A stretch of DNA of 32,000 bases from Xylanibacter ruminicola 23 (GTDB taxonomy: Bacteria > Bacteroidota > Bacteroidia > Bacteroidales > Bacteroidaceae): positions 3,090,001 through 3,122,000 of the forward strand of contig NC_014033.1 of assembly GCF_000025925.1 (NCBI RefSeq), written 5' to 3'. Shown here piece after piece: positions 1 to 32,000 of the stretch (position 1 is its first letter; the number at the start of each line of letters is the position of its first letter). The notes below the pieces were generated by a model, which searched no databases, was not told the origin of the DNA, and saw nothing but the letters and a program-made list of their open reading frames with translations. The position numbers and the translations under genes were made by a program.

Positions 1-639
1 CTGCCGTTCTGTAATCAGTTGGCATCGTACGATTATATTATCTGCACAAGCATCATGGCCGTCAGGGCACTTTCCTCTGCTGGTGTCGACAGATCGCTTA
101 TTGATGGTAAGGTAGTAGCCATAGGTAAAGATCAGAAAGTCGTGCAGGAGTTTCTGGGTGTTACAGTGGCATTACCACATGCCAAACCCAGTTTGATGGG
201 GATTATCGAGGCTTTGGAAAGCGAACAGGCACTACAGTCGAAGCGTATTGCTGTGCTGTGGCCTAAATATAGCGGACTGCCTGTTCCGCCAACGATCACC
301 AATTTCCAGAATGCCCTAAGCGCAACAGGTGCCGACGTATCATATGTATATTGCTATCGTACCACAGCTATGAGCGATGAGTACTATGCCGAAACAGCCG
401 ATGCCCTACGTAGCGGTAATATAAGCGCTGTAGCCCTCACCAGTGGTGGCGAGGCCTACGTATTATCAAGAATTATGAAATTTGCCGAAACACAGGGCCA
501 GCCTGTTAACGTGCCTATCTACTCGTTTGGTCCTTACACCACACGATGCGCTGAGGAGGCTGGCTTAAACGTAACAGGCACCTCCCCCAATCAATATAGC
601 TTTTCTGACTTTATTGATTATCTCGAAACGGAGATATAA
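1..639 (+). CDS. hemD: uroporphyrinogen-III synthase-like protein (HEM4/HemD family), C-terminal ~210 aa; 5' end outside the window
   Basis: The frame is open from base 1; the ORF-track start at 19 is a TTG inside that open frame. The translation shows HemD-like segments (DYIICTS..AVRAL; ISAVALTSGGEAYVL). Recognised by eye only. Confidence 0.5.
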   Translation: MPFCNQLASYDYIICTSIMAVRALSSAGVDRSLIDGKVVAIGKDQKVVQEFLGVTVALPHAKPSLMGIIEALESEQALQSKRIAVLWPKYSGLPVPPTITNFQNALSATGADVSYVYCYRTTAMSDEYYAETADALRSGNISAVALTSGGEAYVLSRIMKFAETQGQPVNVPIYSFGPYTTRCAEEAGLNVTGTSPNQYSFSDFIDYLETEI

Positions 640-641
640 CC

Positions 642-1451
642 CTATTTGATTTTCGAGGTCATCGCGCTGCGAACACCTTTATAATTATTCAGGTAGGCCT
701 TGGCACTTCCGAACGAAAGGAACATGTCGAGGCGTACTGGTATATGGTTCTGATCGTCGGTGATATAGAAGCGGATAAGCTCGTGACTTTTTCCGTCCTC
801 GCGCTCATAGAACGACATTACCAGGCAACGGAATTTCTCCTTTGAACCATTCATCTTGAAGGTTTCGCGACCACGGAACTCCAACCACGAGTTAGACAGA
901 TTACGTGCATCGCTGATAGGGGTGGGGATAACCTGACCCTTCTTCAGTTTGGTGGCATCGAAGTTGCGGGCACGCAGGAAGATCGACATCATATCGTAAA
1001 TACAGTTACGATAGGTGCTGGTTTTCCAATGCTGTTCGCCATCGGCATCAATACGGTGCTTCTTCAGCTGACAGTTGCCATTAGGATAGGTGTACCATAT
1101 CTCATCTACATAGTATCTGCTACCTTCACGGGCGCCTTTGCGGAAATACATTGGCGAAAGATCGGGATTGCAGTACGACAGCAAGGTATCGCGCATAGTG
1201 AAGTACTTGTCGAGCTTAGAGTTTCCACGTGTAATCAGGTACGATTTCCACGCATCCTTGCCCTCAAACTTGGTCATCTTTGTATCCATCTGGGCCGATC
1301 CAACCTTTACCCAAATAAACTGCCAGTTAAAGTAAAGGTCGTACTCCAGGCTCTCGCCGCTCTTAAAGGCGGTATTGGCAATTCCACACTGGGCATGGGC
1401 CGAGAGGCCTGTGCCAAGCATAATCATCAGCGAAAGAATTATCTTCTTCAT
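642..1451 (-). CDS. DUF3108-like exported protein
   Basis: 269-aa ORF with a signal peptide (MKKIILSLMIMLGTGLSAHAQ). The SGESLEYDLYFNWQFIWVKVG pattern resembles Bacteroidota DUF3108 proteins. Its ATG overlaps the upstream stop as ATGA (1448-1451). Confidence 0.55.
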   Translation of the reverse strand: MKKIILSLMIMLGTGLSAHAQCGIANTAFKSGESLEYDLYFNWQFIWVKVGSAQMDTKMTKFEGKDAWKSYLITRGNSKLDKYFTMRDTLLSYCNPDLSPMYFRKGAREGSRYYVDEIWYTYPNGNCQLKKHRIDADGEQHWKTSTYRNCIYDMMSIFLRARNFDATKLKKGQVIPTPISDARNLSNSWLEFRGRETFKMNGSKEKFRCLVMSFYEREDGKSHELIRFYITDDQNHIPVRLDMFLSFGSAKAYLNNYKGVRSAMTSKIK

Positions 1452-3400
1452 TTCTTGCTATCTACATTTATGCCCTTATCCTTCAGGTATTCTATACCCA
1501 TTTGGCGGGCGCGTTCTACATTTCTGTTCTTTAGTTTCTTGGCAGCCTCTGGTTTCTGTTTGGTAATCTTCTCTGGCTTTTGTTTGTACACGGGTACAGC
1601 CGTTACATTCCAGTTAAGATTCAAATCCCATTTGGCTTTGCCTTCTATCTCTTTGGGATAGTAATAAACAGCCTCTGCCTGTCGGCCTTCGGCATAGTCT
1701 CCTGTATCCCAGATGCCGTTACCATTACTATCGATAAAGGCACTTACGTAATACTTCTCGGGTTTAAGGTATTTAAATTCGGCCACATGGTTATTTACAT
1801 GGGCCAGTTTTACTACTTTATCCGAACCGTTAAGCAACTGAACCACCATGGCAGAATCTTCTATACCCGAGATGTTAAGTTTCAGCGTGCCGTATTCGTC
1901 TTCGCCCTTAACCTTGATGCCTTGTTTATAGGCATTAGATACTTTGCCATAGATATCTACGAAAGCTGCAGAATCTATCTCAAGGCTATACTCTATGCCT
2001 GGTCGCCAATCGGCCAGAATCTGGTAACTTCTGATCTGATGGGGTATAGGCTCCATGCGGCAATCTGATTCGTACCATACAGAGTCGATCATCGAATAGA
2101 GATGAACCGCAGCTGTGTCGCAATGCTGCAAAGGTGTAGGCATTTCAACCTTAATGACCTTATCGGGATCCATCTGTGATGGCACATCGAACTTGGGCTC
2201 CAAGGGTTTCTCGTGCCATACGGAGTCGTAAGGCATATCACGTTTCTTTTTCTTTTCCTGCTCCTTCATCCACTGGTCAATCTCCTTGGCTTTTTCCTTC
2301 TGTCGCTTGGCGTATGGAGTTTTAGCCAGCGATTCGATGGTATCCGTTTGGTTAATGAGCATACCTGTAGAGTCGGAAATCTGATAGTTAATCTCCATAC
2401 GTAGGGTATCCTGATTAATCAGTGTGGTATCGCGCAACCAGTAATGGATGGTGTCTTGTTTCTCGTTTGTCTCGATTACAAAAGCATCGTTACTGTCGAA
2501 ATTTAAACCCTTGATAACTGGCAGGTCGGGATGACCATAGCTGAAGTACATCGAGAACTTATTGGCTTCTACGCGTTCGGTCTTGATAAGGAAACGATCG
2601 GTAAGCACGTGGGTGAATGCCAACAGTGTGATATCATCGGGCAGGAAGTGGGTGTAAGGCACTTTTATCAGCGCATCGATATGCAACGAGTCGCGCCAAA
2701 CGGTGTCGGTTCGCACGTCGGGCTTAGAGCCAGGCTCGAAGGTCTGCTGGTTAAAGGCAATCATCTCACTCTTCTGTGTAAAGCGGAAGTCGCCATCGGC
2801 ATCCTGCAGGGCATAAGCGCGATAAGTGCCAGGAGCCACACCTTTTACTACAAAGTGTCCACGACTGTCGGTACGCGATACACGCAGCATAGGTTTGGTT
2901 TGGAAGGCAGAATCAGCCAGATCATTATACAAGCCTACCATGATGCCCTTGATGGGTTCTAGATTGCTGGCATCGAGCACATAGCCCGATACTTCGAAAG
3001 TATCAATCTTTTCGCCTGTGGAGAAGCTATAGGTATAGCTACCCATAGGGTTATTCTCGTTGTTATCGCTGATGGCATCGCTGAAGTCGATGGTATAAGT
3101 GGTATTCGCCATCAGTGAGTCCTGCAGTTCCACTACAATTTTTTTACCCGCAGCCTTGATGTCGGGTACTTCCAACTGTGGGGGCGACACAATCACCTTG
3201 TTGGTTGCGTCGGTAAGTTTGATATACTCATCAAACAGGATGGTAATCTTCTTGGTGTTCACGTTGGTGGCCTGATCGGCAGGTGTAGCGCTTAGAACCT
3301 TTGGTGGATCGTCGTCGTACCAACCGCCATCGGGCTGTCCCATGCGGGCACAACCAATCATAGCCAAAGCTATACTGCAGATATAGAGGAGTTTCTTCAT
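1448..3400 (-). CDS. Ig-like (Big_5/SbsA-type) domain lipoprotein
   Basis: 650-aa ORF with a lipobox (ALAMIGC). PPKVLSATPADQATNVNTKKITILFDEYIKL is typical of the bacterial Ig-like Big_5 domain. Its ATG overlaps the GH3 stop as ATGA (3397-3400). Confidence 0.6.
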   Translation of the reverse strand: MKKLLYICSIALAMIGCARMGQPDGGWYDDDPPKVLSATPADQATNVNTKKITILFDEYIKLTDATNKVIVSPPQLEVPDIKAAGKKIVVELQDSLMANTTYTIDFSDAISDNNENNPMGSYTYSFSTGEKIDTFEVSGYVLDASNLEPIKGIMVGLYNDLADSAFQTKPMLRVSRTDSRGHFVVKGVAPGTYRAYALQDADGDFRFTQKSEMIAFNQQTFEPGSKPDVRTDTVWRDSLHIDALIKVPYTHFLPDDITLLAFTHVLTDRFLIKTERVEANKFSMYFSYGHPDLPVIKGLNFDSNDAFVIETNEKQDTIHYWLRDTTLINQDTLRMEINYQISDSTGMLINQTDTIESLAKTPYAKRQKEKAKEIDQWMKEQEKKKKRDMPYDSVWHEKPLEPKFDVPSQMDPDKVIKVEMPTPLQHCDTAAVHLYSMIDSVWYESDCRMEPIPHQIRSYQILADWRPGIEYSLEIDSAAFVDIYGKVSNAYKQGIKVKGEDEYGTLKLNISGIEDSAMVVQLLNGSDKVVKLAHVNNHVAEFKYLKPEKYYVSAFIDSNGNGIWDTGDYAEGRQAEAVYYYPKEIEGKAKWDLNLNWNVTAVPVYKQKPEKITKQKPEAAKKLKNRNVERARQMGIEYLKDKGINVDSKK

Positions 3401-4905
3401 GCGTTCAACTTCAATAATTGTTCGATATGTTCGCGAGAGTTGCTAAGGCGAGGCACCTTGTGCTGTCCGCCTAACTTGCCTTTCAGTTTCAGCCAGTCGT
3501 TAAACAGATTCTCGCGTGCCTCGATAATCTCAAGGTGCTGCAGCGTAATATCTTTATAACGTTTAGCTTCGTAATCGCTGTTGATTTCCTGCAGATGCTT
3601 ATCAAGCAGATCGCTGAACTGCTGCAGATTGGCAGGGCGCTTCTTGAATTCGATGAGCCACTGATGGCGGCACTTGGCGTTCTGGTCCATAAACACAGGG
3701 GCAGCGGTATATTCCGAAACCTCGGCACCTGTCTGTTCGCAAGCATAGGCCAGTCCCTTTTCGGCATTATCTACTATCAGCTCCTCGCCAAAGGCATTAA
3801 TAAAATGCTTGGTGCGACCAGAGATGATAAACTTGTACGGATTGGTAGATGTAAACTGGATGGTGTCGCCGATTTCATAACGCCACAAACCACAGCTGGT
3901 TGAGATAACCATAGCGTAGTTTTTACCTGTTTCTACACCCCACAATGGTACGATGGTTGGATTCTCCTTGCCAATTTCGTCCATTGGTATGAACTCGTAG
4001 AACACATCGTAGTCGAGCATTAGCAGCATCGACTTGTCCGATGGATCGTTCTGCAGGCCGAAGAATCCCTCGCTGGCATTATACGTTTCCATATAGTGCA
4101 TGTTGGGCGAGGTAATGAGCTGTTCGTACTGTATGCGATAAGGCGTAAAGGCCACACCACCATGGAAGAACACCTCGATGTTAGGCCATACCTCTTCAAG
4201 ATGTGTTTTGCCTGTTATCTCCATCATGCGGGTTAGTACAGAGAGCATCCACGAGGGTACACCCGAAAGGTTGGTTACGTTTTTGTTCATGGCCTCGCGG
4301 GCAATACGGTCGCGCTTAATCTCAAAGTCAGAAAGCAGAGCTGTCTGTTTCTTCGGCACACGAACCAGATTGGCCAACGGGTTGATATTCTCAATCAGGA
4401 TGGCGCTCAAATCGCCAACCAGAGAGTCTTTCAGATTATAATTAGGTGCATGACTGCCACCAAGAATCAGTCCCTTACCATCGAACATGCGCGATTTAGG
4501 ATTGTTTTGCAGATACATGGCCACAGCATCAAATCCGCCACGATAGTGTATGCGTTTCAGTCCCTCTTTGCTTACAGGGATGAATTTTGATTTATCGTTG
4601 GTAGTGCCCGATGATTTGGCATACCATTTTACACGACCTGGCCACAGCACATCTGTTTCGCCATGACGCATGCGATCTATCGATTCTTTGAGTTCTTCGT
4701 AGGTATTTACGGGGATGTGTTTGGCAAAATCATCGTAACCTTTTATTGATGCAAAGGCATGATTTCGTCCGTATTCCGTATCTTGGGCTTCAGCCACCAG
4801 TCGGCCCAGCACAGCTTCTTGGAGTGCTTTGCCTTGGTTGAAGTGTTTCTCGAGTTCCTTTTGTCTAGGCTCGAATACTTTTCTTACAATCTTTGTTATA
4901 CTCAT
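3397..4905 (-). CDS. GH3 family (auxin-responsive-promoter-like) acyl-acid amido synthetase homologue
   Basis: The length and sequence (SSGTT..KFIP, YNASEGFFG, YEIGD, FINAFGEEL) match the bacterial GH3 family. I moved the start to the ATG at 4905 (MSITKIV) because a TAATTTTG -7 box on this strand (4930-4937) overlaps the ORF-track ATG at 4932. Confidence 0.75.
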   Translation of the reverse strand: MSITKIVRKVFEPRQKELEKHFNQGKALQEAVLGRLVAEAQDTEYGRNHAFASIKGYDDFAKHIPVNTYEELKESIDRMRHGETDVLWPGRVKWYAKSSGTTNDKSKFIPVSKEGLKRIHYRGGFDAVAMYLQNNPKSRMFDGKGLILGGSHAPNYNLKDSLVGDLSAILIENINPLANLVRVPKKQTALLSDFEIKRDRIAREAMNKNVTNLSGVPSWMLSVLTRMMEITGKTHLEEVWPNIEVFFHGGVAFTPYRIQYEQLITSPNMHYMETYNASEGFFGLQNDPSDKSMLLMLDYDVFYEFIPMDEIGKENPTIVPLWGVETGKNYAMVISTSCGLWRYEIGDTIQFTSTNPYKFIISGRTKHFINAFGEELIVDNAEKGLAYACEQTGAEVSEYTAAPVFMDQNAKCRHQWLIEFKKRPANLQQFSDLLDKHLQEINSDYEAKRYKDITLQHLEIIEARENLFNDWLKLKGKLGGQHKVPRLSNSREHIEQLLKLNA

Positions 4906-4929
4906 GTTAATAATTGCGCAATCTGCCTG

Positions 4930-4937
4930 CAAAATTA
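4930..4937 (-). promoter_or_regulatory. candidate Bacteroidota -7 promoter box (TAATTTTG) for the GH3 operon
   Basis: Exact match to TAnnTTTG on the minus strand, about 25 nt upstream of the ATG at 4905. Confidence 0.4.
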
Positions 4938-4978
4938 CGCAATTCCGTTGTAAAGGGGGAATATTTTTCGTTTTTTTA

Positions 4979-6271
4979 TCATTTAAGATGTAATCTTAAT
5001 CCAAACTGGATAGATGGTGCCAGCGGATGCTCTTTGTAATAATGCTGCAAAGAGGTTCCGTCGTTAAAGTAATAACCCAGCGCAGGCTCAAGGTAAAGTC
5101 CGAACTGGCGTGTGATATTATATTCGGCACCAGCAGCGGCATTAAGTGAGAACTGCCAGGGGCGCTGGTCGATATCGCCATCGGATACTTGAGCGTCGAT
5201 ACATTTCTCGAGCAAGGCGGTACCCGCTAGATAAACATTAAGATTACCGGTGCTCCATATGTTCCATGATGCGCCTACGGGAATACCTAAGTATCTGAGT
5301 TTCTGGATGTAATTATTACTGTTGGTAATAGGTGTGATAAACTCCGACTCAAGATAGGTATAGCTGATACCACTATGCAAAGCGATGCGATTGCTAAGTT
5401 GATACTGTAACGAGAGTCCGAATCTAACAGGCAACTTGTGTTTCGAAACTACATCGGGCAGGGTGTACATATTGGTAAACGAAGAAGTTTCGCCGAACTT
5501 GATGTAGTCGGTAACAATAGTACCGCCGTTTTTGTCTAAATCAACATCGCTGTTAACTGCGTAATTCGCATCGCTATTCAGGAATTGTCCACCCATAGTG
5601 TTTCCTAAATTATTACTAGCCATCAACAAACCGTTCGAACCGTTCAGTCCGATGGTCCATTTATCTGTATCGATTGATTTTGAGCGGGTTTCGCTTGGAT
5701 TGATAACATCAGGCAGATAGGTTTGTTTCTTTTCCTGCGACGCAATAATTTGGGTGTCTTCTGATACCTGCTGATGATTGTCAGTAGCATCTGGAGCGTT
5801 TTTGTTTGTAGCCTCTTGTAAGCTATTGTCTGTCACCTCCTGCAGATTTTCGCCTGTAGGTAGTTGCTGTTCGTAAAACTGGGGTTGGGGCTGACACTTC
5901 GTTCCCATAGTTTTTTCTACCTTATGATCATTTGTCGCTTGAGCCAGAAGTATTAGTTCTTCTGCCGGCATTGCTGGCTTGTCTGCTTCGGCTTTAGGTG
6001 CCATCACTTTCTGGCTGTTAGCCGTTAACTGGGGCTCTTTGGTATCAAACTGATAAACGGTAAAGCATCCAACAATCGCCAGGATGGCAGCTGCAGCCAC
6101 CCAATACCAGCGGCGCATAGAAACAGTCTTTGCTGGGGCTGAAACAGGGGCAGACTCAGACTCAGTCTGGAGTTGCATCTCGTTACTGATGCTCTCCCAG
6201 AGTCCGGCTGGTGGAGTCATCTGGTGCCCCTCCAGTTTTTGTTTCATTTGTTTCGTCCAATCCTCTTTCAT
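4979..6271 (-). CDS. anti-sigma-like membrane protein with a C-terminal outer-membrane beta-barrel (porin-like) domain
   Basis: The ATG at 6271 (MKEDWTKQM) forms an ATGA overlap with the sigma-factor stop (6268-6270). The protein has a short N-terminal cytoplasmic segment, one TM helix (WYWVAAAAILAIVGCFTVY), a ~150-aa Q/E/T/N-rich linker, and alternating-hydrophobic beta strands ending in FGLRLHLK. Confidence 0.6.
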   Translation of the reverse strand: MKEDWTKQMKQKLEGHQMTPPAGLWESISNEMQLQTESESAPVSAPAKTVSMRRWYWVAAAAILAIVGCFTVYQFDTKEPQLTANSQKVMAPKAEADKPAMPAEELILLAQATNDHKVEKTMGTKCQPQPQFYEQQLPTGENLQEVTDNSLQEATNKNAPDATDNHQQVSEDTQIIASQEKKQTYLPDVINPSETRSKSIDTDKWTIGLNGSNGLLMASNNLGNTMGGQFLNSDANYAVNSDVDLDKNGGTIVTDYIKFGETSSFTNMYTLPDVVSKHKLPVRFGLSLQYQLSNRIALHSGISYTYLESEFITPITNSNNYIQKLRYLGIPVGASWNIWSTGNLNVYLAGTALLEKCIDAQVSDGDIDQRPWQFSLNAAAGAEYNITRQFGLYLEPALGYYFNDGTSLQHYYKEHPLAPSIQFGLRLHLK

Positions 6272-6816
6272 CCCTTTTCGATTATTAATTCCTTTATTCT
6301 TCGCGCCAGCCATTGTTTGGCGTAATAGAGCTGAGAAGCTGATGTGCCTTCCTTAATGCCAAGTAGCTCGGCTATTTGCCGATGCGAGTAGTCTTCAAAT
6401 ACATACAGATTCAGTACCGTTCTGTATCCATCAGGCAGTTCGCTTATCAGCTGGTGCAGCTGGTCGGCCGAAATCTGTTCTGTTGCAGGGGTGTCGTCTG
6501 CTATATCCGCTTGCTTCTGTTTTATCTCGTCCTGCTCTACAAACAGCAGTTTCTTCTTGGTCCTTAGGAACATCAGCGCCTCGTTTGCTACAACCCTCAT
6601 CAGCCAGCCTTTGAACGCCTCTTCGCCGCGATACTCAAGCGATGGGATGGCGGTGAATATCTTTATAAAACTGTTCTGCAGCACATCCTTCGCATCGTCG
6701 CTATTGGGTATATAGCGGTAGCAGACCGATGATAGCTCACCAATATACATCTGGTAGAGCTCGCTCATCGCCCGTTGGTCTTTATTCCGTATTCGCTCAA
6801 CGAGTTGATTGACCAT
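6268..6816 (-). CDS. ECF-type RNA polymerase sigma-70 factor
   Basis: 182 aa. Region 2 (DAKDVLQNSFIKIF) and region 4 HTH (LPDGYRTVLNLYVFEDYSHRQIAELLGIKEGTSASQLYYAKQWL) are present. Confidence 0.85.
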   Translation of the reverse strand: MVNQLVERIRNKDQRAMSELYQMYIGELSSVCYRYIPNSDDAKDVLQNSFIKIFTAIPSLEYRGEEAFKGWLMRVVANEALMFLRTKKKLLFVEQDEIKQKQADIADDTPATEQISADQLHQLISELPDGYRTVLNLYVFEDYSHRQIAELLGIKEGTSASQLYYAKQWLARRIKELIIEKG

Positions 6817-6845
6817 TTTCTGCTTACGTTCTATGATTAAGAATT

Positions 6846-6853
6846 CAAAAGTA
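6846..6853 (-). promoter_or_regulatory. candidate -7 box (TACTTTTG) for the sigma/anti-sigma operon
   Basis: Exact TAnnTTTG on the minus strand, about 30 nt upstream of the ATG at 6816. Confidence 0.4.
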
Positions 6854-6959
6854 CTGAAATCTTGTATGAGAACAGAAAGTTTTTAGTTTCTTTAACATTT
6901 TTCTATACAAGAATCGCTTAAATACTGCATTATTATAGCGAAATGAACCTAAAATACGT

Positions 6960-8303
6960 ATGAATATGAAGAAAAAGTTTTTTTTATTATCAGCCATTAT
7001 GCTGAGTGGAGTCATCCTTTCGAGCCTCCTTTCATGCAGCTCGTCAGAAGAGATTGAGCAGCTCGAACCCAAGCAAGTTGTAAACATGCTGGGTGAATCA
7101 AAGCCTATACAGCTAACTCAGGAGCAGAGTGTGTTTGTAAACGACAACAACCAGTTTACGCTGAACTTCCTGAAAGCAGTAAACAAGGCTGAACAAAACG
7201 GCCAGAGCTTTATCTATTCGCCATTGAGCATTACCTATGTATTAGGCATGGTGAACGATGCTGCCACAGGACAGACGGAACAGGAGCTGGAACAAGTCAT
7301 GGGTTTCCATCAGGGTGGTATCAAGGCTGTCAACGACTACTGCAAGAAATTGATTGACGGTCTGCCAAAAGTGGATGACAAGGTAACGCTGAACATCGCT
7401 AATGCCCTGTTTGTCAATAAGAACAGGGGCACGCTGCAGCAGCAGTATCAGCAGGACATGAAGCAGTATTATGATGCTCAGGCAGAGAACCTGGACTTCA
7501 AGTTGCCATCAACGCTCAAGACCATCAACGACTGGGCCAGCGATCATACCAATGGCATGATTCCAACCATTCTCGATAAGATAGATGAGAAAGTGGTGAC
7601 CTATCTGCTGAATGCCATCTATTTTAAAGCCGACTGGGCATCTAAGTTCGAGGCAAAGAATACCGAGGAAGAGAAGTTTACTGCGACAAATGGTACCATC
7701 AAGCTGCCATTGATGCACCAGAATGTGCTTATCCAATATCTGAAGAATGAGGATTATAGTGCCATCGAGATACCTTATGGTAATGGTTTATGGAAGATGA
7801 CGGTAATGCTGCCTGAGGAAGGAAAGACCACCGACGACATAATCGAGCGTATAGGACAACTCGGTTTTTTAGAGGGAAATGGATTCTGCGGCACCATGGG
7901 CGACACATACATGGCACACGAAGTTGACCTGAAACTGCCACGCTTTGAAACCAGTTCGGATACAGATAAACTGACATTGAAAGGCGGTCTTGTCGCCCTA
8001 CTGCAACAGCTGGGGATTAATCTGGTATTTAATCAATCCTTATCTGAGGTGCCCAATATGTGCGAAAAAGAGAATATGTATATTAGTATGATGCGCCAGA
8101 AGGCAAAGATTAAGGTGAATGAGGAAGGTTCTGAGGCGGCTGCCGTAACCATTGGTGGGGCAAACTGTACGGCTTTCACCCCTAATCCTCAACCTGTGGA
8201 ATATCCTAAGGCCATATTCCATGCTAATCGCCCCTTTGTGTATACCATCAGCGAGGCCTCATCGGGTGTTATCGTGTTTGTAGGAAAATTTTCTAGGGAG
8301 TAG
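6960..8303 (+). CDS. serpin family protease inhibitor, predicted lipoprotein
   Basis: 447 aa with a lipobox (SSLLSC). Serpin core motifs are present (NAIYFKADWASKFE, LPRFE), as are the inhibitory-type hinge EEGSEAAAVT and the C-terminal NRPFVY. Confidence 0.85.
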   Translation: MNMKKKFFLLSAIMLSGVILSSLLSCSSSEEIEQLEPKQVVNMLGESKPIQLTQEQSVFVNDNNQFTLNFLKAVNKAEQNGQSFIYSPLSITYVLGMVNDAATGQTEQELEQVMGFHQGGIKAVNDYCKKLIDGLPKVDDKVTLNIANALFVNKNRGTLQQQYQQDMKQYYDAQAENLDFKLPSTLKTINDWASDHTNGMIPTILDKIDEKVVTYLLNAIYFKADWASKFEAKNTEEEKFTATNGTIKLPLMHQNVLIQYLKNEDYSAIEIPYGNGLWKMTVMLPEEGKTTDDIIERIGQLGFLEGNGFCGTMGDTYMAHEVDLKLPRFETSSDTDKLTLKGGLVALLQQLGINLVFNQSLSEVPNMCEKENMYISMMRQKAKIKVNEEGSEAAAVTIGGANCTAFTPNPQPVEYPKAIFHANRPFVYTISEASSGVIVFVGKFSRE

Positions 8304-8307
8304 AACT

Positions 8308-9336
8308 TTACTCCCCAGAAAATGCTGCAGCTTCAGCTTCGGCTATGATTTCCTCGCGCGATTTCTCTTTATGAGAGATGTCCGAGAGGTCGAATTCCTT
8401 ATCTGAAAAATCTATTGCTGGCTTCTTCGAAGGTTGTGGGGCTGGTTGTTTTACCAACTGCTCTTCAACCTGTTCTGTTTCTGCTGGCTGCTCGATGATA
8501 AAGCTCTGTTGCTCCTTTTCAGGATCGGGCACAGCCATTGCTGGCTCTTCTTCCATCTGGGTGCGGGCTGTCTTGGCAGCAAACACAGCATCTACAAACT
8601 GTGGTTCGCGCTTCAGGCGCTGCAGCGTGTCTTTCGACGCTTTCTGCTGGGCCTCTTTCTTTGAGTAGCCCGAACCGCTTTCGCCGTTAACGCCCTCGAT
8701 AATTACCATATAGGTGAAAACGGGACTTCCGTTCTCATCTTTCTTCTGCTTTGTGAGCTTGTACTCCAAACGCACACGATTTTTCTGGCTCCATTCAAGC
8801 AGTTTCGACTTGAAGTTTACCTCCTTGAATGCAACCTTATCGATGTCAATGAACTTGCCCAGAACCTGATTCTCGAAGAACCACAGGCAAGCCTCGTAGC
8901 CACGATCCAGATAAATGGCACCTACCAGCGCCTCGAAAGCATTACCCTCAACATAGCTGTTGTGCGAGGTTGAATGACCTGCTGATATCAGCAGATTGCT
9001 CAATCGCATCTCGGTAGCTAACTTTCCAAGCGTTTCGCGGCTTACGAGTTTTGATCGTGTATTGGTGAGGAATCCTTCGCGCTTACCTTCGTAATGACGG
9101 TAAACGATGTAACCCACAGCAGCGTCGAGTATAGCATCACCCAGGAACTCCAGTCGCTCGTTGTTCAGCGGCTTGCCCTTGTCGTTGCGCTTGCGGATGC
9201 TCTTGTGCATCAGCGCCATCTTGTAATACTCGATATTGTGGGGGTAGAATCCCAATATCTCATAAAGAGAAGAAAAAAGCTCCTTCTCCTGACGGAAAGG
9301 GAGCTTTATTCTATCTATGATGTTATTAGGCCTCAT
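8308..9336 (-). CDS. rnc: ribonuclease III with a ~100-aa acidic/Pro-rich C-terminal extension
   Basis: The RNase III signature ERLEFLGDAILD and a dsRBD (PVFTYMVIIEG..GSGYSKKEAQQKASKDTLQRL) are present. The position downstream of fabF is typical. Confidence 0.9.
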   Translation of the reverse strand: MRPNNIIDRIKLPFRQEKELFSSLYEILGFYPHNIEYYKMALMHKSIRKRNDKGKPLNNERLEFLGDAILDAAVGYIVYRHYEGKREGFLTNTRSKLVSRETLGKLATEMRLSNLLISAGHSTSHNSYVEGNAFEALVGAIYLDRGYEACLWFFENQVLGKFIDIDKVAFKEVNFKSKLLEWSQKNRVRLEYKLTKQKKDENGSPVFTYMVIIEGVNGESGSGYSKKEAQQKASKDTLQRLKREPQFVDAVFAAKTARTQMEEEPAMAVPDPEKEQQSFIIEQPAETEQVEEQLVKQPAPQPSKKPAIDFSDKEFDLSDISHKEKSREEIIAEAEAAAFSGE

Positions 9337-10588
9337 ACTTCTTGAATACTACACATGCGTTGTGACCACCAAAGCCGAAGGTGTTGCTGAGTCCAGCACG
9401 TACCTCGCGCTTCTGAGCCTTGTTGAATGTGAAGTTCAGGTTGTAATCAATCTCAGGATCCTCGTCGCCCTCCTCGTGGTTAATTGTTGGAGGAACGATA
9501 TCGTTCTTAATAGCAAGAACGGTAGCCATTGCCTCTACAGCACCAGCAGCACCCAGCAGGTGACCAGTCATCGACTTGGTAGAAGAGATGTTGAGCTTGT
9601 AGGCAGCATCGCCGAATACCTCCTTGATGGCCTTAGCCTCAGAGATATCACCAACGTGGGTAGAAGTACCGTGTACGTTGATGTAGTCGATGTCCTCAGG
9701 CTTCATGCCAGCATCCTCGAGAGCGTTCTGCATCATGAGCTTAGCACCCAGACCCTCGGGGTGAGAGGCTGTGATGTGGTGAGCATCAGCGCTCATACCA
9801 GCACCTACCATCTCAGCGTAGATCTTAGCACCACGAGCCTTAGCGTGCTCCAGTTCCTCGAGAATCAAGCAACCTGAACCCTCGCCCATGATGAATCCAT
9901 CGCGGCTTGCGCTGAATGGACGGCTGGCCTTCTCTGGCTCGTCGTTACGAGTAGAGAGAGCGTGCATGGCATTGAAACCACCTACACCAGTAGCGCAGAT
10001 AGCTGCCTCGGCACCACCAGCAACGATAGCGTTTGCCTTACCCAAACGGATCAGGTTGAAGGCGTCGGCCAGCGCATTAGATGAAGATGTACAAGCTGAA
10101 GCGGTGATATAGTTGGGGCCATGGAAGCCATACAAAATCGAAATCTGACCTGCTGCGATATTAGCAATCATCTTGGGGATGAAGAAGGGGTTGAACTTAG
10201 GACCATCGGCCTCGTGAACACCATAGTACTTTACCTCGTCCTCGAAGGTCTTAATTCCACCAATACCTACGCCATAAACCACGCCGATACGGTTCTTGTC
10301 TTCAGTCTCCAGATCCATACCGCTATCCTCAACGGCCTGCTTGGCAGCAATCATGGCCAGCTGTGTGTAGCGGTCCATCTTACGTGCCTCTTTGCGATCC
10401 AGGAAATCGTTCACGTTGAGGTTCTTTACCTCGCATGCAAACTTTGTTTTGAAATTTGTTGTATCGAAACTTGTAATAGGTGCTGCGCCGCTAACTCCGT
10501 TGAGCAGGTTCTTCCACATCTCATCGGGAGTGTTGCCCACTGGCGTAACTGCGCCAAGACCTGTTACAACTACTCTTTTTAATTCCAT
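9326..10588 (-). CDS. fabF: beta-ketoacyl-ACP synthase II
   Basis: 420 aa with a KAS II pattern: active-site Cys context (SACTSSS) and His motifs (NVHGTST, GHLLGAAG). It lies immediately downstream of acpP. Confidence 0.95.
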   Translation of the reverse strand: MELKRVVVTGLGAVTPVGNTPDEMWKNLLNGVSGAAPITSFDTTNFKTKFACEVKNLNVNDFLDRKEARKMDRYTQLAMIAAKQAVEDSGMDLETEDKNRIGVVYGVGIGGIKTFEDEVKYYGVHEADGPKFNPFFIPKMIANIAAGQISILYGFHGPNYITASACTSSSNALADAFNLIRLGKANAIVAGGAEAAICATGVGGFNAMHALSTRNDEPEKASRPFSASRDGFIMGEGSGCLILEELEHAKARGAKIYAEMVGAGMSADAHHITASHPEGLGAKLMMQNALEDAGMKPEDIDYINVHGTSTHVGDISEAKAIKEVFGDAAYKLNISSTKSMTGHLLGAAGAVEAMATVLAIKNDIVPPTINHEEGDEDPEIDYNLNFTFNKAQKREVRAGLSNTFGFGGHNACVVFKKYEA

Positions 10589-10604
10589 AAGCTTAAATTA
10601 AAAG

Positions 10605-10644
10605 CATAATGGTTGCCTCTTAAAATAAGGAAACAACCATTATG
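10605..10644 (-). other. intercistronic stem-loop between acpP and fabF
   Basis: Perfect 11-bp inverted repeat CATAATGGTTG / CAACCATTATG (10605-10615 and 10634-10644) around an 18-nt loop, in the 69-bp acpP-fabF spacer. Confidence 0.5.
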
Positions 10645-10657
10645 TAGTAAACAAATA

Positions 10658-10894
10658 TTATTTTGCGTTCTCCTCGATGTAAGCGATGGCGTCGCCAACG
10701 GTACCGATCTTCTCAGCCTTATCATCGGGAATTGAGATACCAAACTCCTTCTCGAACTCCATGATCAGCTCAACAGTATCCAGTGAGTCTGCACCCAGGT
10801 CGTTTGTGAAGCTAGCCTCAGCCTTTACTTCAGCCTCATCTACACCGAGTTTGTCTACGATAATTGCCTTTACTTTGCTTTCAATTTCTGACAT
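10658..10894 (-). CDS. acpP: acyl carrier protein
   Basis: 78 aa with the phosphopantetheine attachment motif [17 protein letters not shown]. Confidence 0.95.
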
Positions 10895-11145
10895 AATTGT
10901 AATAATTTAATTGTTAATAATGATGTTGCTATCTTGAAATTTTTCCGGCATTTTGCCGAAATCGGGTGCAAAGTAACACATTTTCTTTCACTTACGCAAA
11001 TTTTTTTAAGAAAAACTTACTTTCGTTTGCACATTATAGGGGCATTTGTGCAAAAATATGCCCTTTTTAGGTGTGACTAATACTATAAAAATACAAAATA
11101 TGGCGATTTTATTCAATTTTAGTTGGATATTTGAAAAACTTTCTG

Positions 11146-11153
11146 TAGTTTTG
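11146..11153 (+). promoter_or_regulatory. candidate -7 box (TAGTTTTG) for the DUF4254-to-nuclease gene string
   Basis: Exact TAnnTTTG, 22 nt upstream of the ATG at 11175. It lies inside the longer ORF-track call, which argues against the 11046 start. Confidence 0.45.
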
Positions 11154-11174
11154 CAAAATAAAACGAATACGAAT

Positions 11175-11780
11175 ATGACATTTACAAAAGAAGCCAATCA
11201 AATTTTTGAGAGGGCAATAAATGATTATCATGTTTTCGACGATGTCGACACGCCCTTGAAAAATCCATATCAGAAAGACAGTATCCAGTATAGCTTATAT
11301 AAGAAATGTTGGATTGATACTGTTCAGTGGCATTATGAAGATATTATACGCGATCCCCATATCGATCCAGTTGAGGCACTTGCCCTGAAGCGTCGCATCG
11401 ACCGCAGTAATCAGGACCGTACCGATTTGGTAGAGGAAATCGACTCTTGGTTCCGCCAGCATTACAGTCAGGTGGTGCCACAGGCTGATGCGCGCCTTAA
11501 TACCGAGAGCCCGGCTTGGGCTATCGACCGTTTAAGCATTCTTGCACTTAAGATTTATCACATGCAGGAGCAGGTTAACCGTACCGATGCCGAACCAGAG
11601 CACATTGCCAAGTGTAAGGCTAAGCTTGATGTGCTGTTGGAACAGCAGGTTGACCTTTCGCTGGCTATCGATCAGCTGCTCGAGGACATCGAGGCTGGCC
11701 GTAAGTACATGAAGGTGTATCGCCAGATGAAGATGTATAACGATCCCGCAACTAATCCTATCTTATATAATCAGAAGTAA
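11175..11780 (+). CDS. DUF4254-like protein
   Basis: I moved the start to the ATG at 11175 (MTFTKEANQIF). Its size and its position directly upstream of a GT9 gene match the DUF4254/GT9 pairing I recall from Bacteroidota. The family assignment is from memory, not from a search. Confidence 0.5.
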   Translation: MTFTKEANQIFERAINDYHVFDDVDTPLKNPYQKDSIQYSLYKKCWIDTVQWHYEDIIRDPHIDPVEALALKRRIDRSNQDRTDLVEEIDSWFRQHYSQVVPQADARLNTESPAWAIDRLSILALKIYHMQEQVNRTDAEPEHIAKCKAKLDVLLEQQVDLSLAIDQLLEDIEAGRKYMKVYRQMKMYNDPATNPILYNQK

Positions 11781-11792
11781 ATACAAAGGCTG

Positions 11793-12845
11793 ATGAGAAA
11801 AGAGCATATACTGGTCATCAGATTCTCAGCTCTTGGCGATGTGGCCATGATGGTGCCTGTAGTCTGGTCGCTGGCTCAGCAGTATCCCGATATACGCATC
11901 ACGGTGCTTAGCCGTAAGTTCGCTCGCCCCTTGTTCGACGATTTGGCGCCCAATGTTAATTTCATGGAGGCCGATCTCACCAAGGAGTATCATGGTGTGC
12001 GCGGACTTAACGCACTTTATCGCCGATTGGTTGCCAAGCAGTTTACCAAGGTGGCCGATCTGCATAATGTTCTGCGCTCAGAGTATCTGCGCCTACGATT
12101 CAATCTGGGCCGATATCGTGTAGAGCACCTGATCAAGAACCGCAGTCAGCGTCGTAAACTGGTTTCGGGCAAGCACGATAAGCGTGTGCCATTGCCATCA
12201 TCGTTCGAGAATTATGCCGCTGTGTTCGAGCGTCTGGGCTATCCGGTTGATATCAAGAATTTCCGTTCCATCTTCCCTGCCGAGGGTGGAAATCTGAACC
12301 TGTTGCCCGCCATCTTCGGACCCAAGAAGAGTTTCGAACAGTGGATTGGTATCGCACCATTTGCCGCCCACGAGGGCAAGGTGTATCCACCACGCCTGAT
12401 GGAGCAGATAATCTTCCGTCTTATTCAGCAGTATCCTAATGGTCGTATATTCCTGTTTGGTCGTGGCGAGGAAGAGGAGAAGTTCTTCCAGCTGTGGTGT
12501 GCACAGTATCGCCAATGTACTTCGGTAGCCAAGCATTGCGAGGGTATGTATCAGGAGCTTATCCTGATGAGTCATCTCAACGTCATGCTTTCGATGGATT
12601 CGGCCAATATGCACCTGGCATCGCTCACAGGCGTGCCTGTGGTAAGCGTTTGGGGCGCAACACACCCCATGGCAGGTTTCCTGGGTTATAATCAGGACCC
12701 CGAAAATGCTATCCAGATCGATCTGGAGTGCCGCCCCTGCAGTATTTATGGCAATAAGCCCTGTCAGCGTGGCGATTATGCATGTCTGCAAAACATTCCG
12801 CCCGAGCGGATTGTTGACAGAATAGTAACCCTTATTAATAACTAA
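11793..12845 (+). CDS. glycosyltransferase family 9 (heptosyltransferase-like)
   Basis: 350 aa. The N-terminal [18 protein letters not shown] and the C-terminal [22 protein letters not shown] are typical of GT9. Confidence 0.8.
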
Positions 12846-12859
12846 AAACTAGAACGCTT

Positions 12860-13015
12860 ATGAAGTACATTTGTGAAGTGTGCGGTTACGTTTACGACCC
12901 CGCAGAAGGCGATCCCGATGGTGGCATCGCTCCAGGAACAGCTTTTGAGGATATCCCCGATGATTGGGTATGCCCCGTTTGTGGCGTAGGTAAGGATAAC
13001 TTCAGACCAGAATAA
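12860..13015 (+). CDS. rubredoxin (51 aa), absent from the supplied ORF track
   Basis: The translation is [51 protein letters not shown]. Both CxxCG knuckles and the DDW motif are present. It sits 14 nt after the GT9 stop and 5 nt before the kinase start. Confidence 0.9.
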
Positions 13016-13020
13016 GCTTC

Positions 13021-14703
13021 ATGCAAACTAAAGGGTTCATTATCAAACGTGTGTGGGTTATAGCCATTTCGTTGGCTATAGTGCTGGTTTCGTGTAAAAA
13101 CGGTGTTAGCGAATTCATTCCGGCGTTTGATGATGAACCTATTGTAAGCCCATTGGCTACGGAGCTTGGTTTCAGCAAGGACCGTCCGCTGGTAATGGGT
13201 ATGAATACCAGTTATGCCCCTTTGCAATACGTAAACAGTCAGGGTTTGCCTACTGGTTACGATGTGGAGTTCACTAAGAAACTGCTGATGCGTATGGGCA
13301 TTCCTTACACTTTCTCGCCAAACCATTGGGACAAAATGTCGCCAGGTATTATTGGTGGAAAGTACGACATGGGTATGCTGGTTTATTCGTCGTATCGTAA
13401 AGATACAACCAACTATTCCGATGCTGTATTCCGCATGTATTATCAGGTGGTTTACAGAAAAAAAGACTTTGCAGAGTTTGATTTCCGTCATCTTAAAGGC
13501 AAGCGCATTGCCTATATGAAGTCGCGCCCTATTGGTTTGATGCTGAAGGACGAAGAGGCCGATGGCTATCCGATAACCGACCTGAATGAGGCTATTGTTG
13601 ATCTTGCAAACGGAAAGTACGATGGTGTTATCTGCTATCGATTCCAGGCAAAATATCATGTAGGACTCCTGCATCTTTCAGATCAGTTAAAGGCCGATGA
13701 TCTGTCGTTAGAGCCTCGCGAATACTGTTATGCCAGTCATGATAAACGCTTGATTGATGCCATCAATGCCGAACTAAAGAAGATGGAGGCCGAGGGCATC
13801 GTCGACGAGATATATGGTCAGGAAGTGGCCGAACGCTTTGGCGATATCAAGATTCCTATGTGGGTTTGGTGGCTGCTCACAGGTCTGGTATTTTTGTTTA
13901 TGGTGGTTTATGTGGTTAACAAGAACCGTTACAATCGCCGTTTGCAGAGTGCCAACGCACAGTTGCAGAAAAACAACAAAGCCCTGCAGTTAGCTACAGC
14001 CAGAGCCGAGGAGAGTACGCGAATGAAGAGCAACTTCATCAAGCAGATCTCGCACGAAATCCGTACACCATTAAATATTATATGTGGTTTTACACAGGTG
14101 TTGACAACTACTGATGCCGAACTGGATAAGGCGGAGAAACGCGATATGTCGGTGCAGATTATCGATAATGCCGAACGTATTACTGGCTTGGTCAACAAAA
14201 TGCTGGCACTTGCCGAAATTAACAGTAGCGTGGTACTGGAGCGCGAAGACCATACGTCGGCTGTTGTCATTGCCCAGGAGGCCATTAAGGCGGCAGGCAT
14301 CAACAAGGCATCGCATGTTCAATTCAAGCTTGTAAAGCTGTTTGGGGCCGAACAGATGTTCGATACCCATCTACGATCAGCTGTTCTGGCTTTGCAGCAG
14401 TTGCTCGATAATGCCAAGAAATTTACCGAACAAGGACAAGTAACATTACAAATAAGTAATCACGAGGGGCAGGCGTATTTTGTGGTCGAAGATACAGGTA
14501 CATCCATCCCCGTATATCAGGCCGAGCGCATATTCGACGAGTTTGTGCAGTTAGACGAGTACAGCGATGGCACAGGCATCGGACTCTCGATAGCGCGTAG
14601 CTTAGCGCGCCGATTGGGTGGTGACATCGTTCTCGACACCACCTATACAGGAGGCGCACGATTCGTGATGACCCTACAAAGCCAGCAAGAAGAAACAGCA
14701 TGA
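13021..14703 (+). CDS. sensor histidine kinase with a periplasmic solute-binding (SBP_bac_3-like) domain; no receiver domain
   Basis: The protein has a signal/lipobox-like N-terminus (IVLVSC), a type-2 periplasmic-binding-like region, a TM helix (WVWWLLTGLVFLFMVVYVV) and a coiled coil. Kinase boxes are present: H-box SHEIRTPLN, N box DNAKKFT, G1 EDTGTSIP and G2 GTGIGLSIA. Confidence 0.85.
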   Translation: MQTKGFIIKRVWVIAISLAIVLVSCKNGVSEFIPAFDDEPIVSPLATELGFSKDRPLVMGMNTSYAPLQYVNSQGLPTGYDVEFTKKLLMRMGIPYTFSPNHWDKMSPGIIGGKYDMGMLVYSSYRKDTTNYSDAVFRMYYQVVYRKKDFAEFDFRHLKGKRIAYMKSRPIGLMLKDEEADGYPITDLNEAIVDLANGKYDGVICYRFQAKYHVGLLHLSDQLKADDLSLEPREYCYASHDKRLIDAINAELKKMEAEGIVDEIYGQEVAERFGDIKIPMWVWWLLTGLVFLFMVVYVVNKNRYNRRLQSANAQLQKNNKALQLATARAEESTRMKSNFIKQISHEIRTPLNIICGFTQVLTTTDAELDKAEKRDMSVQIIDNAERITGLVNKMLALAEINSSVVLEREDHTSAVVIAQEAIKAAGINKASHVQFKLVKLFGAEQMFDTHLRSAVLALQQLLDNAKKFTEQGQVTLQISNHEGQAYFVVEDTGTSIPVYQAERIFDEFVQLDEYSDGTGIGLSIARSLARRLGGDIVLDTTYTGGARFVMTLQSQQEETA

Positions 14704-16151
14704 AACAAACATATCCCATCATAAGGTTCCCTGAAAGGGGAACCATTTTGTATCCCTTTCGTCGTCATCCTCTGGTAACTCAAGGCATGCTTGAACAGAA
14801 GCTTGCCCGCGAGCTTTCGGCTAAGTTGCCCGCTGGCGTTGAGTGCCTGTTAAACGCTTGTATCATCACTACCGACAAGCAGCCGCCATATTATCCCGAT
14901 CTGGCGCTGGTGGTAGCTGGTACCCCCGGCATCCGTATCGATGTAGAGATTGATGAGCCTTACCGCAAGGCAACTCGCGAGCCCATCCACTACCAGTCGT
15001 GTGGCGATGTGTTTCGTGATCATCTGCTTAATCGTCATGGATGGGTAGTAGTGCGTCTGGCCGCTCAGCAAATCGCCCAGGAGCCTGGTATCTGTGCCGA
15101 CTTTTTGGTTGAGTTGGTTACTTGTATGATGTCCGATGGTGCATCTATCCAGCAGCACGAGTTTGCATCGGTGCCCACACCTGTTGAGCCTTGGAGCCGT
15201 AACGATGCGTTAAAAATGGCCTATTGGCAGAATGTGGATGGCGAGGATAAACAATGGATTACCGATAGATATGCCCTCGATGCCGACGAGCTTGACTGCA
15301 AACAGCAGGTTAAACCCTTCAACAAAACCGATGATATGCGCGAAAAAATGGCCACCTTCCGCGATGCAGGCCATTACGAGCAGGATGCCGACATTGATTT
15401 TGAGCCTTGCGAACACATATATATATATAAAGGTATAAAGCGTATGCTGCCTGTCAGCTCGCTCATTGCCTATTTCTTTGATGAATTCCAGGCCCTGCCA
15501 CAAGCCGAAAACCAGTTGCGATTTAAAGGCATACCCGTAGAGGAGAGCTTGGATAAGTGGGAGCGTGCTAGTCGTACAGCCAGCGAGGTGGGTACCTTTG
15601 TACACCTGCAGACAGAGAACTATTTTCAGCGCGGTTTCTTCGAGACCGAGTGCCAGCTGCAGTTTGGTAACGACACTGAAGTGGTGAGTGTAGAGCAGGA
15701 AAAGCTGCACTTTCTGCGTTTTATCCGCGACTACGATATCGAGCCCTATCGCCAGGAGTGGCCCGTTTACGATAAGGATTTGAACATTGCAGGTACCATC
15801 GACCTGATTTGCCAGGACGACGATGGCGAGTTTACCATCTACGACTGGAAACGCTCGTCGAAGGTAGTAAACGCCCAAGGCCAACCCATCGTCGAGGGTT
15901 TTCGTGGCAAGATGAGCCATAACGGTATCAGTCTGCCCGATACCTCGTTCTACCATTATTGCATTCAGCAGAATCTGTATCGCTACATGTTAGAGCGCCA
16001 TTACGGCATCCGTGTAAAGGCTATGAACTTGGTGGTGCTCTGTCCCGATTATCCCACCTATTATGTAGCCCAAGTACCCAAGATGGACCAGCTTATCCAG
16101 CAAATCGTCACCATTTGTCAGCAGCACGATTTAGGCCACAGGTTGCTGTAA
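14700..16151 (+). CDS. two-domain nuclease: N-terminal Vsr/DUF559-like endonuclease fold plus C-terminal RecB/Cas4/MGME1-like PD-(D/E)XK nuclease
   Basis: The ATG overlaps the kinase stop (ATGA at 14700-14703). N-terminal motifs are YPDLALV, IDVEIDEPY and GDVFRDHLLNRHGWVVVRL. C-terminal ordered motifs are EHIYIY..LPVSS, GTFVHLQTE, GTIDLI, IYDWKRS and QQNLYRYM. Confidence 0.6.
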   Translation: MKQTYPIIRFPERGTILYPFRRHPLVTQGMLEQKLARELSAKLPAGVECLLNACIITTDKQPPYYPDLALVVAGTPGIRIDVEIDEPYRKATREPIHYQSCGDVFRDHLLNRHGWVVVRLAAQQIAQEPGICADFLVELVTCMMSDGASIQQHEFASVPTPVEPWSRNDALKMAYWQNVDGEDKQWITDRYALDADELDCKQQVKPFNKTDDMREKMATFRDAGHYEQDADIDFEPCEHIYIYKGIKRMLPVSSLIAYFFDEFQALPQAENQLRFKGIPVEESLDKWERASRTASEVGTFVHLQTENYFQRGFFETECQLQFGNDTEVVSVEQEKLHFLRFIRDYDIEPYRQEWPVYDKDLNIAGTIDLICQDDDGEFTIYDWKRSSKVVNAQGQPIVEGFRGKMSHNGISLPDTSFYHYCIQQNLYRYMLERHYGIRVKAMNLVVLCPDYPTYYVAQVPKMDQLIQQIVTICQQHDLGHRLL

Positions 16152-16160
16152 AAAATATAA

Positions 16161-16330
16161 GAAACTGGGAAACTGAGAAACTGAGAATCAGGTTGGTTTG
16201 AGAACGGAGAAAGTATTATGTATAAATATAATAATTAATTTAATAATCGTATCATAGATACCATTGTCAACTTTCCCCGTTTAAAACTAAAACCACCCCG
16301 ATTCCCATTTTCCCAGTTTCTCATTTTCTC
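16161..16330. repeat. 170-bp imperfect palindrome: inverted arms of 53 and 60 bp around a 57-bp, ~16% GC core
   Basis: The left arm (16161-16213) begins with GAAACTGG GAAACTGA GAAACTGA GAATC. The right arm (16271-16330) ends with GATTC CCATTTTC CCAGTTTC TCATTTTC. By hand alignment the arms are about 80% complementary with one 5-nt indel. AAAAAAT occurs just outside both arms (16150-16156 and 16334-16340). Confidence 0.7.
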
Positions 16331-16361
16331 CTCAAAAAATCTCAGTAGTAAGCTTTCAATG

Positions 16362-16402
16362 AGATATCCGTAATGTATCTACCAGATATCCGTAACTTAT
16401 CT
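16362..16402. promoter_or_regulatory. two tandem 19-bp dyad-symmetric sites AGATATCCGTAAYNTATCT, 22 bp apart
   Basis: The sites are 16362-16380 (AGATATCCGTAATGTATCT) and 16384-16402 (AGATATCCGTAACTTATCT). Each is AGATA-N9-TATCT. A function as a binding site is inferred only. Confidence 0.45.
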
Positions 16403-16516
16403 CATAGATTAATTACGTTTTCCCAACGTGGGCGCTCGGCTTTGCCGCTTCGCTTGTCGAAGAATATTTGTTCCCCAACTAGGGAATTTTTGCGCCCTCA
16501 CGTGGCAGCAAAATTT

Positions 16517-17527
16517 TCATCGCTTGCGGGCGATGACGTAGATGATAACGGGGGCGCCGATGAGAGGGGTGACGGCGTTGAGGGGGATGACACCACTCTC
16601 GCCTGGCAGATAGCAGATAAGATTACATACCAGGGCTACTACCGAACCGCAGAGTAGGGTGGCGGGTAGCAGTTGTCGGTGGTTGTCGGTGGTGAGCAAT
16701 AGGCGGGCTATGTGGGGAACGGCCAGTCCGATAAAGGCTACAGGACCGCAGAAGGCGGTGGTGATAGCGGTTAGCAGACCGGTTACAATCAGTAACCAGT
16801 TGCGTACTCGCAGAATATTTACGCCTAAGTTCTCGGCATATCTGTCGCCCAGCATCAAGGCATTCAAGGGTTTTATCAACAATAAAGCCCCAATAAGGCC
16901 AGCTAACGTAACAATGGCAAACACAGGCATGTTGGTCATCGACACGCCACCAAACGAGCCCATACCCCATACCATATACGATTTTACGCCCTCGTCGGTA
17001 GCAAAAAAGTTAAGCAGCGATATGGCCGAGTTGCTGATGTAGCCAATCATGATACCTATGATTAATAGCATCACACTATTGCGAACCAAGGTTGAGAAGA
17101 AAAAGATGATGGTCATCACCGTCATGGCGCCCACAAAGGCAGCCAGCAGGATGGCAGCAAAACCTGTGATGCTGACCGAACCTACGGAAAGTCCGCCACC
17201 TAAAAACAGCATCACCAATGCCACACCCAGCCCGGCACCGCTGTTTACACCAAACACACTGGGACCAGCCAGCGGGTTGCGGAAAGCCGTTTGTAGCATC
17301 AGTCCGCTTACAGCCAAAGCGGCACCACACAGGGTGGCTGTGATGGCTTGGGGCAGTCGCGACTCCAAAATGATGAACTGCCACGAGGCTTTGGCGGTTT
17401 CATCGCCCAAAAGTATGCTTACAACATCACCTGCTGGAATCGATACCGACCCCAACAGCAGATTGAGCGCGAAGAGTACCATGACCACTAATCCCAATCC
17501 TAAGCAATAAACCGAACCTTTGTTCAT
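16517..17527 (-). CDS. FecCD/BtuC-family ABC transporter permease (iron-siderophore/cobalamin type)
   Basis: 336 aa, about 9-10 hydrophobic helices, and family-typical segments (LLLGSVSIP, RLPQAITATLCGAALAVSGLMLQ, NPLAGPSVFGVNSGAGLG, VIPLNAVTPLIGAPVIIYVI). Confidence 0.85.
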   Translation of the reverse strand: MNKGSVYCLGLGLVVMVLFALNLLLGSVSIPAGDVVSILLGDETAKASWQFIILESRLPQAITATLCGAALAVSGLMLQTAFRNPLAGPSVFGVNSGAGLGVALVMLFLGGGLSVGSVSITGFAAILLAAFVGAMTVMTIIFFFSTLVRNSVMLLIIGIMIGYISNSAISLLNFFATDEGVKSYMVWGMGSFGGVSMTNMPVFAIVTLAGLIGALLLIKPLNALMLGDRYAENLGVNILRVRNWLLIVTGLLTAITTAFCGPVAFIGLAVPHIARLLLTTDNHRQLLPATLLCGSVVALVCNLICYLPGESGVIPLNAVTPLIGAPVIIYVIARKR

Positions 17528-17549
17528 ACTGTGGGCAAAAGTACAAAAT

Positions 17550-17584
17550 AATTATCAATTATCAATTATCAATTTTCAATTTTC
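17550..17584. repeat. heptamer tandem repeat (AATTATC)x3 (AATTTTC)x2
   Basis: Read directly: five contiguous 7-bp units in the divergent promoter region between the permease and the OM barrel gene. Confidence 0.9.
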
Positions 17585-17588
17585 TGCG

Positions 17589-17696
17589 CCATTCGTCACA
17601 AATTTACCGTTTATCACACCATTCGTCACAAAATGTCACAGAATATCCCTAAAATTTGGAGTGTGTTGCAACTATATCTACTTTTGCAACGTCAAA
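17589..17696 (+). promoter_or_regulatory. promoter module A: two CCATTCGTCACAAA boxes, a -33 TTTG, a -7 TACTTTTG and GCAACGTCAAA
   Basis: Boxes lie at 17589-17602 and 17619-17632, TTTG at 17655-17658 and TAnnTTTG at 17679-17686. Block order and spacing are identical to modules B and C. Confidence 0.55.
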
Positions 17697-17735
17697 ACGA
17701 CAGAGCTCGAGTTGAAAAATTAAATTGATGAAAGT

Positions 17736-20111
17736 ATGAAAAAGTTAAGTTTTAGACTGATGGCCCTGATGGCCGCAATGATGATGACGCTGACAAGTTC
17801 CGCCAAGACACAAGACTGGGGCGGACGCGTGATAGATGAGAATGGCGAACCCATGCCGTATGTAAATGTAGTGCTGCTGTCGCTGCCCGACTCGGCTTTT
17901 GTGCAGGGTGCAATGACCAACGAGCAGGGTGTGTTTAAGATTGTAACCGATGTGAACGAGGGCTTGTTTAAGGTTACCAGCGTGGGCTATCAAACCTTAT
18001 ATATGAAGGCTGGTCAGGATCTTACCATCCAGATGAAAGAGGATAACCAACTGTTGAAGGAGGTGGTAGTAAAAGGACAGTTGCCTAAAACTCATGTCAA
18101 GGGCGATGCCATGCGTACAACTGTGGCAGGAACCATCCTTGAGAAGGCTGGAACCGTGAGCGATGCTTTGGCAAAGATTCCTTCGCTCGAGGCTGAGCGC
18201 GATGGTGCCGTAAAGGTGCTGGGTCGTGGCGATGCCGAGGTGTATATCAATGGCCGTAAGGTACAGGATATCTCCGAACTGTCGCGTTTGCGTTCCGATC
18301 AGGTGCTGCATGTAGATGTGGTTCAGAATCCAGGAGCCCGTTATGCTGCATCAACCAAGGCTGTGGTTCGCATTACGCTGAAGAAGGCGCAGGGCGAGGG
18401 TATCAGTTTCCGGGATAATGCGGGTGGCATGTATCAGTATGGTCACACGTTTACCAATAATCTGGATGTGAACTATCGTACTGGCGGACTGGATGTAACA
18501 GCATCGTTCTGGGCAGGTCGCTATGGTCATAGCAAGAGTCTGCAGGAGGATGATATGTACTATTTAGTACCAAATGGCCAGGGTAAAGATGCGGTTACCG
18601 GCTATACCAAGCAGGAAACCAAACAGATATGGAAAGGTCTCTCGCCTCAGATTCAGCTTAACTATATGTTCAACGAGAACCATGGCTTGGGTGCTTTCTA
18701 CAAGTACGACTATCACCCCAGTGGTAGCCTGACCAGCGATTTTAATACCGACGAGTATCAGAATGGCGCCTTTATGGAGCGTTCGGAGAGCAAAATATGT
18801 CAGGATGATAAGTTTAAGAAGCATATCTTTAATGCCTATTATAATGGAAAGTTAGGAAATTTGGGTATCGATCTGAATATCGACGGACTCTTCGACGATA
18901 CCGAAACCCCGGGCAATACCATCGAGTTAGCCACATCGCCTGCTGGCGAGAAAACGCAGCGCACTATCAATAGCAATACCAAGAGTGGTAACAACTTCTG
19001 GGCTTCGAAGCTTATCTTCAGCTATCCTTTGTTTAAGGGTAACCTCTCTATTGGTGGTGAGTATAGCTATAATCATCGCACCGATGCCTACTCGTTTGCT
19101 GCCTCTGAGGCTGTGCCTGTAACAGCTACCGATACAGAGATTAACGAGAAGTCGGAAGCCGCCTTTATCGAGTACGGACATCAGTTCGGAAAGCTGTTTG
19201 CTCAGGTTGGTTTGCGTTACGAGCACCTGAAGAACGACTATTATAACTATGGTAAGCGTATGGACGACGAGAGCCGCGACTATGGCGACTGGTTCCCCAC
19301 CGCTACCCTCTCAGCGCCTATCGGTAAGGTACAGCTGGCACTCTCATATCGTCGCGATATCAAGCGCCCGGCCTATAGCAGCTTAACAAGCTCTACCATC
19401 TATCTGAACCGATATGCCTATCAGAGTGGTAACCCATATCTCCGCCCCACTTACACTCACAGCTTAGAGCTGAACGTAAACTATAAGTGGATGGGAATGA
19501 GTATGAACTACTCGCGTATCAAGGATTTGGAGACGATGTCGTCAGAACCCTTCCCAGGTGCCGATGATCCACTGGTATGCCTGGTTCGTCCCATCAATAC
19601 CGAGGAGGACTTCAATCAGCTGAGCTTTAATCCCTATGCCAGTCCGGTTATTGGCTGTTGGCATCCTACCTGGTACGTCTATGTGCAGTTCCAGGATTAC
19701 AAGGCGCCTCGTGCCGATGGTTCTACCATTACCCTCAATCACCCATATTGTCAGGTAGGTTGGAATAATACCATTACGTTGCCAAAGGGCTGGCGTATTA
19801 ATGCCGGATTGAGTTATGTGCCTAAGGGCGATGCTAGTAACTTCCGCATTCACAAGCAGCAGTTCCGTTCTAACCTCGGTGTTCAGCGCGATTTCAACCT
19901 GCGCCGTTTGGGTACACTTACTGCCGATGTACGTTGCAACGATATCTTTAATACCGATAAGACTAACGCCACCCTGTTTGGCCAGCGTGAGTTAACTGTT
20001 CGTAATCCAGCCCGTCGTACCTTCATGCTCGACCTGACTTGGAAGTTTAACGAGGCTAACAGTAAGTATCGTGGAAAAGGTGCTGGCGAAAAGCAGAAAG
20101 CACGTATGTAA
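17736..20111 (+). CDS. outer-membrane beta-barrel family protein (TonB-receptor-like; CarboxypepD_reg-like N-domain plus plug-like domain plus barrel)
   Basis: 791 aa with a signal peptide, a GRVIDENGEPMPYVNVVL..GVFKIV regulatory-like domain, a plug-like segment (VLGRGDAEVYINGRKV) and a long barrel. It is a paralogue of 25335-27482. Confidence 0.7.
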   Translation: MKKLSFRLMALMAAMMMTLTSSAKTQDWGGRVIDENGEPMPYVNVVLLSLPDSAFVQGAMTNEQGVFKIVTDVNEGLFKVTSVGYQTLYMKAGQDLTIQMKEDNQLLKEVVVKGQLPKTHVKGDAMRTTVAGTILEKAGTVSDALAKIPSLEAERDGAVKVLGRGDAEVYINGRKVQDISELSRLRSDQVLHVDVVQNPGARYAASTKAVVRITLKKAQGEGISFRDNAGGMYQYGHTFTNNLDVNYRTGGLDVTASFWAGRYGHSKSLQEDDMYYLVPNGQGKDAVTGYTKQETKQIWKGLSPQIQLNYMFNENHGLGAFYKYDYHPSGSLTSDFNTDEYQNGAFMERSESKICQDDKFKKHIFNAYYNGKLGNLGIDLNIDGLFDDTETPGNTIELATSPAGEKTQRTINSNTKSGNNFWASKLIFSYPLFKGNLSIGGEYSYNHRTDAYSFAASEAVPVTATDTEINEKSEAAFIEYGHQFGKLFAQVGLRYEHLKNDYYNYGKRMDDESRDYGDWFPTATLSAPIGKVQLALSYRRDIKRPAYSSLTSSTIYLNRYAYQSGNPYLRPTYTHSLELNVNYKWMGMSMNYSRIKDLETMSSEPFPGADDPLVCLVRPINTEEDFNQLSFNPYASPVIGCWHPTWYVYVQFQDYKAPRADGSTITLNHPYCQVGWNNTITLPKGWRINAGLSYVPKGDASNFRIHKQQFRSNLGVQRDFNLRRLGTLTADVRCNDIFNTDKTNATLFGQRELTVRNPARRTFMLDLTWKFNEANSKYRGKGAGEKQKARM

Positions 20112-20160
20112 TTTGTAATTAATAATTTTGCGTTTGTAAGTTGAACATATTTAAGTTTGT

Positions 20161-22512
20161 ATGAAAAGATTGTTTTTAGGTGCAGCTATTGCCATGCTGC
20201 TCATCCCTGCAGTGGCAGGGGCACAGACCAATCAGGCTGTCCAGACTGTTCGTGGTCAGGTTTGTGATGTTGCGTCGGGCGAGCCCATGATTGGTGTAAC
20301 GGTCACAGTAGAGAACGGTAGTACTATGGCTACCGTCTCTGATGTGGACGGAAATTTCGAAATCAAGAATGTGCCCGTGGGGCGCCATTCCGTCAGAGCC
20401 AGCTATATTGGTTACGAGTCTGTACTGCTTAAGGAGCAGATGGTTACCTCGGGTAAGGAGTTGGTACTCAATCTGCGTATGCGTGAGAGTATCTCCGAAC
20501 TGGGCGAGGTGGTTATCAAACCACGTGTAAACAAGCAACAACCATTGAACGAGATGGCTCAGGTGGGTGCCCGTATGTTCAGTGTCGAGGAGGCTAGTCG
20601 CTATGCTGGCGGCATGGCCGACCCTGCCCGCACGGCTTCGATGTTTGCGGGTGTGGCTACAGGTGGCGCTACCAACGGTATCTCTATTCATGGCAACTCA
20701 CCTCAGATGTTGCAATGGCGAGTTGAAGGCGTTGAGGTCGCCAATCCCAACCACTTTGCCGAGATTACCGAGGCTGGTGGTGGTGTGTTTACCTCGCTCA
20801 ACGGAACCGTGCTGGCTAATAGTGATTTCCTCACTGGCGCCATGCCAGCTGAGTATGGTAATGCCCTTTCTGGTGCCTTCGATATGAAGATGCGCGTGGG
20901 TAACAATACCAAGTACGAGCATGCCATCCAGGTGGGTACACTTGGTGTCGATTTCGCTTCCGAGGGTCCGTTGGCAAAGGGTTCTAAGGCCTCTTATCTG
21001 GTAAACTATCGCTATAGTTTCCTCGAGATAGCCAAGAAGCTGCATGCCATCAATATGGAGAACGAGACACTCGACTATCAGGACCTGAGCTTTAAACTCA
21101 ACATGCCTACCAAGAAGGCAGGTACCTTTGCCGTGTGGTTCACCGGACTGATCGATCGCTACGAGAATAAGGTTCCCGATGTGTCGGAGTGGGAAACGCT
21201 TTGGGACATGAACGACTCGTGGTCGCGCCAGCGCAACTGCGCTTTGGGCGTAAACCATACCTACCGCTTTAAGTCGGGTGGTACGCTGCACTCAAGTGTG
21301 GCTTTTACAGGCGCCTATCGCAAACTGGGTGTTAACGATTACGACGCAGATATGAACCAGATGCCACAAATGGCAGGACGTAGCTCACAGTGGAACGTCA
21401 TCATCAGCACCCAGCACCAACACAAGTTTTCATCAAGATATACCATGCAGAATGGCTTTGAGCACCAGCACTTAGATTTCCACACTTGGATGGATTACAT
21501 CCACTATACGGGTGGTCCGCTCTATCGTGTGTACGATTCTGAGGGCAATACAGGCCTTACCCGCTTTTATACCAACCATAAGGTGGCGCTCAGTCGTAAG
21601 CTTTCGGCTGTGGCTGGTGTCAACGTCATGTGGTTTAACCTCAACAACCAGTGGCTGGTTGAGCCTCGTATCAGCATGCAGTACAAAACTTCGGCATCAA
21701 GCACGCTCTCGCTGGCCTATGCCATGAACAGCCGCAAGGAAACTACCGATACCTATTTTGTACTGATGGACGGTAAGAATCCTAATAAGGATTTAGGATT
21801 GACACGTTCGCATCACATCTCAGCCTCGTTCGCTCAGCGTTTAGGCGACAACGCCATGCTGAAGATTGAGCCCTACTGGCAGTGGTTGTTCGATGTGCCT
21901 GTAGAAATGGGTAGTACCTATTCTATCCTGAATCATCGCAAGTTCTTTCAGGATCGTGCTTTGGTTAACGAGGGTGCAGGTCGTAACTATGGTATCGACT
22001 TCACCTTGGAACGTTATCTCAAGGACGGGTTCTATGGCATGATAACTGCCACTCTGTTTAAGTCGGAGTACCGCGATGCACAGGGCCAGTGGCACCACTC
22101 ACGCCATGATCGCCGCTACATCACCAATATTCTGGGTGGTAAGGAGTGGATGGTAGGCAAGGCCAAGAAAAACGTGTTTGGTATCAATGGTAGATTAACC
22201 ATGATGGGTGGCGATCGCTACACCCCAATTCCCGATGGTATCACTTTCGACGAGGTGATGATGCGCCCTGATAAGTCGATTCCTGAAGACGAGGGTTTGG
22301 ATCCCTTTACCAAGCAAAAGGGTATGAACGTAGGTTATGCTTTCTCGATTAAGTACACCATCAACAAGAAGCATACTTCGCACCACTTCATCCTCGAATA
22401 TCTGCAGATGAAGACGTTCCAGGGTCAGACGTTCGACCTGCACACCCACGAGACTGTGGATAAGTTCACCTCGCTCACATTCCCCAATATTGCCTATCGA
22501 GTAGAGTTCTGA
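20161..22512 (+). CDS. TonB-dependent receptor with a carboxypeptidase-regulatory-like N-domain
   Basis: 783 aa with a signal peptide, a RGQVCDVASGEPMIGVTVTV..GNFEIKNVPVG domain, a plug segment (DPARTASMFAGV, ISIHGNSPQMLQWRVEGVEV) and a C-terminal aromatic end (AYRVEF). Confidence 0.75.
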   Translation: MKRLFLGAAIAMLLIPAVAGAQTNQAVQTVRGQVCDVASGEPMIGVTVTVENGSTMATVSDVDGNFEIKNVPVGRHSVRASYIGYESVLLKEQMVTSGKELVLNLRMRESISELGEVVIKPRVNKQQPLNEMAQVGARMFSVEEASRYAGGMADPARTASMFAGVATGGATNGISIHGNSPQMLQWRVEGVEVANPNHFAEITEAGGGVFTSLNGTVLANSDFLTGAMPAEYGNALSGAFDMKMRVGNNTKYEHAIQVGTLGVDFASEGPLAKGSKASYLVNYRYSFLEIAKKLHAINMENETLDYQDLSFKLNMPTKKAGTFAVWFTGLIDRYENKVPDVSEWETLWDMNDSWSRQRNCALGVNHTYRFKSGGTLHSSVAFTGAYRKLGVNDYDADMNQMPQMAGRSSQWNVIISTQHQHKFSSRYTMQNGFEHQHLDFHTWMDYIHYTGGPLYRVYDSEGNTGLTRFYTNHKVALSRKLSAVAGVNVMWFNLNNQWLVEPRISMQYKTSASSTLSLAYAMNSRKETTDTYFVLMDGKNPNKDLGLTRSHHISASFAQRLGDNAMLKIEPYWQWLFDVPVEMGSTYSILNHRKFFQDRALVNEGAGRNYGIDFTLERYLKDGFYGMITATLFKSEYRDAQGQWHHSRHDRRYITNILGGKEWMVGKAKKNVFGINGRLTMMGGDRYTPIPDGITFDEVMMRPDKSIPEDEGLDPFTKQKGMNVGYAFSIKYTINKKHTSHHFILEYLQMKTFQGQTFDLHTHETVDKFTSLTFPNIAYRVEF

Positions 22513-22527
22513 TGATGGAAAAAGGGC

Positions 22528-22605
22528 CCATTCGTCACATTTTTGTACAGAATATCCCTAATATTTGGCGCGTGATGTAGTTTTTTATATCTTTGCAGCG
22601 TCAAA
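22528..22605 (+). promoter_or_regulatory. promoter module B: CCATTCGTCACA box, -33 TTTG, -7 TATCTTTG and GCAGCGTCAAA
   Basis: The box lies at 22528-22539, TTTG at 22564-22567 and TAnnTTTG at 22588-22595. The module starts 16 bp after the receptor stop. Confidence 0.55.
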
Positions 22606-22641
22606 CAATCGAAATGTAGAATTTCAAATAATAAGAGAGTT

Positions 22642-23202
22642 ATGAAACCAAGAACGATTATCGGATTAGTTTTAGTTGTAGGCGGTTTGGTTAAGCTTGC
22701 CACCATCTGGGGACTTATTCATTGGGAGTGGTTTGAAACAATGTCTGAAGGGCCATGGTGCATGTATTTCAGCATCTTTGTTATTATGTGGGTAGGTGCG
22801 CATCTGATTGTAGATAGTTATCGTCGCGACCCAGACCAGTGGTTGCAGCGCCCTCTGCCCATCGGCGAGGATGGCAAGCGCATCTGCTGTTGCGTGCATT
22901 ATGGTGGCGACGAGTATATTTTCCGTGGCGAGCCGTTCCATGGTGCCCGTCTCGATGCCTTCTGTGGTGGTCTCCGTATGGACTTGCGCGAGGCTGTGAT
23001 TACCGAGGACGAGGAGATTGATATCCACACCTTCTGTGGTGGTGTCGAGCTCTTTGTGCCTGCTCACGTCAATGTTTTGGTAAAGAGTCGCAGCTTTATC
23101 GGAGGTGTAGGCAACTCAACCGTGCATGTGCCTGATAAGGATGCCCCTTGCCTGCACATTGTAGCCAGCAATTTCTTTGGTGGCGTTGATGTTAAGAATT
23201 AA
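22642..23202 (+). CDS. LiaF-like (DUF2154-type) membrane protein
   Basis: 186 aa with two N-terminal TM helices. The beta-rich C-terminal part has repeated F-x-G-G motifs (FCGGLRMDL, FCGGVELFVP, FIGGVGN, FFGGVDV), as in the LiaF C-terminal domain. Confidence 0.5.
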   Translation: MKPRTIIGLVLVVGGLVKLATIWGLIHWEWFETMSEGPWCMYFSIFVIMWVGAHLIVDSYRRDPDQWLQRPLPIGEDGKRICCCVHYGGDEYIFRGEPFHGARLDAFCGGLRMDLREAVITEDEEIDIHTFCGGVELFVPAHVNVLVKSRSFIGGVGNSTVHVPDKDAPCLHIVASNFFGGVDVKN

Positions 23203-23248
23203 GAAAACCAAGTTTTGTTAATATTAAGTTAGAATTAATTTTCTAATA

Positions 23249-23283
23249 AAAGCAACGTCCGTCGCGATGACGCATGTTGCTTT
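23249..23283 (+). terminator. stem-loop, probable intrinsic terminator after the LiaF-like gene
   Basis: AAAGCAACGT-C-CGTC / GACG-C-ATGTTGCTTT forms about 14 bp with one mismatch and a 5-nt loop. An A-tract and a short T-tract flank the GC part. Confidence 0.5.
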
Positions 23284-23328
23284 CATGGTAAGAACAAATA
23301 TCGTTTAACTAATTATAGATTACGAAGT

Positions 23329-25341
23329 ATGAAAAAAATGTTTTTTGCTGTAGCTATGGCCCTTGTTAGTTTGGCCAGCTCGGCACAGGATCTGAAAGCA
23401 AACATGGACCCGAGTGTTAAACCTGGCGACGACTTCTGGCTGTATGCCGTTGGTGGTTGGCTCAAGGCCAATCCGCTGGATAAGCAGCATGCCGAGAACG
23501 GTGCGTTTACCGACTTGGAGGAGCTGAACAACGATCGTATTAAGGAACTGATTATGAAGTACGCCGAGAAGCAAATGCCTCAGGGAACCGACGGGCAGAA
23601 GATAGGCGCTCTCTATCGCTTATATATGGATAGCGTAAGCCGCAATAAGATGGGCTACGAGCCAATTAAGCCCTACCTCAAGCAGGTACGCGAAGTAAAG
23701 ACTCGCGAGGAGTTGCTTAAGCTGATGTGCGATTTCGACGCTAAGGGATTCAATACCGCTCCATTCGGTATCGGTCTGTCACTCAATCCATTCAACTCTT
23801 CCGAGTATATGATTGGTGGCGGTCATGGCGGTGCCTCGCTGCCACAGGAGTACTATGCTAACCCTAATGAGCAACAGAAGAAGACAGTTGAAGCCAAGAA
23901 GGCCCTGTTTAAGGATTTCTTCAAGATGGTAGGCTATAGCGAAAAAGAGGCTCAGAAAAAGATGGAGGCCGAGTGGGCCATCGAGCATGCCATCGGCATA
24001 AAGACCCTGAATCAGGTTGAAAGTCGTAACCCCATGGCTACTATCCACATCATGCCTTGGCAGCAGTTGTTGAACGATTTCAAGGGTATCGACTGGGAAG
24101 GTTATCGCGATGCCTTGGGCATGCCAAAGGATATCGATCAGGTAAACATCAGCCAGTTGGAGCCTTTGCACGAGGTTGAGAAGATTATGGCCAACACCAG
24201 TCTCGACGATCTCAAGTCGTATGTCGAGCTTCAGATTATTCGCTCTTACAGCGGTTTCCTGAGCGATGCTTTCGAGGATCGTGCTTTCGAGGCTCAAAAG
24301 GCCATCAGTGGTGTACAGGAGCAGCAGCCCCGTTGGAAGCGTGCTGTGGCTACCATCAGTGGTAGTCTGGGCGAAACTATTGGTAAACTGTATGTTCAGG
24401 AGTACTTTCCCGAGAGCAGTAAGCAGCGTGTGGTACGATTGGTAAAGGATTTGCAGCAGGCCTTCGAGGATCGTTTAAACGAGAATACCTGGATGAGCGA
24501 TAGCACCAAGGCCAAGGCACTTGAGAAGCTGCATGCCATGCATATTAATGTAGGCTATCCCGATAAGTGGGAGGATATGGAGAAGTTTGTGGATATCCGT
24601 GAGAACGAGAATCTGGTCGAGAACTTCATCCGTATCACTCAGGAGGCCCGTGCTGCCATGTTCCGTAAGTACTGGCACCAGCCGGTTGATAAAACCCGCA
24701 TGGTTTGCACACCTCAGACGGTTAACGCTTTTTATCATCCCCTCTTCAACAGCATCAACTTCCCTGCAGCCATCCTGCAACCACCATTCTTTGATGTAAA
24801 TGCCGATTACGCCAGCAACTACGGTGCCATTGGTGTAGTAATGGGACACGAGATGACCCACGGATTTGACGATCAGGGTTGTCAGTTTGATAAGGATGGT
24901 AACCTGAAGAACTGGTGGACAGCTGACGATAAGACCAATTACGACCAGCGTACCAAGGTGATTGCCGACTGGTTTAGCGAGCAGGAGGCTGTGCCTGGTT
25001 TGAAGGTTAACGGACAGAAGACGCTTGGCGAGAACGTGAGCGATAACGGTGGTTTGAAGATTGCTTATCGTGCTTACGAGAACCGCATGAAGCAGGAGCC
25101 ACTGAGCAATATCGAGGGCTTTACCCCTGCTCAGCGTTTCTATCTGGCCTATGCCCGTGTTTGGGCTTGCAACAGCACCCCTGAGTACACGGCCATGCTG
25201 GTTAATAGCGATGTGCACTCACCTGCCCGTATCCGTGTTATGGCTGCTCTGCCTATGATCGATACCTGGTACGATGCCTTCGGTATCAAGCAGGGCGACA
25301 AGATGTTTATCCCTAAGGAGAAACGTGCATTAGTATGGTAA
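23329..25341 (+). CDS. M13 family zinc metallopeptidase (neprilysin/PepO-like), secreted
   Basis: 670 aa with a signal peptide (LASSAQ) and the M13 triad of motifs VNAFYHP, HEMTHGFD and GENVSDNGG. Confidence 0.9.
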   Translation: MKKMFFAVAMALVSLASSAQDLKANMDPSVKPGDDFWLYAVGGWLKANPLDKQHAENGAFTDLEELNNDRIKELIMKYAEKQMPQGTDGQKIGALYRLYMDSVSRNKMGYEPIKPYLKQVREVKTREELLKLMCDFDAKGFNTAPFGIGLSLNPFNSSEYMIGGGHGGASLPQEYYANPNEQQKKTVEAKKALFKDFFKMVGYSEKEAQKKMEAEWAIEHAIGIKTLNQVESRNPMATIHIMPWQQLLNDFKGIDWEGYRDALGMPKDIDQVNISQLEPLHEVEKIMANTSLDDLKSYVELQIIRSYSGFLSDAFEDRAFEAQKAISGVQEQQPRWKRAVATISGSLGETIGKLYVQEYFPESSKQRVVRLVKDLQQAFEDRLNENTWMSDSTKAKALEKLHAMHINVGYPDKWEDMEKFVDIRENENLVENFIRITQEARAAMFRKYWHQPVDKTRMVCTPQTVNAFYHPLFNSINFPAAILQPPFFDVNADYASNYGAIGVVMGHEMTHGFDDQGCQFDKDGNLKNWWTADDKTNYDQRTKVIADWFSEQEAVPGLKVNGQKTLGENVSDNGGLKIAYRAYENRMKQEPLSNIEGFTPAQRFYLAYARVWACNSTPEYTAMLVNSDVHSPARIRVMAALPMIDTWYDAFGIKQGDKMFIPKEKRALVW

Positions 25342-27482
25342 AGAAATATGTTGCGGCAACTGCCCTGGCTCTTGTATGTACAACAAGCTGGGCGCAGGAG
25401 CCTCAGGACTCGATAGAATCTGTAGACAAGTATTTAAATCTGAAGGAGGTCGTCATTAAAGGCGGCCTCCCTCACACTCGCCTCAAGGGTAACGCTATGG
25501 TTACCCGTGTGGATGGTACGGCGCTGGCATCAGCAGGTACACTGGGCGACTTGCTGGTAAAAGTGCCAGGTATGACTGGTACCGACGAGGCACCTGAGGT
25601 TTTAGGTAAGGGTACACCTCTTATATATATAAACGGTCGCAAGATGCGCGACGACAGCGAACTGAAGCGCCTACGCAGCGAGGACATTCGCGATGTAGAG
25701 GTGATTAACAACCCAGGTGCCCAGTACGATGCGCAGATACGTGCCGTGGTGCGTATCAGAACCAAGAAGCTGAAGGGCGAGGGTCTGGGACTGAATGCGA
25801 CACTCTCGAACGAACGCGACCTGCGTTACGATTTCGACCGTCCACAGGTAAAGCTGGGGGCCAACTACCGCAAGGATGGGGTAGATGTGTTCGGACAGGT
25901 ATATTTCTACCATCAGGACTATCGCCAATACAGTACGATAGAGGATAAGACCATGACTGACGTGAAGACATTTTATCAGCATGGCCCTTACACCATGACG
26001 TGGAAGTACAACCAGCTGAACTATAGCGCTGGTGTGAACTGGCAGTTGAACGAGAACCACTCGATGGGTGCGCGAATAGACCTGACACACCGCCCCAAAA
26101 GCGGTACCAACCAGGTGATTTACGATGAGGATGTGATAGAGAATGATGTGAAGATAGACCATCTGTACTCGCACCAGACCAGCAAAGAAAGCAAACCTCT
26201 GGGTATACTCACCAATACCTATTACAATGGTAAGGTGGGTAAGTTAGGTATCGACTTTAACTTCGACTTTATGAAGGGCGGCACCGATACCAATCGCGAG
26301 AATGTGGAGCTGAGCCAGATACAGAACGACTATGTGCTCAGTAAGTCGGGTACCAACAGCCATCTGTATGCTGCCAAGCTGGTGCTGTCGTACCCTATCT
26401 GGAAGGGTTCGTTGGATGCAGGAACCGAGATGAGTTTTGTGAAACGTAATAACACCTACTGGATTGACAAGGCTACCATTGCCAATACCGATGCCGACAT
26501 TAAGGAGAATAACATTGCGGCCTTTGCCGAGTATGGTTGCGACTTTGGTAAATGGGGACAGGCCAGTGCCGGTTTGCGCTACGAGCATACGCTGTTGGAT
26601 TACGACGATGCCAGTAACAACGACTATCTGCACCGTTCGATGGACGAGTGGTTCCCCACAGCATCGTATGCAGTAACGTTAGGCAAGATTCAGGCGGGTC
26701 TCTCATACAGTTTGAAGACCGAGCGCCCCAGCTTTTTTGCCATGAACGATGCCGTAACCTACATCAGTCGCTACACCCTGCAGGCTGGAAACTCGCAGTT
26801 GAAGAACGAACGTATCCGCGACCTGACGCTGAATCTGGCCTGGAAGTGGATTAACCTCTCGGCCTCGTACGAGCACACCAATAACGCCATTATCCAGTGG
26901 ACGGAAATCAATACCGCCCAGAAGGATGCCACACTTGTAAAGCATCGTAATCTGGATAAGCCCATCAAGACGCTGAGCGCCTATCTGTCGCTCACACCAC
27001 ATGTGGGCATCTGGTCGCTCAATGCTACGTTGGGTGTTGAGAAGCAGGATTTGTATCTGGATGTAGAGGGGCCGCACAACCACCAGTATCGTGTGTATTG
27101 CAACAAGCCCACTTACACCGTAAACGCCTTTAATACGTTTGCACTCAAACATGGCTGGCAGTTTGATGCCAACGTGATGTTCCATTCAAATGGTAACTCG
27201 TATATTTTCTACAACGACACCTACAGTCTGCGTTTGGGATTGATTGTACAGAAGAGTTTCCTGAAGGACCGCTCGCTCATTGCCCGTGTGGGTGTGCTCG
27301 ACTGCTTGCAGCGCCATCATGTGAACGAGGTGTGCGATTTGGGTTACAACTGGTTCAAACAAACCAACCGTTACTCAACCCATAAGTTGGTAACAACGCT
27401 CATCTATCGCTTTAATGCCACCCGCAGTAAGTACAAGGGTACAGGTGCTGGTAGGGACGTACAGGCCCGTATGGGATCATAA
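25335..27482 (+). CDS. outer-membrane beta-barrel family protein, paralogue of 17736-20111 lacking the N-terminal regulatory-like domain
   Basis: 715 aa. The plug-like region aligns by eye with the paralogue (KEVVIKGGLP..IYINGRKMRDDSELKRLRSEDI..NNPGAQYDA). Both share the C-terminal tail SKYKGTGAGRDVQARM. The ATG overlaps the M13 stop by 7 nt. Confidence 0.7.
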   Translation: MVKKYVAATALALVCTTSWAQEPQDSIESVDKYLNLKEVVIKGGLPHTRLKGNAMVTRVDGTALASAGTLGDLLVKVPGMTGTDEAPEVLGKGTPLIYINGRKMRDDSELKRLRSEDIRDVEVINNPGAQYDAQIRAVVRIRTKKLKGEGLGLNATLSNERDLRYDFDRPQVKLGANYRKDGVDVFGQVYFYHQDYRQYSTIEDKTMTDVKTFYQHGPYTMTWKYNQLNYSAGVNWQLNENHSMGARIDLTHRPKSGTNQVIYDEDVIENDVKIDHLYSHQTSKESKPLGILTNTYYNGKVGKLGIDFNFDFMKGGTDTNRENVELSQIQNDYVLSKSGTNSHLYAAKLVLSYPIWKGSLDAGTEMSFVKRNNTYWIDKATIANTDADIKENNIAAFAEYGCDFGKWGQASAGLRYEHTLLDYDDASNNDYLHRSMDEWFPTASYAVTLGKIQAGLSYSLKTERPSFFAMNDAVTYISRYTLQAGNSQLKNERIRDLTLNLAWKWINLSASYEHTNNAIIQWTEINTAQKDATLVKHRNLDKPIKTLSAYLSLTPHVGIWSLNATLGVEKQDLYLDVEGPHNHQYRVYCNKPTYTVNAFNTFALKHGWQFDANVMFHSNGNSYIFYNDTYSLRLGLIVQKSFLKDRSLIARVGVLDCLQRHHVNEVCDLGYNWFKQTNRYSTHKLVTTLIYRFNATRSKYKGTGAGRDVQARMGS

Positions 27483-29081
27483 TAGGTCCTTGATGGCAGC
27501 CTTGATTTGTGCCATGTTACTGCGCGAAACAGGTATAGTATCATGACAATTCTTCATTACAAGCTGGGTGGTGCCAGTGTGCGAGATAATCTGCTCAACC
27601 TGTTGGAGATTGATTATAAAGGCACGATGGCAGCGCACCATCATAGGATAGGCGCTTAGTTGTTCCTCAATCTGTTTTAAGGTAGCGCGTAGCATATCGT
27701 TTTTAATTTTCCCATCAAACAGTTGGTAAACTTTTACATAGTTGCCAACTGCTTCTATATATACCAGGTTGGCAATGTCGAGCGATAACGTATCGCTGGT
27801 CGATCCCGTTAGCGTGATATGTGTAGGCGCAGGTTGCTCGGCTGTGGCAACGGGTGTTTCCTTACGCCCTTTTTGCAGGCTCTTTAACTGCTCGTTCAGC
27901 AGTTTCAGCTCCTCTTCCTGCTTAGCCAGCAGTTTTTTACGCTTGCCTGCCAATACCGACAGTCCGAATATAACGCTTATCAATGCTAAGGTGAGTGCCA
28001 GAAAGAAGATGAGTTGGCGCTGGCGCGAAACGGTTAGCATCAGCTCATGGTCGCGCAGATTATGCATCGACCACTCCTTGGCTTCGGCCACAGCTTCGCT
28101 CTTTTCGCGTTTATCGCGTTTATTGTTGGCATACTCGGCTATTTCGGTCATATCATATCGCCCTGTAGTGGCATAGTTCAGTACCATGCGGTGGGCTATC
28201 ATGCAGAATCGGGTGGCATCGGTAGCTTTTTCTTCATCTACCATATCCATATACTGCCGGGCCTTCTGTTTGTCGCCCTTCAGCAGCCAGGCATGCGACA
28301 GCGAGAAGAGTGCGCCAATCTTGTTGTCTTCAAGAATCGTGGAATGCTGATAGTGATCTAATATATACTCTTGCAGCTGGATGCCTTTATCCAGCTGGCC
28401 CATGGCTACAAGCATATCAGCATAGTTACGCATCACATCATTCCAGATATAGATGGAGTCGGCGGCTGTATCCCTATAAGCTACGATACGTTCCATCGTG
28501 GCGATGGCTGCATCGTAGTTACCATGATAGAAATATTCGATAGCCAGACTGTTAAGCAACTTGGCCTGATTCTTATCGCCGCCATCCAGTTTCACCACCT
28601 CTTCGGTATAGCGTTTCAGTCCATCCAGATTACCTTCGAGCGATTCCATGCGGGCCAGGCTTCGGAGTTTTGAGATGGTGCCTTCGCGATCGTTAGCGCG
28701 TTTACTCTCTTCTACCGACAGGTGCATCATGTCCTTGGCCTTGGCAAAGCTGTCGCGCCACCAGTAGTACGACGATGCCAAAGCATGGGCCTTGCACAGC
28801 ATGGCGCTATCCTTGTCCTGATAATATTCGGCAGCATAAAGCACCAACGAGTCTTCCGACAACGCTTGGTAGGTGCCAATGTGTGCCTGGGCCATAGCCA
28901 TCCAGTAACGAGCCTTCCATTCGCCCTTCAGTCGGCTGGCATCTTCTACCTTATTTAGTACGCACAAGGCGCTGTCGGCGTGTTCTCCAACAAGTGTCTC
29001 TGCTTCGATAATAAACTGTTTGTCTGTTTTGCTGCATGCAGCCAGCAGTAACGTAATGAGTAGCCAATTAATTCGTTTCAT
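27477..29081 (-). CDS. membrane-anchored TPR-LytTR transcriptional regulator (no receiver domain)
   Basis: 534 aa with a lipobox (LLLAAC), ~340 aa of TPR-like helical repeats, a TM helix (LIFFLALTLALISVIFGLSVLAG) and a coiled coil. The C-terminal LytTR domain reads LVYIEAVGNYVKVY..VRCHRAFIINL. Confidence 0.75.
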   Translation of the reverse strand: MKRINWLLITLLLAACSKTDKQFIIEAETLVGEHADSALCVLNKVEDASRLKGEWKARYWMAMAQAHIGTYQALSEDSLVLYAAEYYQDKDSAMLCKAHALASSYYWWRDSFAKAKDMMHLSVEESKRANDREGTISKLRSLARMESLEGNLDGLKRYTEEVVKLDGGDKNQAKLLNSLAIEYFYHGNYDAAIATMERIVAYRDTAADSIYIWNDVMRNYADMLVAMGQLDKGIQLQEYILDHYQHSTILEDNKIGALFSLSHAWLLKGDKQKARQYMDMVDEEKATDATRFCMIAHRMVLNYATTGRYDMTEIAEYANNKRDKREKSEAVAEAKEWSMHNLRDHELMLTVSRQRQLIFFLALTLALISVIFGLSVLAGKRKKLLAKQEEELKLLNEQLKSLQKGRKETPVATAEQPAPTHITLTGSTSDTLSLDIANLVYIEAVGNYVKVYQLFDGKIKNDMLRATLKQIEEQLSAYPMMVRCHRAFIINLQQVEQIISHTGTTQLVMKNCHDTIPVSRSNMAQIKAAIKDLL

Positions 29082-29119
29082 GCCGCAAAAATAGTGTAAT
29101 TCTGCGATTTGACCAAGCG

Positions 29120-29195
29120 ATTCATCACAAAAGTACGCAGATTATCCCAAAATTTTGCTTATTCTTGCAACTATGCTTATCTTTGCAACGTCAAA
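29120..29195 (+). promoter_or_regulatory. promoter module C: degenerate box ATTCATCACA, -33 TTTG, -7 TATCTTTG and GCAACGTCAAA
   Basis: The box lies at 29120-29129, TTTG at 29154-29157 and TAnnTTTG at 29178-29185. Spacing matches modules A and B. It sits in the 132-bp divergent region shared with the LytTR gene. Confidence 0.5.
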
Positions 29196-29213
29196 TGATA
29201 AAAACTGGAGAGT

Positions 29214-30428
29214 ATGAATAAACTTAAATTATTGATGGCATTGACCATTGTGATGATGAGTGCTATGAACACAAAGGCTCAGAATCAACGAATGATGGAC
29301 TTTCAAAATGAGTTCTCTAAGTATCAGACACAGTATCGTGACCAGATGCATAGTGGAAAGCACAAGGATGCGCTGGCCCCACTGGCAAGTTGTATCGCGA
29401 TGCTCGACACCACCACGATTTTCAAAGTGGCCCCCATCCCCGAGGGAGCCATTCTGGAGCAGAAAGGACTGCTTTACTACGACCAGGCATGCTGCTATGC
29501 GATAGTGGGACAAAAGAAACAGGCGCTTGCGGCATTGGGGCAGTCTGTCGAGCTGGGCTATAAGGATTATAATAATATGGTGAACGACAACGACCTCGTC
29601 TCGCTGCGCAAGGACAAGAAATACCAGGCGCTACTGGCGCAGGTGAAAGACCGTCAGCCGCTGAATGTGCTGAAGAAGTCGGCCCCGTATGCAAAGGATG
29701 ATGCGAAGGTAGAGTTCCGTTATCAACCCAAGAGATCGAACAATCTCTGCAAGGTTCGCGATTACTTTAAACTCGATTCTGTAGCAGGTCAGGGCGATGA
29801 ACTGTCGAAGATTATCAATCTGCTGCACTTTGCCCACGACAACATCCGCCACGACGGCAGCAACCAGGCGTTTGCCGAGTTGGATGCCATCGACCTTTAC
29901 AACTATTACAAGGCTACTGGCAAGGGGGTGAACTGCCGCCAGCTGGCCATATCGCTCTGCGAGATGTACCTGTCGATGGGCATTCCTGCCCGCTACGTGA
30001 CCTGCATGCCTGCCGATTCGCTCGATTATGAGTGCCATGTGATTAACACGGTGTGGTCGAGCCAGTTGCAGAAATGGCTTTATATCGACCCCACGATGGA
30101 TGCCTGGGTGACTGATGAGAACGGCACGCTGCTTAGCATCGCCGAAGTGCGCGAACGACTCATTAACGACCAGCCCTTGGTGCTTTGTGAAACAGCCAAC
30201 TGGAACCATGAGTCGCAGCAGACAAAGGAATACTATTTGGAAACCTATATGGCGAAGAACCTGTACTACTTTGTGTGCAAGAAGCTTAACCGCTTTAATC
30301 CTGAGAGCGTCTATCGCGACAACGATCCTGAAGGTGACGTCAGACTTATACCAGTAGGCTTCGTTAACAACAATTGGAAGTGTGATACCACAACCGACCC
30401 AGAGGTATTCTGGGCAAAACCAGAATAA
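29214..30428 (+). CDS. transglutaminase-like cysteine protease-fold protein with an N-terminal TPR-like segment, secreted
   Basis: 404 aa with a signal peptide. Candidate Cys-His-Asp triad contexts are GVNCRQLA, YECHVINTVW and LYIDPTMD. Confidence 0.6.
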   Translation: MNKLKLLMALTIVMMSAMNTKAQNQRMMDFQNEFSKYQTQYRDQMHSGKHKDALAPLASCIAMLDTTTIFKVAPIPEGAILEQKGLLYYDQACCYAIVGQKKQALAALGQSVELGYKDYNNMVNDNDLVSLRKDKKYQALLAQVKDRQPLNVLKKSAPYAKDDAKVEFRYQPKRSNNLCKVRDYFKLDSVAGQGDELSKIINLLHFAHDNIRHDGSNQAFAELDAIDLYNYYKATGKGVNCRQLAISLCEMYLSMGIPARYVTCMPADSLDYECHVINTVWSSQLQKWLYIDPTMDAWVTDENGTLLSIAEVRERLINDQPLVLCETANWNHESQQTKEYYLETYMAKNLYYFVCKKLNRFNPESVYRDNDPEGDVRLIPVGFVNNNWKCDTTTDPEVFWAKPE

Positions 30429-30437
30429 ATAGTTACA

Positions 30438-30959
30438 ATGGCGATAACAAGTGAGAGATTGAACCAGACTTTTAGTGAGGGCGGAGCTCAGGAGATATAC
30501 CAAGAGATTAAGGCGAAAGGGGATTTTCTGGGCTTTGCCCAACGCTATGCCTTCGACACCGACTATCGTGTGGCGAGAACTGCTTTGTGGGGTCTGACCA
30601 AAGCTAAGGACGAAGAGTTGTCGGAATTGAAGGTGATATACAATGAGCTGATAGATCAGGCCATGCAGACGGAGAATTCGTCGGTGAGGCGGCTAACGCT
30701 GAACATCATCGAAAAGCTGAAAATGAACGAGGATGATTTGCGGACTGACTTCCTTGATTTCTGTTTCGAGCACATGGTCAGCATCGAAGAGTTTCCTGGC
30801 ATCCAAACGCTCTGCATGAAACTCGCCTTTCGCATGTGCACCTTCTATCCAGAACTGATGGACGAGTTGAAACGTACCCTCGAAGCGATGGAGATAGATT
30901 ATTATAAACCCGCCATAAAGTGTCTGCGTAAAAGGATTTTCTGTGGGCGATACAAATAA
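30438..30959 (+). CDS. hypothetical all-alpha protein (possibly HEAT/ARM-like repeats)
   Basis: 173-aa ORF starting 9 nt after the upstream stop. No motif was recognised; the helical-repeat idea rests on composition only. Confidence 0.4.
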   Translation: MAITSERLNQTFSEGGAQEIYQEIKAKGDFLGFAQRYAFDTDYRVARTALWGLTKAKDEELSELKVIYNELIDQAMQTENSSVRRLTLNIIEKLKMNEDDLRTDFLDFCFEHMVSIEEFPGIQTLCMKLAFRMCTFYPELMDELKRTLEAMEIDYYKPAIKCLRKRIFCGRYK

Positions 30960-30986
30960 AATAGATTTTTGAGTACAAAAGAGAAT

Positions 30987-31556
30987 ATGAACATTCTGAT
31001 TATAAATGGCAGTCCTCGGAAGAAGGGGCTGATTTCCCAGATGCTAGGCATCATGCAGGAGGAGGCTGAAACGCGAGGCGATACGGTGGAGATGGTCTAT
31101 ACCAACGACCTGACCGTGAAGCCTTGCAAAGGCTGTATGGCGTGTCGCACGAAGCAGAAATGCGTTCTCGCAGAAGATGATTCGCAGCGGGTGTTGAAGA
31201 TGATGCAGCAGGCTGATGCGATCATCATGGGTGCACCTTGCTACTGGGGCAACATCCCTGGACAGATGAAACTGATGTTCGACCGTCAGGTGTATGGCAT
31301 GATGCGTGATACTAATCGTTTTCCAGAACCGCTGATGAAAGGTAAGAAGGGTATCCTTATCAGCACCTGCACTACGCCATGGCCTTGGAACATTCTGTTC
31401 AAACAGTCGCGCGGAGCTATCCGTGCCATGCGTGAGATAGCCCGCTATGCAGGTTTCAAAATCGTAAGTACCATCGAGCGTGGCGGAACAGCCATGCATC
31501 CCGCGCTGACCGAGAAAGACAAACAAAAGTGCCGTAAGGCTATCAATAAGTTGTAA
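30987..31556 (+). CDS. flavodoxin-like NAD(P)H-dependent FMN reductase / iron-sulfur flavoprotein family
   Basis: I moved the start to the ATG at 30987 (MNILIINGSPRKKG); the ORF-track start is a TTG. CKGCMAC and APCYWGNIPGQMKLMFDR are typical of this family. Confidence 0.7.
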   Translation: MNILIINGSPRKKGLISQMLGIMQEEAETRGDTVEMVYTNDLTVKPCKGCMACRTKQKCVLAEDDSQRVLKMMQQADAIIMGAPCYWGNIPGQMKLMFDRQVYGMMRDTNRFPEPLMKGKKGILISTCTTPWPWNILFKQSRGAIRAMREIARYAGFKIVSTIERGGTAMHPALTEKDKQKCRKAINKL

Positions 31557-31578
31557 ATAATTAAAATCAAAAATAACA

Positions 31579-32000
31579 ATGATTATTAGATTAGAAGATA
31601 CAAAAGACTATCGTGAGGTAGAGAACCTGACGCGTGAGGCATTCTGGAACGTATATCGTCCTGGATGCACAGAGCATTACGTGCTCAATCATTATAGAAC
31701 CAATCCCGACTTTATATCAGAGCTGGATTTTGTGATGGAGGTAGATGGAAAGATCATCGGTCATGTGATGTTTTCGAAGGCCGAACTTGTGCTTGATGAT
31801 GGCTGCAAGAAAGCTTCGTGGACATTCGGCCCCATCAGCATTCATCCTGCCTACAAGCGCAAGGGCTATGGTCAGAAGTTGCTGCAATATGCCTTGGATA
31901 AGGCTCGCGACATGGGTATCGGATTTATCTGTATGGAGGGTAACATCGAGTTTTACAAACATGCAGGCTTCGACCTTGCCAGCAAACTGAACATTCACTA
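31579..32000 (+). CDS. GNAT family N-acetyltransferase, 3' end outside the window
   Basis: It is not in the ORF track because it runs off the window. The translation MIIRLEDTKDYREVENLTREAFWN...IHPAYKRKGYGQKLLQYALDKARDMG contains the acetyl-CoA-binding R/Q-x-x-G-x-G/A motif (KRKGYG). Confidence 0.7.
   Translation, partial: MIIRLEDTKDYREVENLTREAFWNVYRPGCTEHYVLNHYRTNPDFISELDFVMEVDGKIIGHVMFSKAELVLDDGCKKASWTFGPISIHPAYKRKGYGQKLLQYALDKARDMGIGFICMEGNIEFYKHAGFDLASKLNIH

What the first reader, a model, noticed from the sequence alone, without database searches (positions are those of the whole stretch)
14700..16151. 483-aa protein fusing two different PD-(D/E)XK-type nuclease domains
Residues ~1-145 carry a Vsr/DUF559-like restriction-endonuclease pattern: YPFRRHP ... 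YYPDLALV ... IRIDVEIDEPY ... GDVFRDHLLNRHGWVVVRL. Residues ~230-483 carry the ordered RecB/Cas4/MGME1-type motif set: H-x-Y in EHIYIY followed by LPVSS, G-x-x-H in GTFVHLQTE, D in GTIDLI, D/E-x-K in IYDWKRS, and Q-x-x-x-Y in QQNLYRYM. The Cas4 cysteine cluster is absent. An acidic linker joins the two halves. No helicase, ATPase or methylase partner is present, and I do not recognise this as a named family. That layout looks more like a stand-alone effector (defence, toxin or specialised repair) than a housekeeping enzyme. The gene sits at the centre of the window and is the last gene of its string.
Basis: partly seen in the sequence, partly recalled or inferred. Interest (0 to 1): 0.72.

Follow-up and report, generated by a model that had tools for sequence, protein, structure and literature searches.

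The report
Two-nuclease fusion protein in Prevotella
A rumen Prevotella gene fuses a Vsr/DUF559-type endonuclease domain to a phage-type exonuclease domain; it is the anchor-less, vertically inherited branch of a previously undescribed Bacteroidota family whose usual members are tethered to the membrane and sometimes travel with mobile elements or retrons, so it probably degrades DNA, but its cellular role is untested.

Summary
ORF 14700..16151 (+) encodes 483 aa with two different PD-(D/E)XK-type domains. Residues ~1-145 are DUF559/Vsr-like; this is weak for the window sequence alone but clear at family level. Residues ~205-483 are a phage-type exonuclease: PHROG 298 E 8e-29, best PDB fold match MGME1, then Cas4 and Exo5. 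Putative catalytic residues of both halves stay conserved down to 26% identity.

The "acidic linker" is acidic, but it is a conserved, confidently folded helical bridge.

The window is Xylanibacter (Prevotella) ruminicola-like chromosome with no mobile-element or defence genes. The gene sits at a fixed site in many rumen Prevotella. The kinase neighbour is not conserved. About 28 species keep only the exonuclease half.

Outside Prevotella the same module usually follows an N-terminal transmembrane anchor and a charged spacer. It has no constant partner gene. It is cargo on one mobilizable element and ends a retron-like cassette in three genomes, but in none of 46 further relatives.

Best reading (0.45): a DNA-degrading nick-and-resect enzyme descended from membrane-tethered anti-foreign-DNA effectors. 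Its role in Prevotella may have shifted toward DNA-end processing. New variant of a known kind; interest about 0.5.

The parts
14700..16151 (+). Complete ORF, 483 aa plus stop: two-nuclease fusion protein. Its ATG overlaps the stop of the upstream sensor-kinase gene by 4 nt (ATGA, 14700-14703).
   Evidence: ORF; 468 homologues, full-length orthologues of 476-495 aa; AlphaFold2 mean pLDDT 91.6, pTM 0.86.
14700..15134 (+). N-terminal DUF559/Vsr-type endonuclease-fold domain, residues 1-145. The motif order is D67 (PD), E83-I84-D85, H97, D103-x2-R106-D107, G114-W115-x-V-x-R119.
   Evidence: DUF559 in 40/47 family members, MTES_1575 in 19/47; profile against PDB 3HRL, E 4e-4; model pLDDT 86; top fold hit 3HRL, prob 0.95, TMt 0.73, E 0.18; invariant residues.
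14898..14990 (+). Codons of the putative N-domain active site: D67 (14898-14900), E83-I84-D85 (14946-14954), H97 (14988-14990).
   Evidence: Invariant or >=90% conserved in A1, A2 and A5. A sub-significant profile alignment puts PD on EcoRV's PD and E-I-D on EcoRV's D-I-K, which I recognise from memory as EcoRV D74 and D90-I-K92.
15135..15311 (+). Acidic but structured helical bridge, residues 146-204, with conserved W165, A170, A174, E197. It travels with the N-domain in stand-alone cyanobacterial plasmid homologues, whose matches run to about residue 175.
   Evidence: helices 147-152, 167-176, 195-203; pLDDT 77-94; conservation; net charge -9 over residues 146-232; N-half matches extend to residues 173-177.
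15312..16148 (+). C-terminal phage-type PD-(D/E)XK exonuclease unit, residues 205-483 (RecB/Cas4/MGME1 clade, without an Fe-S cluster). This is the unit that exists alone in about 28 Prevotella species, in phages and in giant viruses.
   Evidence: PHROG 298, E 8e-29, residues 205-468; PDDEXK_1; MGME1 5zyu/8xa9 TMt about 0.6, Cas4 4ic1, Exo5 7lw7; 96 viral structures at E<=1e-3; stand-alone homologues.
15603..15980 (+). Codons of the C-domain active-site motifs: H302 (15603-15605, within G-x-x-H), D368 (15801-15803), D382-W383-K384 (15843-15851), Q423...Y427 (15966-15980).
   Evidence: Invariant across the diverse alignment A2, down to 26% identity.

Best explanation
The gene encodes a soluble cytoplasmic enzyme with two nuclease active sites in one compact protein. 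An N-terminal Vsr/DUF559-type endonuclease domain and a C-terminal phage-type (MGME1/Cas4/RecB-clade) exonuclease domain are held together by a structured acidic helical bridge.

Inferred mechanism: metal-dependent degradation of DNA. The endonuclease half makes a nick or cut, and the exonuclease half threads the resulting single-stranded end and resects it.

The protein is the anchor-less branch of a Bacteroidota-wide family. In most other members the same module hangs on the cytoplasmic face of the inner membrane, below an N-terminal transmembrane segment and a long charged spacer. Those members are scattered, have no fixed partner gene, and sometimes ride on mobilizable elements or end a retron cassette. 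The ancestral role is therefore most likely destruction of incoming or foreign DNA.

In rumen Prevotella the anchor was lost and the gene became fixed at one chromosomal site. Only the exonuclease half is strongly conserved, and the endonuclease half was lost in some species. The present role there may be narrower: processing or removal of linear DNA ends.

Shown here: the two folds, the conserved catalytic residues, the family architecture, the genomic contexts, and the order of domain loss (the last only approximately). Inferred: catalytic activity, substrate, cooperation of the two sites, and the biological role.
For: - Folds and motifs.
- Compact two-domain model: pTM 0.86.
- Family architecture: 120 of the 150 best representatives carry the whole module. 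Of these, 112 have an N-terminal extension of at least 100 aa (median of all 120 extensions 266 aa), and 92 of the 112 contain a TM-like segment.
- Topology: positive-inside rule, K+R 0.9 before the last TM against 3.85 after it, with after greater than before in 80 of 92. This puts the module in the cytoplasm.
- Distribution: patchy across Bacteroidota, with two copies in one Rufibacter genome. No conserved neighbour.
- Mobile-element context: cargo position next to integrase-, primase- and Mob-like genes in L086-L089, read from N-terminal sequence only. Neighbours elsewhere include resolvase, Mob_Pre, Schlafen/AlbA_2, WYL and N6_Mtase.
- Retron link: WYL, a1/a2 inverted repeats, RT, an ORF, then the TM+module protein in L053, L056 and L076.
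- Prevotella branch: shared flanks FabF/RNase III and FecCD. Identity is 71% in the C-domain against 48% in the N-domain. C-only orthologues have no N-half within 8 kb. Long TM forms are basal in the C-domain tree.
- Precedents: SNIPE, a membrane-tethered nuclease with a variable N-terminus (PMC13190303). A Vsr-like domain serves as a defence effector in CoCoNuT III-B (PMC11090510).
Against: - No experiment exists for any member.
- The window copy has no anchor (maximum hydropathy 1.28), no defence or mobile neighbours, and no PADLOC hit beyond weak Cas4.
- Long-term vertical retention at one site, with divergence similar to RNase III, is unusual for defence genes.
- The retron link does not generalise: 0 of 46 further relatives with enough upstream sequence have an RT.
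- An unanchored, unregulated general DNase should be toxic, as SNIPE lacking its TM is. The soluble form must therefore be restricted in some way that I could not identify.
- Evidence for the N-domain is weak for this sequence alone (Foldseek E 0.18; DUF559 below its cut-off).
- Its third acidic position is D, not K, so catalytic competence is unproven.
- The tree is neighbour-joining without support values.
Confidence: 0.45

Rival explanations
1. Domesticated housekeeping exonuclease. In Prevotella the protein is a cellular DNA repair or recombination enzyme of phage origin, working like RecE, lambda Exo or MGME1 on flaps and ends. The Vsr-like half is an optional accessory, and the protein has no role in defence.
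For: - Fixed chromosomal site shared across many rumen Prevotella, between FabF/RNase III and a FecCD/TonB transport locus.
- Housekeeping neighbourhood.
- The C-domain is 71% conserved, comparable with RNase III (67-76% in the same genomes).
- About 28 species keep only the exonuclease half.
- The closest solved fold is MGME1, a genome-maintenance exonuclease.
Against: - Not universal: the family is patchy in Bacteroidota and nearly absent elsewhere.
- The nearest outgroups are membrane-anchored, variable proteins, some on mobile elements.
- No repair or recombination partner (recombinase, SSB, ligase) lies nearby in any locus.
- No assigned function in NCBIfam.
Confidence: 0.3
2. Only the C-terminal exonuclease is catalytic. 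The N-terminal DUF559-like domain is an inactivated PD-(D/E)XK fold that binds or recognises DNA, or mediates oligomerisation, as inactive PD-(D/E)xK domains do in other defence proteins. This rival concerns the mechanism and is compatible with either biological role.
For: - The canonical lysine position is D85 (E-x-D rather than E-x-K).
- The N-domain evolves faster (48% against 71%) and is dispensable in some species.
- Fold statistics for it are weak.
Against: - D67, E83, D85, H97, D103, R106 and D107 are invariant or nearly so over the whole family. That is the pattern expected of an active site.
- From my own knowledge of these families, E-x-D followed by H is the normal DUF559/Vsr arrangement rather than a degenerate one.
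Confidence: 0.25
3. Kinase-controlled effector. The nuclease is the output of the upstream orphan sensor histidine kinase (13021..14703), whose stop overlaps its start. On this reading the kinase replaces the fused membrane sensor of the long forms.
For: - ATGA overlap and the same strand.
- The kinase has a periplasmic solute-binding domain plus HisKA and HATPase.
- No response regulator was found among the window ORFs of at least 120 aa that I scanned.
Against: - The kinase is adjacent only in the three closest genomes (L008-L010). L011 and L012 have rubredoxin directly upstream. More distant orthologues have unrelated upstream genes.
- The nuclease has no receiver domain.
Confidence: 0.04
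4. Functional link to cobalamin or iron uptake. The gene belongs with the TonB-receptor / DUF5074 or DUF4465 / Peripla_BP_2 / FecCD transport locus that lies downstream of many orthologues.
For: - Three distant orthologues have such a locus immediately downstream, one with a cobalamin riboswitch between the genes.
- The window has FecCD at 16517..17527.
Against: - In the window the transporter gene is convergent, not co-transcribed.
- The riboswitch lies after the nuclease gene, so it regulates the transporter only.
- Outside Prevotella the association disappears.
- No biochemical rationale exists. Conserved local synteny explains the pattern best.
Confidence: 0.03

Closest known systems
Viral PD-(D/E)XK exonucleases (PHROG 298; phage, giant-virus and large insect-virus 'putative exonuclease' proteins) and, among solved structures, human MGME1
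   Same: The C-terminal unit (residues 205-483) matches PHROG 298 at E 8e-29. It matches 96 predicted viral structures at E<=1e-3, the best at 1.9e-13 with target TM 0.72. MGME1 is the best PDB fold match, with target TM about 0.6. The ordered motifs are the same: G-x-x-H, D, D-x-K, Q-x-x-x-Y. There is no Fe-S cluster, which as I recall also holds for MGME1.
   Different: The viral proteins are stand-alone, 240-320 aa. Here the unit is fused to a second nuclease domain and, in most relatives, to a membrane anchor. Identity to MGME1 is only 12-14%, and a sequence search of the PDB finds nothing.
Cas4 (CRISPR adaptation nuclease)
   Same: Same PD-(D/E)XK clade and motif order. Weak hits to Cas4 models (TIGR00372 E 0.015; PADLOC Cas4 E 1.4e-4). 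Fold match to SSO0001 and to type I-C Cas4.
   Different: No conserved 4-Cys Fe-S cluster. The score of 15 bits is far below the 65-bit equivalog cut-off. No cas genes in the window.
DUF559 / Vsr-like endonuclease-fold domains (Pfam PF04480, REase_MTES_1575; structure 3HRL)
   Same: The N-domain shares the motif order D ... E-x-D ... H ... D-x2-R ... G-W-x-V-x-R-F. 40 of 47 family members hit DUF559. The family profile hits 3HRL at E 4e-4, and 3HRL is also the top fold hit.
   Different: The window sequence itself scores below the Pfam cut-off. No dcm-type methylase is nearby, which as I recall is Vsr's usual genomic partner. From my own knowledge, known DUF559 domains are typically small stand-alone proteins or C-terminal tails of helicases, not N-terminal partners of an exonuclease.
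SNIPE, a membrane-bound nuclease that cleaves phage DNA during injection (Nature 2026, PMC13190303)
   Same: The long family members share the architectural logic: a variable N-terminal region with one or two TM helices, a middle region, and a well-conserved cytoplasmic nuclease at the C-terminus. They are single genes and widely scattered.
   Different: Unrelated domains: SNIPE has DUF4041 plus GIY-YIG, and this family has two PD-(D/E)XK domains. The window protein has no anchor at all. SNIPE without its anchor is toxic. No experiment exists for this family.
Protease-less type XI-like retrons of Bacteroidota ('TXI_C2like', bioRxiv 10.64898/2026.05.14.725207)
   Same: In L053, L056 and L076 a WYL gene, terminal inverted repeats and an RT whose best PADLOC match is the type XI RT precede a member of this family. 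This fits that lineage as described.
   Different: The preprint does not list this protein; a term search of its text and supplementary files found no matching entry. The link is confined to a small subclade, with 0 of 46 further relatives carrying an RT, and it is absent from the window.
CoCoNuT type III-B (McrBC-related type IV restriction; eLife 2024, PMC11090510)
   Same: A Vsr-like PD-(D/E)xK domain is used as a defence effector, together with coiled-coil regions and more than one nuclease.
   Different: CoCoNuTs are multi-gene systems built on McrB GTPase, McrC and a helicase. None of these is present here.

Membership tests
PD-(D/E)XK exonucleases of the RecB/Cas4/MGME1 clade (Pfam PDDEXK_1; PHROG 298), C-half | Profile match at or above the curated threshold | tested here: met
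   PDDEXK_1 scores 22.4 bits (whole protein) and 23.7 bits (C-half) against a cut-off of 22, which is marginal. PHROG 298 gives E 8e-29 over residues 205-468.
PD-(D/E)XK exonucleases of the RecB/Cas4/MGME1 clade, C-half | Ordered catalytic motifs G-x-x-H, D, (D/E)-x-K and Q-x-x-x-Y conserved | tested here: met
   H302, D368, D382, K384, Q423 and Y427 are invariant in the diverse alignment A2.
PD-(D/E)XK exonucleases of the RecB/Cas4/MGME1 clade, C-half | Fold similarity to solved members | tested here: met
   Foldseek against the PDB: MGME1 E about 1e-4 with target TM 0.56-0.63, Cas4 SSO0001, Exo5, RecE, AdnAB nuclease. Against BFVD: E 1.9e-13.
PD-(D/E)XK exonucleases of the RecB/Cas4/MGME1 clade, C-half | Metal-dependent exonuclease activity on DNA ends | not testable with these tools
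   Needs biochemistry.
Cas4 proper | Four conserved cysteines binding an Fe-S cluster | tested here: not met
   No Cys of the C-half is conserved in more than 15 of 21 sequences, and there is no cluster pattern.
Cas4 proper | Equivalog-level profile score (TIGR00372 cut-off 65 bits) and association with cas1/cas2 | tested here: not met
   15.2 bits. No cas genes in the window.
DUF559 / Vsr-like endonuclease fold, N-half | Pfam DUF559 match above the gathering score (20.6 bits) | tested here: inconclusive
   The window sequence scores 12.2-14.2 bits, below the cut-off. At family level, 40 of 47 N-domains match at E<=0.05 (best 4.5e-6) and 19 of 47 match MTES_1575.
DUF559 / Vsr-like endonuclease fold, N-half | Similarity to a solved DUF559-type structure | tested here: met
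   The family profile against 3HRL gives E 4e-4. 3HRL is also the top Foldseek hit: probability 0.95, target TM 0.73, though E is 0.18.
DUF559 / Vsr-like endonuclease fold, N-half | Motif order D ... E-x-D ... H ... D-x2-R-x3-L-x3-G-W-x-V-x-R | tested here: met
   D67, E83-I84-D85, H97, D103, R106, D107, G114-W115 and R119 are conserved. The family consensus used for comparison is from my own knowledge.
Vsr proper (T:G mismatch endonuclease) | Pairing with a dcm-type cytosine methylase; mismatch-specific nicking | tested here: not met
   No methylase in the window. The activity itself is not testable here.
SNIPE-like membrane-tethered defence nuclease | N-terminal transmembrane anchor | tested here: not met
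   Maximum 19-aa hydropathy of the window protein is 1.28, so no TM segment. It is met by 92 of the 112 relatives that have long N-terminal extensions.
SNIPE-like membrane-tethered defence nuclease | DUF4041 plus a GIY-YIG nuclease | tested here: not met
   Neither Pfam nor PADLOC reports these domains. The nuclease folds here are PD-(D/E)XK.
Retron effector (type XI-like cassette) | Adjacent retron RT and an msr/msd-type ncRNA with terminal inverted repeats | tested here: not met
   No RT or WYL coding potential anywhere in the window. The feature is present only next to relatives L053, L056 and L076, and in 0 of 46 further relatives.
Known anti-phage defence systems (PADLOC-DB 2.0) | Match to any system model | tested here: not met
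   Only weak Cas4 models match (E 1.4e-4 to 4e-3). The library dates from 2023.

The most novel reading that the evidence does not exclude
The family is an undescribed class of single-gene, membrane-tethered dual-nuclease immunity proteins of Bacteroidota. It would work like SNIPE in logic, but with a Vsr-like nicking domain and a phage-derived exonuclease domain that together destroy DNA entering at the membrane. In one subclade it would be the missing effector of the Bacteroidota-specific protease-less type XI-like retrons. The Prevotella gene in this window would be a derivative that shed the anchor, and in some species the nicking domain as well, and was taken over for a chromosomal DNA-end-processing role.
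Probability: 0.3. Interest if true: 0.7.

Novelty: new variant of a known kind. Interest (0 to 1): 0.5.

Why it matters
Both domains belong to well-known nuclease folds, so this is not a new kind of enzyme. The combination has no name, no Pfam model and no literature that I could find. It nevertheless defines a large family: 406 clusters at E<=1e-30 and at least 549 loci in reference genomes, in a phylum that dominates gut and rumen microbiomes and whose defence repertoire is poorly charted.

If the anchored forms are immunity proteins, they add a second, independent example of the membrane-tethered nuclease strategy recently shown for SNIPE. They would also give a candidate effector for a retron lineage whose effector is unknown.

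The Prevotella branch offers a clean natural series of domain loss: anchor, then spacer, then endonuclease. That series could show how a conflict gene is converted to a resident cellular function. All of this can be tested with simple biochemistry and Bacteroides genetics.

Tried and rejected
- A single-sequence search of the PDB gave only a spurious aminomutase hit.
- A PDB profile search with the Prevotella-only N-domain alignment gave sub-significant EcoRV matches. Only the more diverse alignment reached 3HRL.
- I looked for a conserved partner gene by all-against-all clustering of neighbours in 42 loci. None was found beyond local synteny.
- I considered the kinase as a regulator and rejected it because the adjacency is not conserved.
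- I considered a link to the cobalamin transport locus and its riboswitch. I rejected it as synteny only.
- I tested whether the retron association generalises, using the single metagenome scan. It does not: 0 of 46.
- Rfam has no family for the putative retron ncRNA. The inverted repeats were not recovered in L076.
- GenBank phages hold only two weak C-half matches, both in unannotated huge phages.
- The sigma-70 promoter and terminator scan was uninformative, with counts at or near the shuffled expectation; Bacteroidota promoters also differ from the sigma-70 consensus.
- The retron preprint's text and supplementary tables did not list this protein.
- I did not annotate the conserved neighbours of the giant-virus homologues, because profile searches were running out.

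Full report
**1. The observation**

The window holds an ATG-initiated ORF at 14700..16151 on the + strand, encoding 483 aa. The start codon overlaps the stop of the upstream gene by four bases (ATGA). The next gene downstream (16517..17527) is on the other strand, so this is the last gene of its string. Base composition is unremarkable (GC 0.50 against 0.45-0.51 nearby).

**2. The C-terminal half**

- Pfam reports PDDEXK_1 just above its cut-off: 22.4 bits for the whole protein and 23.7 bits for the C-half, against 22.
- NCBIfam and PADLOC give only weak Cas4 similarity, far below the curated cut-off.
- The strongest sequence evidence is PHROG 298, annotated 'exonuclease': E 8e-29 over residues 205-468.
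- An AlphaFold2 model built on 25 orthologues is confident (mean pLDDT 91.6, pTM 0.86).
- Against the PDB its best matches are human MGME1 (E about 1e-4, target TM 0.56-0.63), then Cas4 SSO0001, Exo5, ACE1, RecE and the AdnAB nuclease.
- Against predicted viral structures it has 96 matches at E<=1e-3. The best is a marine-phage 'putative exonuclease' (E 1.9e-13, target TM 0.72). Others come from Pithovirus, crAss-like phages and large insect DNA viruses.
- H302, D368, D382, K384, Q423 and Y427 are invariant in an alignment reaching 26% identity.
- No cysteine cluster is conserved.

The C-half is therefore a phage-type PD-(D/E)XK exonuclease of the RecB/Cas4/MGME1 clade. It is not a Cas4.

**3. 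The N-terminal half**

- For the window sequence alone the evidence is weak. DUF559 scores 12-14 bits against a cut-off of 20.6, and MTES_1575 and EcoRV are at E about 0.1.
- I modelled residues 1-158 separately (pLDDT 86). The top Foldseek match is 3HRL, a Neisseria 'endonuclease-like protein', with probability 0.95 and target TM 0.73 but E 0.18. NotI and EcoRV follow far behind.
- Family-level tests are clearer. Of 47 diverse N-domains, 40 match DUF559 (best E 4.5e-6) and 19 match REase_MTES_1575. A profile of those 47 hits the 3HRL sequence at E 4e-4.
- Conserved residues follow the order D67 ... E83-x-D85 ... H97 ... D103-x2-R106-D107 ... G114-W115-x-V-x-R119. From my own knowledge this is the DUF559/Vsr motif order.

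I accept the N-half as a Vsr/DUF559-type endonuclease-fold domain. Whether it is catalytically active is not shown.

**4. The segment between the halves**

Residues 146-232 carry a net charge of -9. They are nevertheless predicted as helices with pLDDT 77-94 and hold conserved positions. Part of the segment, up to about residue 175, travels with the N-domain in stand-alone relatives on cyanobacterial plasmids, mostly predicted conjugative. The rest, from about residue 205, belongs to the exonuclease unit as found in phages and in C-only orthologues. It is a structured bridge rather than a loose linker.

**5. Where the window comes from, and its context**

The gene is 97% identical to one in Xylanibacter (Prevotella) ruminicola Ga6B6. 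Nearly every ORF of at least 120 aa in the 32 kb is chromosomal envelope or housekeeping:

- DUF3108, Big_5, GH3, an outer-membrane protein, an ECF sigma factor and a serpin.
- RNase III, FabF, DUF4254, a family-9 glycosyltransferase and rubredoxin.
- An orphan sensor kinase, then the nuclease, then a FecCD permease.
- Outer-membrane beta-barrel/receptor-type proteins, a LiaF-like protein, an M13 peptidase, a LytTR protein and a transglutaminase-like protein.

There is no RT, WYL, integrase or relaxase coding potential of the kinds seen beside relatives. This is not a defence island.

**6. The Prevotella branch**

- A word-indexed search found 468 homologues. The best 120 are all full-length or nearly so, at 52-91% identity, and lack any precomputed Pfam domain. 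NCBI's name is 'PD-(D/E)XK nuclease family protein'.
- Three distant orthologues have different upstream genes. All have a TonB-receptor / DUF5074 or DUF4465 / Peripla_BP_2 locus downstream, one behind a cobalamin riboswitch.
- The sensor kinase is adjacent only in the three closest genomes.
- About 28 further Prevotella species encode a protein of about 270-320 aa that is 57-69% identical to the window's C-half. No N-half is detectable within 8 kb.
- Several of these loci share FabF/RNase III upstream, and others share FecCD downstream, with the window. They are therefore positional orthologues.
- Within the two-domain orthologues, mean pairwise identity is 48% for the N-domain, 43% for the bridge and 71% for the C-domain.
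- In the same genome comparisons RNase III is 67-76% identical. The exonuclease half therefore evolves about as slowly as a housekeeping neighbour.

**7. The wider family**

- An exhaustive profile search found 6792 representatives at E<=1e-3 and 406 at E<=1e-30.
- Of the best 150, 120 carry the complete two-domain module. Of those, 112 have an N-terminal extension of at least 100 aa, and the median extension over all 120 is 266 aa. Of the 112, 92 contain at least one TM-like segment.
- Charge distribution around the last TM follows the positive-inside rule in 80 of 92 (K+R 0.9 before, 3.85 after). That places the nuclease module in the cytoplasm. The spacer between anchor and module has a median of 160 aa and is rich in charged residues.
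- Some extensions carry extracytoplasmic modules, for example a lipoprotein signal plus WG repeats in P0144.
- In reference genomes the family has at least 549 loci. Nearly all are in Bacteroidota, the distribution is patchy, and one Rufibacter has two copies.
- A neighbour-joining tree of the C-domain places the long anchored forms basally and the Prevotella clade nested among them. Inside that clade, forms with a coiled-coil remnant (about 575 aa), two-domain forms (about 483 aa) and C-only forms (about 285 aa) interleave. The C-only forms fall in two groups.
- This fits stepwise loss of anchor, spacer and endonuclease. The tree has no support values, so the number of losses is tentative.

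**8. Genomic associations outside Prevotella**

- Clustering neighbours across 42 loci found no conserved partner.
- Pfam and PADLOC scans of 149 neighbours gave a mixture of housekeeping genes and mobile or defence markers. These included reverse transcriptase (4), resolvase, Mob_Pre, Schlafen/AlbA_2, WYL/WCX, ResIII (2 each) and N6_Mtase (1).
- Three taxonomically separate loci (L053, L056, L076) share the string WYL regulator, retron-type RT, a 250-300 aa ORF, then the anchored two-nuclease protein. The RT's best PADLOC match is the RT part of type XI (E about 1e-97).
- In L053 and L056 the region before the RT carries 20-21 nt terminal inverted repeats 200-212 nt apart. The differences between the two loci are compensatory. 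This is the a1/a2 signature of a retron ncRNA.
- This fits the Bacteroidota-only 'TXI_C2like' lineage of a 2026 preprint. A term search of that preprint's text and supplementary files found no mention of this protein.
- The link does not generalise. Among 46 metagenomic relatives of that subfamily with at least 3.5 kb upstream, none has an RT.
- Four related 'viral' contigs (L086-L089) are better read as a mobilizable transposon. From N-terminal sequence alone, I read the upstream genes as integrase, primase-like and Mob-like. A 961-aa anchored member sits in the cargo position.

**9. Mechanism**

Shown:
- Two nuclease folds with conserved putative active sites in one compact protein.
- A cytoplasmic, membrane-tethered arrangement in most relatives.
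- No partner gene.

Inferred:
- Metal-dependent DNA degradation, in which the Vsr-like half makes the nick or cut and the exonuclease half threads and resects the end.
- This would give a self-sufficient 'nick-and-resect' enzyme.

The anchored forms resemble SNIPE in design. SNIPE has a variable N-terminus with TM helices and a conserved C-terminal nuclease, and it is toxic when the anchor is removed (PMC13190303). Its domains are unrelated. CoCoNuT III-B is a precedent for a Vsr-like effector in defence (PMC11090510).

For the soluble Prevotella protein some restriction of substrate must exist, or it would damage the chromosome. Dependence on free DNA ends is the likeliest, and as I recall it is typical of the MGME1/Cas4 clade. 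I could not test this.

**10. Weighing the readings**

| Reading | Evidence | Weight |
|---|---|---|
| Anti-foreign-DNA role | Family-level features | 0.45 (lineage and mechanism together) |
| Resident, housekeeping-like role | Lineage-level features in Prevotella | 0.30 |

Two further rivals received little weight. Kinase control is at 0.04 and a B12-locus link at 0.03.

The possibility that the N-domain is non-catalytic (0.25) cuts across both main readings.

**11. Novelty and score**

Both folds are known. I found the fusion, the anchored architecture, the retron and mobile-element associations and the reductive series in Prevotella in none of the libraries or papers I could search. I class the finding as a new variant of a known kind. 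Interest is 0.5. The window copy itself is the least conflict-like member, and nothing about function has been tested.

Noticed in passing
L053:738-6602; L056:3065-9452; L076:3296-9413: A retron-like cassette is shared by three unrelated Bacteroidota-type genomes. The order is a WYL regulator, 20-21 nt terminal inverted repeats 200-212 nt apart (compensatory differences between L053 and L056), an RT whose best match is type XI but which lacks the protease, an unannotatable 250-300 aa ORF, and then the membrane-anchored two-nuclease protein. The ncRNA is not in Rfam. The arrangement fits the 'TXI_C2like' lineage of a 2026 preprint, whose effector is unknown.
   Followed up: partly
L086-L089 (e.g. 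L088:1-11097): IMG/VR 'viral' contigs that look like a Bacteroidales mobilizable transposon. From N-terminal sequence alone I read a tyrosine integrase, a small HTH protein, a primase-like protein and a Mob relaxase-like protein. A 961-aa anchored family member follows, and then two conserved ORFs of 386 and 269 aa of unknown function.
   Followed up: partly
L022-L051 (e.g. L022:7977-8849, L039:8010-8858): About 28 Prevotella species carry a protein of about 270-320 aa holding only the exonuclease unit, at a site syntenic with the window, with no N-half within 8 kb. Together with orthologues of about 575 aa that keep a coiled-coil remnant (P0089, P0094, P0099), this gives a natural series of N-terminal domain loss.
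   Followed up: yes
L091-L165 (viral contigs, many GVMAG): Stand-alone homologues of the C-terminal unit (239-325 aa, about 30% identity) are common in giant-virus MAGs and large phage contigs. They have recurrent neighbours, including proteins of about 1850 aa and 1300 aa and a 289-aa protein always at position +1 in 27 loci. I did not annotate these neighbours.
   Followed up: partly
L166:5872-6492; L167:5581-6585 (cyanobacterial plasmids): The N-terminal domain plus the first part of the bridge occurs alone as 206-334 aa 'hypothetical proteins' on plasmids of Nostocales and other cyanobacteria, most of them predicted conjugative.
   Followed up: partly
L004:9764-9946; L001, L006 downstream genes; window 16517-17527: Orthologues sit just upstream of a cobalamin-type uptake locus (TonB receptor, DUF5074 or DUF4465, Peripla_BP_2). 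L004 has a full cobalamin riboswitch there (100.8 bits). In the window only a convergent FecCD permease remains, and no riboswitch was found.
   Followed up: yes
window 14725-14744: A GC-rich stem-loop followed by a T-rich tail (GGTTCCCTGAAAGGGGAACC ATTTTGT) lies 22 nt after the kinase stop codon, inside codons 9-15 of the nuclease ORF. These codons encode conserved residues. It could attenuate read-through from the kinase gene. The count of such sites in the region is not above the shuffled expectation.
   Followed up: no
window 13021-14703: A sensor histidine kinase with a periplasmic solute-binding (SBP_bac_3) domain and no response regulator among the window ORFs I scanned. It is present at this position only in the three closest genomes, so it is probably a recent insertion between rubredoxin and the nuclease gene.
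   Followed up: partly
window 6960-8303: A 447-aa bacterial serpin (Pfam Serpin, E 1.2e-84) next to an ECF sigma factor gene. This is an uncommon gene in bacteria.
   Followed up: no
L067 and L075 (Rufibacter sp. XAAS-G3-1): Two separate copies of the anchored family member lie on different contigs of one genome. This is consistent with accessory or mobile behaviour outside Prevotella.
   Followed up: no
P0167 residues 522-620; P0144 residues ~30-480; P0147 and P0249 C-termini: The variable regions of long family members carry assorted extra modules. These are a weak phosphoribosyltransferase-like match (P0167), a lipoprotein signal plus WG beta-repeats outside the membrane (P0144), and C-terminal extensions of 158-222 aa (P0147, P0249).
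   Followed up: no

Follow-up and report, generated by a model that had tools for sequence, protein, structure and literature searches.

The locus and its gene content

The stretch of DNA analyzed here, referred to below as the window, comprises 32,000 nucleotides of the Xylanibacter ruminicola 23 genome (contig NC_014033.1, positions 3,090,001 to 3,122,000), and it contains three forward-strand operons, each preceded by a copy of the same sequence module (P1, P2, and P3), together with a reverse-strand gene for a LytTR-type regulator (Table 1). The regulator, termed TPR-LytTR, consists in order of a lipoprotein-type signal peptide, a TPR-containing domain of ~340 amino acids, a membrane helix (residues 354-381), a coiled-coil linker, and the LytTR domain (431-530). 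A Pfam search found no Response_reg/receiver domain in this 534-residue protein or in a second family member, the 4TM-LytTR paralogue. The first gene of the P2 operon encodes a LiaF-like protein that matches PF09922 (E = 3.2e-8) and has two N-terminal membrane helices by hydropathy.

Table 1. Features of the three modules, their operons, and the regulator gene, in window coordinates.
Feature	Coordinates	Strand	Details and basis
P1 distal extra box	17587..17603	+	Core ATTCGTCACA at 17591-17600; exact copy of the box, 30 bp 5' of the proximal box
P1 DR1 half-site	17617..17633	+	caccATTCGTCACAaaa; putative promoter-distal operator half; conserved flanks (-1 C, +11 A) outside the search pattern
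P1 DR2 half-site	17637..17653	+	caCAGAATATCCCtaaa; putative promoter-proximal operator half; abuts the -33 element
P1 -33 element	17655..17658	+	TTTG; 1.0-1.6 bits per position in 129 instances
P1 -7 element	17679..17686	+	TACTTTTG (TAnnTTTG); 20-nt spacer from -33
P1 start-site region	17687..17696	+	Conserved CAACGTCAAA; start predicted near 17690-17695
P1 operon	17736..22512	+	OMP_b-brl_3/CarboxypepD_reg outer-membrane barrel (17736-20111), CarboxypepD_reg protein (20161-22512); Pfam
P2 module	22526..22595	+	DR1 22526-22542; DR2 22546-22562; 65.5 bits
P2 core promoter		+	-33 TTTG 22564-22567; -7 TATCTTTG 22588-22595; then CAGCGTCAAA 22596-22605
P2 operon	22642..27482	+	LiaF-like/DUF2154 protein (22642-23202), M13 peptidase (23329-25341), OMP_b-brl_3 barrel (25335-27482); Pfam
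TPR-LytTR regulator	27477..29081	-	534 aa; Pfam LytTR (E = 1.2e-17), hydropathy, orthologues
Putative regulator promoter	29086..29117	-	CTTG 29117-29114, 20 nt, TATTTTTG 29093-29086, 4 nt, ATG 29081
P3 module	29116..29185	+	DR1 29116-29132 (ATTCATCACA); DR2 29136-29152 (CAGATTATCCC); 72.6 bits
P3 core promoter		+	-33 TTTG 29154-29157; -7 TATCTTTG 29178-29185; then CAACGTCAAA 29186-29195
P3 operon	29214..31556	+	Transglutaminase-like protein (29214-30428), 173-aa protein of unknown family (30438-30959), FMN reductase (30969-31556); Pfam

Anatomy of the module

The common module starts at window positions 17621 (P1), 22530 (P2), and 29120 (P3), and runs in the order ATTCRTCACA (the box), 8 nt, CAGAWTATCCC, TTTG at +34, and TAnnTTTG at +58. 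An earlier note on this DNA had reported two copies of the 14-mer CCATTCGTCACAAA near P1, and exact matches are indeed found at 17589-17602 and 17619-17632, 30 bp apart, with the ordered blocks recurring at 22528-22605 and 29118/29120-29195. The identical spacing that it described holds in all three copies if counted from the A of ATTC, which lies 34 bp from TTTG in each (17621 to 17655, 22530 to 22564, and 29120 to 29154), but not from the CC of the 14-mer, where the distance is 36 bp. This slip is trivial, and the search pattern that went with it was correct. The distance from TTTG to TAnnTTTG is 24 bp in every copy (TAnnTTTG at 17679, 22588, and 29178).

Taken alone, the 14-mer has no statistical significance in the window, where it was seen 4 times with up to three mismatches against 3.2 expected. 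The CAGAWTATCCC block, on the other hand, is present in three exact copies and in eight copies with at most one mismatch (1.0 expected), a number reached in none of 100 shuffles, and there are three exact copies of TTTGCARCGTCAAA against 0.5 expected. With a scoring matrix of 72 columns built solely from loci outside the window, the three window sites score 73.7, 72.6 (P3), and 65.5 (P2) bits, while elsewhere in the window the highest score is -11.7 bits and ten shuffled windows reach at most -5.7.

The assignment of TTTG and TAnnTTTG as -33 and -7 elements is right, as they match the published sigma-ABfr consensus (-33 TTTG and -7 TAnnTTTG; PMC7366714) and both are highly conserved, at constant positions, in 129 distinct instances of the module, with 1.0-1.75 bits at +34-37 and +58-65. 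The three window sites thus fit a Bacteroidota primary-sigma promoter of the form TTTG-N20-TA(CT/TC)TTTG, the usual spacer being ~19-21 nt, with predicted start sites, and the placement of the module is promoter-like since start codons lie mostly 85-120 nt downstream of the box. The same 129 instances are also conserved at positions outside the search pattern, namely -1 C, +11 A, +16/17 TG, +29 A, and +31 A. Within the block over the predicted start region, only CA (+66/67) and AAA (+73-75) stay conserved across these instances, and hence the full block is specific to close relatives. An RNA element in the conserved leader was considered and rejected, as a search of the whole window against Rfam at gathering thresholds gave no match.

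The putative operator and its two proposed LytTR half-sites

Judged by their sequence and position, the box and the GAATATCCC block resemble a pair of diverged half-sites with a 20-bp register, placed directly against the -33 element. The GAATATCCC block is present as previously claimed, but it probably belongs to the same operator, as its promoter-proximal half, and is not a separate element. The two halves would be DR1 (tgcC-ATTCRTCACA-aAw) and DR2 (TG-CAGAWTATCCCA-nAw), with 9-nt cores 11 nt apart, giving a register of 20 bp (9 + 11). DR1 and DR2 are weakly alike, matching at 9 of 17 consensus positions, and the matches include flanks that were outside the search (TG at -4/-3 versus +16/17, and A.Aw at +9..12 versus +29..32). 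When the operator was scanned for self-similarity, a shift of 10 bp scored highest (5.9), followed by shifts of 20 (4.8), 22 (3.0), and 21 (1.5). The 10-bp maximum reflects a phased CA.A pattern. Because the half-sites are weakly alike and the 10-bp shift outscores the 20-bp one, the term direct repeat is reasonable but not proven. Direct repeats at a shift of 21 or 22 bp were rejected on their lower self-similarity, and an inverted repeat of the box and the GAATATCCC block (ATTC...GAAT) was set aside, as it has just 4-5 matching bases.

Known LytTR sites consist of two repeats of 9-11 nt with spacers of 11-13 nt (PMC4847170), and in LytTR regulatory systems (LRS) the repeats sit 4-11 bp upstream of the -35 element (PMC6193735). 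In every instance of the module, 8 bp separate the end of the 9-mer core of DR2 (+25) from the start of TTTG (+34), so that the putative half-sites lie directly 5' of -33 and within the range of known LytTR operators. The AlgR core is CCGTTCGTC, as the earlier note had it (PMC4787818), from which the box (CCATTCGTC) differs by one base, and in one relative (L247) the box is CCGTTCGTC exactly.

In addition to the two half-sites, P1 carries the distal copy of the box listed in Table 1. It has no consensus second half-site (operator-only matrix score of -1.2), and TTTATCACA (17611-17619), 20 bp past it, may be a weak partner. The statement that only P1 has two boxes is true within the window but does not extend to relatives, where extra upstream boxes are common; among 127 instances they are offset by -40 in 22, by -20 in 13, and by -30 in 6, such that the P1 extra box belongs to a minority class that is off the main 20-bp register. 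If the two blocks are read as half-sites, the layout as a whole resembles that of LytTR sites in repeat length, spacer, distance to the -35 position, and the 8/9 match to the AlgR core, and the extra boxes, mostly at -20 and -40, keep to the same register.

Conservation and association with LytTR genes

The exact pattern, which has 21 specified bases, was scanned against 185,579 species genomes and was found in at least 120 stretches; 118 of the matches listed are from rumen Prevotellaceae or Bacteroidales, compared with ~4 matches expected by chance over the whole collection by our calculation. As lower bounds, there are at least four modules in the genome RUG765 and at least three in X. ruminicola D31d. 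Footprinting of orthologous intergenic regions showed that the module is conserved and its spacers are not: across seven orthologous regions of the P3 type, the share of invariant positions is 59% for DR1, 71% for DR2, and 0-10% for the spacers.

A divergent LytTR gene directly adjoins 41 of the 88 modules for which at least 1.5 kb of upstream sequence is available, and for half of the modules no LytTR gene is found in the vicinity. The association also holds when read from the genes. All eight TPR-LytTR loci carry modules (the window and loci L001-L004, L028, L038, and L072), and in seven of the eight the distance between the start of the box and the ATG of the regulator is exactly 39 bp, down to 51% protein identity. 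Among 4TM-LytTR loci picked by protein similarity alone, the three that could be assessed all carry modules (66-71 bits); a further locus, L248, in which the scaffold is interrupted upstream of its LytTR gene, was left out of this count. A fixed distance from start codon to box was rejected for the 4TM type, where it varies (the start-codon heuristic over-extends several of these ORFs), and is therefore a property of the TPR type alone.

The LiaF-like gene is the most common first gene downstream of the module (35 of 127 instances), followed by P1-operon homologues (24 of 127), and the genes of the P3 operon are also found downstream of the module in L028, L072, and L073. The proposal of a small regulon of three operons is not borne out, as across the Prevotellaceae more than 15 gene families are found behind a module, and half of these are remote from any LytTR gene.

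Two candidate regulators

X. ruminicola D31d encodes both the TPR-LytTR and the 4TM-LytTR protein, and a module lies 1.9 kb from the gene of the latter. The DNA-binding domains of the two types are nearly identical, with 47 invariant columns in common. The link between the module and LytTR genes largely supports the predicted LytTR control, but the gene at 27477-29081 to which the earlier note assigned it is not the sole candidate, because the 4TM-LytTR paralogue has a near-identical domain and the same module. A search by sequence for solved LytTR relatives returned just 3d6w, a structure without DNA, and a literature search on LytTR and Prevotella found nothing relevant.

The -33-like element of the putative regulator promoter overlaps the outer flank of DR1 at P3, and the candidate promoter is conserved in 7/7 TPR-type loci, where CCAAG is invariant and the box keeps a constant 39 bp to the ATG. 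From its sequence, this promoter is predicted to give a leaderless or near-leaderless mRNA. Autoregulation, in either direction, seems plausible, since the P3 operator abuts what would be the regulator's own divergent promoter.

Proposed mechanism and alternatives

We infer that the three sites are likely to be bipartite operators of membrane-anchored LytTR regulators, at which binding would activate the adjoining sigma-ABfr promoters. The operator would serve one-component LytTR regulators that are anchored in the membrane and form a subfamily specific to the Prevotellaceae. In TPR-LytTR, a periplasmic TPR sensor would be joined through one membrane helix and a coiled coil to the cytoplasmic LytTR domain, and the protein probably works with the 4TM-LytTR paralogue encoded elsewhere in the genome. 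In response to a presumed signal, the regulator would engage the operator in dimeric or oligomeric form and bring in RNA polymerase, thereby switching on two outer-membrane proteins at P1, the LiaF-like membrane protein, M13 peptidase, and outer-membrane barrel at P2, and the transglutaminase-like protein, the protein of unknown family, and FMN reductase at P3. The targets would thus be cell-envelope and detoxification genes. By analogy with HdrM, the LiaF-like (DUF2154/Toastrack) protein is probably a membrane partner or a feedback inhibitor of the regulator.

A first alternative is that the 4TM-LytTR paralogue is the main or sole protein that binds the module, in which case the TPR-LytTR gene of the window would be a target or a modulating partner. 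In most Prevotellaceae the LytTR gene adjoining a module is of the 4TM type, which accounts for 38 of the 43 divergent cases, it is encoded with a module nearby in X. ruminicola D31d, as noted above, and in L004 a 4TM-type gene is directly upstream of the TPR-type gene. We nevertheless regard it as unlikely that the 4TM type is the main or sole binder, as the TPR-type domain retains the same 47 invariant columns, its gene keeps the fixed 39-bp distance to the box in 7/7 loci, and the modules of L001 and L003 adjoin a TPR-type gene, the 12-14 kb retrieved there containing no gene of the 4TM type.

The same LytTR proteins could also act as repressors or anti-activators on constitutively strong promoters that are released on a signal. 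The near-consensus -33 and -7 elements and their 20-nt spacer would also suit a promoter that needs no activator, and promoters activated by AgrA are typically suboptimal, unlike those described here (PMC4227749). The sites, however, are wholly upstream of -33 and overlap neither the -33/-7 elements nor the start-site region, a position that corresponds to the class I/II activator position of characterized LytTR regulators (PMC6193735), and their fixed phasing to -33 in 129 instances suggests contact with RNA polymerase. Activation is hence the better reading, and repression seems rather improbable.

Much harder to sustain is the idea that the module is read by a non-LytTR factor, be it a different transcription factor or an ECF sigma factor recognizing GCAAC...CGTC, with the LytTR genes as mere members of the regulon. 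TGCAAC-N17-CGTC is readable in P1 and P3, an ECF sigma gene is present in the window at 6268-6816, and L002 has one inside its LiaF-like/M13 cluster. However, over 129 instances GCAA (+47-50) and CGTC (+68-71) carry 0.2-0.5 bits compared with the 1.0-1.75 bits of TTTG and TAnnTTTG, and an ECF-type promoter, in which -35 (G)GAAC-like and -10 CGTC-like elements lie ~16-17 nt apart (GCAAC-N17-CGTC here), was rejected on this lack of positional conservation. P2 is without GCAAC, the operator resembles known LytTR sites in both sequence and layout, and the adjacency to LytTR genes holds in both directions, from module to gene and from gene to module. Such a reading is very improbable. Lastly, ~75 nt of similarity across three intergenic regions within 12 kb could stem from generic promoter sequence, or from what is left of a dispersed repeat or mobile element, in either case without specific regulation, but this is largely refuted and has a negligible probability, as the similarity is limited to blocks with diverged spacers, there are no terminal repeats, transposase, or Rfam match, the first genes downstream differ, only three copies are present in the window, and among the at least 120 matches listed the module is confined to a single lineage and shows a tight link to LytTR genes.

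Comparison with known regulatory systems

If the sites are operators of membrane-anchored LytTR activators, the closest known relative, as judged from sequence, is the 'LRS-like' operon of the Bacteroides fragilis group (B. thetaiotaomicron Btheta7330_RS19920/RS19915 and B. ovatus), itself an in silico prediction (Zou et al., 2018; PMC6193735), although the two are distant and not orthologous. In both, a LytTR regulator embedded in the membrane is combined with a DUF2154/LiaF-like membrane protein, and paired repeats or, here, putative half-sites lie just upstream of a Bacteroidota -33/-7 promoter. The domains are homologous, with identities of 27-33% for the LiaF-like proteins (E ~1e-9) and ~33% for LytTR (E ~1e-5). 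While the membrane protein and LytTR genes of Bacteroides form one operon (L126), those described here are divergent or separate. The Bacteroides repeats (TCCGGYATTCA-11 bp-ACCGKAAATCA) have a 22-bp register and are 11 bp from -33 (PMC6193735), in contrast to the unlike half-sites in a 20-bp register that abut -33 in the present module. The window regulator has a periplasmic TPR domain where its Bacteroides counterpart has a multi-helix bundle, and the module, unlike that of Bacteroides, also serves many remote genes.

The HdrRM and BrsRM systems of Streptococcus mutans likewise pair a LytTR regulator with a membrane protein, and HdrM carries DUF2154 (PMC6193735), as does the LiaF-like protein of the P2 operon. 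In these two paralogous systems, which have overlapping regulons, repeats directly upstream of -35 drive positive feedback (PMC6193735). S. mutans uses soluble regulators, which a membrane protein encoded downstream in the same operon sequesters, whereas the window regulator has its own membrane helix and signal peptide, and the LiaF-like gene is 4.3 kb away in a separate module-bearing operon. The repeats also differ, those of S. mutans being near-identical 9-mers with a 12-bp spacer at Firmicutes sigma-70 promoters.

AlgR and AgrA share the DNA-binding fold, and the DR1 core is 8/9 identical to the AlgR core, a resemblance that may be convergent or coincidental, but in two-component regulators of this kind an N-terminal receiver domain is phosphorylated by a cognate kinase, whereas the window regulator has no receiver domain and is a membrane one-component protein. 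In having a DNA-binding domain tethered to the inner membrane it resembles Caulobacter HigX (a 'fused LRS'), BcrR, and ToxR. The architecture of the 4TM-LytTR paralogue (4TM, linker, and LytTR) fits the description of HigX, while HigX-type proteins have no periplasmic domain to compare with the large extramembrane TPR domain of the window protein, and their targets and operator are unrelated to those described here.

Implications

To our knowledge, the regulators and operators of Prevotella and Xylanibacter, which are dominant rumen bacteria, are almost uncharted, and membrane-anchored LytTR factors have barely been characterized. The present analysis provides a precise candidate operator with a fixed geometry to -33/-7, two candidate regulators, a candidate membrane partner, and an initial list of putative target gene families, observed across more than 100 species. 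It may also provide an inducible promoter for Prevotella genetics. No concept is overturned by these results, which extend the LytTR/LRS-like paradigm already proposed for Bacteroides.

We tentatively suggest a broader possibility, in which one operator read by two differently sensing membrane LytTR proteins, of the periplasmic-TPR and four-helix-bundle types, together with a LiaF-like/Toastrack partner, might constitute a 'fused LRS' circuit of the Bacteroidota, one that would draw its target promoters to the membrane and turn on a regulon for envelope stress or antimicrobial defense in most rumen Prevotellaceae. If so, the unlike half-sites would reflect asymmetric or heteromeric binding rather than a homodimer on identical repeats, and the regulon would include outer-membrane barrels, the M13 peptidase, GNAT acetyltransferases, a MacB-type ABC transporter, and FMN reductases.

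Geometry and Conservation of the Promoter Modules

The earlier note placed two copies of the 14-mer CCATTCGTCACAAA at 17589-17602 and 17619-17632, with ordered blocks behind the proximal copy that recur at two further promoters. Both copies are exact, and the blocks are repeated at 22528-22605 and 29118-29195, and the three modules of the window, P1, P2, and P3 (ATTC at 17621, 22530, and 29120), have an identical layout (see table). The 34-bp distance from box to TTTG holds if counted from ATTC but is 36 bp if counted from the CC of the 14-mer. The box alone, with three mismatches allowed, shows no statistical excess in the window, and it is the other blocks that are statistically remarkable. 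With a 72-column scoring matrix made solely from sequences outside the window, the three sites score 73.7, 72.6, and 65.5 bits, against -11.7 for the next best window position and a maximum of -5.7 for shuffled windows. The observation is confirmed; the window contains exactly three modules.

An exact-pattern scan (ATTSRTCACA-N8-CAGWWTATCCC; one genome per species, 185,579 species) gave at least 120 matching stretches, where by our own calculation about four would be expected by chance in the whole collection, and 118 of the 120 listed belong to Prevotellaceae or Bacteroidales and come mainly from rumen samples. Among the matches listed there are 129 distinct instances, in which positions outside the search pattern are also conserved, namely C at -1, A at +11, TG at +16/17, A at +29 and +31, TTTG at +34-37 (1.0-1.6 bits per position), TA at +58/59 and TTTGCA at +62-67 (up to 1.75 bits), and AAA at +73-75, and hence the fixed geometry holds lineage-wide. 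The full CAACGTCAAA block is kept in close relatives only. The start codon mostly lies 85-120 nt past the box among the matches listed, which is the spacing expected of a promoter. TTTG and TAnnTTTG, both conserved in the 129 instances, are indeed the primary-sigma elements of Bacteroidota, and by this consensus (PMC7366714) P1, P2, and P3 classify as sigma-ABfr-type promoters.

Orthologues of the window's LytTR regulator (79, 78, 52, and 51% identity) were examined with their flanks, and each locus has two or three modules, always preceding neighbouring genes. In seven loci of this TPR type the regulator start codon is exactly 39 bp from the box on the opposite strand. The phylogenetic footprinting of orthologous intergenic regions that had been proposed gives a clear result in these seven regions: the box half-site (DR1, promoter-distal) is 59% invariant and the CAGAWTATCCC half-site (DR2, next to the -33 element) 71%, compared with 0% for the internal 3-nt spacer, 10% for the -33/-7 spacer, and 9% for the leader. 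This is a classical phylogenetic footprint.

Features of the modules, the regulator, the genes behind the modules, and operator variants in relatives
Feature	Position	Strand	Remark
ATTCRTCACA box	0 to +9 from A of ATTC		identical in P1, P2, P3
CAGAWTATCCC	+18 to +28 from A of ATTC		identical in P1, P2, P3
TTTG	+34 from A of ATTC		identical in P1, P2, P3
TAnnTTTG	+58 from A of ATTC		identical in P1, P2, P3
CARCGTCAAA	+66 to +75 from A of ATTC		identical in P1, P2, P3
OMP_b-brl_3/CarboxypepD_reg outer-membrane barrel	17736-20111		downstream of P1
CarboxypepD_reg protein	20161-22512		downstream of P1
LiaF-like/DUF2154 protein	22642-23202		downstream of P2; two membrane helices
M13 peptidase and second OMP_b-brl_3 barrel			downstream of P2
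Transglutaminase-like protein and FMN reductase			downstream of P3
LytTR regulator gene	27477-29081	minus	divergent from P3
Regulator N-terminus			lipoprotein-type signal peptide (…LLLAAC)
Regulator after signal peptide			about 340 residues with TPR repeats
Regulator membrane helix	354-381 of the protein		one, strong
Regulator after membrane helix			coiled-coil linker, then C-terminal LytTR domain (E=1.2e-17)
Candidate regulator promoter	29086-29117	minus	CTTG-N20-TATTTTTG-CGGC-ATG
Operator variant, L247	3918	minus
Operator variant, L245	2464
Operator variants, L246	150 and 3643

Anatomy of the Probable Operator

Upstream of each promoter is a conserved two-part element, always in the same phase. 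The box and block had been taken to lie outside the sigma consensus; the block is likely the second half-site of the same operator. When the box is set against the 'GAATATCCC block' at a 20-bp shift (tgcCATTCgTCACAaAw against TGCAGAaTATCCCAnAw), 9 of 17 consensus positions match, some of them in flanks outside the search selection. In a self-similarity scan this shift scores 4.8 and most others below 3.5; the 10-bp shift scores 5.9 because CA.A repeats each helical turn. Box and block are therefore likely, though not proven, to be diverged direct repeats forming two half-sites. The operator layout (9-nt cores, an 11-nt spacer, and 8 nt to the -33 element) would fit published LytTR sites, which have two 9-11-nt repeats with 11-13-nt spacers (PMC4847170) lying 4-11 bp upstream of -35 (PMC6193735). 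DR1 shares 8 of 9 positions with the AlgR core CCGTTCGTC (PMC4787818), which agrees with the single difference given in the earlier note.

Extra upstream boxes accompany about a third of instances (127, among the matches listed), with offsets of -39 to -41 (22 of 127), -20 to -22 (13), or -30 to -32 (6). The distal box of P1, at -30, is of the minority kind, and TTTATCACA, 20 bp past it, is possibly a weak partner half-site. Between this box and the FecCD start, where a -7 box TACTTTTG lies on the minus strand (17543-17536), is a heptamer array, (AATTATC)x4.6 at 17550-17581, which may be part of the FecCD promoter, a spacer, or a bend.

Linkage to LytTR Genes

The bipartite element is linked in both directions to the genes of one LytTR subfamily. 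Among the matches listed, 88 modules have 1.5 kb or more of sequence on their upstream side, and a divergent LytTR gene directly adjoins 41 of these, for which we estimate a background chance of well below 1%. In most genomes this neighbour is of a paralogous 4TM type, and in fewer of the TPR type. The 4TM-LytTR protein (about 295 aa) has four membrane helices, the same coiled-coil linker as the TPR type, and a LytTR domain with 47 invariant columns in common with that of the window protein. Typically its gene is divergent from a module followed by LiaF-like and OMP_b-brl_3 genes. In the reverse test, four 4TM-LytTR loci were picked by protein similarity alone and one was excluded for a scaffold gap; all three assessable loci have modules (66-71 bits), with box and DR2 variants outside the exact search pattern, one box being the AlgR core itself. 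Operators at L245, L246, and L247, loci from other genomes, have the box variants CCGTTCGTCACA (the exact AlgR core) or ATACGTCACA and the DR2 variants CCGTTTATCCC, CTGTTTATCCC, or TAGAATATCCC, and are usable as a natural mutational series.

The window has no LytTR gene besides that of the regulator, which lacks a receiver domain. The regulator's candidate promoter directly borders DR1 of P3 on its outer side and has an invariant CCAAG in 7 of 7 TPR-type loci, which points to autoregulation and to an mRNA with little or no leader.

Xylanibacter ruminicola D31d encodes both LytTR types; at one of its loci (L036, 2238-6219) the 4TM-LytTR gene converges tail-to-tail on genes for a MacB-type ABC ATPase and an FtsX-family permease, and a module driving an esterase lies 1.9 kb from this LytTR gene. 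In one relative (L004, 9029-11620) a 4TM-type gene is immediately upstream of the TPR-LytTR gene on the same strand, possibly as one operon. In another (L002, 10174-12345) two inserted genes, one for an ECF sigma factor and one small, separate LiaF-like from the M13 peptidase gene, and a LytTR gene of 223 aa runs divergently from LiaF-like.

Probable Regulon Content and Other Window Features

About half of the modules among the matches listed are distant from any LytTR gene, and hence the regulon is wider than the window's three operons. First genes behind the module, among the same matches, encode LiaF-like (35), OMP_b-brl_3/CarboxypepD_reg (24), GNAT plus zinc ribbon (9), GNAT (6), transglutaminase-like (5), ABC ATPase (5, in genomes other than X. 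ruminicola D31d), and M13 peptidase (2) proteins, as well as PhzF-like, esterase, α/β-hydrolase, and other proteins. An envelope or xenobiotic response is our speculation from this content. A 173-aa protein behind P3 has no Pfam family, and window proteins are 97-99% identical to those of Xylanibacter ruminicola Ga6B6, so that the window belongs to this species or one closely related to it.

By the matrix scan, the region at 4979-8303 is unrelated to the modules; here the minus-strand gene of an ECF sigma factor (6268-6816) and a 444-aa OMP-barrel-like gene (4979-6313) overlap, and a serpin gene (6960-8303) is divergent from both. Short repeats crowd the intergenic sequence (16152-16516) that separates a PD-(D/E)XK-like gene from the FecCD permease gene at its 3' end. 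They include (AGAAACTG)x3.5 at 16160-16187, which has its inverted counterpart near 16302-16330, and the 22-bp unit AGATATCCGTAAnGTATCTAnC x2.2 at 16362-16409; the region has no match in Rfam.

Proposed Mechanism and Known Systems

We propose that the membrane-anchored LytTR proteins dimerise via the juxtamembrane coiled coil, that the dimer would bind DR1 and DR2 on one helix face, and that it would switch transcription on through contact with RNA polymerase at the -33 element. Repression instead of activation is possible since the -33/-7 core elements are already near consensus. The periplasmic TPR domain would be the sensor, a role that would fall to the four-helix bundle in the paralogue. 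The LiaF-like protein would be induced from P2 and may in turn act on the regulator, a feedback like that of HdrM on HdrR; LytTR domains have been proposed to dock on the cytoplasmic Toastrack domain (PMC11237479).

The closest described relative is the 'LRS-like' operon predicted by Zou et al. in B. thetaiotaomicron and B. ovatus, in which 11-bp repeats precede TGTA-19-TATCTTTG and the genes encode a LytTR protein with multiple helices and a membrane protein with DUF2154 (PMC6193735). We found this Bacteroides locus in gut metagenomes through the published repeat; its domains are distant homologues of those here (27-33% identity for LiaF-like, about 33% for LytTR), and gene order, repeat sequence, and repeat spacing differ. 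The S. mutans LRS shares the logic, but its regulators are soluble; AlgR and AgrA have the same DNA-binding fold, but they are response regulators and carry receiver domains; and Caulobacter HigX shares the 4TM plus LytTR architecture but lacks a periplasmic domain. Our literature searches turned up no work on LytTR regulation in Prevotella.

The finding is real, and the earlier view of LytTR control over a small three-operon regulon is largely right, with the corrections that the operator probably has two half-sites, that the regulon exceeds three operons, and that the operator is shared with a paralogous regulator family. The module system represents not a new principle but a well-defined new instance of known LytTR-type control.
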